Shown piece by piece: positions 1 to 64,000 of a stretch of 64,000 nt of DNA (positions are counted from its first letter, which is position 1; every line of letters begins with the position of its first letter). Below the pieces are notes generated by a model. It had not been told where the DNA came from. It was given only the letters and a program-made list of their open reading frames with translations, and made no database searches. The position numbers were made by a program, and so were the translations under genes. This DNA is from Patulibacter sp. (GTDB taxonomy: Bacteria; Actinomycetota; Thermoleophilia; Solirubrobacterales; Solirubrobacteraceae), in contig JASGGQ010000001.1 of the NCBI GenBank assembly GCA_047604965.1, forward strand, positions 88 through 64,087. Direction: 5' to 3'.

Positions 1-1425
1 CGCGGGCGTCGTCGCCGTCGCCCCGGCGTACCGGACGACCAGTGCCGTGCGGCCCGGCAACCGGAAGCTGCTCGATGCGCGCTGGTCATCGACGCTGGCG
101 GTGCTGGCGAGGTTGACGCCGACCTGGCCGTCCGGCAGCCCGACGCGCAGCGTTTGATCGCTGGGGTTGACGGCGACAAACCCGTTCGCGAAGAGCCGGG
201 TGATCGCGGTGCCGGTATCGCTCCGCGCCGCCAGCGGCGTCCCCAGGTTCACGCCGTAGCCGCGCCAGCCACGCCCCGGATATTCGCAGGTGTCGCCGAC
301 CGAATCGCCCGGCTCGAAGGTCAGCAGCGCCGTCGCGGCGTTGAACGCCGCCGTGCGCACATGCCCCTTCCAGATCGCGTCGCCACGCCGCCACGCCGGC
401 CGTTTGCGCGCCGGATAGTCGGCATCGCCGCAGTTCGGAATGCGCCCAAACCGCTGCGTCGCGTTGGCGGTGAGGTTGACGCTGTCGGTCTTCTCCCATT
501 GCAGCTTGACTTGCTGGCCGTGCATCGCGTCGGCGTACGCCAGCAGCCGCCGGTACGACCAGGCGGTGTTGCCGGGGGCCGCGTAGTCGAGACCACGGTC
601 GATTGCGCCGCCTTCGATCAGCAGCTGATCGGCGATCTTCGCGATCTGCACGAGCGGCGCGTCGGAGCGCAGCACCGGAGCGTCGGCATACGGAAAATCG
701 AGGTCGGTCCAGTGCGCGTTGACGGTAAACGGCACGCCGTCGGGCAAGGCGTCGCGCAACTCGCTGACGAGCGCGACGAGGCCGGCACCCCACGACGCAT
801 CGTCGATCCCGGGGTTCGGCGTGTACCACTGGGCGGGTCGCGTGAGGAGGTTGTCGAGCCACAGTCCCGTGTACCCGCAGGCGATCAGGTCCAGTGCGGC
901 GCGCTGCCGCGGATCGTGGCCGCAGCTCGCTTTGCCGTCGCCGCCGTACAGCCACCACCGGCGCGCCGCCGGCTGGCGGATGTCGAGCAGCGCCCAGCCG
1001 TCGACGTGGACCTGCTTTCCGTTTCTGCGTACCAGCCACCGTTTGGCTTCTTTGAGGCGTTTGGCGTTGCCGCCGTAGATCAGCACCCCGGTTGCGTTGA
1101 CGTATGCGGAGACCGGCGGCGCCTGCTCCCAGCCGCGCACGAACAGGCTCACGCGCGGATCGGAGTCGTAGGCCACGAGCGGGCTGACGCGGTTCGCGAT
1201 CCAGCGCTGCGCGCTACTGAGGTGACGCTTCGCCGTGCGCGCCTTGGTCGTGAACGTGTAGCGGTCAAAGGTGCCGTCGACGCGGCGGCTCAGCGGTAGC
1301 GCGCTCCCGGCTGCTTGGAGCGCTTGGAGCTGCTGGCGGCGCGCGAGTCCGGTGCCAAACGCGGCGCCGGCGGCGACCGTCGCGACGGTCGCGCACACGA
1401 TCACTAGCGTTGTCCCGAACCGCAT
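1..1425 (-). CDS. Secreted glycoside-hydrolase-like (TIM-barrel/GHL-type) protein, paralog A; the C-terminus runs off the left window edge
   Basis: I translated the minus strand by hand from the ATG at 1425-1423 (MRFGTTLVIVCATVATVAAGAAFG..., signal/anchor-like). It stays open to nt 1 (475 codons) with G/C-rich third positions. It is colinear with the 32790..34145 protein: RRWWLYGGDGKASC...LDLIACGYTGLWLDN vs RRWWLYGADGKVSC...LDLYACGYSSLWIDN, and LLTFEPGDSVGDTCEYPGRGW vs VLTFKSGDSVGDTCQYPGRGW. It is missing from the ORF track because no stop lies inside the window. The family name is from memory only. Confidence 0.75.
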   Translation of the reverse strand, partial: MRFGTTLVIVCATVATVAAGAAFGTGLARRQQLQALQAAGSALPLSRRVDGTFDRYTFTTKARTAKRHLSSAQRWIANRVSPLVAYDSDPRVSLFVRGWEQAPPVSAYVNATGVLIYGGNAKRLKEAKRWLVRRNGKQVHVDGWALLDIRQPAARRWWLYGGDGKASCGHDPRQRAALDLIACGYTGLWLDNLLTRPAQWYTPNPGIDDASWGAGLVALVSELRDALPDGVPFTVNAHWTDLDFPYADAPVLRSDAPLVQIAKIADQLLIEGGAIDRGLDYAAPGNTAWSYRRLLAYADAMHGQQVKLQWEKTDSVNLTANATQRFGRIPNCGDADYPARKRPAWRRGDAIWKGHVRTAAFNAATALLTFEPGDSVGDTCEYPGRGWRGYGVNLGTPLAARSDTGTAITRLFANGFVAVNPSDQTLRVGLPDGQVGVNLASTASVDDQRASSSFRLPGRTALVVRYAGATATTPA

Positions 1426-1522
1426 CAGCAGGCGATGGTACCCAGCGGCTCGCAGAACGAGGGGCGCGCGGCCAATTGCAATGCGCTGGTAGGCCGGCTG
1501 CGGGCGCGATTGAATACGCCGC

Positions 1523-2584
1523 GTGTCTGCCCGTCGCACCGCCTCCCGCCCCGACCTGCTGAGCCGCGCGGTGCGCCGTCGCGTTGCCGCCCTGCTGATG
1601 AGCGGTGTGAGCCTGCTGGTGCCGCATGCCGCGCACGGGGCGGCGTACCTGCCGCCGGACGGCAAGCGCTTTCACGGCGTCACCGGTGGCAGTTCGCCGA
1701 CGAACCTCAAGCTGTTCGACGACCAAATCGGCTCGCACCCCGCGATCTTCGGGTTCTTCACGCAGTGGAACTCGCCCTACCAGTACATCTTCAACGCGGC
1801 GCAGAGCAGCCGCGCCCGCGTGATGCTGCACATCTCCACGACGCAGGGGTACGGCGCGTCGGAGCGGATCACGCCGAAGGGGATCGCGCAGGGTGGCGGC
1901 GACCGCTACTTGATCGGGCTTGCGCGCGAGATCGCCGAACGCGACGTCATCACGTACGTGCGGTTCCTCGCGGAGATGAACCAAACCAACAATGCGTACT
2001 GCGCCTTCGATGCCTCCGGCCGCTTCCGGGGTGCGTCGCACAGCCAGGGCCAGTACAAGCAGGCGTTTCGTCGCGCGGCGCTGATTCTCCGTGGCGGCTC
2101 GATCGACGCGATCAACCGCAAGCTCAAACGGTTGGGGCTGCCGGCGGTGCAGGGCACGAGCGCCGATCTGCCGGTGACGAAGGTCGCGATGGCGTGGGTG
2201 CCGCAGGTCGCCGGCACGCCGAATATTGCTGCCAATAGCGCCCGCGCCTACTACCCCGGGCGCGCCTACGTCGACTGGGTGGGGACCGACTTCTACTCGG
2301 CCTTCCCGAACTTCAGCGGTCTGCGGCGCTTCTCCAGCGACTTCAACGGCATCCCCTTCATGTTCGGCGAATACGCTGCGTGGAAGTCCGACAGCGCGAG
2401 CTTCATCCACGCGCTCTTTGCCTTCATTCGCGGCGACCACGACGTGAAGATCGCGATGTACAACCAGGGCAATCTGCCGAACGGCCCGTTCAAACTCGTG
2501 CATTACCCAGCGTCGCGCACGGCTCTCAGGGGCGAACTGGCCAAGGGCGGCTGGGCGCAATACGCCCCCGAATACGCCAGCTAA
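1523..2584 (+). CDS. Secreted GH26-like glycoside hydrolase (beta-mannanase-family fold)
   Basis: 353-aa ORF with a signal-like N-terminus (RRRVAALLMSGVSLLVPHAAHGA). It has GH26-type motifs: VRFLAEMNQTNNAY (acid/base Glu in an EMN context) and PFMFGEYAAW (nucleophile Glu). GC3 is high. It is divergent from paralog A. Confidence 0.7.
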   Translation: MSARRTASRPDLLSRAVRRRVAALLMSGVSLLVPHAAHGAAYLPPDGKRFHGVTGGSSPTNLKLFDDQIGSHPAIFGFFTQWNSPYQYIFNAAQSSRARVMLHISTTQGYGASERITPKGIAQGGGDRYLIGLAREIAERDVITYVRFLAEMNQTNNAYCAFDASGRFRGASHSQGQYKQAFRRAALILRGGSIDAINRKLKRLGLPAVQGTSADLPVTKVAMAWVPQVAGTPNIAANSARAYYPGRAYVDWVGTDFYSAFPNFSGLRRFSSDFNGIPFMFGEYAAWKSDSASFIHALFAFIRGDHDVKIAMYNQGNLPNGPFKLVHYPASRTALRGELAKGGWAQYAPEYAS

Positions 2585-2600
2585 CCGCCGGCCCGCCCCG

Positions 2601-2648
2601 CCGAGCGTCGAGATTTGGCCCCTATAGGGGCCAAATCTCGACGCTCGG
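2601..2648. repeat. 48-bp perfect palindrome, copy 1 (CCGAGCGTCGAGATTTGGCCCCTA|TAGGGGCCAAATCTCGACGCTCGG), between the convergent GH26-like and clpB genes
   Basis: I read it directly: the left 24 nt are the exact reverse complement of the right 24 nt. The identical sequence recurs at 45228..45275. It sits 17 nt after the GH26-like stop and 24 nt before the clpB stop, so it could act as a bidirectional terminator hairpin, although there is no U-tract. Confidence 0.9.
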
Positions 2649-2671
2649 CCCCCTGATGTGGGGTGGGGCGC

Positions 2672-5224
<2,553 letters not shown>

Positions 5225-5308
5225 GGAAGCTCCTCAAGGTCGATGGTCGGGGCGGAGGTGGCTGCGGTCAAGCGCACACCACCGCCAAGCAAAAATCTAT
5301 GCGCGAAC

Positions 5309-5328
5309 GACTTAGATTATTGCTAGTC
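5309..5328. promoter_or_regulatory. AT-rich promoter patch upstream of clpB with the imperfect inverted repeat GACTTAG-N7-CTAGTC; weak HspR-operator candidate
   Basis: It is one of the few AT-rich stretches in the window, about 85-105 nt upstream of the clpB ATG. On the gene strand a TTGACA-N17-AATAAT/TAATCT-like promoter overlaps it. It shares the 9-mer AATCTAAGT with the dnaK upstream region. It is not the canonical HAIR sequence. Confidence 0.25.
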
Positions 5329-5550
5329 CCGGCGGTGATGTCAAATCGATGACGGGTGCTTGGCGTGGCCGGTTTCGGTACTCGCGTCGGCCGCTCGCAG
5401 GGTCATGGTGTCCCCCGGTCGCCACACAACGGCGGCGGGCCACGATACGGTTCGCAGTACTCCGCCTTGCACCGCGCGCGTGATGCCCGAGCTTCGTGTG
5501 CGGTGGTGCCGTTGTCAGCCGTGTTTCGCAGCCAGCTCGCTTTCAGAACT

Positions 5551-6465
5551 TTGTTGCGCCGCGTGCGGCGCGCGCCAGATGGCGCGACGATCGTGTCGGT
5601 TTTGGCGCTCTTCTTCGCGCTCTCCGGCAGCGTGGTGGCGGCGACGAAGATTGCGCGCGCCAGCATCGGCAGCGCGGAGATCAAGAACGGTTCAATCAAA
5701 GGGGTCGACATCGGCGACGATGTGCTCAACGGCCGGCAGATCAACGAACAGGCACTCGGGGTCGTGTCGCGGGCTGCTGCGGCGGGCAGTGCGACCGTCG
5801 CGCAGGTCGCCGGAGAAGCACAGCACGCTGCGACCGCGACTCGCGCTGACACGGCCGATCTCGCGGCCAAGGCGAGCAGTGCCGACCGTGCCACCAGCGC
5901 GACGCGCGCCGACCGTGCGACGAATGCCGACCGTGCGACGAATGCCGACCGTGCGACGAATGCCGACCGCGCGACGAATGCCGACCGTGCGCGCGACGCG
6001 ATGACGGTCGGTGGGCACGGCGCCGAGGAGTTTGTCGCTGCCAGCGATGTCTTTCCTGTGGCCGTCAAACTCGGCGAAGGCGAGCAGCGCACGCTGGTCG
6101 AACGTGACGGCTTGCGTGTCGTCGCCGCGTGCCAACGCGCCGTCGCCGGCGCCGACGTGTTCTCGGTGAGCTTTGCCTCCGAGGATGACGGAGCATCGTT
6201 TTCGGGGCCGGCCAACGAGCTTGATGGTTCGACCGGCAACGGGCTGGGGCCGGACACGCCGGACTGGCGTCGTGTCGCACTGCTCGTCAGCGCCAGCACC
6301 GGCACGAGCGTCGTTCGCACTTCATCGACGGCGATCTCCGGCACGAGTGCGAACGGCACCTCGATCTTTGTCGGCGCCGGCGGCTCCGCGCGCATCGCCT
6401 TCAACATGTACGGGGCGGTGTGCGCATTTTCGGCGCCGGTGATGGTGTCGCGGCTCGCGCCGTAG
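5551..6465 (+). CDS. Membrane-anchored hypothetical protein with an (A-D-R-A-T-N)n repeat
   Basis: The track ORF is 5356..6465, and high GC3 begins near 5550. Likely TTG/GTG starts lie at 5551, 5554 or 5563, just before the TM segment IVSVLALFFALSGSVVAA and the IKNGSIKGVDIGDD motif. The C-terminal half has no recognisable domain. Confidence 0.6.
   Translation: MLRRVRRAPDGATIVSVLALFFALSGSVVAATKIARASIGSAEIKNGSIKGVDIGDDVLNGRQINEQALGVVSRAAAAGSATVAQVAGEAQHAATATRADTADLAAKASSADRATSATRADRATNADRATNADRATNADRATNADRARDAMTVGGHGAEEFVAASDVFPVAVKLGEGEQRTLVERDGLRVVAACQRAVAGADVFSVSFASEDDGASFSGPANELDGSTGNGLGPDTPDWRRVALLVSASTGTSVVRTSSTAISGTSANGTSIFVGAGGSARIAFNMYGAVCAFSAPVMVSRLAP
5908..5979 (+). repeat. 18-bp in-frame tandem repeat GCCGACCGTGCGACGAAT x4, with degenerate copies on both sides (about 5881..5997)
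   Basis: Read directly. Four consecutive units carry one substitution in unit 4 and encode ADRATN x4 inside the 5551..6465 CDS. Confidence 0.9.
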
Positions 6466-6545
6466 GCGATCACCTCGATCAGTGATTCTGCGGTCGCGTC
6501 TGTCCACGGCACCCCGCCGTGGAATCAATCATTTAGGCTGGCGCG

Positions 6546-7022
6546 GTGCCGCGCAGGTCAAGTGCAGGGCTGCTCCCCTTCCGCTCCGGCCCCGATGGGC
6601 TCGAAGTGCTGATCGCGCATATGGGCGGCCCGTTCTGGGCGCGCAAGGATGCCGGCGCGTGGTCGGTCATCAAGGGTGAACATGAACTGGGCGACGATCC
6701 GGTGGCAGCGGCGCGCCGCGAATGGGCGGAGGAGACCGGCACGCCCGCACCCGATGGCGCGCTGATCGCGCTCGGCGAGGTGCGGCAGAAGAGCGGCAAG
6801 CGCGTCAGCGCATGGGCCGTCGAGGCGCCGCTGCTCGACCCGGCCGGCTTCGTCAGCAACACCTTCGAGCTGGAGTGGCCGCCGCGTTCCGGCCGGCTCC
6901 AGCAGTTCCCGGAGATCGACCGCGCCGAATGGATGACGCTCGATGTCGCCGCCCACCGGCTGGTCGATGCGCAGCGTCCGCTGCTCGCTGCCTTGACCGA
7001 CGCGCTCGGGATCCACTCATGA
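6546..7022 (+). CDS. NUDIX hydrolase
   Basis: 158 aa with a clear Nudix box, GEHELGDDPVAAARREWAEETG (GX5EX7REUXEEXGU). Confidence 0.9.
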   Translation: MPRRSSAGLLPFRSGPDGLEVLIAHMGGPFWARKDAGAWSVIKGEHELGDDPVAAARREWAEETGTPAPDGALIALGEVRQKSGKRVSAWAVEAPLLDPAGFVSNTFELEWPPRSGRLQQFPEIDRAEWMTLDVAAHRLVDAQRPLLAALTDALGIHS

Positions 7023-7092
7023 GTTCGCTGCGCTGAGCGGCGGTGTGTTGGTTGCGCCGGCCGTGCCAGCCCGGCGCGATTGAGGCGTCGGC

Positions 7093-7797
7093 TTAGTTGT
7101 AGGCTGAGCGGGCGCGGGCGAGCTGCACGTCGAGGCGTTGGCGGGCGGTGAACTCCAGCGGCAGTTTGGTGCCCATTGCGCGTGCCGCGACGTGTGCTGG
7201 GTGAAGGCCGAGCTCGGCGGCGCGGAGGGCGACCAGTTCCAGCAGGATCGCGGCGACTTCGTGTGCGCAAACCCAGCGCAGATCGAGCCGGTCGCCAAGT
7301 TCGCGGGCCGGCATCAGCACGCCGGCGCCGTACTCGATTGCGCCGGCCTCCGGGTGGTCGCGGACGGCGAGCAGCATCGTTTCGGTGGAGGGGCTGACGA
7401 TCACGTCGACTGGGCGCCCGGCTTCCTGTGCGGCGGCGGCGACGAGCGCGGTCGCGACTGCCGGGTGGCCGGCGCCGCTCCGGCACACGTAGTCGGGGCG
7501 CAGATCGCGCAGGCGCGTGTCGAGTGGTCGGGCGGCGGCGGTGTCGAGGCCCAGGCAAACGTGCCGGTGGAGTGCCGCGAGCTGCGCCGAGGGTGAGCGT
7601 TCGCCGAGGGCGGCGAGTGCCGCGGCGCGTCTGGCGATCCATTCCCGGAGGCGATCACTTCGAATCGCACGTTCGTCGTCCGGTGTTGCCATCGAGCGGC
7701 CGATCTCCTCTGAGAACGCGAGCAGCAGCGGCGCAAGGTCTGGCTCTCCGGAGGTGACGAGATCAGTGAATGAGCGGGACACCATGGCGCGCACCAT
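7093..7797 (-). CDS. Hypothetical protein (possible transglutaminase-like/UPF0162-type fold); may be the last gene of the dnaK operon
   Basis: 234-aa ORF with high GC3 and an ATG at 7797. It lies 107 nt downstream of hspR on the same strand. The only resemblance is weak (RSGAGHPAVATALVAAAAQEAGRPVDVIVSP). Confidence 0.5.
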   Translation of the reverse strand: MVRAMVSRSFTDLVTSGEPDLAPLLLAFSEEIGRSMATPDDERAIRSDRLREWIARRAAALAALGERSPSAQLAALHRHVCLGLDTAAARPLDTRLRDLRPDYVCRSGAGHPAVATALVAAAAQEAGRPVDVIVSPSTETMLLAVRDHPEAGAIEYGAGVLMPARELGDRLDLRWVCAHEVAAILLELVALRAAELGLHPAHVAARAMGTKLPLEFTARQRLDVQLARARSAYN

Positions 7798-7904
7798 ATC
7801 CGACTTTCACAGTCGGGTATGGGGGTCTGCGTGGCAGCACCGCGATTTGCGGGCCGAGGTGCGGTGCTCGCGTCGCGAGCGTCAAGCGACCGCGACCAGC
7901 CTGC

Positions 7905-8352
7905 TCAGCGTGGGGCCGGGGGCTGCCAGCGGACGATCGCGGTGCGCTGGGCGTCGCGCAGACGCTGCACCTCAGCCTCCAGCTCCAGGCGGCGCCGCTC
8001 GACGGCGGTGTATCGGCGCTCGAGCTGCTCGAGCCGCTCCTCCAGCGCCAGCACCCGCTCGACGCCCGCGAGATTGAGACCGAGCGACGCCGTCATCTCC
8101 TGGATGCGCCGCAGCCGCTCCACATCGTCCTGCGAATACAGGCGCGTGCCACGCGGCGAGCGCTGCGGTGCGATCAACCCGCGCTGCTCGTACATCCGCA
8201 ACGTCTGCGGATGCATGTCCGCCAACTCTGCGGCGACCGAGATCATGAATACGCCCCGGCTGCTGCTGACCTCGATCCGCGTCGTGCGCAGGTCGTCGCG
8301 CCGCCGCGCCTCGCTGCCGGACGGCCCGCCGGTAAAGCCGGTCGCATCCTGC

Positions 8353-8360
<8 letters not shown>
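7905..8360 (-). CDS. hspR: MerR-family heat-shock repressor HspR
   Basis: MerR HTH (ISVAAELADMHPQTLRMYEQRGLIAPQRSPRGTRLYSQDDVERLRRIQ) followed by a coiled-coil tail. The ATG at 8360 overlaps the dnaJ stop (ATGGCTGA). This is the classic actinobacterial dnaK-grpE-dnaJ-hspR order. Confidence 0.9.
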
Positions 8361-9468
<1,108 letters not shown>

Positions 9469-9525
9469 CGTTCGTTCTGCTCGTCTCTTCGTCGTATCCG
9501 GTGAGGGTGTGCTGTGGCAGTGGGG

Positions 9526-10152
9526 TTATTCGGTGACGACCACCCGCGCCGGGCGGATGATCTCCTCGCCGGCCGCGTAGCCGGCCTGGTAGACGGGACT
9601 GCAAATCCCGCTTGCTTCGCCGTCGCCGGCCGGCCGCTTGGCCATCGCTTCGTGGCGCACCGGATCAAACGGTTCGCCGGCCGGATCAAAGCGCTCCACG
9701 CCGCCGCGCCCCAGCGAGGCGATCAACTCGTCGTGCAACTGGCGCAGCGCATCGAGCAGCCGGCCGGCATGCTCGCCCGAGTCGGCGGCGGCGGCCTCCA
9801 GCGCCGCCGTCTCATGCTCCAGCGCCCGCTCGGCGTTGTCGATCGCCGGCAGTAGCTCGCGCGCCAGCTCCACGCTGCCCCGCACGCGCGCCGCCGCGAG
9901 GTCGCGCTGCGCGCGCTTGCGATAGTTGTCGAAGTCGGCGCGGGTGCGCTGCGCGAGCGCGAGCAGCTCGCCGGCCTGCGCGGCGAGCCGGCGGATCTCC
10001 TCGTCGCTCTTGCCCTCCAGCGGATCGTTGGCCGGTTCGTCGACTGCCACCGCACCGTGCGGCGCGGTGGCGGCGTCGGATGCCGTATCGGTGGCGCTGG
10101 AGTGGGCCGGCGCGTCGGCGCAGGCTCTAGTCGTCTCAGGCTCAGTGCTCAT
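9526..10152 (-). CDS. grpE: Nucleotide exchange factor GrpE
   Basis: 208 aa with a GrpE-type coiled-coil and C-terminal beta domain (FDPAGEPFDPVRHEAM). It sits between dnaK and dnaJ. Confidence 0.93.
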   Translation of the reverse strand: MSTEPETTRACADAPAHSSATDTASDAATAPHGAVAVDEPANDPLEGKSDEEIRRLAAQAGELLALAQRTRADFDNYRKRAQRDLAAARVRGSVELARELLPAIDNAERALEHETAALEAAAADSGEHAGRLLDALRQLHDELIASLGRGGVERFDPAGEPFDPVRHEAMAKRPAGDGEASGICSPVYQAGYAAGEEIIRPARVVVTE

Positions 10153-10182
10153 CAGCTTCTCCTTGAGGCAGCGAGCCGTCTG

Positions 10183-12093
10183 CTACTTGCCTTCGTCGAC
10201 GATCTCCGCGTCGACGACCTCGTCGTCGCCAGATGCCTCGCCACCGACCGGCGCCTGCTCTCCTCCGGCCTGCTGGGCGGCGGCCTCCTGCGCCTTGGCG
10301 TAGAGCTTCTCGCTGATCGAGTGCTGGCGGGTTTGTAGCGCCTCCAGCTTGCTCTTGATCTCCTCGACCGATTCGCCCTTGATCGCTTCGCGTACGTCGG
10401 CGACGAGCTGTGTGATGTCGGCCTTGTCGGAATCGTCGAGCTGTTCGGCGAGATCGGTCAGCTGCTTCTCCGCCTGATACGCGACCTGCTCGGCTTCGTT
10501 GCGCGCCTCGGCGAGTTCGCGCAGGCGCTTGTCCTCGTCGGCATGCGCTTCGGCATCGGAGACCATCTTCTTGATCTCGTCGTCGCTGAGGCCGCCGCCG
10601 GCTTTGATCTCGATCTTCTGCTCAACGCCGGTCCCGAGATCCTTCGCGGACACGTTCAGGATGCCGTTGGCGTCGATGTCGAAGGTCACCTCGATTTGCG
10701 GGATGCCGCGCGGCGCTGCCGGGATGCCGGTCAGCTGGAACTTGCCGAGCGACTTGTTGTACGTCGCCATCTCGCGCTCACCCTGAAGCACGTGAATCTC
10801 CACCGACGGCTGGTTGTCTTCGGCGGTGGAGAAGGTCTCGCTCTTGCGGGTTGGGATCGTCGTGTTGCGCTCGATCAGCCGCGTCATCACGCCGCCCTTG
10901 GTTTCGATCCCGAGCGTCAGCGGGGTGACGTCGAGCAGCAGCACATCGGTGACTTCCTTGGAGATCACGCCGGCCTGGATCGCCGCGCCGATCGCGACGA
11001 CCTCATCGGGGTTGACGCCACGGTGCGGCTCCTTGCCGGTGAGCGCCTTGACCTTCTCCTGCACCGCCGGCATGCGGGTCATGCCGCCGACGAGCACGAC
11101 GTGATCGATGTTCGCGGCCCCCTTGGCCTTCGCGTCGTCGAGTGCGCGCTTGACCGGATGCACGAGGCGGTCGAGCAGCTCGCCGACGAGTTCGGTCAGC
11201 TTCGCGCGAGTCAACCGCACGTCGAGGTGCTTGGGGCCGGAGGCGTCGGCCGTCAGGTACGGCAGGTTGATCTGCGACTCCTGCGCGGAGGAAAGCTCGA
11301 TCTTGGCCTTCTCGGCCGCTTCGTAGAGCCGCTGGAGCGCCATCGGATCTTGCGTGAGGTCAACGCCGTGGTCGCGCTTGAACTCGCCCGCGAGCCAGTC
11401 GACGATCGCCTTGTCGAAGTTGTCGCCGCCGAGATGGTTGTCGCCGGCCGTCGACTTGACTTCAAAGACGCCGTCGGCGATCTCCAGGACCGACACATCG
11501 AAGGTGCCGCCGCCGAGGTCGAAGACGAGAATCGTCTGCTCGTCGTCTTTGCCGAGGCCGTACGCCAGCGAGGCGGCGGTCGGCTCGTTGATGATGCGCT
11601 TGACCTCAAGGCCGGCGATCTTGCCCGCGTCCTTGGTGGCCTGGCGCTGATCGTCGTTGAAGTACGCAGGCACGGTGATGACCGCTGAATCGACGGTCTC
11701 GCCGAGGTAGGCCTCGGCGTCGGCCTTGAGCTTGGCGAGGGTCATCGCGCTGATCTCCGGCGGGCTGTACTGCTTGTCCTCGACGGAGATCCGCGCGTCG
11801 CCGTTGGGGCCGCTGACGACCTTGTACGGCACGATCGACTCCTCCTCATGTACCTCGGCCTCTTTGCGGCCCATGAAGCGCTTGACGGAGAAGATCGTGT
11901 TCGTCGGGTTCGTGACCGCCTGGCGCTTGGCGACGCTGCCGACCAGCCGCTCGCCGCTCTGCGTGAAGGCGACGACCGACGGCGTGGTGCGGCCACCCTC
12001 GGAGTTCTCGATGACGACCGGTTCGCCGCCCTCGATGACCGCCATGCACGAGTTCGTTGTGCCGAGGTCGATGCCGATGGTCTTGCCCATGTG
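10183..12093 (-). CDS. dnaK: Hsp70 chaperone DnaK
   Basis: Hsp70 signatures GIDLGTTNS and DLGGGTFD are present. I re-set the start to [10 protein letters not shown] (ATG 12093); the track ORF extends to 12144. Confidence 0.98.
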
Positions 12094-12198
12094 TGTCCCC
12101 TTCGAGCGAGGTTGGTGTGGTGATGTCGCCAGTGGCCCCAGCACAAGCCCCGCTGATCGACGGGGAGGTGCGCCCTGAGGAGAGATGCTGGCCGAAGA

Positions 12199-12216
12199 CG
12201 ACTGAAATCTAAGTGG
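12199..12216. promoter_or_regulatory. AT-rich promoter patch upstream of dnaK with the imperfect palindrome ACTGAAATCTAAGT; weak HspR-operator candidate
   Basis: It lies about 105-125 nt upstream of the dnaK ATG. On the gene strand a TTTGAT-N16-TAGATT-like promoter overlaps it. The palindrome is symmetric at 10 of 14 positions. It shares AATCTAAGT with the clpB upstream region. Confidence 0.25.
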
Positions 12217-12324
12217 GATCGTAGCAGATCAAATGAGGGTGCCGACCAACCTCCGCGACGGCTCTTGCTGCCGGGCAGCGGCGAGGGGTGGGGCCGAGGA
12301 TCGTCGACCCCACCCACGCGACCT

Positions 12325-13566
12325 TCAACGGGTGCGGATCGTGCGCGAAAGCGTCGAGCGGTTGCCGGCGCCGTCGGTGACCGCGACCAGCAGCGTGAGC
12401 CGCGCACCCTGCGGCCGGCGGATCGCGGTGCGCGTCCGCGAATCTAGGGCGACTGCGACGCGGTCGTAGCCGGCGCCGCCGCTGACCTCAGCATCTGAGG
12501 TGCCGGCGGTGCGCCCCGCGTACTTCACCTTCGCGGTGCCCGCGCATGCCTCGTCGCAGTTCACCGTCAGCTGGACGCCGCCCGCCAGGAGCCGCGAGCG
12601 CAGCTGCGTCGACGACGACGACACCGACAGTCCAGGCCGGCTCGTGTCGTTCGCGACCGTGCCGGCAGCGGCGAGCGCGACCAGCGACGCGCTGCTGCCG
12701 ATCACGAAGTTGCTGCCAACTGCCGATGCCTTGCCGTCGCTCAGGTTCACGCGGTAGAGCCCGACCCGCGTGCCTCCAGCGGTCGTGGTGATCGCGGCGT
12801 AGCCGGCGTTGTCGTCGGCGATGTCGAACGCAACCGGGCTGCCGTTCGTGCCGAGCGTCCCGACGGTGTGCAGCACTCCGTCGTCGATCGGCTCCTGCCG
12901 CACCACGGTGTTGCGCGCCGCGTCGAGTGCGAACAGCTGCGTGGTCGTGCCGACCGGGAAGGAGTTCGTGAACGCGATCGCCGCGAGCTTCGGGGTGGTC
13001 CCGGCGCCCGCGTCGCCCGAAGCGTATGCGGGGACGCCGAGCGGCTGGCCCGGCGCATCGGTGGCGGTTGGGGTCGGCGTCGTGGTCGCCGTCGTGTCTG
13101 CCGGTGTGGCGGTCGGCGTCGGCGTGACCGTCACACGATCGAGCTGGCCGGTTGACGGGTCGATGCGCAGGTTCTGGCCGGCAGTCGTCTCGACCTGAAT
13201 GCGATCGCGGACCGGGTCGAAGTTCAGGCTCGCGCGATCGCCGGTCAGTGCCGGGTCGAGCTCCTGCTCGCCGACGTACCGCACGGCGGCGGTACGCGGG
13301 TTGATGACGACGAAGCGGTTCTTGTTCGTCAGGCCGTACAGCCGCAGGTCGGCCGGCCGCAGATCGAGCCCGATGACGCGCTCGCCGTCGCGCAGCCCTT
13401 GGATCGGCAGCGCCGGAACGGTCGTCGTGTTGTCGGACTGGAAGGTGACGAGCTCGTTGTCGCTCGTGACGCCGTAAAAGGCGGTCGCGGCCGACGCGCC
13501 GGCCGGAGCGGCGATCGCAAGTGCCAGCGGCGCGGCAACGATGGCGAGGTGACGGGTAATGGACAT
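12325..13566 (-). CDS. Secreted DUF4394-domain protein
   Basis: Signal peptide MSITRHLAIVAAPLALAIAAPAGASA, with the ATG at 13566 preceded by GGAGGA. DUF4394-like core: FYGVTSDNELVTF...VIGLDLRPADLRLYGLTNKNRFVVINPRTAAV. There is a T/P-rich linker and a C-terminal Ig-like region. Confidence 0.8.
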   Translation of the reverse strand: MSITRHLAIVAAPLALAIAAPAGASAATAFYGVTSDNELVTFQSDNTTTVPALPIQGLRDGERVIGLDLRPADLRLYGLTNKNRFVVINPRTAAVRYVGEQELDPALTGDRASLNFDPVRDRIQVETTAGQNLRIDPSTGQLDRVTVTPTPTATPADTTATTTPTPTATDAPGQPLGVPAYASGDAGAGTTPKLAAIAFTNSFPVGTTTQLFALDAARNTVVRQEPIDDGVLHTVGTLGTNGSPVAFDIADDNAGYAAITTTAGGTRVGLYRVNLSDGKASAVGSNFVIGSSASLVALAAAGTVANDTSRPGLSVSSSSTQLRSRLLAGGVQLTVNCDEACAGTAKVKYAGRTAGTSDAEVSGGAGYDRVAVALDSRTRTAIRRPQGARLTLLVAVTDGAGNRSTLSRTIRTR

Positions 13567-13727
13567 GGTTCCTCCGTGGTGCGCGACGTCGCAGGGACGC
13601 CGATCTGCCCGTCGCAACGCACGACTGGGCCGAGCGATGCGCGCCGGCCGCCAAGCTGGCGCGCAGGCGTGTCTGCGTCAAAGCGCTGCAACGGCGGTTG
13701 CGCGACGGCGAGGTGACCCAACCAGCT

Positions 13728-14015
13728 TCAGCGGTGCGCGCCGAGCCGGTCCGCCAGTGCGTCGTCGTCGATCCCGGAGATCTCCAGCACCTTGTCGCGC
13801 GCCGTCAGGCCGATCACGACGCTCACCTGCCGCGCGCGCAGTCCGAGCGCGCCCGCAACGACCGCGCATACCTCCGCGTTCGCGCGGCCGTCCAGCGGTG
13901 GAGCGGCCACGCGCACCAGCAGCACGCCATCCTCGCGCCGGCCGGCGATCCCGGGCCGCTTCGCGCGCGGCGTGACACGAACGGCAAGGCGCACCACCGT
14001 CGCAGAGTGTCGCAC
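13728..14015 (-). CDS. DUF167/YggU-family protein
   Basis: The C-terminal 95 codons of track ORF 13728..14315 match the YggU pattern: VRVTPRAKRPGI...LLVRVAAPPLDGRANAEV...VIGLTARDKVLEISG. The proposed GTG start at 14015 is approximate. Confidence 0.7.
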   Translation of the reverse strand: MRHSATVVRLAVRVTPRAKRPGIAGRREDGVLLVRVAAPPLDGRANAEVCAVVAGALGLRARQVSVVIGLTARDKVLEISGIDDDALADRLGAHR

Positions 14016-14050
14016 GCACGCTGAAGCGTCGCTGCTCGTGCCCGCGCTGC

Positions 14051-14683
14051 TCAGTCGACTTCGGTGCGTGGGCAGAGCGACCGCAGCGCGCAGGCGTCGC
14101 ACTTCGGTCGTTGCGCGGCGCAGGTGCGTCGTCCGTGCCGCAGGAGGCCTACGTGCAGCTCCCAGGCGGCGCCGGCCGGGGTGAGCGCCAGCATCGCGTC
14201 GTGCAGTTCGTCGAGCGGTGCGCCGGGGCGCAGCAACCCGAGGCGTGTGCCGACGCGCGAGACGTGCGTGTCGACGGGAACGTCCTGCATACCGAAGGAG
14301 AACAGCAGCACGCACGCCGCCGTCTTGCGGCCGACGCCGGGCAGCGCGCAGAGGGCGGCTTGTGCGTCGCGCAGCGGGAGTTCGGCGAGCGCGTCGAGTG
14401 AGAGCGGCTCGCCGATCGCGGTGAGGATCGCTTGGATGCGTGCCGACTTGACCTTCGAGATGCCGCCCCGGCGGATCGCGCGTTCAACCTCGTCGACCGG
14501 CGCGTCGCGCACCTGCTCCCACGTTGCGAAGCGGTCGGTCAGCCCGAGGTATGCGATGTCGCGGTTGCGGTCGTTGGTTGATTGTGAGAGGACGGTGAGG
14601 ATCAGCTCGCCGATCGGGTCGCCGTGCGGCCGCTCGACCGGCACGCCGTAGAGGTCGCGCAGCCGGCTGCGCAAGCGCCGCAC
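14051..14683 (-). CDS. nth: Endonuclease III (DNA glycosylase/AP lyase)
   Basis: Helix-hairpin-helix LPGVGRKTAACV, catalytic region DTHVSRV, and a 4Fe-4S cluster loop C-x6-C-x2-C-x5-C (CAAQRPKCDACALRSLC). I re-set the start to GTG 14683; the track ORF has a 270-aa Arg-rich artefactual extension. Confidence 0.9.
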   Translation of the reverse strand: MRRLRSRLRDLYGVPVERPHGDPIGELILTVLSQSTNDRNRDIAYLGLTDRFATWEQVRDAPVDEVERAIRRGGISKVKSARIQAILTAIGEPLSLDALAELPLRDAQAALCALPGVGRKTAACVLLFSFGMQDVPVDTHVSRVGTRLGLLRPGAPLDELHDAMLALTPAGAAWELHVGLLRHGRRTCAAQRPKCDACALRSLCPRTEVD

Positions 14684-14775
14684 GCGGCCGGCACTTGGCG
14701 CACGCCAATCGGCGCGGGAGATCGTCGCTTTGCCGCGTACCTGCGGGCCGGTGCGCCGTGCGGTCGACGCCACCG

Positions 14776-15675
14776 CTATACGGCGCCCCAGCGCTGCACG
14801 ACTTCGGCGGCGGCGCGCATTGCGTCGGGCAGGGCGGCGTTCAGTGCGGGGGCGTAGCCGCGGCTGGCGGCGAGCGCGGCAAGCAGCACGCCGGTCACGG
14901 CGTCTCCGGCGCCGGAGGTGCTGCGCGGCGTGACGGGAACGCCGGCAACCTCCCGCGCGACGCCATCTTCGCCGCGTAGGACGGCGCCGCGCTCGCCACA
15001 CGTCACGACGACGTTGCGGGCCACGTCGCCTTGGAGCGCGGCGGCGGCGGCGGCGGGATCGGCTTCGCCGGTCAGCCAGCGCGCTTCTTCGTGGTTCATT
15101 TTGGCGACGAAGACGCCGTCGAGTAGTTGAAGCGTCGCGTCGACCATCGCCTGGTGGCTGGCCCAGCGGCCGGGGCGCATGTTTGCGTCGACGACGACGA
15201 GTTTGCCGGCGTCGAGCGCTTGCTGGCGCGCGCCGAGCGTGAGCTGGCGCTCCTGGTCGCCAAGCAGCGTGTTGGAGGCAAGCAGCACCAGGTCGGCGCG
15301 GCCGATCGCGCCGGGGATGCGGTCGGCGGCGGGGACCAGCCCAAGGCCGGTCGTGCTGCCGTAGATCGCGTAGTTCGGTTCGCCGCGCCGATCGACGGTG
15401 ACGAGTGCCAGCGGTGTACGGCCGCCTGTTTCGTGGACGAGATCGGTGGTGTCGATCTGTTCGGCGTGCAGCCGCCGGGCGAGCCAGTGTCCCCACGGGT
15501 CGTCGCCGACGCCACCGCAGATCGCGACCTGCGCGCCGCGCCGCGCCGCCTGCACGGCGACGTTTGCGAGCGCCCCGCCGAAGTGCGGCACGAAGCCATC
15601 AACGTCGGTCGGGTCGGCGGCGGGCCGCTCGGCGACCAGGTCGACGAGCGCCTCGCCGAGGCAGACGATGCGCAT
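14776..15675 (-). CDS. PfkB-family carbohydrate kinase (fructokinase/KDG-kinase-like)
   Basis: The start is MRIVCLGEALVDL (ATG 15675). It has the N-terminal GG motif (HFGGALANVAV) and the C-terminal ATP/anion-hole motif TSGAGDAVTG. Confidence 0.88.
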   Translation of the reverse strand: MRIVCLGEALVDLVAERPAADPTDVDGFVPHFGGALANVAVQAARRGAQVAICGGVGDDPWGHWLARRLHAEQIDTTDLVHETGGRTPLALVTVDRRGEPNYAIYGSTTGLGLVPAADRIPGAIGRADLVLLASNTLLGDQERQLTLGARQQALDAGKLVVVDANMRPGRWASHQAMVDATLQLLDGVFVAKMNHEEARWLTGEADPAAAAAALQGDVARNVVVTCGERGAVLRGEDGVAREVAGVPVTPRSTSGAGDAVTGVLLAALAASRGYAPALNAALPDAMRAAAEVVQRWGAV

Positions 15676-15724
15676 ACGCCAGATCGTACGGCGTGCCGCC
15701 GGTGGCCGGTGTGCGCCACGCCAG

Positions 15725-15800
15725 CTGCCGCACCAAATCTCGGTGCGGCAGTTCGTGTTCGTACGAACACCAGCTGCCGCACCGAGATGTGGTGCGTCGG
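15725..15800. promoter_or_regulatory. Palindromic complex: four 10-nt segments that can pair with each other, around a 52-bp near-perfect palindrome (15737..15788)
   Basis: Read directly. The four segments are CTGCCGCACC (15725-34), GGTGCGGCAG (15742-51), CTGCCGCACC (15774-83) and GGTGCGTCGG (15791-800). The central 16-bp perfect palindrome is GTGTTCGTACGAACAC (15755-70). It lies in the divergent intergenic region between the PfkB kinase and the PAP2 gene. Confidence 0.8.
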
Positions 15801-16013
15801 GGTGGCACCACTTGCGTGACGGGCGGCCGGCGTACGCGGCCCGACTGCTCGGCCGGGCCGTTGCCGACGCGGCGCACGAGTTCTGGTCGTGCGACATCAG
15901 CCTCCTCGAGTACCGGTTCATGCGCGCAGATGCGCTGCTGGGCCCAAATCAGATCACCGACGCCTGAAGGGACGAGCGCGGCATGAACCGGCCGCCGCGT
16001 ACCATGGGGGGCT

Positions 16014-16781
16014 GTGCCTGACCGTCGCGCACCTTGGCTGCCGAACGGCTGGCGCGACTTCGCGGTGCAGCTGGTCGTGCTCGCGGTCGCGATCTTCGCC
16101 TACCAGCTCACCCGCGGCCTGGCTGACAGCGGCGCGACCGCCGCGCAGGCGGTCGACAACGCGCGCCACCTCGTCGCGATCGAGCGGGCGCTCGGGCTGT
16201 ACGTCGAGCCAGACATCCAGCGTTGGGCGCTCGGCGTGCCCGATCTCACCGACATCCTCTCGTGGGTGTACCTCAACGTGCAGACCACGCTGACGCTCGC
16301 CGGCCTGCTGTGGATCTACCTGCGTCACAACGAGCGCTACTACTTCGTGCGCAACATGTTCTTCGTGTCATTCGTGGGTGCGTGCGCGATCTACGCGCTG
16401 CTGCCGACCGCCCCGCCGCGCCTGATGCCCGCCGAATATGGCTTCGTCGACTCGGTGCAGCAGTTCTCCGGCGCCCGCAAATTCATCTGGCAGGCCTTCG
16501 CCAATCCGTACGCCGCGATGCCTTCGATGCACGTTGGGTTTTCGCTGATGATCGGCTGGTCGATCGCGTCGCTCGCGCGCCGCCGGGCGGTACGTGCCGC
16601 CTGGCTTGCCTATCCGACTGGCATCCTGTGGGTCGTCGTCGCGACGGGCAACCACTTCTGGCTCGACGCGGCGGCCGGCGCGGCAGTTGCCGCAGTCGGT
16701 GCCGGAAGTGCCTACGCTCTGGGTCGACTCCGCCCCGCTTCGTGGGCGTGGACCGGACAGCCATCGGAAGCCACCACGTGA
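16014..16781 (+). CDS. PAP2-superfamily integral membrane phosphatase/transferase
   Basis: 255 aa with multiple TM segments. PAP2 C2/C3 motifs are present: PSMHVGFS and GNHFWLDAAAG. Its stop overlaps the next gene's start (GTGA). Confidence 0.85.
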   Translation: MPDRRAPWLPNGWRDFAVQLVVLAVAIFAYQLTRGLADSGATAAQAVDNARHLVAIERALGLYVEPDIQRWALGVPDLTDILSWVYLNVQTTLTLAGLLWIYLRHNERYYFVRNMFFVSFVGACAIYALLPTAPPRLMPAEYGFVDSVQQFSGARKFIWQAFANPYAAMPSMHVGFSLMIGWSIASLARRRAVRAAWLAYPTGILWVVVATGNHFWLDAAAGAAVAAVGAGSAYALGRLRPASWAWTGQPSEATT

Positions 16782-17395
16782 CCAGCACGCCCCCAACTTC
16801 GCCGCAGCGGCCTCGGATCATCAGTCCTGAACGCCAGGAACTCGTCCGCAACCGCCTGATCGAATCGCGGCTGACTCCGAACGCGATCTCACTGACCGGG
16901 CTGGCGCTCTGCCTCGTTGCCGCCGGCCTGGTGTACGCCGACCAGCTCTTCCTCGGCGGCATCGCGTTCATCGTCGGCTCGGTCTGCGACATGCTCGACG
17001 GCAAGTACTCGCGGATGTCCGGCAAAGCCTCGCCGTTCGGTGCGTTCCTGGACTCGACGCTCGACCGGATCGAGGAGGGCGTGATGTTGACGGTGATCGC
17101 CGCGAGCTTCGCTGCCGACGCGAACAAGCTCGCGACCGCCGCGACCGCCGGTGCGATCGTCAGCTCGCTGATGGTGTCGTACACCCGCGCGCGCGCCGAA
17201 GCGCTTGGCGTCGAATGCAAGGTCGGCTTCGGGAATCGCGCCGGCCGCGTCATCATTCTCAGCGCCGGCCTGCTCCTCGCGGGGCTCGGTGTGCTCGAAT
17301 ACGCCGTCTACATCCTTGCCGCACTGAGTACGGTCACCGTGCTCCAACGCATCTTCCACGTCCGCCAGGCGCTGCTCGCGCCCTCCGCGATCTGA
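16778..17395 (+). CDS. pgsA: CDP-alcohol phosphatidyltransferase (phosphatidylinositol-phosphate synthase-like)
   Basis: CDP-OH-P motif DMLDGKYSRMSGKASPFGAFLDSTLDRIEE (D-x2-DG-x2-(A/S)R...G-x3-D-x3-D). It is a 205-aa membrane protein with a GTG start at 16778, in frame inside track ORF 16223..17395. It is adjacent to ino1. The gene symbol is tentative. Confidence 0.85.
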   Translation: MTSTPPTSPQRPRIISPERQELVRNRLIESRLTPNAISLTGLALCLVAAGLVYADQLFLGGIAFIVGSVCDMLDGKYSRMSGKASPFGAFLDSTLDRIEEGVMLTVIAASFAADANKLATAATAGAIVSSLMVSYTRARAEALGVECKVGFGNRAGRVIILSAGLLLAGLGVLEYAVYILAALSTVTVLQRIFHVRQALLAPSAI

Positions 17396-17452
17396 GCGCC
17401 GGCCGGCGCGAACGTTCACCCCGTTTTCCCTTCTCAGGAGTTCGACCAGCAC

Positions 17453-18568
17453 ATGACCGACCGTCAGCAGGACAAGGTCCGCGTCGCCATCATCGGCGTC
17501 GGCAACTGCGCGAACAGCTTCGTTCAGGGCGTCCACCACTACCGCAACGCCGCCGATCACGACGACGTGCCGGGGCTCATGCACGTCAATCTCGGTGGCT
17601 ACCACGTCTCCGACATCGAGTTCACTGCCGCGTTCGACATCAACGCCACGAAGGTCGGCAAGGATCTCGGTGAGGCGATCTGGGCCGACCCGAACGACAC
17701 GATCAAGTTCACCGAGGTGCCGACCGACACCGGCGTGAAGGTCTACCGCGGCATGACGCACGACGGGATCGGCAAGTACCCGGCGACGAAGATCAGCAAG
17801 GCACCCGGCCCAACCGACGACATCGTCAAGATCCTCCAAGAGACGAAGACCGACGTCGTCGTCTCCTATCTGCCGGTCGGCTCTGAGCAGGCGACGAAGT
17901 GGTACGTCGAGCAGGTGCTTGAGGCCGGCTGCGCGTTCGTCAACTGCATCCCCGTCTTCATCGCCTCCGAGGACTACTGGAACAACCGCTTCATCGAGAA
18001 GGGGCTGCCGATCATCGGCGACGACATCAAGTCGCAGGTCGGCGCGACGATCGTCCACCGCACGCTCGCCCGCCTCTTCCACGAGCGCGGCGTCCACCTT
18101 GAGCGCACCAGCCAGCTCAACGTGGGCGGCAACATGGACTTCTTCAACATGCTCGAACGCGAGCGCCTTGAATCCAAGAAGATCTCCAAGACGCAGGCCG
18201 TGACCTCGATCATGGGCCGCGAGCTGCCGGACACCGACGTGTACATCGGCCCCTCCGACTACGTGCCGTGGCTGACCGACCGCAAATGGGCCCACATCCG
18301 CCTCGAAGGCAAGTCGTTCGGCGGCGTGCCGCTGACGGTCGAAACCAAGCTTGAGGTGTGGGACTCGCCGAACTCGGCTGGCGTGATCATCGACGCCGTG
18401 CGCTGTCTCAAGCTGGCCCTCAATCACGGCCTCTCCGGCCAGATCGACGGCCCGTCGAGCTACTTCATGAAGTCGCCCAAGCATCAGCGTCCCGACGACG
18501 AGTGCCGCGAGAACACCGAAGAGTTCATCGCCACGCACGCCCGGTTGGTCGACGGCATCAAGGCGTAG
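17453..18568 (+). CDS. ino1: myo-Inositol-1-phosphate synthase (actinobacterial/archaeal type)
   Basis: 371 aa with N-terminal NAD-binding [19 protein letters not shown]. The length and conserved blocks ([31 protein letters not shown]) are typical of Ino1. Confidence 0.95.
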
Positions 18569-18800
18569 CGCCGCGCTCCCAGCGACTGCCCAGGCTTTGC
18601 GCAGCGCCCGCTCGGGAATGCCCGCCAAAGTACTTCCCATGACCAGCAGGGACAGGGACGACAACCAACAGCAGGTCATGCGGCGCACCACGCGGCCGGG
18701 CAGGGCCGCACGCGCCGCCCACGCGGCATAACCCGCCGGGAACGCGCTCTGGGCGGGGCGCGTTCCCAGCGAGCCGCAAACAATCACATACAAGGGACAC

Positions 18801-18847
18801 CACGCACGTGCCGGGCCCGGCGTTTTGCCGGCGCCCGGCAGCGTGCG
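18801..18847. other. Long GC-rich hairpin (about 20 bp of stem with two single-nt bulges, GTTTT loop) between ino1 and the GT-PHP gene
   Basis: Read directly: ACGCACG-TGCCGGGC-CCGGC-gtttt-GCCGG-c-GCCCGGCA-g-CGTGCGT. A second hairpin, GGGAACGCGC-N10-GCGCGTTCCC, lies about 60 nt upstream. Confidence 0.7.
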
Positions 18848-18955
18848 TGCCGGTGGCCAATGCGGCCGGTCGCGGTGCAGGTCGCGCCCGGGATCGACGC
18901 AGGACTGGCGCGCGATCGGCTCGACAAGACGGCCGCCGTCCGTAGACTCGGCACG

Positions 18956-20896
18956 GTGACCGACACTGGCTCGCTTCTGATCGCCCAGATCTGCCCCCGG
19001 CCGATCGACGATCACCACGAGACCGCCCGCCACGCGCGGCTGCTCGCGACCGGCCTGGCCGAGCGCGGCCACCGCGTGATCGTCGTTGCACCGAGCCGCG
19101 ACCGCAGTGCGATCCGCGACAGCCGCGCCGCGCTGAGCACCGATCCGCAGCGGCTGATCCCCGAGCCCGGCGGCCCGCCGACGCAGCTGGCGATCGGCGA
19201 ACCGTCGCTGCCGGTGCGCGCCGGACGCCGTGAAGGGATTGTCCCGGTCGATGTGGCACGCACCTTGGAAGCGCTGTTCGAGGCCGTCGCGTTCGATCTC
19301 TGCCACCTGCACGATCCGCTGCCGCCGTCGGTGACTGCCGCTGCACTGAAAGCCAGCGGGGCGCTCAACGTCGCGACCTTCCACAGCTCGCCACAGCGCA
19401 CCCTCTCAGCGCCGATCACCCGCCGGATGCGCGAGCAGCGCTTCGGACGGCTCGACGCGCGACTGGCGACCTCGCTCGTGGTCGCCCACGAAGTCGAATC
19501 GTTGCTCGGCGGCACCGTTACCCCGATCGCGCCGGGTTCAGGGCGCGTCCAAGGTGCCGCGAGCATGCCACCCCGGCCGGAGTCGCCGCAGGCGCCGCTG
19601 CGCATCGCATACGTCGAACAGGAGGAGCGCGCCGCGATGCGCACCGTGCTGCGCGCACTGCGGATGCTGCCGGCCGGGCTGCCGTGGGAAGCGCGGCTGA
19701 TGAGCGCGCGCGGCCCCTCGGCCAGCGCGCCGGTGCCGCCCGAACTGGCGGGGCAGGTGACCTTCCTGCCTGTCGGCGACGACGCCGCAGAGCAGACGCT
19801 GCTGGAGTGGGCTCAGGTCGCGATCTTTGCCTCCGATGGCGCCGATCCGGCGCCGACCGGCATCGTGCGTGCGATTGCGGCCGGCGCCGTGCCGATCGCG
19901 ACGCGCCTGGCGGCGCACCTGGAAGTGATCGGCGAAGATGAGCGCGGCCTGCGGATCGATGTACGCAGCCCCGAATCGATCGCGCATGCGATCGAGCGGC
20001 TCGCGAGCGACCGCGCGCTGCTGCACCGTCTGCACGATGCCGGTGCGACCGTCCGCTCCGCACAACGCCCGGCGCGCGTCGTCGACGCGGTGATCGACGC
20101 CTATCGCGCGCTCCTGGCGCGCCGCCGAGACCCGGCGGTTCCGCCGGCGCTCGTCGCCCGCCTCGCCGACCGCCCGCTGATCGACGTCGACCTGCACATG
20201 CACACCGACCATTCGCACGACTGCGCGACCCCGGTCGAAGTGCTGCTCGCAACCGCCAAGGAGCGCGGCCTCGGCGCGATCGCCGTCACCGACCACAACG
20301 AGATCTCCGGCGCGCTGGAAGCCGCCGAACTCAGCGAACGGTACGGCGTGAAGGTGATCATCGGCGAAGAGGTCAAAACGGCGTCGCAAGGCGAAGTGAT
20401 CGGCCTCTTTTTGACCGAGAAGATCCCGCGTGGCCTGACGCTGCAAGCCACGATCGCGGAGATCAAACGCCAAGGTGGCGTGGTCTACGTGCCGCACCCG
20501 TTCGACCGGATGCACGCCGTCCCCGACTATGAGCATCTGCTCGACGTGCTCGATGAGATCGACGCGATCGAGATTTTCAACCCGCGCGTCGCCGTCGGCA
20601 CCTTCAACGACGAAGCGCGGCGCTTCGCGACGAAATACCGCCTCGCACAAGGCGCCGGCTCCGACGCGCACGTCGCGCAGGGGCTCGGCTCGGTGCGCGT
20701 GCGGATGCCGGACTTCGACACGCCGCAGGAGTTCCTCGCCGGCCTGCGCATGGCGGAGATCGCGCCCCGCCCCGCCAGCCTGCTGTACGTGCAGGCGCTC
20801 AAGTTCTTGGAGACAAAAGCCACGCCGGCCGGCGCGCGGCGCGCGCGCAACGAGCGGCGCGTACGGCGGGCTGAGCGCGGTGCAGAACGCTCGTGA
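18956..20896 (+). CDS. Fusion protein: N-terminal GT-B (GT4-like) glycosyltransferase plus C-terminal PHP-family phosphoesterase
   Basis: The N-terminal ~430 aa have a GT4 layout (LLIAQICP...GHRVIVVAP; C-terminal Rossmann half ...VAIFASDGADPAPTGIVRAIAAGAVPIATRL). The C-terminal ~230 aa carry PHP motifs: DLHMHTDHSHD, AVTDHN, GEEV, YVPHPFD, GSDAH. The start is probably GTG 18956; the track ORF starts at 18860. Confidence 0.85.
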   Translation: MTDTGSLLIAQICPRPIDDHHETARHARLLATGLAERGHRVIVVAPSRDRSAIRDSRAALSTDPQRLIPEPGGPPTQLAIGEPSLPVRAGRREGIVPVDVARTLEALFEAVAFDLCHLHDPLPPSVTAAALKASGALNVATFHSSPQRTLSAPITRRMREQRFGRLDARLATSLVVAHEVESLLGGTVTPIAPGSGRVQGAASMPPRPESPQAPLRIAYVEQEERAAMRTVLRALRMLPAGLPWEARLMSARGPSASAPVPPELAGQVTFLPVGDDAAEQTLLEWAQVAIFASDGADPAPTGIVRAIAAGAVPIATRLAAHLEVIGEDERGLRIDVRSPESIAHAIERLASDRALLHRLHDAGATVRSAQRPARVVDAVIDAYRALLARRRDPAVPPALVARLADRPLIDVDLHMHTDHSHDCATPVEVLLATAKERGLGAIAVTDHNEISGALEAAELSERYGVKVIIGEEVKTASQGEVIGLFLTEKIPRGLTLQATIAEIKRQGGVVYVPHPFDRMHAVPDYEHLLDVLDEIDAIEIFNPRVAVGTFNDEARRFATKYRLAQGAGSDAHVAQGLGSVRVRMPDFDTPQEFLAGLRMAEIAPRPASLLYVQALKFLETKATPAGARRARNERRVRRAERGAERS

Positions 20897-21789
20897 GCGT
20901 GCTCGTCGCGATTGAGCCGGGCCGCGTTGGCGATGGAGGCCGCGCGGCGCTGGAGCTGGGCGCGACGCTCGGCACCGCACTGGATCGCAGCGTGCAGGTT
21001 GCCGTGGTGGTGGTCGTCGCGCCGGGTGTGCCGTCGCCGCTGCGCGTCGGGATGAGCGACGAGGCGTTCGCGCAGCAGCTGGCCGCCGACGCGATCGATG
21101 AGGCCCGCACGCGCCTGGGCGACCGCTTCGGCGGCACGGTCGCGATTCGCGAACGCTCGGTGCGTGCCGGGCTGCTTGCCGCGATCGAGCAGGCGCGCCC
21201 CGGGCATCTCGTGCTCGGCTCGGCGCATGGCGCCGGCCCCGGACGGATCGAACTCGGCGAGATCGCTCGCGGTTTGCTCAATAGCAGTCCGGTGCCGGTC
21301 GTGATCGCGCCGCGCGGCTACTCCCGCTATGACGCATCCCACCCGCTGCGCCGCGTCACCGTCGCCTTCGGGCCGGATTCGGCCAGCGCCTTTGCGCTGC
21401 GGTACGCCGCCGTGCTTGCCGAGCGTGCCGACACGCAGCTGCGCACGGCGACCTTTTGGGTGCGCCAGGCGACGACGCCGCCGGCAATCGGTGGTGGCCG
21501 GGGCGACAACGAGGTTGCGATGCAGTGGAAGGAGCAGATGCGGCGGCGCGTCGACCAGGCGATCCGGGGTCTCGATCAGTTGGAGCTACCGAGGCGCTTT
21601 ATCGCGACCGACATCGCCGACGGCGATGATTGGGCGGAGGCCGTTCACACGCTCGACTGGGACGGCGGCGATCTGCTGATCGTCGGCTCCAGCCCGCCCG
21701 GCGGGTTGCGGCGCGTCTTTCTCGGCTCACGCTCGGCGGAGATTTTGCGTCGAGCGCCGGTGCCGGTCGCCGTGCTGCCCGGCGTGTGA
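20893..21789 (+). CDS. Tandem universal stress protein (two UspA domains)
   Basis: 298 aa with two USP halves, each ending in a G-x2-G...G(S/T)-type ATP-binding motif (LVLGSAHGAGPGRIELGEIARGLLNSSPVPVVI; LLIVGSSPPGGLRRVFLGSRSAEILRRAPVPVAV). The GTG start overlaps the GT-PHP stop (GTGA). Confidence 0.88.
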   Translation: MSVLVAIEPGRVGDGGRAALELGATLGTALDRSVQVAVVVVVAPGVPSPLRVGMSDEAFAQQLAADAIDEARTRLGDRFGGTVAIRERSVRAGLLAAIEQARPGHLVLGSAHGAGPGRIELGEIARGLLNSSPVPVVIAPRGYSRYDASHPLRRVTVAFGPDSASAFALRYAAVLAERADTQLRTATFWVRQATTPPAIGGGRGDNEVAMQWKEQMRRRVDQAIRGLDQLELPRRFIATDIADGDDWAEAVHTLDWDGGDLLIVGSSPPGGLRRVFLGSRSAEILRRAPVPVAVLPGV

Positions 21790-21999
21790 TCCCATACGGC
21801 GAGACGCGCTTCGTGGCGTTTCCGTGTGGTGGTTCCCCCCGAATCGTGGAGGTCTTCTTGATGCGGCTTCGACTGGCGCGGGTCGACGTGCGGTGTTCGC
21901 CGGGGTCGACCGTGGGCACCGGTGGTGATTCACGTATGAGTTGCCCGCAAGCGCGCCCCGAAAGTCGACGCGGCTGGTCGACCGGGGTACAGTGCGCCG

Positions 22000-23016
22000 G
22001 TGAGCCCCTCCCTGGCTGCCATGTTCGCTCGTGCATCCGCGCTCGCGCTGCCGTGCTCGGTGGCGCTCGCGCTGCCCGCGACTCAGGCCATCGCCGCAGA
22101 TGAGATCGGCAAGAAGTCGGGCGTCAGCTACGCGGGCATGCATGCCGTGGACACGCAGGCGCGGCTGGTGCTCTTCGCCGACACCTTTGACAACGGGGCA
22201 AAGTGCTCGGCTCACGCGATGGTGGAGTACAAGCCCGTGCTCCACGCGCGGCGCTACGAGCACAACACCACGCTGTTCCCCTACGAGATGTCCACGATTT
22301 CCTACGCTTGGACGAGGGACGGCAGCGATGGCGACGTGGGCGATACGTCGTCGTCGACGTACTACGACGCCAACACCGGCAAGACGTACGGGCCGACGGA
22401 GGAGGGCTATCGGTTGGAGACCGGCCTCGGGCAGTGGGGCGGCGTCGTCTCGCCGCCGTGCCCGACCGACCCGACGATCGGCGGCACGTACACGCTCCAA
22501 CGCATGGTCGGCTGGGTCTCTGACTCCTACGCCGCGCCGACGCCCACGCCGGAACCCACACCGACGCCGACGCCCACGCTGGAATCCACGCCGACACCGA
22601 CCACGCTGGAATCCACGCCGACGCCGACCGCCGATCCCACGCCGACGCCGACCACGCAAGCGCTTGAGTTGTTGCCGCCGCCGCTGGGTGCGCTCGCTCG
22701 GTTGCAGTCGTCGGCCCCCACCGTCAAGGGTGGGGCGACCAGCATCACCGTCACGCGCGATGGCAAGCAGTATCGGGCCGACACCACCTCGGCTTTCCAG
22801 TTCGGTGACGTGATCGAGATTGACGAGGACACGTTGCTGACGATCGAATACCTGACGGGTGGGCGAGTCGGCTTGGCGCACGGCGCCAAGGTGCGCATTA
22901 CCGGCGACCGGGAGATGGAGTTGCTCGGCGGGACGACGGAGGCTGCTCCGTCGTACGACTATCTGCACCCACTCGAGATTCAGACCAATGGTGGTGTCGT
23001 GGGGATCCGCGGATGA
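22000..23016 (+). CDS. Secreted hypothetical protein with a P/T-rich linker and a FecR-like C-terminal domain
   Basis: Signal-like N-terminus (ALALPCSVALALPATQAIA), linker PTPTPEPTPTPTPTLESTPTPTTLESTPTPTADPTPTPTT, and a C-terminal beta-rich segment resembling FecR (ITVTRDGKQYRADTTSAFQFGDVIEIDEDTLLTIEYLTGGRVGLAHGAKVRI). The FecR call is tentative. Confidence 0.6.
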   Translation: MSPSLAAMFARASALALPCSVALALPATQAIAADEIGKKSGVSYAGMHAVDTQARLVLFADTFDNGAKCSAHAMVEYKPVLHARRYEHNTTLFPYEMSTISYAWTRDGSDGDVGDTSSSTYYDANTGKTYGPTEEGYRLETGLGQWGGVVSPPCPTDPTIGGTYTLQRMVGWVSDSYAAPTPTPEPTPTPTPTLESTPTPTTLESTPTPTADPTPTPTTQALELLPPPLGALARLQSSAPTVKGGATSITVTRDGKQYRADTTSAFQFGDVIEIDEDTLLTIEYLTGGRVGLAHGAKVRITGDREMELLGGTTEAAPSYDYLHPLEIQTNGGVVGIRG

Positions 23017-23444
23017 GCCACCGACCGGTCACGATCGCGCTGCTGGCCGTCACGGTCGCGGTCTCCGGTGGCGCGGCCGCCGCCGCGCTGGCGGGCCCAC
23101 CGGCCGCGCCGACCCTGGTGCCGATGGCCTCGTCCGCCAAGGCTAACCCGGTCGTGGGCACGGTCACCAAGCTCGGCGGTTCCAAAAAGCTGAAGGTGCA
23201 GGCCGAGGGCAAGGGCAAGGCGAAGACGCTCACGGCCGGCGGCGAGCTGCGGCTCGGTGATCGCGTCACGCTCGGCAAAGGCGTGACCGCGACGCTCAAG
23301 CTGACGCGCCCGAAGTCGGTCACCGAAGGCACCGTGCTCGTGTACGTCACCTCGGCCAAGGGCACCTCGCATCGCTCCAAGCTCACCAAGAAGGGCCGCA
23401 CCACCACGGCGGTCATCACCCCTGTCAAGTCGAGCAAGAAGTAG
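23013..23444 (+). CDS. Small secreted/anchored lysine-rich hypothetical protein (FecR-like beta segment)
   Basis: 143 aa. ATGA overlap with the upstream gene. TM/signal segment VTIALLAVTVAVSGGAAAAALA. Segment VVGTVTKLGG...LTAGGELRLGDRVTLGKGVTATLKL. GC3 is high. Confidence 0.6.
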   Translation: MSHRPVTIALLAVTVAVSGGAAAAALAGPPAAPTLVPMASSAKANPVVGTVTKLGGSKKLKVQAEGKGKAKTLTAGGELRLGDRVTLGKGVTATLKLTRPKSVTEGTVLVYVTSAKGTSHRSKLTKKGRTTTAVITPVKSSKK

Positions 23445-23626
23445 GTCCTGGACCTTGCGCGGCGCGAGCATCGGGCCGTGGTGACGAACAACCTCGTGGA
23501 CTCCCGGCCGTTGCATCACGAGGCGATCGTCCTGGGCGGCCCCGGGCACCTCGGGATCATCTTCATGCCTGGCGCGTATCGGCGGGCGAGATCCGTGCAT
23601 CGGCTGGGCGCAGCGACGCGCTACGG

Positions 23627-25228
23627 TCACGGCAGGCCGACGACGGCGACGGGGAGCCAGGCGTCGGACGCCGAGCCGTTGCCGAGCTGCCCGTAGCCGT
23701 TGTTGCCCCAGCACTTGGCGCCGCCGGTCGTGAGCATGACGCAGGTGTGGTACCAGCCGGCGGTGATCGCGGTGGCGTCGGTGAGGTTCTCGGTCGGGAT
23801 GGGCACCGGCTTGACGTGCGCGTCGTAGTCGGAGGTGCCGATGCCGAGCTGCCCGTAACCGTTGAGTCCCCAGCAGCTGACGGTCTGGTTGCTGCGCAGC
23901 GCACACGTGTGCCCGTAGCTGGTGCTGATCGCGATGGCGTCGGTGAGGTCCTTGACGGCGACCGGCTTGTCGCGGTCGGTGGTGCTGTCGTCGCCGAGCT
24001 GTCCGAGCTCGTTGTTCCCCCAGCAGCTGACGGTCTGGTTGCTGCGCAGCGCGCACGTGTAGTCCAAGCCGGCGGTGATCGCGGTGGCGTCGGTGAGGTC
24101 CTTGACGGCGACCGGCGCGTTGCGGCTGGTGGTGCTGTCGTCGCCGAGCTCGCCGTCGCTGTTCATGCCCCAGCAGCTGACCTCGCCTGTGCTGCGCAGC
24201 GCACACGTGTGCTCGTAGCCGGCGGTGATCGCGGTGGCATCGGTGAGGCCGGTGACGGGGAGTGGCTTGGGGTGGGGGTCGTGGTCGTCGTGGCTGTTGC
24301 CGAGCTGCCCGCTGTTGTTGTACCCCCAGCAGCTGACGGTCTGGTTGCTGTGCAGCGCACACGTGTGCTCGTAGCCGCCGCCTCTGGCGCCGGCGGCGAT
24401 CGCGGTGGCATCGGTGATGTCGCTGACGGCGACCGGCGTGGCGCGGGGGACGGTGCTGTCGTCGCCGAGCTGCCCGTAGTCGTTGTTGCCCCAGCAGCTG
24501 ACGGCGCCGGTGCTGTGGACCGCGCACGTGTGCCGCCCGCCGGTGGCGATCGCGGTGGCATCGGTGAGGCCGGTGACGGGGGCCGGCGTGGGGTGCGGGT
24601 CATCGTCGGCGGTGCCGATGCCAAGCTGCCCGTCGGTGTTGGCGCCCCAGCAGTTCGCGGTGCCGGTGCCCTGCAACGCGCAGGTCGTCCGGCCGCCGGC
24701 GACGAGTTGCGTGCCCGACGACGACGGGGTGGGAGGCGCAGGGGCGGGGGCCGGAGTGGCGGTCGGCGCCGGATCTGGTGTGGGGGTCGGCGTGCCGGGA
24801 TCTGGTGTGGGGGTCGGCGTGCCGGGGGTGAGCTTGATGAGCTTGGACTTGGTGGCGAGCGTCTTCTTGCCGCTGACGAGCGTCAGGCGCAGGCGGTAGC
24901 TGCCGACCGCCGGGGCCGTCCAGGCGAGCGTGAACGCCTTCTGCTTGCCGCTCGGCTTGCCGGTGGCCGCGAGCTTCCACTTCGTGCCGGCGCGGCGCTG
25001 CAGCCGCACCTTTGCACCCGATGGCGCGTTGCTCGCGCGCCCGGTGATCGTCACCTTGAGGCCCGCAGGTGCCGTCCAGGCGACTTTTGCCAGAGCCGGC
25101 TTGGGCTTCTTTGAGCTTGAGTTCGCGGCGCCCGCCGATCCGGCGGGGCCCGCCAGCGTCGCGACGAGCACCCCGCCGAGGACGGCCGCCCGCCGTCCGA
25201 ACTTGCCGAGGCCCGCTGCGTGTCCCAT
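23627..25228 (-). CDS. Secreted RCC1-repeat (seven-bladed beta-propeller) protein with an N-terminal Ig-like domain
   Basis: Seven CWG-x-N-x2-GQLG blades: ANCWGANTDGQLG, VSCWGNNDYGQLG, VSCWGYNNSGQLG, VSCWGMNSDGELG, VSCWGNNELGQLG, VSCWGLNGYGQLG, AKCWGNNGYGQLG. I re-set the start to MGHAAGLGKFGRRAAVLGGVLVATLAGPAGSAGA (ATG 25228). Confidence 0.9.
   Translation of the reverse strand: MGHAAGLGKFGRRAAVLGGVLVATLAGPAGSAGAANSSSKKPKPALAKVAWTAPAGLKVTITGRASNAPSGAKVRLQRRAGTKWKLAATGKPSGKQKAFTLAWTAPAVGSYRLRLTLVSGKKTLATKSKLIKLTPGTPTPTPDPGTPTPTPDPAPTATPAPAPAPPTPSSSGTQLVAGGRTTCALQGTGTANCWGANTDGQLGIGTADDDPHPTPAPVTGLTDATAIATGGRHTCAVHSTGAVSCWGNNDYGQLGDDSTVPRATPVAVSDITDATAIAAGARGGGYEHTCALHSNQTVSCWGYNNSGQLGNSHDDHDPHPKPLPVTGLTDATAITAGYEHTCALRSTGEVSCWGMNSDGELGDDSTTSRNAPVAVKDLTDATAITAGLDYTCALRSNQTVSCWGNNELGQLGDDSTTDRDKPVAVKDLTDAIAISTSYGHTCALRSNQTVSCWGLNGYGQLGIGTSDYDAHVKPVPIPTENLTDATAITAGWYHTCVMLTTGGAKCWGNNGYGQLGNGSASDAWLPVAVVGLP
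24771..24824 (-). repeat. Perfect 27-bp tandem duplication inside the RCC1 gene's P/T linker
   Basis: Read directly: GGATCTGGTGTGGGGGTCGGCGTGCCG x2, encoding the repeated nonapeptide PGTPTPTPD in-frame. Confidence 0.85.
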
Positions 25229-25362
25229 CTCGGCGACCGTACCGCCCGTCACACCACCCGCGCAAGCACCAGCGTCCACCCGCCGGCGACGTGCCTTCGA
25301 CCGAGTCCACCGATCCGCGGCACGGGGCGGGCGATGCGCCGGAAGTTCGAGCAGATGGTTGA

Positions 25363-25860
25363 TTGCATGGGGTGGTGTTGTGGCTGTGCGTGATTCGTGG
25401 ATGCCCTGGATGCTGGGGTGAGTCATCACCATGCTGGTGGCCTGGGTTGACTCGCACCAGGACCCACTTCGGCGAGTTTGATCTCCCGTCGCAGCGTGTC
25501 CGCCTGCCGCAGGTCGGGAACATCCCGCTGACCGGCCTAGTCAAGCTCGTCGTTTCCGGCGCTCCGCAACAGGAGCTCGTCAACGGCGAACTGGTCGTGA
25601 CGACGAAGGTCAAGGTGCGCATGGAGAAGGTGTTCCAGTTCGGCGCGATCGAAGTCGCCGGCCCGGCAACCTGCCAAACCTCGCGGCTCAGCACGATCGT
25701 GCTGCGCGGCAGCTTTCACCCCGCGACTGGCGGCACCCTCAACGGCACCTACGACATCAGCAACATGACTGGCTGCGGCAGCCTCAACGGCCTCATCAAC
25801 CCGCTCACCGAGAGCACCAACAACCCGATCAGCATCACACTCACCCCCAACGCCGTCTAG
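25363..25860 (+). CDS. Hypothetical protein, possibly a 5'-truncated remnant
   Basis: GC3 is high only from about 25450 onward (...THFGEFDLPSQRVRLPQVGNIPLTGLVKLVVSG...NGTYDISNMTGCGSLNGLINPLTESTNNPISITLTPNAV). No signal peptide or convincing start or ribosome-binding site exists in any frame upstream, and the first ~30 codons of the track ORF have poor GC3. Confidence 0.45.
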   Translation: MHGVVLWLCVIRGCPGCWGESSPCWWPGLTRTRTHFGEFDLPSQRVRLPQVGNIPLTGLVKLVVSGAPQQELVNGELVVTTKVKVRMEKVFQFGAIEVAGPATCQTSRLSTIVLRGSFHPATGGTLNGTYDISNMTGCGSLNGLINPLTESTNNPISITLTPNAV

Positions 25861-28125
<2,265 letters not shown>

Positions 28126-28208
28126 CAGCTCGCGAGAGGTTTCAAGGTGCGCACGCCGGCCGGTCACGCGCGCACCGTGTGCGCGCGACCGCTACCATGA
28201 GCCGCTGC

Positions 28209-28281
28209 GGCGAGATAGCTCAGTTGGTAGAGCACACGACTGAAAATCGTGGTGTCCCGGGTTCGAATCCCGGTCTCGCCA
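28209..28281 (+). tRNA. tRNA-Phe (anticodon GAA)
   Basis: I folded the cloverleaf by hand. Acceptor GGCGAGA/TCTCGCC, D-arm GCTC-AGTTGGTA-GAGC, anticodon arm CACGA-CTGAAAA-TCGTG (GAA at 34-36), variable loop GTGTC, T-arm CCGGG-TTCGAAT-CCCGG, discriminator A. No CCA is encoded. Confidence 0.95.
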
Positions 28282-28286
28282 TTCGG

Positions 28287-28301
28287 GTTCGAGACTTGTC
28301 C
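28287..28301. repeat. Left direct repeat GTTCGAGACTTGTCC, immediately preceded by GCCATTCGGG (28278..28287), which spans the tRNA 3' end
   Basis: Read directly. It matches 30466..30480 at 14 of 15 positions, and 15 of 16 when the preceding G is counted. It also resembles the tRNA T-arm start (GGTTCGAAT). Confidence 0.8.
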
Positions 28302-28309
28302 GTCCGCGA

Positions 28310-28798
28310 CTACGGCGCAAGGACGAGCCGCGCCTGCTGCTGACGGAGCAGCGAGAACGTGTTGATCGTCTTCACGCCGTGCGGGATGCAGGCGTCCGGG
28401 ATCTTGATCTTCTTCGTCGATGCCGAGGGCTGCTCAAGCGTGACGACGTCAAAGCCGTGGGCGTGCGCATGGGCGACGAGGTAGTAGTCCGCTCCGTCGA
28501 GAAACGGGGTGACCGCGACCGGTTCGTACTGAGCACCGCGCGCCCACGACGCGATCGTGGCGAGGCTCGGGAGCACCGCGGCGTCCGGTGCCAGGAAGAA
28601 GTCGGCGCCCCTTGCCTTCGCCCAGTCCGCGAGTTCGTGCGCGCCTCCGAGCAACTCGTCACGAACCCGCTGGATCGAGAACACGTTGCCGCTGGCGTGC
28701 TCGCGGTCGATCCAGTCCCAGAAGCCGGGGGCGAAGTCGAACGGGTAGTACGAGTTCTTGGCGGTGATGAAGACGTTGGTGTCGAGCAGGTACGCCAT
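28310..28798 (-). CDS. PIN-like nuclease-fold protein (DUF4411 family)
   Basis: 162 aa. The N-terminus MAYLLDTNVFITAKNSYYPFDFAPGFWDWI is the characteristic DUF4411/PIN opening (acidic D in LLDTN). Further acidic residues follow (DELL, FLDGADYYLVAHA). Its ATG at 28798 directly abuts the TAG of the upstream ImmA/IrrE gene. Confidence 0.8.
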   Translation of the reverse strand: MAYLLDTNVFITAKNSYYPFDFAPGFWDWIDREHASGNVFSIQRVRDELLGGAHELADWAKARGADFFLAPDAAVLPSLATIASWARGAQYEPVAVTPFLDGADYYLVAHAHAHGFDVVTLEQPSASTKKIKIPDACIPHGVKTINTFSLLRQQQARLVLAP

Positions 28799-29947
28799 CT
28801 ACGCGACACCCACGCGAGAGGCCAGCTCGTTGAAGGTCGAGACCTTCTTGAAGCCCAGCATCTGGAAGGCGTCGCGATGGAGCGTCTGGCCTGCCAGAGT
28901 GCTGCGGATCAGCGCGCGCGTGAAGCGCTTGCTCGTGCGGACCGGCTGGGTGTTGTAGAAGCTGCCGCCGGTCGCCCTGCGCTGTTCCATGAGCGCCAGG
29001 ACGCGCGCCAGCTCTGTCTCGTACTCCTGTCGGAATTGCGTGTCGGAGAGCAGCCCGGCGTCGTAGATCCGGCGCAGCGCGACGAGCGTGCTGACCTTGA
29101 ATCTGCGCGCGATCTGTTCGAGAGCGGCCGGCACATCGGTGAGGTCCAGCGCTGCGGGCAGTGCGCTCGTCGGCAACAGGAACTCGGCCGCGACCTGGTT
29201 GCACCACCGCTCGGTCGCGTTGGCCGACGTGCGCCGCATGTCGGCGTCGGAGACGGCCGACTGGCCGAGCCAGATGTGGACCAGTTCGTGGGCGAGTGTG
29301 AAGATCTGCGCTGCTCGTGTGTCGGCTCCGTTGACGAAGACGACCGGGGCAAGATCGTCGGCGAGCGCGAACCCGCGGAACTCCTTGGGGTCGAGCTTGC
29401 GGTGCGTGTTGCTGCCGACAACGCCACTGACCATCACCAAGACCCCACTGTCCTCCGCCTCAGCAACGAGACGGCTGAACGCGTCGGTCCACGTGGAGCC
29501 GCGCTCGTCGGGCGCGAACGACAGCGTCTCGCGCATCGCGTCGGCAGCTTCGACGACGTCGGAGCCAACGCTAAGCGTCCCGACGACCGCGACCGGGTCT
29601 TCGCGGTTCAGTCGCGCGTAGTCGCGGTACCACTCCTGGCGCTGCTGGCACTGGTAGATCGTGTCCAGCAGGTTCGGGCTCGCGTAGCCGACCGTGACAT
29701 CACCGATCGTGCGGAAGTCGGGCACCCGCAGCGCCTCGTCTGGCGGCGCGCCGAGGAAGAAGTAGCCGACCGGCGTGTACGTCGCCGACGCGAACTTCTC
29801 AAGCTGCTTGAGCGTCGGCTGCTTGGTTCCCGCCTCCCACTCTTCGAGCGCCGCAAACCGCCTGAAGAGATCCTCGGGCGCGATCCGCGACCGCTCGCGT
29901 GCCCACGCGAGCATCGCCGGCTGGACGGATACCCGGACGGTCGTCAC
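28799..29947 (-). CDS. XRE-type HTH fused to an ImmA/IrrE-family (COG2856) zinc metallopeptidase
   Basis: 382 aa. N-terminal HTH region (LAWARERSRIAPEDLFRRFAALEEWEAGTKQPTLKQLEKFASATYTPVGYFFL) and HEXXH zinc site (FTLAHELVHIWLG) with downstream E (AAEFLLP). GTG start at 29947. Confidence 0.85.
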   Translation of the reverse strand: MTTVRVSVQPAMLAWARERSRIAPEDLFRRFAALEEWEAGTKQPTLKQLEKFASATYTPVGYFFLGAPPDEALRVPDFRTIGDVTVGYASPNLLDTIYQCQQRQEWYRDYARLNREDPVAVVGTLSVGSDVVEAADAMRETLSFAPDERGSTWTDAFSRLVAEAEDSGVLVMVSGVVGSNTHRKLDPKEFRGFALADDLAPVVFVNGADTRAAQIFTLAHELVHIWLGQSAVSDADMRRTSANATERWCNQVAAEFLLPTSALPAALDLTDVPAALEQIARRFKVSTLVALRRIYDAGLLSDTQFRQEYETELARVLALMEQRRATGGSFYNTQPVRTSKRFTRALIRSTLAGQTLHRDAFQMLGFKKVSTFNELASRVGVA

Positions 29948-30036
29948 GGCGTGGTGAGCGGCCCGGTCTGGCGGCGCTCAAGCTCGTTGACTCTCATCGC
30001 CAGCATCGTTCGATCATATGGGCCGGGCCTCCTGTA

Positions 30037-30050
30037 GTTCGGAACCGAAC
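30037..30050. promoter_or_regulatory. Inverted repeat GTTCGG-AA-CCGAAC upstream of the ImmA/IrrE-PIN operon; candidate operator
   Basis: Read directly. It lies about 90-100 nt upstream of the GTG at 29947, next to a TATGAT -10-like hexamer on the gene strand. Confidence 0.3.
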
Positions 30051-30168
30051 CTGTCCAGGCACAATCCACGGGACCATGTAGGTCTTCTGACTCGACGTCA
30101 TCGCCCAGAAGGTTACTGCGGCGTCGTGACCGACGCCGACGATCGCTCCGCGGCGTAGCGGACGAACG

Positions 30169-30510
30169 TCACGCTGCTTCGTAGCGCCCGTAGCCGACCT
30201 TGCGCACCGCGACATCGTCGCGCCACAGGGCGCTGTCGGCGCTGGAGCCGCTGACCGGCTCGCCAAGGCGTCGCTCGGCCTCCCGCTGCAGGTCGATGGC
30301 CCGCATGGGCATCTCGGCCTCGGCGAGGATTCGCTCAAGCAGTCGCATGACCTGCCCCGGCCGGCGAGCCTGGCGCGGGCGAGGGCTCGGACGGTCAGCG
30401 GCCTCGCCGTCCCGCACACCCTCCAGAACCGAGGTCAGGTTCGCCCACGAGCTCTTGACAGATCGGTTCGAGAGTTGTCCAGCTAGAGCCATTCGGGACA
30501 GGCCTTGCAA
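30169..30510 (-). CDS. Small hypothetical protein with a winged-helix-like C-terminus (weak HARE-HTH resemblance); start uncertain
   Basis: 113-aa track ORF with a TTG start. GC3 is good in the C-terminal ~60 codons (MRLLERILAEAEMPMRAIDLQREAERRLGEPVSGSSADSALWRDDVAVRKVGYGRYEAA) and poor in the first ~20 codons, which overlap the right-hand repeats. Alternative ATG starts lie at 30492 and 30348. Confidence 0.4.
   Translation of the reverse strand: MQGLSRMALAGQLSNRSVKSSWANLTSVLEGVRDGEAADRPSPRPRQARRPGQVMRLLERILAEAEMPMRAIDLQREAERRLGEPVSGSSADSALWRDDVAVRKVGYGRYEAA
30466..30497. repeat. Right repeats: GTTCGAGAGTTGTCC (30466..30480), 7 nt, then GCCATTCGGG (30488..30497)
   Basis: Read directly. The 10-mer is identical to 28278..28287 (tRNA 3' end plus 6 nt) and the 15-mer differs at one base from 28287..28301. 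Together they resemble a degenerate copy of the tRNA T-arm-to-3'-end segment: GGTTCGA...GCCATTCGGG. Confidence 0.8.
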
Positions 30511-30606
30511 CGCGGGGCCTTTTTCGTTGCTGCGAGACTGCCAAGTTCAGCGTCTCTGCGCGCCGCCAGCGGAGTTCGTGGCGTCAACGAGGCGGATTCG
30601 GGGTCG

Positions 30607-31215
30607 CTACTTCGCTTGGAGGATCGTCTCGAGGTGATCCAGTGGGCTGGTGGTGCGGTCCATGCGAACGTCCTCCAGCCACACGCGAAACGCGGCGAGT
30701 GTTCGGGCGACCAACAGGCGCAGTTGCCAGTCGAGGAGCGGCGGACTGGCGTCGCGCTGGCGGAGGAGGTCGGTGAGCATCCGCTCACGATCGGTGAGGT
30801 GGATCAGCGGCGAGCGGCTGGCCGCTCCCGCGTCGGTTGAGGCGACGAAGAACAGCGACAGCCGCTCCCAGTGCTCCAGAACGTACGTAGCGAGTTGCCG
30901 AAAGGCATCCCGTAGGACGCGGGCATTGTCGTCTTGCGCTGGCGCGGCTGCAATGGCCGCTTCGAGCTGCTGCGTCATCTCGATCACCGGTTCGAGCAGG
31001 AGGTCGGCCTTGGCCGGGAAGTAGCGGAAGAAGCTGCGCGGTGCCACGCCGGCGGCGTCGCAGATCTCGTCGACCGAGACGTTTGCGAAGCCGCGCTCGG
31101 CGAACAGCGCGATCCCAATCTCCGCGACTTTGGCCTTGGCCTCGGCACGTTTGCGCTCGCGTCGCGTCGGTGGCTTCGCGGATGGGCTGGGGGCGCTGTT
31201 CGAGGAAGCTCGCAT
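30607..31215 (-). CDS. TetR-family transcriptional regulator
   Basis: 202 aa after I re-set the start to the ATG at 31215. HTH: GFANVSVDEICDAAGVAPRSFFRYFPAK. It is divergent from the MFS transporter gene. Confidence 0.9.
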   Translation of the reverse strand: MRASSNSAPSPSAKPPTRRERKRAEAKAKVAEIGIALFAERGFANVSVDEICDAAGVAPRSFFRYFPAKADLLLEPVIEMTQQLEAAIAAAPAQDDNARVLRDAFRQLATYVLEHWERLSLFFVASTDAGAASRSPLIHLTDRERMLTDLLRQRDASPPLLDWQLRLLVARTLAAFRVWLEDVRMDRTTSPLDHLETILQAK

Positions 31216-31229
31216 TCGTCGCCAAAGTA

Positions 31230-31261
31230 TGGCATAGTCTGCCACTCGGCAGTATCTGCCA
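31230..31261. promoter_or_regulatory. Candidate TetR operator: imperfect 32-bp palindrome TGGCATAGTCTGCC-ACTC-GGCAGTATCTGCCA, containing the direct repeat TCTGCCACT x2
   Basis: Read directly in the 55-bp divergent intergenic region between the TetR gene and the MFS gene. Confidence 0.55.
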
Positions 31262-31270
31262 CTTTGAATC

Positions 31271-32752
31271 ATGAGCCAGACAACACGCCCCGCAACCACC
31301 AACGATGAGACAGCGCCGCCCGATCGCGACGACGGTTGGACCGCACGCCAGCGCGCCGCAGTGGCGATCACCGCAGTCTGCGGCGTGCTCGTCGCGCTGA
31401 CACAGACGCTGCTGATCCCGATGATGTCCGAGATCCAGGCAGAGCTGGGCAGCTCAAGCAGCGGCACGCAGTGGCTGCTGACCTCGACGCTGCTGGTCGC
31501 GGCGATTGCGGTGCCGGTGTTCGGCCGCCTGGGCGACATCTTCGGCAAGCGGCTGATGCTGCTGGTCGCGATCGGCGCGTTGCTGCTGGGGTCGCTGATC
31601 TGCGCCCTGGCCGGCGGCAGCTTGGCCGTGATGATCGCCGGTCGTGCGGTCACTGGTGCGTCGGCCGCAGCGATCCCGCTGGGGATCAGCGTGATCGGCT
31701 CGGTTCTGCCGGCGCACCGTGCCGGGACCGGGATCGCGCTGGTGAGCGCCACGCTCGGAGTCGGTGGAGCACTCGGCCTGCCGCTCGCTGCGCTCGTCGC
31801 CCAAAGCGCCGACTACGACGTGCTGTTTTGGATCTGCGTCGCCGGTGCCGCAGCTGCCATGGCCGGGATCCGCTGGGCGGTTGATGCCGACCCGCCGCAG
31901 GTCGACGACGGCCGAGTCGACTTCGTTGGCGCCGGATTGCTCACCCTGATCCTCGTCTGCCTGCTCCTGCCGCTTTCGCAGGCATCGAGTTGGGGGTGGG
32001 GTGATCCGCGCACGCTCGGCCTGCTGGCCGTGTCGCTGATCGCGCTCGCGGTCTTCGTGGTCGTCGAACGGCGGATGACCTCTCCGCTCGTTGATGTCGT
32101 CAGCAACGCCCGCCCGGCGCTCCTGCTCACGAACATCGCCTCGGTCTGCGTCGGATTCGCGCTGTTTGCGATGCTGATCGGGACCGCGAGCTACGTGCAG
32201 GCTCCTGAGGCCACCGGCTACGGCTTCGGCTCGACGATGCTTGCTGCCGGGTTGGCGATGGCTCCCAGTGGCATCATGATGCTCCTCCTGGCCCCGGTTT
32301 CGGCGGCGCTGTCGACGCGATATGGGCCGAAGGTCACGCTGGCGCTCGGGGCCGTGGTGATCGCGACTGGATTCGTCTTCCGGATCACGGTGATCGACCA
32401 CTTCTGGCAGATCGTCGTCGGGACCACGATCGTCGGCGCCGGGACCGGCATTGCGTACGCCGCGATGCCGAGCATGATCCTGCTCGGCGCCCGCAAGTCA
32501 GAGCTGGCGGCGGCCAACGGGTTGAACGCGCTCGCTCGCACCGTCGGCAGTTCGGTGGCGAGCGCGGTAGGTGGCACGATTTTGGCGGCGCAGACGATCA
32601 ATCTGGCGGGGGTCGATTTGCCGTCCCTGGGTGCGTACCGCACATTGTTCGCGCTCTGCGCCGGCTCGGCGCTGCTCGGCGCGGCAATCGCGTTGACCGT
32701 TCCCACTGGCCGCCGCGAAACGGCCGTTGACCTCGCGTCGCGGGCCAGCTAG
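31271..32752 (+). CDS. MFS transporter, DHA2 (EmrB/QacA-like, about 14 TMS) drug:H+ antiporter family
   Basis: 493 aa, hydrophobic throughout. MFS motif A is present (GRLGDIFGKRLMLL). The length and TM count fit the 14-TMS subfamily. It is paired with the TetR gene. Confidence 0.9.
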   Translation: MSQTTRPATTNDETAPPDRDDGWTARQRAAVAITAVCGVLVALTQTLLIPMMSEIQAELGSSSSGTQWLLTSTLLVAAIAVPVFGRLGDIFGKRLMLLVAIGALLLGSLICALAGGSLAVMIAGRAVTGASAAAIPLGISVIGSVLPAHRAGTGIALVSATLGVGGALGLPLAALVAQSADYDVLFWICVAGAAAAMAGIRWAVDADPPQVDDGRVDFVGAGLLTLILVCLLLPLSQASSWGWGDPRTLGLLAVSLIALAVFVVVERRMTSPLVDVVSNARPALLLTNIASVCVGFALFAMLIGTASYVQAPEATGYGFGSTMLAAGLAMAPSGIMMLLLAPVSAALSTRYGPKVTLALGAVVIATGFVFRITVIDHFWQIVVGTTIVGAGTGIAYAAMPSMILLGARKSELAAANGLNALARTVGSSVASAVGGTILAAQTINLAGVDLPSLGAYRTLFALCAGSALLGAAIALTVPTGRRETAVDLASRAS

Positions 32753-32789
32753 CCGGCGCTGCTCCCCGTCACCGCAGCCAATCAGTCAT

Positions 32790-34145
32790 CTAGTACTGCA
32801 CGACCGCCGCGCTGCGTGGGCCGAGCGTCAGCGACTTGACCTTCACGGTCGGCTGCGGCCACGTCGTCGATGCGAGGTTGACGCCGGCCTTCGGGAGCTT
32901 GACGCGCTTGCTGACATCGTTCGGGTTGAGTACGACGATGCCGTGCTTGAGCTTGCGCGTCAGCAGGCCGCGGCGATCGACGCGCTTGCCGACCGGCTTG
33001 CCGAGATTCGCGCTGTAGCCCGCCCAGCCGCGCCCCGGATATTGGCAGGTATCGCCGACGCTGTCGCCCGATTTGAAGGTCAATACCGCCGTCGCGAAGT
33101 TGAACGCTGCGGCGCGCGTATGCGCCTGCCACACCAGATCGCCAAGTGCCCAGGTGCCGGACGCCTGGTCGGCGTCGCCGCAGGCCGGTAGCGCCGCGAG
33201 CAGCGGGGCGCCGGCCACCGGCGTCTGGCTTTTCGTCAGATCGGCGCTGGAGGTCATCTCCCACTGCACCTTGGCCTTGCGTTGATGCAGCGCGTCGGCG
33301 AAGGTCAGCAGTCGCCGGTACGACCACGCCACCGTCGCGGCGAGCGGGTAATGCAGCCCGGGGTCGATCGCGCCGCCCTCGATGATGACCTGATCGGCGA
33401 GCCGGGCCGCGCGCACCGCCGGATCGCTTGCCTTGAGCTTTGGCTTGGCGGCGTACCCGTACTTCGTGTCGGTCCAGTGCATGTTGATCGTGAAGGTCGT
33501 GCCCTTCGGCTTGAGCTTCTTGAGCGACTTCAGCAGCGTGAGCACGCCGTTCGCCCACCGCTTCGCCGAGATCTGCATCGCCGGGGAAAAGCCGACCTTC
33601 GGATTGGTGAGCGCGTTGTCGATCCACAGGCTCGAATACCCGCACGCGTACAGGTCCAATGCGCCGCGCTCGTTGGCGTCCGGGTTGCAACTCACCTTGC
33701 CGTCGGCGCCGTACAGCCACCACCTGCGGGCCGCCGGGATCCGCAGGTCGATCGTTTGCCAATCGGTATCGACGGCGACCGGCTGTCCGTTCTGCGTCAT
33801 CCGCCACGCCTGGGTTTCGTTCATGCCGGCGGTGTTCCAGCGGTTGACGCCGGTGCCGTTGCGGTACACCGCCGTGCGGGCTTTGATCGCCCAACCGGTG
33901 ATGTACTGGCTGACTCGCGGATCGGAGTCGTGCAGCACGAGCGGGCTGGCGTTTGCGGCCAGCCACTTCTGCTCGGCGGTCATTTCCGCTGCCGACGTCT
34001 GCGGGCCTGCGGTCAAGAGGTAGCGGTCGAGCGACGGATCGACGCGGCGCGAAACGTTCATCGTTGCGGCGTCGGCGATCGACGGGACGCCGAACGCGAG
34101 CAGCAGCGCGGCCACCACGGCACCACGCAGGAAGGAGAGGGCCAT
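32790..34145 (-). CDS. Secreted glycoside-hydrolase-like (TIM-barrel/GHL-type) protein, paralog B
   Basis: I re-set the start to MALSFLRGAVVAALLLAFGVPSIADA (ATG 34145). It is colinear with the 1..1425 protein over its whole length. The family name is tentative. Confidence 0.8.
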   Translation of the reverse strand: MALSFLRGAVVAALLLAFGVPSIADAATMNVSRRVDPSLDRYLLTAGPQTSAAEMTAEQKWLAANASPLVLHDSDPRVSQYITGWAIKARTAVYRNGTGVNRWNTAGMNETQAWRMTQNGQPVAVDTDWQTIDLRIPAARRWWLYGADGKVSCNPDANERGALDLYACGYSSLWIDNALTNPKVGFSPAMQISAKRWANGVLTLLKSLKKLKPKGTTFTINMHWTDTKYGYAAKPKLKASDPAVRAARLADQVIIEGGAIDPGLHYPLAATVAWSYRRLLTFADALHQRKAKVQWEMTSSADLTKSQTPVAGAPLLAALPACGDADQASGTWALGDLVWQAHTRAAAFNFATAVLTFKSGDSVGDTCQYPGRGWAGYSANLGKPVGKRVDRRGLLTRKLKHGIVVLNPNDVSKRVKLPKAGVNLASTTWPQPTVKVKSLTLGPRSAAVVQY

Positions 34146-34313
34146 CGACGGAGCGTACCGATCGGGGAGGGCGAACCGTTCCAGTAGGCCCCAAAGCTGG
34201 CCGAAATACTGGCCTGCGGTGTCACGGCATGCGGCCACCACCGCCTGGTGTCGCATCGCCGCGTGACACGGCGTTCAGTGCGGGCGCCGCCGCGTATCGG
34301 CGATGATCGCGCG

Positions 34314-35057
34314 ATGCCCAGTACGCCGACGATCGATCTCAACGCCGATCTCGGCGAGCAGGCCGGCGACGATGCGGCACTGCTGGCGATCGTGACAAGC
34401 GCGAACATCGCCTGCGGTGCGCACGCCGGCAACGCGCAGGTCGCGGCGCAGACGGCGGCATTGGCACGCGCACGCGGCGTCGCCATCGGCGCACATCCCG
34501 GCCATCCCGACCGCCGTCACTTCGGCCGACGCCCGCACCCGATCGACCCCGACCGACTGACGCGCCTGCTTGCCGGCCAGCTCGCCGTGCTGCGCGACGC
34601 CGGGGTGCCGGTGCGCTACCTCAAGCTGCACGGCGCGCTCTACCACCAGGTCGCCGATACGCCGCCGCTGGCCGCCGCGACGGTCGCCATCGCCGCGCAG
34701 GCGCAGCTGGCGATCCTCGGCCCACCCGGCTCGGTGCTGCTTTCCCAGGCGCAGGCCGCCGGCGTTGCGGCCATCGCCGAAGGGTTCGTTGACCGTGCGT
34801 ACCGGCTCGTCGGCGGACGTCCGCAGCTGGTCCCGCGCGGCGCGGCCGGTGCGCTGCTCGGCCACGACGCGGCAGTCGCGCAAGCGGTGCAGCTCGCGAC
34901 CACCGGCAGCGTCGCCACGCCGGGCGGCCAGAGGCTCGTGATCGGCGCAGCCTCGCTCTGCCTGCATGGTGATACGCCGGGTGCCGTTGCGCTGGCCCGC
35001 GACGTACGCGCGGCGCTGGAAGCGGCGGGTGTCAAGCTGCAAGCATTCGCGCGGTGA
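34314..35057 (+). CDS. pxpA: 5-oxoprolinase subunit A (LamB/YcsF family)
   Basis: The start is MPSTPTIDLNADLGE (ATG 34314). LamB_YcsF signature DLNADLGE...ACGAHAG. Confidence 0.9.
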   Translation: MPSTPTIDLNADLGEQAGDDAALLAIVTSANIACGAHAGNAQVAAQTAALARARGVAIGAHPGHPDRRHFGRRPHPIDPDRLTRLLAGQLAVLRDAGVPVRYLKLHGALYHQVADTPPLAAATVAIAAQAQLAILGPPGSVLLSQAQAAGVAAIAEGFVDRAYRLVGGRPQLVPRGAAGALLGHDAAVAQAVQLATTGSVATPGGQRLVIGAASLCLHGDTPGAVALARDVRAALEAAGVKLQAFAR

Positions 35058-35677
35058 GCTCACTGCTGGATCTGCGACCGGCCGGCGCTCGCTCGGTGCT
35101 GGTCGAGCTGCCCGGCAACGCGAGCGTTCGCAAGCTCGCCGCCGCCGCACGCGCACAGCTCGCCGGCCTCGAAGAGGTGGTCGCCGGCCACGACACGGTC
35201 CTGCTGACGTGGGAGCCGGGCCGGTGCCCGCCGTCCGACTTGCGTGAGCGGCTCGCGCAGATTCTCGCTGGTCGGCATCGGGCGCCGGAGCCGGCCGAAT
35301 GCGAGCTGGTGGTGCGCTACGACGGCCCCGATCTGGCGTCGGTCGCCGCGCACTGCGGCCTGAGTCCTGAGGAGGTAGTCGGGCGTCACGTGGCCGCTCG
35401 CTACGAAGTGGGTTTCGTTGGCTTTGCGCCCGGCTTCGCCTATCTGTTGGGGGGCGACCCGGCGCTCCAGCCGCCGCGCCGGGAGTCTCCGCGCCCGCGC
35501 GTGCCGGCTGGCACGCTCGCAATCGCGGGGGAATACACGGCGATCTATCCGACCGCGTCGCCGGGCGGCTGGCAGCTGATCGGCCACTGCGACGCCGTGC
35601 TGTTTGATCTGTCGCGACCGCAGCCGGCGCTGCTGCCGACCGGCACGATCGTGCGGCTGCGGGCGGCGCGGACATGA
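35054..35677 (+). CDS. pxpB: 5-oxoprolinase subunit B (KipI/allophanate hydrolase subunit 1 family)
   Basis: 207 aa with FAPGFAYLLGGDPAL...TAIYPTASPGGWQLIG. 4-nt overlaps with both pxpA and pxpC. Confidence 0.9.
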   Translation: MSSLLDLRPAGARSVLVELPGNASVRKLAAAARAQLAGLEEVVAGHDTVLLTWEPGRCPPSDLRERLAQILAGRHRAPEPAECELVVRYDGPDLASVAAHCGLSPEEVVGRHVAARYEVGFVGFAPGFAYLLGGDPALQPPRRESPRPRVPAGTLAIAGEYTAIYPTASPGGWQLIGHCDAVLFDLSRPQPALLPTGTIVRLRAART

Positions 35678-36555
35678 GCGCGATCACGGTGATCGCCGGT
35701 GGTGCGCGCACGACGATCCAGGATCTCGGCCGCCCCGGATGGGCGCATCTCGGCGTGCCGGGCTGCGGTGCCGCCGACCGCGCCGCCTTCACGCTCGCCA
35801 ACCGGCTGGTCGGCAACGCCGAGGGCGCGGCGGCGCTGGAGACCACGCTCAGCGGTCCGGTGTTGCGTTTCGCGGCAGCGACGACGATTGCCCTGACCGG
35901 CGCGATCGTCGATGCCACGCTCGATCAGCGCCCGGTCGCGATGCACGCACCGACGGCCGTGCGGGCCGGGCAGCAGCTCACCGTTGGGGTGGCCAGCAGC
36001 GGCCTACGAACCTACATCGCGATCCGGGGCGGGCTCGACGCGCCGACCGTACTCGGCAGTGCCAGCAGCGATCAGCTCACCGGGATCGGCCCCGAGCCGC
36101 TGCGATCCGGCGACCGGTTGACGCTCGCCGACGCCGCGCTCGCCGCGCCGGCCGTCGATGTGGCACCGGTCGCGCCGCCGGGCGAGCCGGTCGTGCTGCC
36201 GGTACGGCTCGGGCCGCGCGAGGACTGGTTTGCGCCGGATGCCGTCACTGCCTTGCTGACGGCTACCTTTGTGGTGACCCCACAGGTCGACCGGATCGGC
36301 GCGCGGCTCGTCGGCCCGCCGCTGCCGTGGCGCACCGATCAGCCGATGCGTTCGGAAGGAGTCGTACTCGGTGCGGTGCAAGTGTCGGCCTCCGGCGAAG
36401 CGATCGTGATGCTTGCCGACCATCCAACGACCGGCGGCTACCCGGTGATCGCCGTCGTCGATGAGGCGGAGCTTGGTGCGGCGGCGCAACTGCGTCCCGG
36501 GGTGCGCGTCCGGTTCGCGGTGCCGCGTGGCGCACCGTTCGGCGCCAGCGATTGA
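35674..36555 (+). CDS. pxpC: 5-oxoprolinase subunit C (KipA/allophanate hydrolase subunit 2 family)
   Basis: 293 aa with TTIQDLGRPGWAHLGVPGCGAADRAAFTLANRLVGN...ADHPTTGGYPVIA. Confidence 0.9.
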   Translation: MSAITVIAGGARTTIQDLGRPGWAHLGVPGCGAADRAAFTLANRLVGNAEGAAALETTLSGPVLRFAAATTIALTGAIVDATLDQRPVAMHAPTAVRAGQQLTVGVASSGLRTYIAIRGGLDAPTVLGSASSDQLTGIGPEPLRSGDRLTLADAALAAPAVDVAPVAPPGEPVVLPVRLGPREDWFAPDAVTALLTATFVVTPQVDRIGARLVGPPLPWRTDQPMRSEGVVLGAVQVSASGEAIVMLADHPTTGGYPVIAVVDEAELGAAAQLRPGVRVRFAVPRGAPFGASD

Positions 36556-36844
36556 GTGCCGGTGCGCCACCTCTACGGTGTTCCGGTTGCCATCGGCGAC
36601 ACGTCGTTCGCTCAGTGCCGGTCGCGGTGGTCCGGAACTTGGCAGAAACCGAACCGTGTTTCGGACCGCGGCTCGGCACGGAACCTCGATTCCGTATGGC
36701 GGAATGGGTCGTTAGTCTGCATGTCAGGTTGTCCTGATGTTCGCGGAACGGGATCGGCGTCCGATCCAGTTCCGTGCAACGACCGCGTCCGCCAGACGGA
36801 CCGGCGGTGGGACCTCGCCACGAAGAATCCCCCGGGGGGACCTC

Positions 36845-38074
36845 ATGCTCAACGCCCGCGCGCTCGCTGACGACCACGACCAGGCGACCACCGGCCTGCG
36901 CTTCGCGCGCCCCGGGTTGCTGGCGGGCGACCCAGGCGGCAATGCGATGTTGACGATCAGCGCCGCCGAAATGATCCGCAGCTCCGGTGTCGGCCGCGAG
37001 CGGTTGCGTACGTGGGAGCGCCGCCACGGGTTCCCAATGCCGGTGCGCACTGCCAACAACGTCCGGCGGTACGACGTCGCCGACATCCGCCGCGTGATCG
37101 CCGTCAGTCGTGCCGTTGAGCGCGGAGTGCCGCTCGTCGCTGCGATCGAGCAAGTACGCGCCAGTTGCGACGCAACGCCGTCGCTGGCGAGTCTCGGGGC
37201 GGCGCTCGACCACGCGCCGACGCCCGCTATCGCGATTTCCGGCCCGGAGCCGATGACGGTGGTCTGGGCGAATGGGTCGACGCTCACCGCACCGCAGGCT
37301 CCGGCGATCGGCAGCGACCCGTTCGATGTCGCGCCGGGTTTCGGCTGTGCCGTCAAAGCGGCGATCAGGCAGTTGCTGATCGGCGATGCGGAGGAGGTCG
37401 CTGTGCTCACGCACACCGACTGGTCGGGCGCCGTCGCGACCCCGCGCCGCTCAATCGCCTGGCGGATCCCGCCGGCGGTCTGCGACGACGCCGTGGTGGT
37501 GCTGATGCAGCTGCCGGATGCGGTCGACATCGACGTGATCCCAGCTCCAGCGGCCGCAGCCGAGCCGGCCTCAGCACCGGCGGCGGATCGCTGCGTCGCC
37601 TGGGCGGCAGCGGTCCGCGATGCCTGCCGCGTCCTTCAGGACGAGCCGGGGGTCGGCAGCGCGCAACGCGCGCTCAGCGAGCTGGTGCGTGGCACCGGCA
37701 GCCTCGACGCGCTCCTGGCGATCGGCCAGCGCGGCCAACTGCGGACCGCTACCAGCGTGCGCGGCACGATGCCGGCCCAGGTGCTCAACGCCGAGGCCGC
37801 CAGCGATCTCCCGCGTGTTATCGCCGGAGGAGAGGTACATCGGCTCGGCGAGGCGTCGCCACGGCTGCTCGGTTCGCCGGAGGACGCAGAAGCGGTGTTC
37901 GTGCCGATCGTCGCCGGCGGTGAGGCGCTCGGCGCGATGGTGCTGTTCGTCTCATCTGACCTGGGCCTGCCCGAGCTCGCCGGCGAGCTGCTCGTGACGC
38001 TCGCGACGACGATCGGGACCGTGCTCCAGCGCGAACACCGCGCGACCGCAGCCGGGCAGGCGCGCGCCGCGTAA
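36845..38074 (+). CDS. MerR-type HTH regulator with sensor (PAS/GAF-like) C-terminal domains
   Basis: MerR HTH: LTISAAEMIRSSGVGRERLRTWERRHGFPMPVRTANNVRRYDVADIRRVIAV. GAF-like C-terminus: AVFVPIVAGGEALGAMVLFVSS. The start is either ATG 36845 (preceded by GGGGGGA) or ATG 36947. Confidence 0.75.
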   Translation: MLNARALADDHDQATTGLRFARPGLLAGDPGGNAMLTISAAEMIRSSGVGRERLRTWERRHGFPMPVRTANNVRRYDVADIRRVIAVSRAVERGVPLVAAIEQVRASCDATPSLASLGAALDHAPTPAIAISGPEPMTVVWANGSTLTAPQAPAIGSDPFDVAPGFGCAVKAAIRQLLIGDAEEVAVLTHTDWSGAVATPRRSIAWRIPPAVCDDAVVVLMQLPDAVDIDVIPAPAAAAEPASAPAADRCVAWAAAVRDACRVLQDEPGVGSAQRALSELVRGTGSLDALLAIGQRGQLRTATSVRGTMPAQVLNAEAASDLPRVIAGGEVHRLGEASPRLLGSPEDAEAVFVPIVAGGEALGAMVLFVSSDLGLPELAGELLVTLATTIGTVLQREHRATAAGQARAA

Positions 38075-38136
38075 TCCCGCCGTTGGTGCGGCTTTGCGAG
38101 GTCGTCAGGCGGCGGTTCCGACCTGCCGCGCGCGGC

Positions 38137-39030
38137 CTACGAACTGAGCTGGCGTCGTTTGCTGATGCCCCACCGTTTGAAGGCGCGGTCGAGCGTGCGG
38201 GCAAAGCGCTTTGCCGATCCCCGCAGTTCGTGGCGGCGTGCCGCCACGGCAATCGCGCGGCGTGCCTCGCCGGCTTGGCCGAGCCGGACGAGGTCGGCGG
38301 CGTACGCGGCGATGATCGGCCGGGTGTCGCCGACCTGCTTGCGGCGCAGTGTGCGCAGCGCCTTCTGGTGGATCCGTGCGTCGCTGCGCAGCAGCTTCGT
38401 CGCGCGGCGGGAGAGGTCGCTGATCTTGCCATTGCGCAGCCCAAGCGCCCGCACCGGGCCGCGCGCATCGGAGTTCCAGATGGCCGGCACCCGCGCGTCG
38501 GCCGCGACGAACTCCGGCGCTTCACTACCGGCCACATTCGCCAGCCGGTAGCCGGTCGTCGGCCAGGTCAGCACCTGCGTCGTATACGTCACGCCGGTGC
38601 GGTGGTAGACCACCGACCGCGTGCAGCAGTCGACGCCGCCGGTGAAGACATCGACGATCACCTCCGCTTCGGTGTCGTCATCGAGATCGACGGCCAGCAG
38701 CGTCGGGGCGTGGAAGACCGAGTCAAGCGCGGCATCGGGGAGCGGCTGATCGTTGACCAGCAGCTGATCGCCAAGCTTGATCGTCAGGCGGATGTCCTTC
38801 CACACCGGCACGGTGTTCTTCGAGCCGTCGGTGTACGCGATCGAGGCCGCGACGGTGGTCGTTACCGGAGCCTTGGCGACCGCCGTCGCGCTGCTCAGCA
38901 GGGCGACGAGCGGCGCGCAGAGCAGCGCGGCGGTGTGGCGCCGGCGCCGGTCTCGGATGTTCGTCGCAGCTGTGGCCGTCACGTTCGCCGACGATCCTAT
39001 GCGGCTTCGCGCCGTTTCGGTACTGCGCAA
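38137..39030 (-). CDS. Secreted hypothetical protein
   Basis: 297-aa ORF with high GC3 and a signal-like segment (AALLCAPLVALLSSATAVA). I recognise no domain; LLAVDLDDDTEAEVIVDVFTGGVDCC is vaguely FG-GAP-like. The start is uncertain. Confidence 0.6.
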   Translation of the reverse strand: MRSTETARSRIGSSANVTATAATNIRDRRRRHTAALLCAPLVALLSSATAVAKAPVTTTVAASIAYTDGSKNTVPVWKDIRLTIKLGDQLLVNDQPLPDAALDSVFHAPTLLAVDLDDDTEAEVIVDVFTGGVDCCTRSVVYHRTGVTYTTQVLTWPTTGYRLANVAGSEAPEFVAADARVPAIWNSDARGPVRALGLRNGKISDLSRRATKLLRSDARIHQKALRTLRRKQVGDTRPIIAAYAADLVRLGQAGEARRAIAVAARRHELRGSAKRFARTLDRAFKRWGISKRRQLSS

Positions 39031-39154
39031 TTGTGGTGTGTCGCCGACTTCACGTCGCGGGCGTCGTCGATGCGGCCGGTCGAGGGGAGACCGCCGGTGT
39101 GCCGGTGGGGCGCAACGACCGCGCCGGCGACGCCCGCAGGGAGGCCCGAGTTGG

Positions 39155-40171
39155 CTACTTGATGAGCACCGAGGTGCCGACCGGCACGCGCGGATAGAGG
39201 TCGATCACATCTTTGACGTGCATCCGTAGGCAGCCGTGGCTGGCGCGGCTGCCGATCGACCAGTCCTCGCTCGTGCCGTGAATCCCGACGCCATCGACGA
39301 TCCCCAGCCAGCGCGCCTTCAGCGGATTGTTGGCGGCGCCGCCCGGAATCGTTTGCCCGGCCAGCGAACCGGCCCACGCCGAGTTCGGCACATGCCAGAC
39401 GGGATTGATGGCTTTGTTGGTGATCGAGTACATCCCCGCCGGCGTGTCGTGCCCGGCTGCGCCGACGGCGATCGGGTACGTCTTGCTGAGCTTGAGGCCC
39501 TTGAAGAGTCGTAGCTTGAAGGTGCTGCGATTGACGGTCAGGATCGTCCAGTACTTGCGCTTGAGGGTGCCTTTGGTAACGGCGGCCTTGACGGCCAAGC
39601 GCTTGGGGCTGAGGTTGCGCGGCGCCGTTGGATCTTTGAGCGCCGCGGTGATCGACGAGGCAAGCGTGTTGACGTCGACGCGGCGGCCGACCGTATGCGG
39701 CGCGACCTGGATCTTGTCGACCTTGATTGCGATGCGGGCGTCGACCGGCTTGCGGTACTCCTTCGCGGCGACCTTCTCCGCGAAGGCGCGGACGTTCGCG
39801 TACGAGTAGTTCACCGTTGGTTTGACCGTCGCCTTTGCTGAGGCCTTCGCGGCGGCGGCGGCGGTCGCCGTGCTGTCGATGCTGTAGAGCGCCTGACCGG
39901 CACTTAGCGGATAGCGATGGCCGCCGACGAGCACGACCACGTCGCGCTGAAGCTCGCTGCGCGCGCCGTCGAGTTTGGCGGCTGCTTCGGTGGTGGTCAG
40001 GCCGCCGAGGTCGACGCCGCCGGAGCTCACGCCGTCGGCGATCGTGGTGTCCGGGGTGGTCGAGGTGGCGGTCGTGTCGCGGGCGATCGCGCCCGGAGCG
40101 GCGATGCTCGCGGCCAGGAGGCAGGTGGACGCAAGCGCGCGCGACACGACGACGTTGGCACGCGAAGGCAT
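39155..40171 (-). CDS. L,D-transpeptidase (YkuD catalytic domain)
   Basis: I re-set the start to MPSRANVVVSRALASTCLLAASIAAPGAIA (ATG 40171). The C-terminal YkuD domain has the catalytic motif GIHGTSEDWSIGSRASHGCLRM. Confidence 0.92.
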   Translation of the reverse strand: MPSRANVVVSRALASTCLLAASIAAPGAIARDTTATSTTPDTTIADGVSSGGVDLGGLTTTEAAAKLDGARSELQRDVVVLVGGHRYPLSAGQALYSIDSTATAAAAAKASAKATVKPTVNYSYANVRAFAEKVAAKEYRKPVDARIAIKVDKIQVAPHTVGRRVDVNTLASSITAALKDPTAPRNLSPKRLAVKAAVTKGTLKRKYWTILTVNRSTFKLRLFKGLKLSKTYPIAVGAAGHDTPAGMYSITNKAINPVWHVPNSAWAGSLAGQTIPGGAANNPLKARWLGIVDGVGIHGTSEDWSIGSRASHGCLRMHVKDVIDLYPRVPVGTSVLIK

Positions 40172-40342
40172 GGCCGACAAGGTACCGACCGGCCGATCGC
40201 GGTCGTGCAGGTGGCGCTGCACGCGGGCCGGCGGGTCGCTCGTTGGTCCATCCGGGCCGTTGTGTGCGGCAGATCGTGCGATCCGGAGGCGCGCAGCCGA
40301 TAAAGTAAATTAACACCATCCTGTTTACGCTATTTTCTGAGT

Positions 40343-41371
40343 ATGTCCGCAACGGCCACCCCGCACTCCGCCCTCCCGGCCACTGAGCTGCGCCGCGCGA
40401 TGGGGCGCTTCGCGACCGGCGTCACCGTCATCACCGCCCGTGACGACGATGCGCGCCCGGCCGGCACCACCGTCTCCGCCGTCAGCTCGCTCTCGCTCGA
40501 TCCGCCGCTGCTGCTGATCTGCCTCGACCGCCGCAGCCAGACGCTCAAAGCGGTGCGCGACCACGATGCCTTCGCGGTCAACGTGCTCGGGGCTCACCAC
40601 CGACCGCTCTCAGACGCATTCGCTCGCTCGGCCAACAGTACCGCGTGGGACGGCGTCTCCCATCGCGACGGGCGCACCGGCAGCCCGCTGCTCGACGACG
40701 CGCACGTCGCGCTTGACTGCCGCGTCGAACGGATCGCCGACGGCGGCGATCACGAGATCGTGATCGGCCGGATCGTTGAGATCCATCACCCGTCCGACGA
40801 CGCCGACCACGAGCCGCTGCTGTTCTACGGTGGCCGCTACGCGCGCCTGACCGATGAGCCCGACGCCGCCGAACGCGAACTGCGCGTCACGCGCGACGAA
40901 GCCGCCGCACAGGCCGTCGATTGCCAGCTCCCGACTGCGGCCGGGAACTTTCGGCTGGTCGCGCACGAACGCTCGTCGCACGACCTCACCGCCGCGCTGG
41001 TGTACGGCGATCCGGCCAGTCACCCGGCTCCCGTCGTCCACGCGCAGGTCGCCTGCCTGCTCGGCGATGCGCTGCGTGGCCTGGCCTGCGACTGCGCGGC
41101 GCGGCTTGCCGAAGCGCAGCAGGCGATCATCGAGCGCGGCGCCGGCGTGCTGCTCTACACCAAACGCTACGGCGTCGATGCCGAGCTGCGCTGCGCCGCC
41201 GCGCAACTCCCCGACATCGCGATCGGCGCCGGCTTGCTGCAACGGATCGGCGTGCGCCACGCCGCCTTCCTCGACCCGTCGTCGGCGGCGGCACGCCGGC
41301 TCGCGGCGGCAGCCGAGGTCATGCCGCTGCATGCCGACCGGACCCGCGACACCGCTCGCGAGGCGGCGTAA
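40343..41371 (+). CDS. Fusion protein: flavin reductase (HpaC/SsuE-like FMN-binding split barrel) plus a degenerate GTP cyclohydrolase II (RibA)-like domain
   Basis: N-terminus: LRRAMGRFATGVTVITARDDDARPAGTTVSAVSSLSLDPPLLLICLDRRS (flavin reductase domain). C-terminus: LPTAAGNFRLVAHER...VVHAQVACLLGDALRGLACDCAARLAEAQQAIIERGAGVLLY. That segment parallels RibA (HSECLTGD...CDCG.QL...GRGILLY) and keeps C-x10-C-x-C, but it lacks the following GRxIGL...catalytic segment. Confidence 0.75.
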   Translation: MSATATPHSALPATELRRAMGRFATGVTVITARDDDARPAGTTVSAVSSLSLDPPLLLICLDRRSQTLKAVRDHDAFAVNVLGAHHRPLSDAFARSANSTAWDGVSHRDGRTGSPLLDDAHVALDCRVERIADGGDHEIVIGRIVEIHHPSDDADHEPLLFYGGRYARLTDEPDAAERELRVTRDEAAAQAVDCQLPTAAGNFRLVAHERSSHDLTAALVYGDPASHPAPVVHAQVACLLGDALRGLACDCAARLAEAQQAIIERGAGVLLYTKRYGVDAELRCAAAQLPDIAIGAGLLQRIGVRHAAFLDPSSAAARRLAAAAEVMPLHADRTRDTAREAA

Positions 41372-41513
41372 CGCCGCCGACGATCTTGCCGGGACACCAC
41401 AGGCGCCGCGAGCGCGGACATCGCACGGCTGGTGCCGGCGACGCTTCCACTCTCGCGGCGCCGTTCCGGCCACCCGCCCCGACTTCCTTGCAACCTGGAG
41501 ATACACCGTCGCT

Positions 41514-42653
41514 ATGCCTGTCACGCTGCACTGGTTCCTTCCCACCAACGGCGATTCCCGCAGCGACCTGTCGCTCGGCAACGCGGTCGGCGCCGCCGGC
41601 TCGCGGGTCGGTGAGGGGGACTCCAGCGACCGGCGGCCGACGCTCGAATACCTCAGCCAGATCGCCGTCGCCGCCGAGCAGCAGGGCTTTGCCGGTGCGC
41701 TGACGCCGACCTCCAGCTGGTGCGAGGACGCGCTGGTGACCGCTGCGGCGCTGAGTCAGTGGACGACGAACTTCAAGTATCTCGTCGCCTTCCGGCCGGG
41801 GATGCAGCGGCCCACCTACGCAGCGCACCAGGCGGCAACCTTCCAGCGCCTGACCGGCAACCGGCTGCTGCTGAACGTCGTCGTCGGCGGCGATGACATC
41901 GAGCAGCGCCGCTACGGCGATGCCGCCGGCAAACAGGAGCGGTACGCCCGCGCCGGGGAGGCGCTGCACATCATCCGCGAGCTGTGGACGGGGGAACCGG
42001 TGACCTTCCACGGCGAGCATCTGTGGGTCGAGGGGGCGCAGCTCGAACCGCCCGCCGTGCAGCCGGAGATCTTCTTCGGCGGGTCGTCGCCGGCCGCGAT
42101 CGAGGTCGCCGGCCGCTACGTCGACGTGTACCTCACCTGGGGCGAGCCGCCCGCGCAGGTCGCCGAAAAGCTTGAGCTGGTGCGGGCCGCTGCCGCGAAG
42201 TGGGAGCGCGAGGTGCGCTTTGGGATTCGCCTGCATGCGATCGCGCGTGATACCTCCGATGAGGCGTGGAATGAGGCCGACCGGCTGCTCGCCGGGCTCG
42301 ACCCAAAGCAGATTGAGGCTGCGCAGCTGATCCAGCGCGCGTCGCAGTCTGAGGGGCAGCGCCGCATGACCGAACTGCATGGCGGCCGGCTCGACAATCT
42401 CGTGGTGAGTCCAAACCTTTGGGCGGGCGTTGGGCTCGTGCGCGGCGGCGCCGGAACGGCGCTCGTCGGCAGCCACGAGGAGATTGCCGATCGGATCGCC
42501 GAATACCACGCGCTGGGGATCGACCACTTCGTGCTCTCCGGCTACCCGCATCTCGAAGAGGCGTACCGCTTCGGTGAGGGCGTGACGCCGGTCCTGCGGC
42601 GCCGTGGGTTGCTCGCGCCGGCCGTCGGAGCGTCCCGGAGTTCGCGGGACTGA
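41514..42653 (+). CDS. ssuD: LLM-class FMNH2-dependent alkanesulfonate monooxygenase (SsuD-like)
   Basis: I re-set the start to MPVTLHWFLPTNGDSR (ATG 41514, GGAGA upstream). It shows the SsuD-type luciferase-like barrel blocks (LLNVVVGGD, FFGGSSPAA, YPHLEE). The symbol is by similarity only. Confidence 0.85.
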   Translation: MPVTLHWFLPTNGDSRSDLSLGNAVGAAGSRVGEGDSSDRRPTLEYLSQIAVAAEQQGFAGALTPTSSWCEDALVTAAALSQWTTNFKYLVAFRPGMQRPTYAAHQAATFQRLTGNRLLLNVVVGGDDIEQRRYGDAAGKQERYARAGEALHIIRELWTGEPVTFHGEHLWVEGAQLEPPAVQPEIFFGGSSPAAIEVAGRYVDVYLTWGEPPAQVAEKLELVRAAAAKWEREVRFGIRLHAIARDTSDEAWNEADRLLAGLDPKQIEAAQLIQRASQSEGQRRMTELHGGRLDNLVVSPNLWAGVGLVRGGAGTALVGSHEEIADRIAEYHALGIDHFVLSGYPHLEEAYRFGEGVTPVLRRRGLLAPAVGASRSSRD

Positions 42654-42820
42654 TTGGGTTTGCGTCGCTCCGAGTCCGGCGCGCCTTGCGGGTACCCGAA
42701 TGGGCATTGCGCGGCCGGCGTGCCATGGCGCGCGCCAGAAATGCCATAAAGTCAGTTGTCATTACGGGATTATGGGTGTCGAGGTATGGCCTCGCCCCAG
42801 CGACGCCGAGGAGCCCTGCG

Positions 42821-43999
42821 ATGCCGACCGACCCCACCACCGAAGCGATCCGGTTCGCCTACTGGGTACCGAACGTCAGCGGCGGCTTGGTCGTCTCGAC
42901 GATCGAGCAGCGCACCGACTGGTCGTACGAGTACAACGCCAAGCTCGCGCGAATCGCCGAACGCGCCGGTTTTGACTACGCACTGAGCCAGGTTCGCTAC
43001 ACCGCCAGCTACGGCGCCGAATACCAGCACGAATCGACCTCGTTCTCGCTGGCGCTGCTGCTCGCCACCGAACGCCTGAGCGTGATTGCCGCCGTTCACC
43101 CCGGCCTCTGGCAGCCCGGCGTGCTCGCGAAATGGCTGGCGACCGCCGACCACATTTCCGGCGGACGGATCGCCGTCAACGTCGTCTCCGGCTGGTTCAA
43201 GGACGAGTTCCGTCAGCTCGGCGAGCCGTGGCTTGAGCACGACGAGCGGTACCGCCGTAGCGCCGAGTTCATCCAGGCGCTGCGCGAAATCTGGACCAGC
43301 GACGACGCGCAGCTCGCCGGTGACTTCTATCGCGTGCGCGACTTCAACCTCAAGCCCAAGCCGCTCAGCTGGGACGGCCGGCCGCACCCCGAGATCTTCC
43401 AGGGCGGGAACTCCACGGCGGCGCGCGGCAACGGCGGGCGCTACGCCGACTGGTACTTCAGCAACGGCAAGAGCTTTGAGGGCGTGCAGGAACAGCTCGC
43501 CGATCTCAAGCAGATCGCCGCCGACGCGGGCCGGCCGAACCCACCGAAGTTCGGGCTCAACGGCTTCATCATCGTGCGCGACACCCAAAAGGAAGCCGAA
43601 GAACAACTGCGCGAGATCATCGCCAAAGCGCACGTCGAAGCGGTCGCAGGGTTCGGTGCGGCCGTCCAGCAGGCCGGGCCGTCGACGGCCGACAAATCCG
43701 GGATGTGGGCCGACTCCAAGTTTGAGGATCTCGTGCAGTACAACGACGGGTTCCGCACGCAACTGATCGGCACGCCGGAGACGGTCGCGCGGCGGATCGT
43801 CGACTACCGCAAGCTCGGCGTCGATCTGATCCTCGGCGGCTTCCTGCACTTCCAGGAGGAGGTCGAAGCGTTCGGTCGCGACGTACTGCCGATCGTTCGG
43901 GAACTCGAAGTCGAAGCGGGCCTGGATCCCACCGCCGTGCCCGACCCGCTCGCCGGGCTGAGCGCAGGCCCGGCTCCGCTGACGCATGCCGGTCGCTGA
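42821..43999 (+). CDS. LLM-class flavin-dependent monooxygenase, dimethylsulfone monooxygenase (SfnG)-like
   Basis: The start is MPTDPTTEAIRFAYWVPNVSGGLVVS (ATG 42821, GAGGAG upstream). Blocks typical of the SfnG/NtaA-SnaA-type LLM subgroup: AYWVPNVSGG, VNVVSGW, IFQGGNS. Confidence 0.8.
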   Translation: MPTDPTTEAIRFAYWVPNVSGGLVVSTIEQRTDWSYEYNAKLARIAERAGFDYALSQVRYTASYGAEYQHESTSFSLALLLATERLSVIAAVHPGLWQPGVLAKWLATADHISGGRIAVNVVSGWFKDEFRQLGEPWLEHDERYRRSAEFIQALREIWTSDDAQLAGDFYRVRDFNLKPKPLSWDGRPHPEIFQGGNSTAARGNGGRYADWYFSNGKSFEGVQEQLADLKQIAADAGRPNPPKFGLNGFIIVRDTQKEAEEQLREIIAKAHVEAVAGFGAAVQQAGPSTADKSGMWADSKFEDLVQYNDGFRTQLIGTPETVARRIVDYRKLGVDLILGGFLHFQEEVEAFGRDVLPIVRELEVEAGLDPTAVPDPLAGLSAGPAPLTHAGR

Positions 44000-45215
44000 A
44001 CCGCGCGCCGCGCAGCAGGGGCTGCCGCCGCTGCTGCGCAGCCACGATGAGGCGGTGGCCGCCGCGTCGGCGTTGGCCGGCAAGCTGGCGCCCGGTGCGA
44101 TCGAGCGTGATCGTGCCGGGGCGGTGCCGTGGGAGGCGCTCAGCTGGCTCGATCGCAGCGGGCTGCTCTCGATCACGTTGCCCGCCGCGCTGGATGGCCC
44201 CGAACTGGGAGCGCGCACGCTTGCTGAGGTGATCAGGATCATTGCGGCAGCCGACCCGGCGATCGCACAGGTTCCACAGGCGCATTTCCTGTTCCCGCTG
44301 GCGCTCTGGGAGGTCGGGTCGGCCCGCGGGCGTGCGACGCTCGCCCAGGTAATCCTCGGCGGCGGGCGGATCGGCAATGCCGTCGCCGAACGCGGCGGCC
44401 AGCACGCCCAGGACACCCGTACGCGACTGCTGCGGCATGGCGGCGAACTGCTGCTGCGCGGCACCAAGTACTACTGCACTGGCGCGATCAGCTCCGCCTT
44501 GATCGCGGTCAGCGCGATCGACGAGCACGACCGGTCTCTGCTGGCGTTCGTGCCGCGCGACGCACCGGGCGTTACGGCGCACGACGACTGGTCGGTCTTC
44601 GGGCAGCGCGCGACGGTCAGCGGCACCACCGAGTTTTCGGATGTCGTCGTTGATCCCGAACTGGTCATCGACTATCAGGAGCTGTACGACGCGCCGCAAA
44701 CGCTTGGCGCTCGCGCCCAGCTGGTGCATGCGGCGATCGAAGTCGGCATTGCGCGCGGCGCGCTCGACGATGCCGCAGCGTTCCTACGCGAACGTGCGCG
44801 CCCGTTCTTTGAGGCGGTGCGTGGCGGGTGGGCGCAGCGTGCCGCCGACGACCCACACACGATCCACCGCTTCGGTGAGCTGGACGTGCGCGTTCACGCC
44901 GCCGAAGCGTTGCTGCGCGCCGCCGCCGAACGGCTCGACGAGACGCCGGTGCGGCCCGATGATCCGCAGGTGGCCGCCGAAGCATCGGTCGCCGTTGCCC
45001 GCGCGAAGGCGTACGGGAGCGAAGTTGCGGTGCAGGTCGCCAGCGATCTGTTCGCGCTGACCGGCACGTCGGCCGCCGATGCGAAGTACGGGCTCGATCG
45101 CCACTGGCGCAACGCCCGCACCCATTCGATTCACGACCCGGTCGCCTGGAAGTACCACCACATCGGCGCGTGGGGGATCAGCGAAACCCTGCCCCCCAAC
45201 CACGGCCAGCTCTAA
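43986..45215 (+). CDS. SfnB-family sulfur-acquisition oxidoreductase (acyl-CoA dehydrogenase fold)
   Basis: 409 aa with an ACAD-like layout and the characteristic C-terminus LDRHWRNARTHSIHDPVAWKYHHIGAWGISETLPPNHGQL. It overlaps the upstream gene by 14 nt. Confidence 0.85.
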   Translation: MPVAEPRAAQQGLPPLLRSHDEAVAAASALAGKLAPGAIERDRAGAVPWEALSWLDRSGLLSITLPAALDGPELGARTLAEVIRIIAAADPAIAQVPQAHFLFPLALWEVGSARGRATLAQVILGGGRIGNAVAERGGQHAQDTRTRLLRHGGELLLRGTKYYCTGAISSALIAVSAIDEHDRSLLAFVPRDAPGVTAHDDWSVFGQRATVSGTTEFSDVVVDPELVIDYQELYDAPQTLGARAQLVHAAIEVGIARGALDDAAAFLRERARPFFEAVRGGWAQRAADDPHTIHRFGELDVRVHAAEALLRAAAERLDETPVRPDDPQVAAEASVAVARAKAYGSEVAVQVASDLFALTGTSAADAKYGLDRHWRNARTHSIHDPVAWKYHHIGAWGISETLPPNHGQL

Positions 45216-45225
45216 CTCCCCCGTC

Positions 45226-45277
45226 CGCCGAGCGTCGAGATTTGGCCCCTATAGGGGCCAAATCTCGACGCTCGGCG
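45226..45277. repeat. 48-bp perfect palindrome, copy 2 (identical core at 45228..45275, extended here to 52 bp by a CG on each side), between the convergent sfnB-like and ssuB genes
   Basis: Read directly. The core is identical to 2601..2648. It lies 11 nt after the sfnB-like stop and 32 nt before the ssuB stop. Confidence 0.9.
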
Positions 45278-45308
45278 GGTGCGGCGCCGGCGGTGGGGTG
45301 CAGCGCGG

Positions 45309-46130
45309 TTAGTGTTCGATCGCGGTGCGGACGCGGCCGGCGAAGCTCGCGAACTCCGGCGTTCCGCGCAGCGACGGATCGCGTGGACCGTCCGCGAATG
45401 GCGGGCGCTCGTCGAAGACAATCCGGCCGGGGCGCGGACTCATCACCAGCACGCGCGTGCCGAGGAAGACCGCTTCGTCGACGCCGTGCGTGATGAACAC
45501 GGCGGTGCGGCGTGACGCCAGCCAGATGCGATGCAGCTCCAGCTGGAGGTGTTCGCGCGTGAGCGCATCGAGCGCGCCAAACGGTTCGTCGAGCAGCATC
45601 AGCGGCGGCTCGTTGGCCAGCACGCGCGCGATCTGCGCGCGCTGCTGCATGCCGCCCGACAGCTCGTACGGCTTGGCGTCGCCGAACTCCCGAAGCCCGA
45701 CCAACTCCAGATGTTCGTCGGCGATCCGCCGGCGCTCGGCCCGGCCCACCCCACGCAGGCGCGGGCCGAGCGCGACATTTTCCCGCACCGAATACCACGG
45801 GTACAGGTTTGGCTGCTGGAAGACGACGCCGCGTTCCGGCGCGGGACTCGACACCGCCGCATCGTCGACGAGTACCGCGCCGTCGCTGGGTGCGATGAAG
45901 CCGGCCAGCAGCGAGAGGAGCGTGCTTTTGCCGCAGCCCGACGGGCCGACGAGCGCGACGAACTCGCCCGGCTCGATCGTCAGATCGAGCGGGCCGAGCG
46001 CGTCGGTCGCGCGGCCGTCGGCCTCATAGCGGTGGCGCACGCCACGCAGCTCGGCGCGCAGGCCCGCGCGCTGGCGGTCCGGCGGCGAACCGGCGGGCTC
46101 AGGAGGCTGCGTGGCGGCGCCGCCGGTCAC
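45309..46130 (-). CDS. ssuB: Aliphatic sulfonate/taurine ABC transporter, ATP-binding protein
   Basis: Walker A GPSGCGKST, signature LSGGMQQR, Walker B MLLDEPFGALD. 4-nt overlap with the binding-protein gene. Confidence 0.92.
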   Translation of the reverse strand: MTGGAATQPPEPAGSPPDRQRAGLRAELRGVRHRYEADGRATDALGPLDLTIEPGEFVALVGPSGCGKSTLLSLLAGFIAPSDGAVLVDDAAVSSPAPERGVVFQQPNLYPWYSVRENVALGPRLRGVGRAERRRIADEHLELVGLREFGDAKPYELSGGMQQRAQIARVLANEPPLMLLDEPFGALDALTREHLQLELHRIWLASRRTAVFITHGVDEAVFLGTRVLVMSPRPGRIVFDERPPFADGPRDPSLRGTPEFASFAGRVRTAIEH

Positions 46131-47167
46131 TGGCCGGCGACCTCGGTGGCCGGCGCGGCGTTGACGGCCTTGGCGTACGACTCCTGCGGCTGCACCGACG
46201 GAATCTGATCGAGCTGCTTGTTGAACTGCGCGGCGGCGAAGAGATTCTTCGCCAGGCCGCCGCCCAGGTAGTCGGCGCCGATCTGCTCCTTGGCGTCGAG
46301 GAAGATCAGGCCCTTGGCTTGGCTCTTGACGTCATCCGGCGAGAGGTTCAGCTCGGCCCCGACGGCGGTCGCCCACGCGGTCTCGTCGCTGCGGTATAGC
46401 TCCACCGCCTTGTTTTGCTGCGCGACCCAGCTCTTGAGCGCGTCCGGGTATTTGCTGGCGAACTCGTTCGTCGCGACGGCCAGGTCGTACGTCGTATTGC
46501 CCTTCTTGGCGAGGTCGGCGGAGGTGACGAGGATCTTGCCGCCGTCCTTGACGATTTTGTCGAGGTTCGGGTTCCAGACGTATGCGCCGTCGATGTCGCC
46601 GCGCGTCCACGCCGCGTAGATGTCGTCCGGCTCGGCGTCGATCACCTTCACCTTCGACTGGTCGATCCCGGCGTTCTTGAGTGCCGCCAGTAGCGAGTAG
46701 TGCGAGGTCGAAGCCAGCGGCGTCGCGATCGTCTTGCCTTCCAGCTGCGACAAGCTGGAGATGCTGGACTTGACGGCGAGCGCTTCGGCGGTGCCGATCA
46801 CATCGTGGATCCACGGCACTTGGTAGGCGAGCGGCTGCGAGAGTCCACGGGACACCGGGCTCGAGCCGGCGAGGCCGATGTCGATCGACTTCGCGGCGAC
46901 CGCTTCGTTGACCGAGCCGCCGGAGTCAAACAGCTTCCATTCGATCTTCGTGTTCGGGAGCGCCTGCTCGAGCCACCCCTCGTGCTTGACGACCAGGTCG
47001 CCGTTCGGGATCGCTTGATAGCCGATCGTGATTGTTTGCGGGGCGCTGCTCGTCGCCGAGGTTGAGGCGCTGTCCGACGCTGAATCATCGCTGCCGCATG
47101 CCGCGACGGTGGCGGCAAGCAGGCCGGTCGCGAGTGCGGTGAGCAGCAGGGGACGAGTACGGGGCAT
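46127..47167 (-). CDS. ssuA: Aliphatic sulfonate/taurine ABC transporter, substrate-binding lipoprotein
   Basis: I re-set the start to MPRTRPLLLTALATGLLAATVAAC (lipobox, ATG 47167). TauA/SsuA-like blocks: ITIGYQAIPNGDLV, FDSGGSVNEAVAAKSIDIGLAGSSP. Confidence 0.88.
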   Translation of the reverse strand: MPRTRPLLLTALATGLLAATVAACGSDDSASDSASTSATSSAPQTITIGYQAIPNGDLVVKHEGWLEQALPNTKIEWKLFDSGGSVNEAVAAKSIDIGLAGSSPVSRGLSQPLAYQVPWIHDVIGTAEALAVKSSISSLSQLEGKTIATPLASTSHYSLLAALKNAGIDQSKVKVIDAEPDDIYAAWTRGDIDGAYVWNPNLDKIVKDGGKILVTSADLAKKGNTTYDLAVATNEFASKYPDALKSWVAQQNKAVELYRSDETAWATAVGAELNLSPDDVKSQAKGLIFLDAKEQIGADYLGGGLAKNLFAAAQFNKQLDQIPSVQPQESYAKAVNAAPATEVAGQ

Positions 47168-47234
47168 GGGTGGGTGTCCGAGCGGTTGGGGTCGTTGGGG
47201 GTGGAGGAAGAAGAGGCGCAGCACCGGCAAGCGG

Positions 47235-48095
47235 TCAGGTTTTGCCGCGCCAGGGCACGGCGCGGCGCTCGAGGTTCTTGACGAGCAGGTCGAGCGCGAT
47301 CGCCGTCAGGCCGATCACGATGATGCAGAGCACCGCAGTGTCGGTTTGCTGGAACTTCTTCGTCGACCATGCAAGTCCGCCGATGCCGGGAATGCCGTCG
47401 ACCGTCTCGGCGGCGACGATCGTCGTCCACGCGAAGCCGATCGCCAGCCGCACGCCGGTGAAGAGTTCCGGCAGTACCGACGGCAAGATCACGTGCCGCA
47501 ATGCCTGGCGGCGGCCGGCACCGAGCGCGCGAATCGCATCCAGGCGCTGCTGCGGGATGCCGCGCACGCCGCTGAGCACCGAGAGCGCGATCGGCGGAAA
47601 CGCGGCCAGGAACAGGAGCCAGATCTTGGAGGTGTTCTCGATCCCGAACCAGATGATCAGCAGCGAAAAGTAGGCGAGCGGTGGCAACGCGCGGATGAAG
47701 TTGACGTACGGCTCGGCGATCAGGCGAAACCACTTGGAGGTGGCGAGTGCGAGGCCGAGCAGCAGCCCGAAGACGATGCCCAGGCCGACGCCGGAGAAGA
47801 TCCGTACCAGTGAGGCCCAGAGGTGTTCCCAGAGGAAGTAGCCGCTCAGTCCGCGCTGCCCGTTGTGGATCGTGACCGACTCCACGAAGCGCGACCACAC
47901 CGCGCTCGGCCGCGGGACGAACAGCTCGGGCCAGAGCTGCGCGGCGGCGACCGTCCACCAGACGGCGAGCAGCACGGCCAGCGAGAGCACCCGGATCGCT
48001 ACGCGCCGGCCCAGAGCCCTCGCGCTCTGCTTCGGCGTGCCATTCGCGCGGCGTGCCTTCGACGTTCGTGGGATGGCGGCGGTCCGGGTGCTCAT
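47235..48095 (-). CDS. ssuC: Aliphatic sulfonate/taurine ABC transporter permease
   Basis: I re-set the start to [10 protein letters not shown] (ATG 48095). It has six TM segments and an EAA-type loop ([27 protein letters not shown]). Confidence 0.9.
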
Positions 48096-48390
48096 CGGTT
48101 GCGTTCGCGCCGTTCCCGATTCGGCGCGGCCCGTTAAATCTAGCAAACCCGACAGAGTTAATGCTATTTCCGATCTGGCGGCCCCAGCGCGCCGTGGCCT
48201 CCTCGTCGAATCGCAGCGAGATCGACGCGCCGAGTCGGCCAAACTCCGCAGCCGGTCGGCAATCCGCCCGACTCCGCATCGCAGGCCGGGATACGCTGGC
48301 CAGCAACGGATGCCAGCACAGGCGTACAACGGCAAGGAATGCGTGTGCAAAGCACGCCTCGCGCGCTGCGATCAGTCGTGCGTGCGCGAC

Positions 48391-49056
48391 ATGCTCGACA
48401 CGCCGTTCTATGTCGCCTGCCTGCGGCTGACCGACCGGCGCTGCCTCGTCGTCGGCGGTGGCGAGGTCGCCTTGGAGAAGGTCGACGGGCTGCTCGCCTG
48501 CGACGCGCAGGTGACGGTCGTCGCGCCGCAGCTCTGCGGTGAGCTGGCGCAGCTTGTCGCCGAAGGCTCGATCGACTATCTCCCGCAGCGGTATGCGCCC
48601 GCGCAGCTCGACGGCGCGTTCCTGGTGATCGCCGCCACCGACGACACCGATGTCAACATCGCCGTGTACGACGACGCCGAGCGGCGCGCGATGCTGGTCA
48701 ACGTGGTCGATGTTCCGCCGCTGTGCAACTTCATCCTGCCCGCGATCCTGCGGACCGGGCCGATCGCGATCGCGATCTCCACGGCCGGCGCGTCGCCGGC
48801 ACTGGCCAAGCGGATGAAGCGTGAGATCGGCGAGCAGTTCGGCGCGGAGTACGCGCGCCTTGCGATCCTGCTCAACGAGGCGCGCGGCTGGGCGAAGGCG
48901 ATGCTGCCGACGTATCAACACCGCAAGGCGTTCTTCGAAGCGATCGTCGACGGTGACCCGGACCCGGTCGCGCTGCTGCGCAGCGGCCGCGAAGCCGAGG
49001 TGCGCGCCGTGATCGCGCAGGCGCAGCATCAAGCCGTCAAGGAGCTTGCCGCATGA
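48391..49056 (+). CDS. Precorrin-2 dehydrogenase/sirohydrochlorin ferrochelatase (CysG N-terminal-type, SirC/Met8-like)
   Basis: The start is [31 protein letters not shown] (ATG 48391), with a Rossmann GGGxVA and the [15 protein letters not shown] block typical of siroheme synthase N-domains. Confidence 0.85.
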
Positions 49057-49583
49057 CCATCCCCGCCGTGCTCGTGATCGCACATGATGTCAACACCCCC
49101 GGCTTCGACCTCGACATCGAGGAGTACGGCCCGGAGATCGCGGCGCGGGTCGAAGCGGTCGGAGGCGACGTGCTGGCGATCGAGCTGGTGCCGCTTGGCG
49201 GGGAACTGTTCGAGGAGCGGATGCAGCACTACATCGATGGCGAAGTGGCGCTGTTGCTGACGATCGGTGGTGCCGGCATCGGGCCCGACGACATCGTCCC
49301 GGAGCTGACCTCGATCATCGTGGAGCGGCGTGTGCCGGGACTCGAAGAGCTGATGCGCCGCGCGTTGGCCGACGAAGCGCCGGCCGGCAGCCTGGAGCGC
49401 GGCGCCTGCGGCATCGCCGGCGGGACGCTGGTCGTCAACCTGCCGCGCGAACTGCGGCTGATCGAAACGGCGCTGGCGTCGCTGGCGCCGGTCCTGCCGA
49501 CGATCCACACTCGTCTTCAAGGGCGCGAACCGTCGCCGGATGCCGGTGACGGTTCGCCGCCAGGCGACGAGTACGACGAATAG
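49053..49583 (+). CDS. MoaB/MogA-like molybdopterin-binding-domain protein
   Basis: 176 aa with [18 protein letters not shown] (the TTGGTG...D.TPE motif analogue) and [18 protein letters not shown] overlap with the upstream gene. Confidence 0.65.
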
Positions 49584-50318
49584 GTGGCCGCCACGATGCC
49601 AGCCGCCGCGCCGCCGGGTCCGGCTCCGGCGGCGGCACTGCCCGCCGTCGCGGCGCGTGAACTGGCCGTCGCGCATGGCGTGCGACCGGTGATCGCCAAC
49701 CTGACGTTCGAGGTGCCGGCCGGGGCGACGGTGGCACTGCTCGGCCCGAACGGCACCGGCAAATCGACGTTGCTGCGCGTGCTTGCCGGATTGCGGGCGC
49801 CACGCGGCGGCGAGCTGACGGTGCTCGGACACCGGTTGCCGGCGGAGCGGTGGGCGTTGCGCGGGCAGGTGGGGCTCGTCGCCCACCAGCCGCTGCTGTA
49901 TCGCGAGCTGACGGTCGCGGAGAACCTGCGGTATCACGCTGGACTGCATGGCCTCCCGCGAGCGCGCGTGCGCGAGCTGATGCAGCAGGCGGAGCTAACG
50001 GCGCGCGCCGATCAGCCGGTCGGCGCGCTGTCGCGCGGGCTGGTGCAGCGCACCTCGGTGGCGCGCGCGCTGCTTGCCGACCCGCCGCTGCTGCTGCTCG
50101 ATGAGCCGTTTGCGAATCTCGACCCGGTCGCCCTGCATCTCGTCGGCGGCCTGCTCGGCCCGCGCGAGGGCCGTACCCGCGTGATCGCTAGCCACGATCC
50201 GGCCGGGGCGCTCGCCGGCGCCGATCTGGTCGTGGTGCTCGGCCCGGCGGCGACCGTGCGGTATGCCGGACCGGTGAGCGGCGTCAGCGTCGCCGAGGTG
50301 GAGGCGATGTACCGATGA
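49584..50318 (+). CDS. ccmA: Heme exporter ATP-binding protein CcmA (System I cytochrome c maturation)
   Basis: Walker A GPNGTGKST, signature LSRGLVQR, Walker B LLLDEPFANLD. It is followed by ccmB and ccmC. Confidence 0.85.
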   Translation: MAATMPAAAPPGPAPAAALPAVAARELAVAHGVRPVIANLTFEVPAGATVALLGPNGTGKSTLLRVLAGLRAPRGGELTVLGHRLPAERWALRGQVGLVAHQPLLYRELTVAENLRYHAGLHGLPRARVRELMQQAELTARADQPVGALSRGLVQRTSVARALLADPPLLLLDEPFANLDPVALHLVGGLLGPREGRTRVIASHDPAGALAGADLVVVLGPAATVRYAGPVSGVSVAEVEAMYR

Positions 50319-50992
50319 GTGGGCTGCGCGCGACGCTGCTGGTGCTCCGCAAGGATCTGCTGCTGGAGCGCCGCACCTTCGAGCTGCTGCCCTCGATGGG
50401 GCTGCTGGCGCTCGGTACCGTCGTGCTGATGCGCTTCGCGCTCAATCGCGACGCCGTCGACGGCGACCTCGCGGCCGGTACCTTGCTGATCCCGCTGCTG
50501 CTGGCCGCGCTGCTTGGGATCGCACGGCTCTTCGCGGCCGAAGAGCAGGACGCCGGAATCGACCAGTTTTTGCTGTCGCCCGCGCCGTCCGGCGCGCTGC
50601 TGGCCGCCAAGGTGATCGGCTTGCTGCTCGTGCTCGTGACGCTCGAACTGGTGCTGGTGCCGCTCTTCGCGTTGCTGTTGCTCGACCCGCCGCTGGCGCC
50701 GGTGCTACCGCAGATCGTGCTGGTGTTGTTGCTGCTCGATGTGGCGCTGGCGGTGATCGGTGGGCTGGTTGCCGGCCTCGCGATCGGCTCGCGCAGCCGG
50801 GAGCTGCTGATCCCGATTTTGGTGGTGCCGTTTGCGCTGCCGGCGCTGATTGCGGCGCAGGCGGCGCTGGCGCCGGTGCTCGCCACCGAGCCCGGCCCAC
50901 TGGCGACCCGGTGGCCGGCGGTCGTCGCCATCTATGCTGTGATCCTCGGCCTCGTCGGCTCTGTCCTGGCTGAGTTCCTCGTCGAAGACTGA
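50315..50992 (+). CDS. ccmB: Heme exporter membrane protein CcmB
   Basis: 225 aa with six TM segments. The N-terminus LLVLRKDLLLERRTFELL is typical of CcmB. ATGA overlap with ccmA. Confidence 0.82.
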   Translation: MSGLRATLLVLRKDLLLERRTFELLPSMGLLALGTVVLMRFALNRDAVDGDLAAGTLLIPLLLAALLGIARLFAAEEQDAGIDQFLLSPAPSGALLAAKVIGLLLVLVTLELVLVPLFALLLLDPPLAPVLPQIVLVLLLLDVALAVIGGLVAGLAIGSRSRELLIPILVVPFALPALIAAQAALAPVLATEPGPLATRWPAVVAIYAVILGLVGSVLAEFLVED

Positions 50993-51018
50993 CGCGGCCT
51001 CCCGAACCTTCCGCCTTC

Positions 51019-51741
51019 ATGACCGTCCGCGGCCTCCGCCCCCTGTCGATCCTCTCGGCCGCGCTGATCGCGGTCGGCTTCGGCATGGTCTTCTTCTATG
51101 CGCCGCTCGACGCCGACCAAGGCTTCCGGCAGAAGATCTTCTACCTGCATGTGCCGCTGGGCATCATCGGCCTCGTTGGCTTCATCCTCGGTGGCTGGCA
51201 TGGGCTGCGCTACCTGCGCAGCGGGAACGGCGCGCACGATCTGAAGTCGTACGTGTACATCCACCAGGCGCAGATTGTCGCGGTCGCGGTGCTGATCACC
51301 GGTTCGATCTGGGGCCGCACCGCGTGGGGTGCGTGGTGGCGCTGGGATGAACCGTTCCTGGTGTCGTTCCTGTTTTTGTTCCTGATCTACGCGACCTATC
51401 AGGTGCTGCGCTTCTCGATCGACGATCCGCAACGCCAGGCGCGGGCGGCGAGCGCCTTCGCCGTGGCGGCCGGCGCGTTCGTGCCGGTGAACTTCACCGT
51501 CGTGCGGATGGCGAACGAGTACATCCACCCGCGCACGCTCGACAACGCCGCCAGCGGCGGATTGCCCGGCCCGGTGCTCGCGACCTTCCTCGTTTGCTTC
51601 GCGGCGATTACCGTGCTCTTCATGACGCTCGTGCGGTACGAGTTGCTGTCGAAGGCGACGACCTTCCGCCTGCGTGCGCTGGAGCGCCGGGCCGGGGGCG
51701 ATGACCTGCTCCCTCGCCGATCGGCGGTGCTTGAAGCATGA
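51019..51741 (+). CDS. ccmC: Heme exporter/heme-handling protein CcmC
   Basis: 240 aa. Tryptophan-rich WWD motif WGRTAWGAWWRWDEP, and conserved His contexts (QKIFYLHVPLG, EYIHPR). Confidence 0.88.
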   Translation: MTVRGLRPLSILSAALIAVGFGMVFFYAPLDADQGFRQKIFYLHVPLGIIGLVGFILGGWHGLRYLRSGNGAHDLKSYVYIHQAQIVAVAVLITGSIWGRTAWGAWWRWDEPFLVSFLFLFLIYATYQVLRFSIDDPQRQARAASAFAVAAGAFVPVNFTVVRMANEYIHPRTLDNAASGGLPGPVLATFLVCFAAITVLFMTLVRYELLSKATTFRLRALERRAGGDDLLPRRSAVLEA

Positions 51742-52010
51742 GCGTGCCGAGTGTGGTGGCGATGGTCCCGGAGGACTCCGGCGGCCCGTACGTGATCGCG
51801 GCGTACGTCGTGTTCTTGACGATCGTCGTGATCTACGTGGCGATCATGGCGCAGCGACTGACGCGGCTCACCCGCCAGGCCGACGCGATCCAGGCGCGCC
51901 TGGATGCGCGCGACGCCGCAGCACGCGATACCGGCGCGAGCGCCGCGCCCGGCGCCGCGCCGAACGCCGCCGCAGTGCCGGCCGCGACAGCGGAAGGGGC
52001 TCCGCGATGA
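51738..52010 (+). CDS. ccmD: CcmD-like small membrane protein
   Basis: 90 aa with a single TM (PYVIAAYVVFLTIVVIYVAIMAQRL) followed by a basic stretch. ATGA overlaps with both ccmC and hemA. Confidence 0.65.
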   Translation: MSVPSVVAMVPEDSGGPYVIAAYVVFLTIVVIYVAIMAQRLTRLTRQADAIQARLDARDAAARDTGASAAPGAAPNAAAVPAATAEGAPR

Positions 52011-53335
52011 GTGAATTGCTGACGATCGGCGTCACGCACCGCACCGCACCGGTGGCGTTGCGCGAGCGGCTCGCGCTGCCGAACGACGGCGCCGGGCATG
52101 TGCTCAGCGAACTGGCGGCTGGCGCCGGTGCGATCCACGAACTGGTCGCGATCTCGACCTGCAACCGGACGGAGATCACCGTGCTGGCCGCCGATGCCGG
52201 CCACGCCCGCGCCGGTCTGGTCGACGTGCTCTCGCGCCGTGGCGGCGTTCGCGCCGACGACCTCGAAGATGTGCTCTTTACGCTGCACGACGACGAGGTG
52301 CCGCGCCACCTGTTCCGCGTCGCCTCCGGCCTTGATTCGATGGTGCTCGGCGAAGCGGAGATCCTCGGCCAAGTGCGCCGCGCGCATGAACTTGCGCGGT
52401 CGGCCGGGACCAGCGGCCCGACGCTCGACCGGCTCTTTGCCGACGCGCTGGCGACCGGTGGTCGCGTGCGTGCCGAAACGGCGCTCGGTCACGGTGCGAT
52501 GTCGATCTCATCGCTGGCGGCGCAGGTCGCCGAACGCGACCTCGGCGATCTGACCGGCCGCAGCGTCGTGATCATCGGTGCCGGGGAGACCGCTGAGCTG
52601 GCCGCCGCCGCGTTCCATCAGCGGGGCGTCGCAGCGCTCTTTGTGGCCAACCGCCGGGCGACCCGTGCGATGTGCCTGGCCGCGCGCTTCGAGGGTGGCG
52701 TCGCATCGCTCGATCGCCTGCCGGAGATGCTCGTTTCGGCCGATGTGGTCGTCGCCGCGACCGCATCGCCGCACCCGATTCTGCATCGCGATGCCGTCGC
52801 CGAGGTGCTGCCCGAGCGCGCCGGCCGGCCGCTGCTGCTGCTCGATCTGGCCGTCCCGCGCGATATCGAGCCGTCGGTCGGCGAGCTCGGCGGCGTGACG
52901 CGCTACGACCTCGACGGCCTCGGGCGGGTGATCGCCCGCAACCAGACGGTGCGCGAAGTCGAGGCGGTGCGCGCCGAGGCGATCGTCGACGATGAACGCG
53001 CCCGCTTCGGCGAGTGGATGGCAACGCGCGGCGTCGCGCCGACGATCGCGGCGATGCACCGTCAGGCCGACGAGATCGTCGAGCGCGTGCTGCAAGAGAA
53101 CGCGGCCCGCTGGGAATCGGCGTCGACTCGTGACCGCGCGCGCATCGAAGCGGTCGCGCGCGCCGTCGCGACGCGCATCCTGCATGAGCCGACGATCCGT
53201 CTGCGGTCGCTCGATCCCGCCGCCGGCCACCGCCGCGTGGAGATCTTGCGCGAACTGTTCGGCCTCGACGGTGAGGTGGAGGACGGTTCGACGCTGCCCG
53301 CCGATGTGCCGACCGGCCACCGTCCGCTGCGGTGA
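52007..53335 (+). CDS. hemA: Glutamyl-tRNA reductase
   Basis: The start is MSELLTIGVTHRTAPVALRE (ATG 52007). Catalytic Cys motif ISTCNRTE, SGLDSMVLGEAEILGQV, and NADPH fold VIIGAGETAE. Confidence 0.95.
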   Translation: MSELLTIGVTHRTAPVALRERLALPNDGAGHVLSELAAGAGAIHELVAISTCNRTEITVLAADAGHARAGLVDVLSRRGGVRADDLEDVLFTLHDDEVPRHLFRVASGLDSMVLGEAEILGQVRRAHELARSAGTSGPTLDRLFADALATGGRVRAETALGHGAMSISSLAAQVAERDLGDLTGRSVVIIGAGETAELAAAAFHQRGVAALFVANRRATRAMCLAARFEGGVASLDRLPEMLVSADVVVAATASPHPILHRDAVAEVLPERAGRPLLLLDLAVPRDIEPSVGELGGVTRYDLDGLGRVIARNQTVREVEAVRAEAIVDDERARFGEWMATRGVAPTIAAMHRQADEIVERVLQENAARWESASTRDRARIEAVARAVATRILHEPTIRLRSLDPAAGHRRVEILRELFGLDGEVEDGSTLPADVPTGHRPLR

Positions 53336-54189
53336 TCCGGCTCGGGACGCGCGGGAGTGCGCTGGCGCTGTGGCAGGCGCGATGGGCGGCGGAGCTGCTC
53401 GGTGGCGAGGTGGAGATCGTCACGATCACAACGACCGGCGATCGCGATCGGGCGTTGCCGGATAAGGAGAAGTGGGTGCGCGAGCTGGACGCCGCGCTGC
53501 TGCGCGACGAGATCGACCTGGCTGTCCACTCCGCCAAGGACATTCCCGGCGTGCTGGCCGACGGCGTGGCGCTGGTGGCCGCGCTGCCGCGCGAAGATCC
53601 GCGCGACGCGCTCGTCGGCGCCGCGTCGGTTGATGCGCTGGCGCCGGGCGCGCGGGTCGGCACCAGCAGTCTGCGCCGCGCCGGTCAGCTGCTCGCCTGG
53701 CGGCCGGATTTGTCGGTGGTGCCGCTGCGCGGCAACGTCGATACCCGGTTGCGCAAGCTCGCAGATGGCGACGTCGATGCGGCGGTGCTCGCGCAGGCCG
53801 GGCTGATCCGGCTTGGGCACGGCTCGGTCGGCGAGCCGCTCGACGCGCTGGTGCCGGCACCGGGGCAGGGGATCGTGGCGCTGACGGCCCGTGCGCGCGA
53901 CGCGGAGGCCGGCGCGGCGGCGATCACGATCAATGATGCGGCGGCGCTGACGGCGCTGCGAGCCGAGCGGGCGATTGGCGTGGCGCTCGGCGCCGACTGC
54001 ACGACGGCGATCGGTGCCAACGCGCGGATCGTCAACGATGAGCTGCTGGAGTTGCGGGTCGTTGTGACCGCCGCCGACGGTTCGCGCGTGGTTCGCGATC
54101 TCGTCGACGGTCCGGTTGAGGCACCGGAAGTGCTGGCGGCAAGCTGCGCGACGCGCCTGCGTGCGGCCGGCGTCGACGAGCTGCTCTGA
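53332..54189 (+). CDS. hemC: Hydroxymethylbilane synthase (porphobilinogen deaminase)
   Basis: MIRLGTRGSALALWQA...TTTGDR...HSAKD...RGNVDTRL. GTGA overlap with hemA. Confidence 0.95.
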   Translation: MIRLGTRGSALALWQARWAAELLGGEVEIVTITTTGDRDRALPDKEKWVRELDAALLRDEIDLAVHSAKDIPGVLADGVALVAALPREDPRDALVGAASVDALAPGARVGTSSLRRAGQLLAWRPDLSVVPLRGNVDTRLRKLADGDVDAAVLAQAGLIRLGHGSVGEPLDALVPAPGQGIVALTARARDAEAGAAAITINDAAALTALRAERAIGVALGADCTTAIGANARIVNDELLELRVVVTAADGSRVVRDLVDGPVEAPEVLAASCATRLRAAGVDELL

Positions 54190-54237
54190 GGCTGCGGCGC
54201 AACACGCTCGAAACCGCCGACCTGCTTTGATCGGCTC

Positions 54238-55878
54238 GTGAGCGACGAGGGCATGCTGGATGTGGCCGAGCCGCGCGGGATCGGCAAGCACTTTGTGGCG
54301 CCGTCGCCGCGCCAAGCCGGCGGGGATGGCGCACAGCTCGATCAGCTGGCGGCGGCGCTGCGGCTCGGCGCGGCGGAGCCAGGCGTCGTGTATCTCGTTG
54401 GCGCTGGCCCCGGCGATCCGGGATTGATCACGGCGCGGGCGGCGCGGCTCGTCGCGACCGCCGATGTGATCTTGCATGATCTGCTCGTCGCGCGGGAGGT
54501 GCTCGCACTCGCCCGGCCCGATGCGGAGCTGTACGACGTCGGCAAGGTCGGTGACGGCCGGCATGTCGCGCAGGAGGACACCAATGCGTTGCTGACGCAG
54601 CTCGCGGGGGAGGGGCGCAGCGTCGTGCGGCTCAAGGGCGGCGACCCGTTTGTGTTTGGCCGGGGTGGCGAAGAGCTTGGCGAGTTGCTCGCGGCCGGCG
54701 TGCGTGCCGAGGTCGTCGCGGGGGTCACGAGCGGGACCGGCGCGTTGGCGTCAGCGGGGATTCCCGGAACGCATCGCGGGGTCGCGAGCGCCGTCGCGTT
54801 CGTGACGGGGCATGGCGCTGGCGATACGCCCGATGGTGCCCGCGATTGGCATTCGCTGGCGACCTTCCCCGGCACGCTGGTCTTCTACATGGCCGTCAAG
54901 GCGCTGCCGACGATCGCGCGGGAACTTGTCGCACATGGCCGTCCTGCCGATCAGCCGGTGGCGATCGTTGAGCGTGGCACGACCGACCGCCAGCGGACGA
55001 CGCGCGCCGCGCTCGGTGAGATCGCCGATGTTGCCGCTCGGGTGGGCGTGCGGGCGCCGGCGCTGGTGGTCGTCGGGCCGGTCGCGGCGCTCGCCGACCG
55101 GCTCGATTGGCGGGGCGCGCGGCCGTTGGCGGGCCGCACGGTGGTGGTGACGCGAGCCGGCGATCAGGCCGGCAGTTTGGCGGGCCGGCTGCGTGGCTTG
55201 GGCGCGACGGTGTTGGAGCTGCCGGCGATCGAGATCGTGCCGACCGGCGCGCCGCTGCCGGAGCTTGCGGGCGTCGATCTGTTGACGGTGACCAGTCCGG
55301 CCGGCGCGCGTGCGTTGTGGGACACGTTGCGCGCATCGGGCCGCGATGCGCGCGCGCTGGCGCAGGTCGGCACGTTGGTCGCGCTTGGTCCGGGCACGGC
55401 CGATGCGCTGGCGCGCTTCGGTGTGATGGCCGATTTGATGCCGCGCCGCGCCGTGAGCGAGGGGCTGATCGAAGCGCTTGACGATGCGCAGTTGCGGCCG
55501 CGCCGCGTGGTGGTGGTGCAGGCGCAGGATGGCCGGCCGGTGCTGGCGCGCGAGCTTGCCAAGCGTGGCGCGCAGGTGACCGTTGCGGCGCTGCATCGCA
55601 CGCAGCCGGTCGCGCTCAGCGCGGCGCAGCTGGAGACCTTGCGCGGCGCCGACGCGATGCTCTTTGCGTCCGGGTCGGCGGCGAAGTCGGTCGTTGCGTC
55701 GCTCGTTGCCTCCGGTACCGGCGACGTGCGCGCCGCGCTTGGGTCGGCGCAGCCGGTCGCGATCGGCCCGACGACCGAGGTCGCGCTGCGCGACCTCGGC
55801 GTGCAGCCCGCGAAGGTCGCCGATCCTCACACGCTCGACGGCCTGATCGACGCGACGATCGCGCTGCTCGGACGGTAG
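54238..55878 (+). CDS. Bifunctional uroporphyrinogen-III C-methyltransferase / uroporphyrinogen-III synthase
   Basis: CobA/SUMT motifs VYLVGAGPGDPGLIT and LKGGDPFVFGRGGEE are followed by a HemD domain (LAGRTVVVTRAGDQAGSLAGRLRGLGATVLELPAIEI). The start is 54238 (GTG) or 54253 (ATG). Confidence 0.9.
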   Translation: MSDEGMLDVAEPRGIGKHFVAPSPRQAGGDGAQLDQLAAALRLGAAEPGVVYLVGAGPGDPGLITARAARLVATADVILHDLLVAREVLALARPDAELYDVGKVGDGRHVAQEDTNALLTQLAGEGRSVVRLKGGDPFVFGRGGEELGELLAAGVRAEVVAGVTSGTGALASAGIPGTHRGVASAVAFVTGHGAGDTPDGARDWHSLATFPGTLVFYMAVKALPTIARELVAHGRPADQPVAIVERGTTDRQRTTRAALGEIADVAARVGVRAPALVVVGPVAALADRLDWRGARPLAGRTVVVTRAGDQAGSLAGRLRGLGATVLELPAIEIVPTGAPLPELAGVDLLTVTSPAGARALWDTLRASGRDARALAQVGTLVALGPGTADALARFGVMADLMPRRAVSEGLIEALDDAQLRPRRVVVVQAQDGRPVLARELAKRGAQVTVAALHRTQPVALSAAQLETLRGADAMLFASGSAAKSVVASLVASGTGDVRAALGSAQPVAIGPTTEVALRDLGVQPAKVADPHTLDGLIDATIALLGR

Positions 55879-55902
55879 CTGGTGGATTCCGCGAGGCGCG
55901 TG

Positions 55903-57384
55903 CTACGCCGGCACGACCGGTGGGCGAGCCTCCCGGCGCAGCAACCCGGCGTTGTGATCGTCGATGAGCGTGCGGACCGTCTCCTGCGCGCAGCGCTTGT
56001 TCGTACCGATGAATCCGCTTGGCCCGCGTTTGATCCAGCCGGCGACGTAGGTCGATCGCACCGCCGCACCGGTGACCGGGTCGATGACACGGCCGCCGTC
56101 GTTCGGGACGACGCCGCGTTCGCCGTCGTACGGCAGGCCTGGGACGGGGAGCCCGCGGTACCCGATCGCGCTGAGTACCAGGCCGGAGTCGAGCGTGAGC
56201 TCTGCGCCCGCGTCGCCGCCGTGTGTGCGCGCGAAGCTGATCGTCTCGGCGGCGCGCTCGCCGTCGATGCGTGTGGCGGTAAGCCCGTAGCGCAGCGAGA
56301 TCGTCCGGCCGCCCGCCGCTGGCCGGGACGCAAGCTCACGCAGCAGTTCGAGCTTGCGTGCCACACCGGGCTCAGTCGCGTGATCGCCGGCGGCGTCCGG
56401 CAACGCGGACTGGTCCACGTCGAGCGTGATCCCCGGCGTGCTCGCGAGACCGACCAGCTCCGGCAGCGTGAACGCCGAGTGCTCGGGGCCGCGGCGGCCT
56501 ACGACGACGATCTCCTCGATCTCGCTGGCGGCCAGCGCGGCCAGCGCGTGCGGCGCGATCTCGGTATCGGCAAGCGTCTGCGGATCGACGGCGAGGATCC
56601 GCGCGACGTCGAGCGCGACGTTGCCGTTGCCGATCACGACGGCGCGCCGCACACCGGCGAAGCCGAACCGACGGTCGGCGAAGTCCGGATGGCCGTTGTA
56701 CCAACCGACCAGCGCGGTCGCCGACGCCACGCCGGGGAGCTCCGCGCCCGGGATGTCGAGCGGCTTGTCGGCAAGCGCGCCGACGGCGTAGATCACCGCG
56801 TCGTGACGATCGAGCAGGTCGTCGTGGGAGAGATCGCGGCCGATCTCCACCCCGAGCCGCATCGTCAAGCGCCGGTGCCCGCGGATCTTGTCGAGCTGCC
56901 GCGTGACACGCCGCGTGCGGCGGTGATCGGGCGCGACGCCGCTGCGCACCAGGCCGTACGGGCGGTCGAGCCGTTCGTAGACGGTCACCTGCGCGCGCGG
57001 GATGGTGAGGAGCTCGTCTGCCGCGTACATCGCCGCCGGGCCGGAGCCGACGATGGCGACCCGCAGCGGCAGACCGAAGTCCCGCACCCGCAGGCGCGGA
57101 GGGAGCGGCGCCAGCAGCGGACGCTCGCGACGCACCGCGTGGTACTCGGCGTTGATCGCCAGGAACTCCTGCTCAGATGGGGCCAGCTCATGCGCCGGCT
57201 TGATCGCGTCAACCGGGCAGGCGGTGCGGCAGGCACCGCAGTCGACGCAGGACGCGGGATCGACGAACAGCATCTCCGCCAGCTCGAACGCAGGGTCGTC
57301 CGGCGTCGGCTGGATGCAGTTGACCGGGCAGGCGTAGACGCACGAGCCGTCTCCGACGCACGACTGGGTGACGGCGTGCGGCAT
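55903..57384 (-). CDS. fprB: Ferredoxin fused to FprA-type NADPH-ferredoxin reductase (FprB-like)
   Basis: N-terminal Fe-S ferredoxin motifs CVGDGSCVYACP and CVDCGACRTACP, followed by a glutathione-reductase-type FAD/NADPH domain (VAIVGSGPAAMYAA, VVIGNGNVALD). The symbol is by analogy to mycobacterial FprB. Confidence 0.9.
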   Translation of the reverse strand: MPHAVTQSCVGDGSCVYACPVNCIQPTPDDPAFELAEMLFVDPASCVDCGACRTACPVDAIKPAHELAPSEQEFLAINAEYHAVRRERPLLAPLPPRLRVRDFGLPLRVAIVGSGPAAMYAADELLTIPRAQVTVYERLDRPYGLVRSGVAPDHRRTRRVTRQLDKIRGHRRLTMRLGVEIGRDLSHDDLLDRHDAVIYAVGALADKPLDIPGAELPGVASATALVGWYNGHPDFADRRFGFAGVRRAVVIGNGNVALDVARILAVDPQTLADTEIAPHALAALAASEIEEIVVVGRRGPEHSAFTLPELVGLASTPGITLDVDQSALPDAAGDHATEPGVARKLELLRELASRPAAGGRTISLRYGLTATRIDGERAAETISFARTHGGDAGAELTLDSGLVLSAIGYRGLPVPGLPYDGERGVVPNDGGRVIDPVTGAAVRSTYVAGWIKRGPSGFIGTNKRCAQETVRTLIDDHNAGLLRREARPPVVPA

Positions 57385-58382
57385 CAGTCGCGGATCAGCT
57401 CGGCGGTGCGCTCAGGTTCGCCGCGATAGCGGCTCGGCCGGCCGCCGATCCCGAGAGCGTGCCAATACCGGCGGCTGACGGGGTTCATCAGCCCGGTCTC
57501 CTCGGCCAGCGCGCGCATGTCGCCGAAGTAGGAGGCCAGGATCTCCTTCGACTTCGGCGACTGCCAGAAGGCCTCCTTGTAGACCTCCTCCGGGATGTCG
57601 AAGCGGCGGGCGATCGACCGCGGGAGGGTCATGATCTCTGAGGCGAGCCACCGCATCGTGAACGGGAACGACAGCGAGAGGTAGAAGCGCTGCACGCGAC
57701 CGAGATGGGGGAGGCGAAGCTTCAGGAACGCCACCGCGAAGGAGATATGGCGTGCCTCTTCGGCGATGTGGATCTCCATCGGGCGTTGCAGCAGTGGCGG
57801 CAGATCGACCGCTCGGATCGCGGCCTTCTGGTAGTGATCGATCGGCTCCTCGCCGCCGAGAATCCCGATCATCATCGTGATCGGCAGGAAGCCACCGACG
57901 AAGCCGAGGAACGGCATGATCGCGCGGAAGTGCGGCCGCATCCCGGGGACGTCGATGCCGGAGCGGTTGACCGCCTCCTGGAACATCTGGATGTGGTTGC
58001 ACTCCTCCGTCATCTCGTGGAGGCAGTAGCGGAACTCCGGCGAGCCGTTCGGTAGCGCCATCGCGTAGTTCATCATCCCGCGGATCAACGCGCTCTCGAA
58101 GGCGGCGCCAACCTTCAGGATGTTCAGCAGCCGCCACTGCGCCAGCTCGATCTGCTTCTCCTGCGGCAGCGCCTGGTACCAGGCCGTCGCGCCGAGCGGG
58201 TCGAGGTCGGCCGGCAGCATCCAGCGCGCGTCGGACCGGTCGGCGGTCATCTCGGGGGCGTCCCAGTCAACGTCCTCGTACGGGTCGAAGTGGACGTGGA
58301 CGGAGCCCTCCGACAGTGTCCGCAGCATCTTGCGGTAGTCCTCGTCGAAGGAGCGCTTCTGGGGGCGGATCGTGGTGGTCAC
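57384..58382 (-). CDS. Ferritin-like diiron oxygenase (AurF/p-aminobenzoate N-oxygenase-like family)
   Basis: Two E-x(n)-ExxH diiron motifs: LHEMTEECNHIQMF and IHIAEEARHISF. I re-set the start to GTG 58382 (AAAGGA ribosome-binding site 9 nt upstream), with an alternative ATG at 58511. The stop overlaps the fprB-like ATG (TGATG). The 799-aa track ORF is an artefactual extension. Confidence 0.8.
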   Translation of the reverse strand: MTTTIRPQKRSFDEDYRKMLRTLSEGSVHVHFDPYEDVDWDAPEMTADRSDARWMLPADLDPLGATAWYQALPQEKQIELAQWRLLNILKVGAAFESALIRGMMNYAMALPNGSPEFRYCLHEMTEECNHIQMFQEAVNRSGIDVPGMRPHFRAIMPFLGFVGGFLPITMMIGILGGEEPIDHYQKAAIRAVDLPPLLQRPMEIHIAEEARHISFAVAFLKLRLPHLGRVQRFYLSLSFPFTMRWLASEIMTLPRSIARRFDIPEEVYKEAFWQSPKSKEILASYFGDMRALAEETGLMNPVSRRYWHALGIGGRPSRYRGEPERTAELIRD

Positions 58383-58597
58383 GGCGGGGGAGTCCTTTCG
58401 CAGTGCTACCCGGGAACGCGGTGCATGCGCTTCCGGCTGCCAAGTTTCAACTGCGTAAGTTACACGAGTGTCAGGTAGTGCGCCAGCGGTTGCGCGCGAG
58501 TCTGTCGACATGGCGCATTGGCGCCGCCGCGAAGCGCAAGCGCCCCCAGGCGAGCGCTCATGGCACGTCCGCAGCGGTTGATCGCCGGCGCCTCGCG

Positions 58598-60325
58598 TTA
58601 GGCGGCGTTGACGCTGGCGGGGTGATCGGCGAGGCGCACGCAGTTCTTGCCCTGGTACTTCGCGCGGTACAGCGCCGCGTCGGCGGCGGCGATCAGCGCC
58701 GCCGGGTCCGGCGCGGCGGCGCTCATCACGGCGACCCCGAACGATGCCGTCACGCAGATCCGCTCGCCGGAGTTGCCGACGACCTCGGTGTCCGCCAGTG
58801 CGTGGCGCATCCGCTCGGCGAGCCGCGCGCATTCGTGCATGTCCGCATCGGAGACGACGATTGCCAACTCTTCGCCGCCGTACCGGGCCGGCTCGTCGGT
58901 CGCGCGGCAGGTGTCGCGCATCGTGGTCGCCACCGAGCGCAACACATGGTCGCCGATCTGGTGGCCATACCGGTCGTTGACCATTTTGAAATCGTCGATG
59001 TCGAGCAAGATCAACCCGACGCGCGTACCGGTTTCCACATAGCGGTCGTGGCCATCGGCGAGCAGTTCCTGGAAGCGGCGGTGGTTCGCGAGGCCGGTCA
59101 GGTCGTCGGTCAGCGCCTGGCGGTGCAAGCTTGCGTGTCGTGCCACATTGCGCGCCGCGACGCTCGCCTGCTCGCACAGGTACTGGAAGAGCTGGCGCTC
59201 CTCGACGGAGAACTCGTGCGTACTGCGCGACACCGCGACCACCCCGCCCGCGTCGATGTCGCCGACCGGCGCGGCCATCGCGTAGATCCCGCCGACGATC
59301 GCGTGCGCGAGCGATTGCCCGTTGACGGCGCGCTCCTCGACGGCCGTCAGCAGCGGCGTGTTGCGGTCGTCTTCGTGGATCGTCACGCGATGGGTCATCT
59401 TGCGGCCGAACCCGGTCGTTGAGCTGGCGCGCGCCGCGTCCGCGTCGACCGCTTCGACGGCGGCACGCGTCGTAATCGTCAGCAGCGCATCGAGGTCGAG
59501 CGTGCTGGCGAACGCATCCCCGATGCGGTGGACGGCGGCGCGTAGCCGCGTCCGTTCGCGGGTCACCGTCGCCAGTTGCACGCGCGCCTCCTCTTGCCGG
59601 TGGCCCCGCTCGACCGACGCGAGCGCGAAGAGTGCGACGAGCGGCAGCAGTCCGAGCGGCGCCCAGATCGTGACGGTGGTCGCCAGGGCCGCGATCACAC
59701 CGATCGGCGTCAGCAGAATGTCGACGAGCCACACCAGCGCGTACGGGCGCACTGGGAAGCGGCTCTCGCCGTGGTTGCGCCACCGCTCATGCACCCACGA
59801 CGCGACGGCATCAAGGCCGATCTGTGCGACGAGCGCCGCGAAGATCACCGCTGCCGATACGTTGACGCCGGGGCTCCCAGCAAGCACGAACACCGTCGCG
59901 GGCCCGAGGCAGTACAGCGAATCCCCGCCGGCCAGGATCAGCCGGCGGGCGCTGCGGCGCTGCCACAGCGCCGCGACCAAGCCGGAGCTGATGATCGCCG
60001 CGAATACGAGCATCGGTGCGAGTGCCGGCGGTCCGAGCATCAGCATCGGGATCAGCAGCAGTTGCGTCGGGATCGCGACGGTGCCCTCGATCGGGAAGGA
60101 GATGCGTGCGGTGACGGCCATTGCGACCGTCAAGAACGCCAGCAGGTACGGGTGCTCGACCTGCAACGAACCGGGCACGAGCAGCAGCGCGGCCCAGCCG
60201 GCGAAGAGCGCGCTGAGGGCCGCTTCGAGTCGCAGGTCGCCGAGCGTCGCCGTGTCGGGCGCCGCTGCACGCTCGGCCCGCGCCGCGACCTCAAGGTCGA
60301 TGAAGGTGACCTCGTCGTCGATCAT
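58598..60325 (-). CDS. Membrane-bound diguanylate cyclase (multi-TM sensor, GAF-like domain, GGDEF)
   Basis: GGDEF domain with active site GGEEL and an RxxD I-site five residues upstream (RATDEPARYGGEEL). The N-terminus has about 8 TM segments. The likely start is ATG 60325 (MIDDEVTF); the alternative at 60454 has weaker GC3. Confidence 0.9.
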   Translation of the reverse strand: MIDDEVTFIDLEVAARAERAAAPDTATLGDLRLEAALSALFAGWAALLLVPGSLQVEHPYLLAFLTVAMAVTARISFPIEGTVAIPTQLLLIPMLMLGPPALAPMLVFAAIISSGLVAALWQRRSARRLILAGGDSLYCLGPATVFVLAGSPGVNVSAAVIFAALVAQIGLDAVASWVHERWRNHGESRFPVRPYALVWLVDILLTPIGVIAALATTVTIWAPLGLLPLVALFALASVERGHRQEEARVQLATVTRERTRLRAAVHRIGDAFASTLDLDALLTITTRAAVEAVDADAARASSTTGFGRKMTHRVTIHEDDRNTPLLTAVEERAVNGQSLAHAIVGGIYAMAAPVGDIDAGGVVAVSRSTHEFSVEERQLFQYLCEQASVAARNVARHASLHRQALTDDLTGLANHRRFQELLADGHDRYVETGTRVGLILLDIDDFKMVNDRYGHQIGDHVLRSVATTMRDTCRATDEPARYGGEELAIVVSDADMHECARLAERMRHALADTEVVGNSGERICVTASFGVAVMSAAAPDPAALIAAADAALYRAKYQGKNCVRLADHPASVNAA

Positions 60326-60710
60326 GGCGCGGAGGGGCTGGACGTTTGGATGGGGGGCGGGATGGCGGACACCGGCTCTTCCCGGGGCTTCGGCGGCTTC
60401 CCGCAAATCTTGAGCGGTCGAACCGTCGAAGTGGTCCGACACACTGTCTGGCAACCTGGGCTGCTCAGATGGTCCTGCGCGGCATGTCTGGTCCTCGGGA
60501 GGGGTGGGCGGCGAACGCCCCGTGGACTGGAGTTCGTTGGGGTGGTCACTTCAGGAATTCCCTGGAGCGTGCGGACGAACGTAGTTCCGTCCGGCCGATG
60601 TGGCAAGAGAATGGGCGCGTTGCAAGCCTTCGCCCGCGCAGCCGCGTCGACGGACAAGCTCGCGGTGGACTCTTGCGGCGGCGGTGTCGCGGCCCATTAG
60701 GCTCGCGGTG

Positions 60711-61604
60711 ATGGAGGATTGCGCGCATGACGCTGGCCGGCGGGGCCGACCGGGTGTCGCGCCGCCGCTGGTCGCCGCGCTCACCGACTACGGCGATGGC
60801 GTGTACCGCGGATTGCTGGAGGCCAGCGCCCGCTACCCGCATCTGCCGCAGTTGCAGTGGCTCGACCTCGACCATGGGATCGCGCTTGGCGATGTGCGCG
60901 GTGGCGCACTGGCGCTGCGGCGGGCGGTGCCGCATCTGCCGCCGTGCGTGTGCGTCGCGGTCGTCGATCCCGGCGTTGGCACGCAGCGGCGGGCGGTGGC
61001 GGTCGCGACGGCCACCGGGCACCGGCTGGTCGGCCCAGACAACGGGCTGCTGGAGCCGGCGGTGCGGCGGCTCGGTGGGGCGGTCGCGCTGGCGGATTTG
61101 CGTGGCTCGTCATTCCGGCTGCGCGGCGACGCGCGCACCTTCGATGGCCGCGACCTGTTCGGCCCGGTGGCCGGGGCGCTTGCGGCCGGCGCGACGTTGC
61201 ACGATGTCGGCGAGGACTGCGAGCCGGGGTCGCTGGTGGCGCTGGCGCTGCCGGCGCCGCTAGCGGTCGAGCAGGGGTTGGTCGTGACGGTCCTGGAGGT
61301 CGATGCGTTCGGCACGCTGGTGCTCGCGCTCGACGATCAGCTGGCGCATTTGCCGTATCTGCCTCGGATCGGTGAGGTGGGCGTCGTGCATCCGCCGCGC
61401 GGCGGATCGGTGCCGTTGCGCGTTGGCCGGACTTTTGCCGATGTGCCGCATGGCGCGCTGGTGTTGTACATCGACTCCGATGGGGCGCTGGCGCTCGCGC
61501 GGCGCGAGGGCTCGGCGGCGCAGCAACTGGAGGTACGTGCCGGAGATCAGGTGGTCGTCGCTTTGGCCGGCGACCCGCAAACGACGGAGCCGGAGGCGGC
61601 GTGA
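60711..61604 (+). CDS. SAM hydroxide adenosyltransferase/SAM hydrolase (DUF62, fluorinase/chlorinase-related family)
   Basis: Motifs LTDYGDGVYRG, VVDPGVGTQRR, GPDNGLL and TFDGRDLFGP. The start is probably ATG 60711. Confidence 0.85.
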   Translation: MEDCAHDAGRRGRPGVAPPLVAALTDYGDGVYRGLLEASARYPHLPQLQWLDLDHGIALGDVRGGALALRRAVPHLPPCVCVAVVDPGVGTQRRAVAVATATGHRLVGPDNGLLEPAVRRLGGAVALADLRGSSFRLRGDARTFDGRDLFGPVAGALAAGATLHDVGEDCEPGSLVALALPAPLAVEQGLVVTVLEVDAFGTLVLALDDQLAHLPYLPRIGEVGVVHPPRGGSVPLRVGRTFADVPHGALVLYIDSDGALALARREGSAAQQLEVRAGDQVVVALAGDPQTTEPEAA

Positions 61605-62359
61605 TGGGAATCGGAACCGGCGATTTGCTGGTGGTGCTCGACGAGGTTGATTCGACGAACCGCGTTGCGCTTGAGCGCGCTGCGGCCGGTGCGCCGCATG
61701 GCCTGACGGTGGTCGCGCGTCGTCAGACGGCGGGGCGCGGCCGGCAGGGTCGTTCGTGGCGGTCTGGTGATGGTGCGCTGACGCTCAGTGTCGTCGTGCG
61801 CGGCACGCCGGTCGATGGGCTGCTGCCGTTGCGCGCCGGGCTCGCGGTCGCTCGCACGGTCGGGCCGTCGGCGCGCGTGAAGTGGCCGAACGACGTGCTG
61901 GTCGAAGGGCGCAAGGTGGCGGGGATCTTGGTCGAGCAGGTGGGCGATCGTGTGGGCGGTGGCGCGCAAGGTGGGGCGGCTGATGACGGCGAGCCTGGTG
62001 GGGGGCCGGTGGCGGTCGTTGGGATTGGCGTGAACGTTGCGGTTGACGTGTCGTCGTGGCCGCCGGAGATCGCGGCGCGCGCCGGTTCGCTGGGTTGCAG
62101 CGCTGATCAGGTCGATGCGGTGCGCGACCAGCTGCTGGTCGAGTTGACCGACGCTTTGTCGCTCGACGCTCCGACGATCGTCGCGCTGCTCGCGGCTCGC
62201 GACGCGCTTGCGGCGCGCGCGATCTCCTGGTCGGCTGCCGATGGCGGCGGGCGGCGCGACGGCCACGCCGAGGGGATCGAGGCCGATGGCCGCTTGCGCG
62301 TCCGCCTTCCCGACGGCGAGCTGCTGCACCTCACCGGCGGCGAGGTCCACCTGTTGTAG
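61601..62359 (+). CDS. birA: Biotin--[acetyl-CoA-carboxylase] ligase (class I, no N-terminal HTH)
   Basis: GRGRQGRSW (GRGRxGRxW), KWPNDVLVEGRKVAGILVE. It overlaps the upstream stop (GTGATG). Confidence 0.92.
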   Translation: MMGIGTGDLLVVLDEVDSTNRVALERAAAGAPHGLTVVARRQTAGRGRQGRSWRSGDGALTLSVVVRGTPVDGLLPLRAGLAVARTVGPSARVKWPNDVLVEGRKVAGILVEQVGDRVGGGAQGGAADDGEPGGGPVAVVGIGVNVAVDVSSWPPEIAARAGSLGCSADQVDAVRDQLLVELTDALSLDAPTIVALLAARDALAARAISWSAADGGGRRDGHAEGIEADGRLRVRLPDGELLHLTGGEVHLL

Positions 62360-62376
62360 CGCCGGCCGGCCGACGG

Positions 62377-64000
62377 CTACGAGTCGCGCTGGGCGGCCTC
62401 GGCGGCCTTCTTCGCCTCGGCGTTCCGGCGGCGGGTCTCCGCTGCCTTCTTCGCCGCCGCCGACCGTGCGGCCTTCTTCGCCGCCTCCACGTCGCTCAGC
62501 GCGGCTTCACCGGCCGCCTTCGCGGTCGAACGGGAGCGCGGCGCCGACGTCGCTTTGGCCTTCGGGCCCGACGACTTTGCCACGGGAACCTTCGGCTCGC
62601 CGGCCTGCGCCGGCTCGCCGGCCTGCGCCGGCTTGCCGCCTGCCTCGCCGCCCTTCAGCGCGGCCGCCGCCGCAGCGATCGCATCGACGGCGCCCGCCGG
62701 CGTCTCCGTCATCGGCGCGCCGCCAGCCGCGCTCTTGTCGGCGTCATCAGCGGTCGCAGCGTCCCCGGAAGCTGCTTCGGTGCCAGCGCTCTTCTTGCGG
62801 CGGCGGCTGCGCGAACGGCGATTGCGCTTCGGCTCGCCATCGCCTGCGGGCGGCGCAACGGTCGCCGTCGCTCCGCCATCGGCCGGCTCCCCGGCGGCGT
62901 CGCCCGCAGCATCGCCAGCCACGCCGCCAGCCACGCCGCTCTTCTCCGCCGCCTTCTTACGGCGCCGACTGCGCGACCGCCGCGACCGCTTCCCAGAAGC
63001 AGAACCCCCACGCTCGGCCGCTAGCTCCGCCGCCTCACCCTCAAAGGTGTACGCCTCATACTCGACGACCTTCGGCGCGTGCCCGGACCGATCGTCGCCG
63101 CCATCGGCTGCGTCGGTCGGGTCGCCTCCCGGCGCGCCGACGAGCTTCGGCTCCGGTGCTGCCGCATCGGCCGCTGCACGATCGGTGCCGCTGGCGCCGA
63201 CCGCAGCGGCGGCCGTCAGCGTCTCGTCGGCTGCCTTGCGGCTCTGAGCGCCCTTGCTGGGCCCACCGCCCGGCCCGGCTGAGCCACCGGCCTTCGGGAT
63301 GTTGCGCAGCAGCTCGCGCGCCAGCGCCCCCGGCTTGCGCGCGAGCCGCGTGCGCGCCCCGGTAATCACCTGCATCGCCTCGGGAGTATGCGGACGCGCC
63401 GCCGCCAGCATCGCCGCCTGAAGCCGGCGGTCCTGCTCGCGGCTGGCCTGCACCAGCCGCCGCGCATTGCGGCCATGCGCCGGCCCCGCCGAGTTCACCA
63501 GCAGCCCCAGCAGGCGCTTGCCTTCCTTCCAGCGCTGCGTCGCATACTCCTCATGCTCATCGGCGGTCGCTTCCGCGAGCTGCCAAATCCACGCCGTCGC
63601 CTGATCGCGCCGCCCAACCGGCTTATCGGCGATCGACTGCAACAAGATGCGCACCGCGTCGCGGCGATCCTCGCGCTTCCACGTCGTGATCTCGTCGACC
63701 GCATCGGCAAACGCCTCCGGGTCACGCAGCGCCGCGATGTCCTGCACCGCTTTGAGCCGCACCTGGGGGCTGTCGTTGCGCTTGATCGCCGTCACCAGGA
63801 ACGCGCGCTTGAGCTCGCCGCCGCGATCGAAGTGCAACATCGCGCGCGCCTTGCGCCAGTTCGCGTTGCTGACCTGCGCCCCGGCCAGCGCCGCCCACTG
63901 CACCTGCTCGCCGTAGTCGAGATGTTCGACCGCGATCCGCCATAGCTCGCGCTTGAAGATCTCCAGCCGCACCTCCGGGTTGCTGGCGACCGGCAGCACC
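62377..64000 (-). CDS. Hypothetical protein: helical N-terminal region plus a long Ala/Lys/Arg/Gly-rich disordered C-terminal tail; the N-terminus probably lies beyond the right window edge
   Basis: The track ORF 62377..63999 starts at a GTG 1 nt from the window edge, so the reading frame may continue upstream. The tail contains a duplicated basic block (KRSRRSRSRRRKK / KRNRRSRSRRRKK), AQAGEP x2, and a histone-H1-like AAKKAA terminus. GC3 is high. Confidence 0.6.
   Translation of the reverse strand, partial: VLPVASNPEVRLEIFKRELWRIAVEHLDYGEQVQWAALAGAQVSNANWRKARAMLHFDRGGELKRAFLVTAIKRNDSPQVRLKAVQDIAALRDPEAFADAVDEITTWKREDRRDAVRILLQSIADKPVGRRDQATAWIWQLAEATADEHEEYATQRWKEGKRLLGLLVNSAGPAHGRNARRLVQASREQDRRLQAAMLAAARPHTPEAMQVITGARTRLARKPGALARELLRNIPKAGGSAGPGGGPSKGAQSRKAADETLTAAAAVGASGTDRAAADAAAPEPKLVGAPGGDPTDAADGGDDRSGHAPKVVEYEAYTFEGEAAELAAERGGSASGKRSRRSRSRRRKKAAEKSGVAGGVAGDAAGDAAGEPADGGATATVAPPAGDGEPKRNRRSRSRRRKKSAGTEAASGDAATADDADKSAAGGAPMTETPAGAVDAIAAAAAALKGGEAGGKPAQAGEPAQAGEPKVPVAKSSGPKAKATSAPRSRSTAKAAGEAALSDVEAAKKAARSAAAKKAAETRRRNAEAKKAAEAAQRDS

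Follow-up and report, generated by a model that had tools for sequence, protein, structure and literature searches.

The locus and the question it raises

Classically, it is integrases and not IS elements that target the 3′ ends of tRNA genes. In the window (the whole stretch of 64,000 nucleotides of Patulibacter DNA that was analysed), three genes lie directly 3′ of an intact tRNA-Phe gene and none of them encodes an integrase, which raises the question of whether they were inserted there and, if so, by what. We consider it rather probable that bases 28288-30497 (2210 bp, hereafter the islet) are an integrase-less insertion, placed by site-specific recombination between tRNA-Phe and its own terminator and carrying a toxin–antitoxin (TA) cargo.

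28209..28281, plus strand: tRNA-Phe(GAA), intact, the proposed target gene (ARAGORN; Rfam tRNA, 76.4 bits)

The tRNA ends at 28281, seven bases before the islet begins. The left neighbour is a 2,4-dienoyl-CoA reductase (FadH) and the right neighbours are TetR and MFS genes, and all three islet ORFs lie on the minus strand, as do all the adjoining genes; orientation and neighbours, as an earlier note made from the sequence alone had described them, were confirmed. The note's statement that no integrase is present also stands for the genes checked, the three ORFs being a DUF4411 protein, an M78/HTH protein and an orphan winged-helix-like protein. A regular-expression search of the whole window found no recombinase or integrase motif, and no cognate integrase came up when 20 genes lying between 21.9 kb and 61.6 kb, all of them housekeeping, were searched with Pfam. 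Within the islet, no transposase domain (Pfam) and no genes for integration or transfer were found. Its composition is host-like and shows no anomaly: G+C content is 0.671, compared with 0.697 in the whole window, and GC3 is 0.88-0.90 against about 0.85. The stretch from about 14 to 21.8 kb of the window is syntenic with relatives. A larger island extending past TetR-MFS was also considered and rejected, as the tRNA 3′ end recurs nowhere else in the window, even when 3 mismatches are allowed.

Repeats at the ends of the islet

28278..28287, plus strand: left 10-bp direct repeat GCCATTCGGG, proposed crossover core (attL), formed by the final 4 nt of the tRNA and the next 6 nt
28286..28301, plus strand: left 16-mer GGTTCGAGACTTGTCC, within the islet, overlapping the core by 2 nt, non-coding
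30465..30480, plus strand: right 16-mer GGTTCGAGAGTTGTCC, within the islet, 7 nt from the core
30488..30497, plus strand: right 10-bp direct repeat GCCATTCGGG, proposed attR core

The 10-mer said to occur at both ends is found exactly twice in the 64-kb window. The near-identical repeat pair described beside it is equally real: the two 16-mers (consensus GGTTCGAGA[C/G]TTGTCC) agree at 15 of 16 positions, are confined to the two ends of 28278-30497 and have no other copy in the window even with 2 mismatches. The stop codon of the DUF4411 gene (28310-28312), the first islet gene, had been placed close behind the left repeat, and it does follow the left 16-mer after 8 nt. Read on the minus strand, the right 16-mer encodes GQLSNR in the long form of ORF3; the right-hand repeats probably overlap the 5′ end of ORF3 rather than lying in spacer DNA, and they would be under coding constraint if that long form is real.

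One claim of the earlier note had to be given up, namely that the right-hand block is a degenerate copy of the tRNA from the T-arm to the 3′ end. The part of the block outside GGTTCGA and the 10-mer was compared, by alignment to the tRNA, with shuffled middles, 60% of which score at least equally, and Rfam detects no tRNA fragment in the block. No terminal inverted repeats linking the two islet ends were found. Elsewhere in the window, other 9-12-mers of the same tRNA-end probe recur.

The weight of the repeats was gauged by simulation, in which 60 nt around the tRNA end served as probe against downstream sequence of 35.7 kb generated by a Markov model. There, exact 10-mers turn up so often (mean 4.7 per simulation) that the 10-mer alone is uninformative, while a 16-mer with at most one mismatch arises in 3.3% of simulations, and the combination of a 16-mer with a 10-mer no more than 60 nt away in at most 0.8%. 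Only the neighbouring 16-mer and the terminator described below lend the repeats significance; the 10-mer does not, being an exact repeat that includes only 4 nt of the tRNA and is of a length that occurs by chance. The classic tRNA-island repeat is 17 nt or more, as shown by the island that a relative (L081, below) carries at its copy of this tRNA.

A terminator beyond the right-hand repeat

30500..30525, plus strand (the tRNA strand): terminator-like hairpin AGGCCTTGCAACGCGGGGCCT followed by TTTTT, the putative displaced native tRNA-Phe terminator

This is the only terminator-like site in 28000-30800; it begins 2 nt past the right 10-mer, and its hairpin (30500-30520) folds at -19.2 kcal/mol. 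The sole plus-strand gene upstream of it is tRNA-Phe, 2.2 kb distant, and we infer that the terminator is the tRNA's own, displaced by the islet. A plus-strand terminator that lies past the right repeat and is usable by the tRNA alone supports insertion between the tRNA and its terminator.

The same tRNA in relatives

Relatives of FadH were sought by a GTDB scan and by protein search with genomic contexts. Only two of their loci, L081 and L082, carry an orthologous tRNA-Phe, and neither has the right flank of the window; in L083, L093, L117, L001 and L072 there is no tRNA-Phe near fadH. The tRNA-Phe of L082 has the same upstream box cgctaccatgagccgc and a strong terminator hairpin 12 nt later (-41 kcal/mol, z = -7.2). 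Downstream of this tRNA and terminator the genes differ from those of the window, synteny resuming only at 32790, and TetR-MFS is missing as well. In L081, a Solirubrobacteraceae MAG (GCA_017744415.1), a tRNA identical in sequence to that of the window is followed by a 6.2-kb island whose cargo is an AAA ATPase, an S8 peptidase and GmrSD, with no integrase. The island is bracketed by GAATCCCGGTCTCGCCATC and GAGTCCCGGTCTCGCCATC, a repeat of 19 nt with a mismatch that covers tRNA positions -17 to +2, and a hairpin and T-run follow. The flanks of the window, L081 and L082 diverge right after the tRNA discriminator base. Insertion immediately 3′ of tRNA-Phe, as the earlier note had proposed, thus gains indirect support from these two layouts and from the terminator beyond the right repeat.

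Synteny on the islet side of the tRNA is generally poor. The closest genomes (FadH 83%, MFS 89% identity) do not share both flanks, and the TetR-MFS pair, though conserved in L115 and L116, lies away from any tRNA-Phe there. The glyoxalase beside TetR-MFS in MFS relatives belongs to another family than the one beside fadH. Since TetR-MFS is absent (L082) or elsewhere (L115, L116), only the repeats and the terminator mark the right boundary. At 90% identity, FadH, ImmA/IrrE and MFS each form a cluster with a single member, and because the species has been sampled once there is no empty-site comparator. Exact right-junction or empty-site patterns and attL/attP patterns gave 0 matches in JGI metagenomes; motif scans of IMG/VR gave 5 and 14 matches, all in unrelated contexts without shared flanks. 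The 16-mer is absent from the 93 loci scanned, including L081.

Cargo genes

28310..28798, minus strand: DUF4411 (PIN-like) protein, 162 aa, putative toxin (Pfam DUF4411 1.3e-48, PIN 8.9e-5; phrog_11126 3.9e-35)
28799..29947, minus strand: HTH-ImmA/IrrE fusion (M78 zinc peptidase), 382 aa, putative antitoxin or sensor (Pfam Peptidase_M78 4.7e-18)
29948..30168, no strand: 221-nt spacer with no codon periodicity and a lower G+C content (0.64)
30169..30492, minus strand: ORF3, small orphan protein with a winged-helix-like C-terminal half (Pfam WH_Rok 3.6e-4, weak)

HTH-ImmA/IrrE and DUF4411 (PIN-like) proteins form a widespread pair, and in the islet their genes are co-oriented and abut one another (28798/28799). 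The translation of the fusion contains an HELVH motif and matches phrog_2439 (9.4e-47) and, over residues 8-309, the PADLOC model RmrA (9.4e-18). At least thousands of ImmA/IrrE homologues exist at E<=1e-20, the best non-self ones being 65-75% identical among the matches listed; a search for viral relatives of the protein found none. The DUF4411 protein, whose gene has a GC3 of 0.90, matches no PADLOC model at E<0.1, including RmrT. The pairing is conserved in the related loci L084-L092, and in other Actinomycetota it is also found in unrelated surroundings. At the DNA level, homology to other loci with this pair is confined to the two coding sequences (window 28310-29945), and as it ends at the coding boundaries it reveals no family of elements with shared ends. 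For the non-coding parts of the islet, no homologues were found. Judged from domain content, the cargo is a predicted toxin–antitoxin or abortive-infection module, and the 221-nt spacer is presumably the promoter and operator region of this two-gene operon.

ORF3 is probably 107 aa long, with its ATG at 30492-30490 inside the right 10-mer; the source annotation gives 59 aa (30169-30348). A single remote homologue, P0244, was found among 1.84 billion representatives, and the alignment begins at Met in both proteins, the N-terminus alone reaching E=1e-5. The start is nevertheless uncertain because GC3, which is 0.85 over 30169-30351, falls to only 0.72 upstream of 30351. All three ORFs appear intact, with strong GC3 and no visible pseudogene debris.

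How the islet may have arisen

If the islet was integrated by site-specific recombination, the crossover core would be the 10-bp GCCATTCGGG, which reaches 4 nt into the tRNA end and 6 nt into the flank, and because such a core spans the tRNA end the tRNA would stay intact. In the circular form, the two 16-mers would flank the core as direct repeats, 31 bp from start to start, around the start codon of ORF3, where they would be candidate binding sites for a recombinase, an accessory protein or the element's own DNA-binding proteins. The repeats stand in swapped order at the two ends, and the earlier note had left it undecided which pair was the crossover site; with the 10-mer as core and a 16-mer on either side of it in the circle, the swapped order would follow and no choice between two sites is needed. 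The recombinase, which is not encoded by the islet, would either have been supplied in trans, making the islet a non-autonomous, CIME-like element, or have been lost by later deletion. The empty site is predicted to read ...GGTCTCGCCATTCGGGACAGGCCTTGC... and the circle junction ...GTTGTCCAGCTAGAGCCATTCGGGTTCGAGACTTGTCC....

The alternative that survives best, although we think it unlikely, is a decayed island, in which a larger element at tRNA-Phe (a prophage, ICE or IME) lost its integrase and most of its genes and left attL, attR and 2.2 kb of cargo. It has the insertion step in common with the preferred reading and differs in history only, the islet being no longer mobile. Decay would fit the lack of an integrase, a host-like composition that is consistent with long residence, the orphan status of ORF3 and the non-coding parts without homologues. 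Yet the island of L081 is integrase-less too, so that two independent clean losses would be needed, and decay is hard to see in three ORFs that look intact, with strong GC3 and no pseudogene debris.

It is improbable that there is no insertion scar at all and that the repeats are chance matches, or operator sites for HTH-ImmA or ORF3, in a poorly conserved part of the chromosome shaped by ordinary rearrangement. Chance alone should yield some 4-5 exact tRNA-end 10-mers in every 36 kb, other 9-12-mers of that probe do lie elsewhere in the window, the right-hand repeats fall in or at the start of ORF3, no empty site is known, and synteny is poor on that side of the tRNA. Against this, a 15/16 match together with a 10-mer within 33 nt is rare in the simulations, and chance or operator function would leave unexplained both the plus-strand terminator after the right 10-mer, which has no plus-strand gene there to serve, and the parallel layout of repeat and terminator in L081. 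Transposition of an IS- or transposon-like element, with a transposase acting in trans and a 10-bp target-site duplication, would account for a short, perfectly identical flanking direct repeat but is very improbable, given the lack of terminal inverted repeats and of a transposase, sub-terminal repeats that are direct instead of inverted, a 19-nt repeat in L081 whose mismatch misfits a duplication made at insertion, and a target typical of integrases, not of IS elements.

Significance

If the reading of an integrase-less insertion is right, the locus offers a clean and very small defence or TA cargo at a tRNA hot spot without an integrase, in a poorly studied actinobacterial order, and L081 becomes a second, independent example at the same tRNA. 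The two tRNA-Phe examples are unrelated, and each has its own proposed crossover position and sub-terminal direct repeats. A bolder extension, which we hold to be a long shot, is that the tRNA-Phe 3′ end of Solirubrobacterales serves as an acceptor for integrase-less defence or TA cassettes whose recombinase is encoded elsewhere in the genome, or that ORF3 and the paired 16-mers are part of a minimal, so far undescribed recombination module. Such a case would help to annotate hot spots in MAGs of Solirubrobacterales and would bear on the way in which cassettes without an integrase move. Current understanding is unchanged by it, since islets linked to tRNAs, CIMEs and TA modules of the ImmA/PIN-like type are all well known.

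Comparison with known systems

We class the locus as an integrase-less islet of CIME-like type at a tRNA hot spot, which is nothing unusual among small genomic islets. CIMEs, integrase-less islets bounded by att sites, were defined for relatives of Streptococcus ICEs (ICEberg 2.0, PMC6323972). The islet resembles them as a small segment at a recombination hot spot, with direct repeats and cargo only and no genes for integration or transfer; it departs from them in that its repeat is only 10 bp, its att sites are putative and its host is an actinobacterium of the Solirubrobacterales instead of a firmicute. To our knowledge, no cognate ICE or integrase has been described for its site.

Classical tRNA islands and prophages use a tyrosine integrase and leave a duplicate of the tRNA 3′ end. 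Like them, the islet follows directly on an intact tRNA, bears a direct repeat that takes in the end of the tRNA, though one of a length that occurs by chance, carries accessory or defence cargo and has the putative tRNA terminator displaced to its far end. Unlike them, it has neither an integrase nor a G+C anomaly, its repeat takes in no more than 4 nt of the tRNA, the other 6 nt being flank, and at 2.2 kb it is far below the typical size.

The cargo shares with RosmerTA (RmrT/RmrA) an HTH-M78 peptidase fusion followed by a small toxin-like gene, the fusion matching RmrA (9.4e-18), but its DUF4411 protein matches no PADLOC RmrT model. DUF4411.1 downstream of an HTH-DUF955 fusion has been described as a three-component TA layout (Matelska et al. 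2017, PMC5499597), and the islet, with DUF4411 directly downstream of an HTH-DUF955/ImmA fusion, has the same arrangement and putatively the same function. DUF4411.1 was found to be mostly monocistronic in Actinobacteria (PMC5499597), whereas DUF4411 is paired in the islet and in L084-L092.

The closest parallel in position is the L081 island. Its cargo and the position and length of its repeat differ from those of the islet, its internal repeats are GTTGCATCG motifs and the 16-mer is not common to both; what the two have in common is the tRNA itself and the order of parts, from tRNA to repeat, integrase-less defence-type cargo, repeat and terminator.

Locus organization

The three ORFs of the proposed islet (28288-30497, 3′ of tRNA-Phe) all lie on the minus strand, as the earlier note had stated, in the following setting.

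Features of the islet and its surroundings (window coordinates)
23627-25432, minus: 601-aa RCC1-repeat protein in the Usp-fadH stretch (WD40_RLD 2e-77)
26053-28125, plus: 2,4-dienoyl-CoA reductase (FadH), left neighbour
28209-28281, plus: tRNA-Phe(GAA), the single tRNA found (ARAGORN and Rfam)
28310-28798, minus: DUF4411 PIN-like protein (Pfam 1.3e-48)
28799-29947, minus: HTH fused to ImmA/IrrE M78 peptidase, HELVH motif (Pfam 4.7e-18)
30169-30492, minus: ORF3, favoured 107-aa long form (ATG 30492-30490; homology to P0244)
30500-30520, plus: terminator-like hairpin AGGCCTTGCAACGCGGGGCCT then TTTTT, two bases after the right 10-mer
from 30607, minus: TetR gene, right of the islet
31271-32752, plus: MFS transporter, right of the islet

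The FadH, ImmA and MFS proteins of the window match proteins of one contig of a Patulibacter sp. MAG at 100% identity, and each is the sole member of its own 90% cluster. The 83 nt between fadH and the tRNA (28126-28208) hold no glyoxalase gene; such a gene lies on the minus strand downstream of fadH in three relatives (L081:10083-10481, L082:10989-11381 and L083:2629-3018), between fadH and tRNA-Phe in the first two, the third being a 4.5-kb contig without tRNA-Phe. On the other side of fadH, about 4.2 kb (21790-26052) separate it from the Usp gene, versus 50 nt in L081; this stretch, with the RCC1-repeat gene and two ORFs without a Pfam match, looks like a second lineage-specific insertion.

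Repeats at the islet ends

The 10-mer GCCATTCGGG, previously reported from both ends, has exactly two copies in the 64 kb (28278-28287 and 30488-30497), and no more than 4 nt of it belong to the tRNA. The near-identical longer repeat is likewise borne out: GGTTCGAGACTTGTCC at 28286-28301 has one further copy, GGTTCGAGAGTTGTCC at 30465-30480, and none elsewhere in the window with two mismatches allowed. When a 60-nt probe at the tRNA end was compared with 35.7 kb of simulated first-order Markov sequence, exact 10-mers were expected by chance (mean 4.7 per simulation), so the 10-mer alone is no evidence; a 16-mer with at most 1 mismatch arose in 3.3% of runs, and both repeats within 60 nt in 0.8%, and the pair therefore counts as evidence. 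The earlier note's further reading, in which the right-hand block descends from the T-arm and 3′ end of the tRNA by duplication and decay, fails: outside GGTTCGA and the 10-mer, a shuffled middle matches the tRNA just as well, and Rfam reported no tRNA fragment in the block. Across the left junction (28282-28312), acceptor strand GTCTCG and CGAGAC of the 16-mer form a 6-bp inverted repeat.

A variable flank 3′ of tRNA-Phe

The hairpin at 30500-30520 is the sole terminator-like site on either strand between 28000 and 30800. The genes around it are all encoded on the minus strand, and tRNA-Phe, 2.2 kb upstream, has the one plus-strand transcript that it could end. Orthologous tRNA-Phe genes sharing the upstream box cgctaccatgagccgc occur in two relatives (FadH 81-82% identical). 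In L082, a strong hairpin (-41 kcal/mol, z = -7.2) follows the tRNA after 12 nt, as would be expected where nothing had been inserted. In L081 (Solirubrobacteraceae MAG GCA_017744415.1), the tRNA is identical to that of the window and is followed by a 6.2-kb island (JAGIBJ010000106.1, 10721-16916). This island lacks an integrase; its genes code for an AAA ATPase, a peptidase of the S8/Y4kK type and the type IV restriction enzyme GmrSD. Its ends, GAATCCCGGTCTCGCCATC (10721-10739) and GAGTCCCGGTCTCGCCATC (16898-16916), agree at 18 of 19 positions and repeat the 3′ end of the tRNA; a hairpin and T-run follow the far copy. Repeats of the GTTGCATCG type stand some 100 nt inward of each end (10841-10869, 16805-16833). 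The three sequences part directly after the discriminator base of the tRNA, and window-L082 synteny returns only at window 32790-34256. Given the stranded hairpin, the L082 layout, the L081 island and this divergence, the tRNA-Phe 3′ flank is a variable hot spot.

The proposal of an insertion 3′ of tRNA-Phe is partly supported: the repeats, the stranded plus-strand terminator and the variable flank speak for it, while the islet's host-like base composition, the mere 4 nt that the 10-mer shares with the tRNA and the lack of an empty site among the FadH and MFS relatives examined speak against it. The nearest FadH relatives lack the islet's right flank, and the nearest MFS relatives (L116, 89%; L115, 84%) keep TetR-MFS, but not beside tRNA-Phe; the TetR-MFS pair may itself have come in here later. 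Two scans of JGI metagenomes gave no match to the exact junctions, and motif matches in IMG/VR fell in unrelated contexts only.

The HTH-ImmA/DUF4411 pair

The HTH-ImmA/IrrE gene, whose product also matches PADLOC RmrA (9.4e-18) and phrog_2439 (9.4e-47), abuts the DUF4411 gene (28798/28799), a layout in which DUF4411.1 has been predicted to belong to a three-component TA system (PMC5499597). The pair is widespread, with at least thousands of homologues in Solirubrobacteraceae, Acidimicrobiales and other Actinomycetota, identity typically being 65-75% among the matches listed. In three sampled contexts its neighbours are unrelated genes of housekeeping or TA type, and neither a tRNA nor an integrase lies there. 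DNA homology of related pairs to the window ends exactly at both coding sequences (28310-29945), so the pair moves between contexts, though without conserved element ends. One copy, 72% identical (L084:3784-6953, JGI 3300036794), has TA-like neighbours, a Gp49/HigB-like gene plus HTH_37 and a second HTH_37, an arrangement that points to a build-up of TA modules at some sites. The operon runs towards tRNA-Phe, and its DUF4411 end stops 28 nt short of the tRNA's 3′ end (28282-28312), with no minus-strand terminator-like site between 28000 and 30800; operon read-through would be antisense to tRNA-Phe.

ORF3

Among 1.84 billion representatives, the only matches to ORF3 are its own 59-aa source annotation (P0241) and one remote relative, the 124-aa P0244. 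The latter aligns to the long ORF3 over 104 residues (37% identity) from the Met of both proteins, and the N-terminal 48 residues alone match it at E=1e-5, which favours a 107-aa protein from ATG 30492-30490; by the same homology, the protein as publicly annotated may lack its true N-terminus. The start is uncertain, codon periodicity being strong for 30169-30351 only (GC3 0.85 vs 0.72 upstream). The favoured ATG falls within the 10-mer on the right, and residues GQLSNR of the long form would come from the 16-mer on that side. The C-terminal half is weakly winged-helix-like (Pfam WH_Rok 3.6e-4, below threshold). The P0244 locus (L113:6606-10025, GCA_036379915.1) holds small ORFs and TA genes (PIN/PhdYeFM, PemK) directly 3′ of tRNA-Ala(GGC); no integrase was called in this cluster and no repeat of the tRNA end was found.

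Proposed mechanism and relation to known elements

With the 10-mer as the putative crossover core, joined islet ends would give an attP-like GGTTCGAGAGTTGTCC-AGCTAGA-GCCATTCGGG-TTCGAGACTTGTCC, in which the 16-mers would form a direct repeat with a spacing of 31 bp, flanking the core and the ORF3 start codon. Integration would part them to opposite ends, each on the islet side of the core, which would account for the swapped repeat order; the choice between two crossover sites that the earlier note had left standing would not be needed. A recombinase or an accessory protein may bind the 16-mers, or they may serve ORF3 or the HTH-ImmA protein as operators.

The absence of an integrase, also claimed before, holds both for a motif search of the window and for 20 Pfam-scanned genes from 21.9 to 61.6 kb, all housekeeping. 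The islet may be a CIME-like element (as defined in PMC6323972), non-autonomous and recombined in trans, or else a relic left by deletion; the second integrase-less island, in L081, slightly favours recombination in trans. Transposition is unlikely, as neither terminal inverted repeats nor a transposase was found.

The order tRNA, repeat, cargo, repeat, terminator repeats a pattern seen independently in L081, whose island likewise joins tRNA-Phe, repeats, integrase-less cargo and terminator but carries AAA ATPase, S8 peptidase and GmrSD instead of ImmA-DUF4411. The description that suits the islet best is that of an integrase-less, CIME-like element, located at a tRNA-Phe hot spot and with a RosmerTA-like HTH-ImmA/DUF4411 module as cargo; as such it belongs to an already known kind of element.

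Follow-up and report, generated by a model that had tools for sequence, protein, structure and literature searches.

The 64,000-nucleotide stretch of Patulibacter sp. DNA analysed here (the window) carries two abutting genes on its minus strand. The first of the two in the direction of transcription, at 28799..29947, is a VapB52-like/RmrA-like antitoxin gene, which starts with GTG and encodes a 382 amino acid protein whose XRE-like N-terminus is followed by an IrrE/M78 zinc peptidase and a conserved C-terminal tail. The second, at 28310..28798, is the toxin gene, and encodes a 162 amino acid protein which Pfam, profile homology and the predicted fold point to as a VapC52-like DUF4411 PIN-like nuclease. 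Both ORFs are intact and full length, and the third-codon-position GC of both genes is 0.88-0.90, which is typical for expressed genes of this genome. The junction between them reads GCG TAG ATG GCG, so the stop codon of the antitoxin directly precedes the start codon of the toxin with zero spacing, as the initial annotation had described. The abutting genes probably share a promoter about 70 nt upstream and are probably coupled in translation.

The toxin begins with MAYLLDTNVFITAKNSYYPFDFAPGFWDW and is a single-domain protein, matching DUF4411 across residues 3-157 (E=1.3e-48) and the Pfam PIN family weakly (E=8.9e-5). The best structural matches to its AlphaFold model (pLDDT 76) are FitB/VapC PIN toxins, with TM-scores of 0.5-0.68. 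A single-sequence search against VapC52 from the structure 9VZY gave E=7e-4, and a family profile built from 30 homologues matched the same protein, deposited in the PDB as “DUF4411 family protein” (9vzy_D), at E=1e-11. In the alignment, YLLDT of the window toxin pairs with YSFDT of VapC52, and its Asp is the equivalent of VapC52 D6. The initial annotation had staked its reading on the presence of conserved acidic PIN residues, and four of them, D6, E48, D104 and E122, are invariant in the alignment of 30 homologues. None of the PADLOC v2.0.0 models, the RmrT models included, matched the window toxin or any of the 30 homologues. By analogy with VapC52, the DUF4411 protein is probably a PIN-fold, metal-dependent RNase, more precisely a tRNase cutting anticodon or variable loops.

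The antitoxin had been annotated as an XRE-type HTH joined to an HEXXH peptidase. The peptidase was recovered directly, with a Pfam match to Peptidase_M78 (E=4.7e-18) and the HELVH motif at residues 220-224. The HTH was not matched in a Pfam search of the 382 amino acid protein itself. HTH_3 was detected in 15 of 50 close homologues and HTH_31 in 9 of 50, and the N-terminus aligns with the XRE-like N-terminal domain of VapB52, so the XRE-type HTH holds at the level of the family. Sixteen RmrA models of PADLOC match the antitoxin, the best being PDLC03949 (E=9.4e-18, residues 8-309), and the capP model matches at E=2.5e-12. No GAF domain was matched in Pfam, either in the antitoxin at E<=0.1 or in 50 homologues at E<=0.05.

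A single-sequence search of the antitoxin against VapB52 from 9VZY gave E=6e-23 over residues 8-346, and its family profile matched 9vzy_A (VapB52) at E=3.6e-32 over positions 6-345 and the IrrE structure 3dte at E=3.6e-8. The match to VapB52 takes in both its XRE-like N-terminal domain and its middle domain, made up of the IrrE peptidase and an HTH. H220, E221, H224 and E246, which make up the HExxH and downstream Glu of the zinc site, are invariant among 73 sequences and line up with the zinc ligands of VapB52. The linker that joins the N-terminal to the middle domain contains a D-F-R motif (D77 in 72 of 73 sequences, F78 in 65 and R79 in 72), which pairs with the D-F-R of VapB52 and is the counterpart of its “FR” self-cleavage motif. 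These alignments establish the homology and the conservation of both the catalytic and the cleavage motifs. The last ~37 residues (about 346-382) are strongly conserved in the subfamily and lie outside the alignment with the VapB52 C-terminal domain.

The linkage of the two genes is strict. An antitoxin homologue lies directly upstream of the toxin homologue in 80 of 80 loci from many phyla, and of the 76 junctions that could be measured in related loci, a 1-nt overlap is seen in 62, a 4-nt overlap in 5 and zero spacing in 6 (73 of 76 together). The family is also found in mobile and defence contexts. In relatives the cassette often sits between hsdS and hsdR, with HsdS upstream in 12 of 72 loci and HsdR downstream in 9 of 76, or beside integrases, which flank it in L043 (in the order tRNA-Met, integrase, cassette) and in L007. 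Other neighbours of relatives include GmrSD, Abi and Pycsar-TIR genes, and homologues also occur in 48 plasmid records, of which 26 are conjugative. The link to defence or mobile genes that the initial annotation had asked for is present in relatives. No defence genes adjoin the window cassette, whose neighbours are of the housekeeping type.

The initial annotation knew of no characterisation of this pairing, and had named an already characterised system as a reason to give up its claim to novelty. Pairing of XRE-peptidase proteins with toxins was predicted in 2009, with Rv2515c named (PMC2701414), and the same type of pairing was predicted again in 2017 (PMC5499597). In 2019, toxicity and rescue showed that Rv2514c/Rv2515c form a toxin/antitoxin pair (PMC6504116), and the structure and mechanism of VapBC52 (M. 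tuberculosis Rv2515c/Rv2514c; PDB 9VZY/9VZZ) were described in 2026 (PMC13273310). Because the system is already named and characterised, the claim to novelty falls by the annotation's own criterion. In VapBC52, the antitoxin VapB52 binds the toxin directly and cleaves itself, and its N-terminal domain is required for complex formation (PMC13273310). Self-cleavage at the “FR” motif is triggered by ssDNA and frees the tRNA-cleaving toxin (PMC13273310). VapC52 protected M. smegmatis against phage D29, by overexpression of the toxin and not from the native operon (PMC13273310).

Judged by sequence homology, the window pair is a distant member of this known VapBC52-type system. The two share a DUF4411 PIN toxin with the same acidic residues, a large antitoxin with an XRE-like N-terminus, an IrrE-type HExxH peptidase with its Glu ligand and a D-F-R linker, an antitoxin-first order with abutting genes, and an origin in Actinomycetota. 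They differ in that the identity is just 27% for the antitoxin and 24% for the toxin, and in that the window antitoxin lacks the 23-residue disordered N-terminal extension of VapB52, has Ser in place of its cysteine-switch residue, and ends in a tail which did not align by sequence. The window pair also sits in a tRNA-Phe islet, and its subfamily is known from sequence alone. Since the identity is only 24-27%, the substrate, trigger and stoichiometry may differ from those of VapBC52. Taken together, 28310-29947 (minus strand) is likely to be a two-gene type II toxin-antitoxin module of the VapBC52 type, with a proposed peptidase-gated mechanism.

In this mechanism, which is modelled on VapBC52, the XRE-like N-terminal domain and the conserved C-terminal tail of the antitoxin would hold and occlude a toxin dimer, and the central IrrE-family zinc peptidase would be the built-in sensor. 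Single-stranded DNA that results from damage to the DNA or from phage replication would activate the peptidase, which would then cut off its own N-terminal domain at the conserved P-x-P-D-F-R-T linker. The toxin-antitoxin complex would fall apart, and the released toxin would stop translation, leading to growth arrest or abortive infection. For the window pair, VapBC52 is the only source from which we infer that the toxin is toxic, targets tRNA and defends against phage, that the antitoxin neutralises it by binding, and that ssDNA is the trigger. The initial annotation had proposed that a stress- or phage-responsive XRE-metallopeptidase gates a PIN-like nuclease toxin in a toxin-antitoxin or anti-phage module, and the homology to VapBC52 supports this by analogy. 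Gating by a protease is retained, but its mode seems to be a different one, as the VapBC52 antitoxin binds its toxin and cleaves itself, with no cut of a separate repressor.

Several candidate expression signals lie upstream of the antitoxin gene. A generic sigma-70 scan of this region found no full promoter. Alignment with related loci points to a -10-like hexamer, TATGAT, at 30013..30018 (minus strand), which aligns with TATCAT/TATGAT at -71 to -86 in L001, L004, L012, L028, L011 and L079. A candidate short ORF of 20 codons, MLAMRVNELERRQTGPLTTP, read directly from the sequence at 29944..30006 (minus strand), has a TGA stop which overlaps the GTG start of the antitoxin (GTGA). The same arrangement, a TANNNT box followed after 5-8 nt by an A/GTG short ORF with the same 4-nt overlap, occurs in 12 of 71 related loci, mostly from Actinomycetota. 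What is conserved in related loci is the DNA motif TATcATC-N5-6-ATG, and not the encoded peptide. The short ORF may be the start of a leaderless transcript. The GTTCGG-NN-CCGAAC palindrome reported in the initial annotation is present at 30037..30050, 18 nt upstream of the -10-like box, and is a possible operator. At up to one mismatch the palindrome occurs twice in the window where 0.4 matches are expected, and a count of two is also attained in 7 of 100 shuffles, so it is not beyond chance. Upstream of related operons, palindromes whose arms are 6 nt long are about as frequent as chance would give, and their sequence is not conserved.

In the model of the initial annotation, and of the 2009 and 2017 predictions, gating acts at the level of expression. 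This model resembles ImmA/ImmR, IrrE/DdrO and CapP/CapH in that the XRE domain would repress the operon and the fused peptidase would destroy this repressor on stress, so that the toxin would be controlled mainly by derepression and not by direct protein-protein neutralisation. The XRE-like N-terminal domain and the place of the palindrome relative to the -10-like box are consistent with such gating, and related peptidases do act in this way on separate repressors, with CapH also cut at an F-R site. Autoregulation is common in type II antitoxins, and may coexist with direct neutralisation. But the palindrome is neither significant nor conserved, and in VapBC52 the complex cannot form without the N-terminal domain of the antitoxin, which binds the toxin. 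Moreover, since the toxin and antitoxin genes abut or overlap in 73 of 76 junctions, derepression would raise both together. Gating mainly at the level of expression is considered unlikely.

The cassette lies next to tRNA-Phe(GAA), at 28209..28281 on the plus strand (ARAGORN; Rfam tRNA, 76 bits), which is the landmark for its insertion. Homology to the three relatives L081, L082 and L085 ends at 28282, exactly at the 3' end of this tRNA, and L085 is an empty site, in which tRNA-Phe directly adjoins a homologue of the window gene at 32790-34256. A 10-bp direct repeat, GCCATTCGGG, has its left copy at 28278..28287 (plus strand; the last 4 nt of the tRNA and 6 nt more) and its right copy at 30488..30497 (plus strand). 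The 64-kb window contains no third copy (two against 0.2 expected), and the start-to-start distance of 2210 bp between the two delimits the cassette. A 16-nt repeat also occurs on the plus strand, with the left copy GGTTCGAGACTTGTCC just within the insert at 28286..28301 and the right copy GGTTCGAGAGTTGTCC, 15/16 identical, at 30465..30480; no other copies were found in the window at up to two mismatches. Directly downstream of the right 10-bp copy is an orphan terminator-like hairpin with a T-run (30500..30525, plus strand), which probably served tRNA-Phe as its original terminator before the insertion displaced it. No hairpin was found directly after the window tRNA-Phe, and in L085 and L082 a GC-rich hairpin begins about 10 nt past the CCA end of the tRNA. 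No integrase was found between the direct repeats. The cassette is a 2.2-kb, integrase-less insertion between tRNA-Phe and its probable terminator, in a variable slot. The tRNA-associated islet of the initial annotation is borne out by the homology break at the tRNA-Phe 3' end, the one empty site and the 10-bp repeat around the 2.2-kb insert.

A 2.2-kb insertion with relatives on plasmids and integrase-bearing islets, and no neighbouring defence genes in the window, is what might be expected of a purely selfish addiction module, a toxin-antitoxin pair which only stabilises islets or plasmids and has no role in phage defence or stress. This explanation is improbable, as relatives are nested in type I R-M operons and lie beside GmrSD, Abi and Pycsar-type genes, the homologous toxin VapC52 protects M. 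smegmatis against phage D29, and simple addiction does not need a built-in ssDNA-responsive peptidase.

A third, small ORF lies in the same insert, 221 nt upstream of the antitoxin gene, and the initial annotation had counted it as a member of the module with a winged-helix-like C-terminus. This orphan ORF encodes 59 amino acids from an ATG (30169..30348, minus strand), or up to 113 from a TTG at 30510. The ORF is present as described, and the winged helix was not recovered: its sole domain signal, WH_Rok, is sub-threshold (21-22 bits against a cut-off of 27.6), and in its low-confidence single-sequence AlphaFold model (pLDDT 64) no winged helix is seen. Its codon-position GC is coding-like (0.77/0.50/0.85) only in the last ~180 nt. 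That signal, the WH_Rok match and its place within the 2.2-kb insert would be the grounds for a three-gene system, in which the ORF (30169-30510) encodes a winged-helix regulator that serves as the substrate of the peptidase or as a third partner. However, it has no homologue among 5.8 billion proteins, is missing from all 80 related loci and resembles no neighbour gene of those loci, and it lies upstream of the likely promoter of the operon. The orphan ORF is outside the conserved module, and a three-gene system is very unlikely. That the cassette is a decaying, non-functional remnant of a larger island, as the lack of an integrase between the repeats might suggest, is the least probable explanation of all, since both ORFs are full length, all checked invariant family residues are kept and the third-position GC matches that of expressed genes.

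The two-gene VapBC52-type module resembles several other known systems in part. As in RosmerTA (RmrT/RmrA), a phage defence system, an antitoxin with an HTH and an ImmA-type peptidase is paired with a swappable toxin, and the antitoxin node in the NetFlax “ImmA/Rosmer zone” has already been associated with PIN-like domains (PMC10440598). Unlike RosmerTA, the DUF4411 toxin has no RmrT model match (0 of 30 homologues); those RmrT toxins that have been characterised, that of Gordonia phage Kita for one, depolarise membranes instead of acting as nucleases; and the gene order, variable in Rosmer systems, is fixed in the DUF4411 cassette. The M78/IrrE zinc peptidase domain is common to the window antitoxin, CapP/CapH, IrrE/DdrO and ImmA/ImmR. 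Sensing of ssDNA or DNA damage is known for CapP and IrrE, CapH is likewise cut at an F-R site, and the cysteine switch is missing from IrrE and some CapP homologues, just as it is from the window subfamily. Those three systems, however, are two-protein transcriptional switches governing other genes, whereas here the substrate HTH is fused to the peptidase and the output would be release of a bound toxin, by analogy with VapBC52. No separate HTH repressor gene is adjacent to the cassette, where the only nearby small ORF is the orphan described above, and the C-terminal GAF domain of IrrE and CapP was not detected in the window antitoxin. With canonical VapBC the module shares a predicted VapC/FitB-like PIN fold, but its antitoxin is a 382 amino acid peptidase and not a small (8-13 kDa) VapB of the RHH, AbrB or Phd type. 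The slot between hsdS and hsdR that relatives occupy is that of prrC in the EcoprrI type I R-M locus, and the PrrC anticodon nuclease shares the likely target, tRNA, with the DUF4411 toxin. PrrC is an unrelated nuclease of the ABC-ATPase type, which is silenced by the R-M enzyme and has no dedicated antitoxin.

The cysteine-switch residue, which caps the zinc in VapB52 (C229) and CapP, is Ser233 in the window antitoxin; of 73 relatives, 69 carry Ser at this position, 4 carry Asp and none has Cys. With Cys absent from the zinc-capping position, the “cysteine switch” step cannot work in the way that was published. The Ser-for-Cys peptidase may be restrained by other means, or less tightly, as in IrrE, and the Ser-for-Cys subfamily (the window pair and 73 aligned relatives from many phyla) may form a branch with a distinct mechanism. 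A joint reading, in which such a distinct branch is combined with an integrase-less 2.2-kb cassette mobilised in trans and with leaderless, coupled expression, is offered tentatively and is rather doubtful as a whole. If it is true, the peptidase, having no zinc-capping cysteine, would answer a different or additional trigger compared with VapB52 and CapP. The self-contained 2.2-kb cassette would target the junction between a tRNA 3' end and its terminator and be mobilised in trans, and its expression would start at a leaderless ORF upstream, whose translation is coupled to that of the antitoxin.

Both genes lie on the minus strand of high-GC DNA (about 67-70% GC around the locus). The antitoxin gene (28799-29947) has a GTG start and encodes 382 aa, and the toxin gene (28310-28798) encodes 162 aa and follows it with zero spacer, the junction reading GCG TAG ATG GCG. 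A tRNA-Phe(GAA) gene (28209-28281, plus strand) is convergent with the toxin gene and was the sole match in an Rfam scan of 28100-30700.

The domain searches bore out part of the initial annotation. The toxin matches Pfam DUF4411 over its full length (E=1.3e-48), with a PIN match just under threshold. The antitoxin matches Peptidase_M78, the IrrE N-terminal-like domain, at residues 165-294 (E=4.7e-18), where HELVH occupies residues 220-224, and it matches 16 PADLOC models of the RosmerTA antitoxin RmrA (best E=9.4e-18, residues 8-309) as well as capP. The proposed HTH was not recovered by Pfam in the window protein itself, but close antitoxin homologues contain HTH_3 (15/50) or HTH_31 (9/50). 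PADLOC v2.0.0, which has no model for the toxin, matched neither it nor 30 of its homologues, and the public gene index has no record of the exact toxin sequence; a Patulibacter sp. metagenome-assembled genome (Solirubrobacterales, Actinomycetota) has an annotated protein with 100% identity to it. For the toxin an AlphaFold model (pLDDT 76) was compared with the PDB in Foldseek, and the best matches were FitB and VapC toxins; the Foldseek library ends in April 2026, before the release of 9VZY, and 9VZY and 9VZZ are absent from the matches.

The pairing had been thought to lack a known experimental characterisation, and in fact it is already named and characterised, as VapBC52 of M. tuberculosis (PMC6504116, PMC13273310). 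A 2009 prediction of the architecture named Rv2515c (PMC2701414), and in 2017 it was predicted for DUF4411.1 with HTH-DUF955 (PMC5499597). Toxicity and rescue for Rv2514c/Rv2515c were shown already in 2019 (PMC6504116), and the NetFlax study found PIN-like toxins paired with ImmA/Rosmer antitoxins (PMC10440598). According to a June 2026 paper (PMC13273310), VapC52 (Rv2514c) is a DUF4411-type PIN tRNase, and VapB52 (Rv2515c) is a 46-kDa antitoxin whose XRE-like N-terminal domain is followed by a middle domain combining an IrrE-type peptidase with an HTH and then by a helical C-terminal domain. In the complex a dimer of the toxin is bound by a single antitoxin, which cannot bind without its N-terminal domain and blocks the toxin's active site with its C-terminal domain. 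The inactive peptidase has its zinc capped by a cysteine, C229, and when activated by ssDNA it severs its own N-terminal domain close to a conserved 'FR' motif. VapC52 cleaves host tRNAs and tRNAs of phage D29, and its overexpression protected M. smegmatis from phage (PMC13273310).

Both proteins of the window are homologous to this pair. The antitoxin is 27% identical to VapB52 (9vzy_A; single-sequence E=6e-23 over residues 8-346, profile E=3.6e-32), and IrrE structures rank next when its profile is run against PDB sequences, at E of about 1e-8. The toxin is 24% identical to VapC52 (9vzy_D; single-sequence E=7e-4, profile E=1e-11). Toxin residues D6, E48, D104 and E122 are invariant among 30 homologues, and D6 here aligns with the residue mutated in VapC52, also D6. 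The antitoxin was aligned with 73 homologues extracted from related loci and with VapB52. H220, E221, H224 and E246 are invariant in the 73, and a linker P-x-P-D77-F78-R79-T, whose D-F-R aligns with that of VapB52, is almost invariant.

The cysteine switch is the sole tested feature of VapBC52 that the window subfamily does not share. Its position is Ser233 in the window and Ser in 69 of the 73 homologues, Asp in 4 and Cys in none, while the adjoining Asp is retained. Judged by this alignment, the subfamily is a cysteine-less variant of the VapB52/CapP-type design; since the VapB52-type cysteine is absent, the details of the activation step must be different. A CapP preprint from 2026 reports that the switch is missing from some CapP homologues and from IrrE, and suggests that IrrE activity may be under looser control for want of it. 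Separately, 71 of the 73 relatives carry a cysteine (Cys249, in the motif E-R-W-C-N) three residues past the zinc-binding Glu, and VapB52 also has this second cysteine (EARCN).

The core reading of a protease-gated toxin-antitoxin or anti-phage module was thus right in kind, given the homology to a characterised system, and the locus probably works by a VapBC52-type mechanism. The antitoxin would neutralise the toxin by binding it directly, a nucleic-acid or damage signal would cause the antitoxin to cleave itself at the DFR linker, and this cleavage would set the PIN tRNase free. For the trigger, the targets and the role in defence we infer from VapBC52, a homologue with 24-27% identity.

Purely transcriptional gating of the toxin by the XRE-peptidase protein is an unlikely alternative to this VapBC52-type mechanism. 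The palindrome GTTCGG-NN-CCGAAC (30037-30050), put forward earlier as evidence from the promoter region, is present and lies 18 nt upstream of a -10-like box, at approximately the position of a -35 element. It is not statistically significant, and no conserved counterpart was found upstream of related operons, where palindromes occur at about chance frequency and differ in sequence. It was rejected as a conserved operator; only the -10-like box and the start codon that follows are conserved upstream. In actinobacterial relatives a TATcAT/TATGAT box is followed 5-8 nt on by ATG or GTG, and this start opens an ORF of 20-28 codons, the TGA of which shares bases with the antitoxin start (ATGA or GTGA). 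Upstream of the antitoxin gene, the motif TATcATC-N5-6-ATG is conserved in nine related loci (L001, L004, L009-L012, L028, L033 and L079). The box of the window (30013-30018, minus strand) matches those of the relatives, and the stop of a short upstream ORF (30006-29944, minus strand) overlaps the antitoxin start. Such a start-overlapping ORF, of 11-40 codons, occurs in the window and in 12 of 71 loci, and its peptide sequence is not conserved among related loci. It may be a leaderless ORF coupled to the antitoxin or operon; this is a lead only, because part of the pattern is expected anyway in GC-rich DNA.

A scan of one genome per species across 185,579 species gave at least 584 loci with toxin relatives, of which 80, from many phyla, were fetched and their nearest flanking ORFs counted. 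That the locus is purely an addiction module is unlikely. Homologues are present in 48 plasmid records, of which 26 are conjugative, and as weak matches in two phage records. The nearest upstream ORF is HsdS in 12 of 72 loci, HsdM in 3 and an integrase in 4, and the nearest downstream ORF is HsdR in 9 of 76; other flanking genes include GmrSD, Pycsar-TIR, AbiEii-like, Abi_C, Fic, BrnT, TrwC and a transposase. In three loci from other phyla (L026, L059 and L060, at about 3500-9600 in each) hsdS, antitoxin, toxin and hsdR follow in this order on one strand with tight spacing, and in L040 (same approximate span) the upstream ORF has HsdM domains and HsdR comes after the cassette. The slot between hsdS and hsdR is the place of the anticodon nuclease gene prrC in the E. 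coli prr locus. Elsewhere the cassette follows an integrase (L007), a tRNA-Met gene and then an integrase (L043), or an ISL3 transposase (L046), and about 6 of the 80 loci have a tRNA gene no more than 1 kb away. PIN toxins were already linked to type I restriction-modification operons in 2017 (PMC5499597). The neighbourhood survey placed relatives near restriction-modification, GmrSD, Abi and integrase genes; the window's own neighbours are ordinary: FadH, TetR, an MFS transporter, Usp and a glycosyltransferase-PHP protein.

The linkage of the two genes is strict. An antitoxin homologue lies immediately upstream on the same strand in all 80 fetched loci, and the 76 measurable junctions include 1-nt overlaps (62), 4-nt overlaps (5) and junctions with no gap (6). 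The initial annotation had counted a third, small ORF (30169-30510, minus strand) as part of the module, and a three-gene system of this kind is very improbable. The ORF has a WH_Rok match below threshold, and its last 180 nt look coding by codon-position GC, so this stretch may be a 59-aa orphan gene. A search of 5.8 billion proteins gave no homologue, the 80 loci contain no relative of the ORF, and none of their flanking ORFs resembles it. Its single-sequence structure model, which shows no winged helix, is uninformative; the ORF was rejected as a module member. The conserved module is two genes, not three. That the pair is a dead remnant is hardly credible; third-position GC is 0.88-0.90 in both ORFs, as in real genes of this genome.

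The earlier suggestion of a tRNA-associated islet held up. Three relatives (L081, L082 and L085) have a FadH orthologue, 79-82% identical, with tRNA-Phe downstream of it, and DNA homology with the window ends exactly at the tRNA-Phe 3' end. L085 (2468-2658) passes straight from the tRNA and a hairpin to a homologue of the window gene at 32790-34256, with no cargo, so it represents an empty site. Beyond the tRNA, L082 (10577-12566) has three unknown genes (118, 367 and 78 aa), and L081 (9738-15760) has an AAA protein, a Y4kK/S8 peptidase and GmrSD. The cargo differs between relatives, and the tRNA-Phe 3' side is therefore a variable-gene hotspot in Solirubrobacteraceae.

A 10-bp repeat, GCCATTCGGG, occurs only twice in the 64-kb window: the left copy (28278-28287) comprises the last four tRNA bases and six more, and the right copy (30488-30497) lies just upstream of a terminator-like hairpin (30500-30525, plus strand) with no plus-strand gene in front of it. 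L085 and L082 have a comparable hairpin about 10 nt after the tRNA. The repeat, including the tRNA 3' end, and the orphan terminator indicate an integrase-less insertion of 2210 bp, and the simplest reading is that this segment (toxin, antitoxin and 540 nt upstream of them) was inserted between tRNA-Phe and its original terminator. A 16-nt repeat, 15/16 identical, lies just within both ends of the segment, and no integrase or integrase remnant was found inside it, including the 540-nt stretch upstream of the antitoxin. At other tRNA-adjacent loci the tRNA-end repeats flanking the cassette are short and ambiguous (L046, 13 nt; L043 and L023, 9 nt), and cassette-level mobility is therefore established for the window at most.

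Other features of this neighbourhood were also recorded. The 4.3 kb between the Usp gene and FadH (21785-26083), which include an RCC1-repeat protein (23627-25432, minus strand), are without counterpart in L081, where Usp adjoins FadH, and form a second strain-specific segment. The FadH orthologue of L083, which is more distantly related, has a classical RHH-PIN (VapBC-like) pair (6221-6897) directly upstream, thus a different toxin-antitoxin system beside the same conserved gene. The product of the gene at 32790-34256 (minus strand), 488 aa long, has an N-terminus predicted to be signal-like and no Pfam match, and is conserved in L082 and L085.

As a discovery the locus carries little weight, the architecture having been predicted in 2009 and 2017, the toxin-antitoxin pair validated in 2019 and the structure explained in 2026. 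Defence-system annotators should detect it, and PADLOC v2.0.0 is without a toxin model. Its value is comparative: the VapBC52 design is not confined to mycobacteria and is a very widespread two-gene cassette in many phyla, often located within type I restriction-modification operons or borne by conjugative plasmids and integrase islets. The cysteine switch on which the current activation model relies is missing from the large subfamily sampled here, which is a natural test of how essential that switch is.
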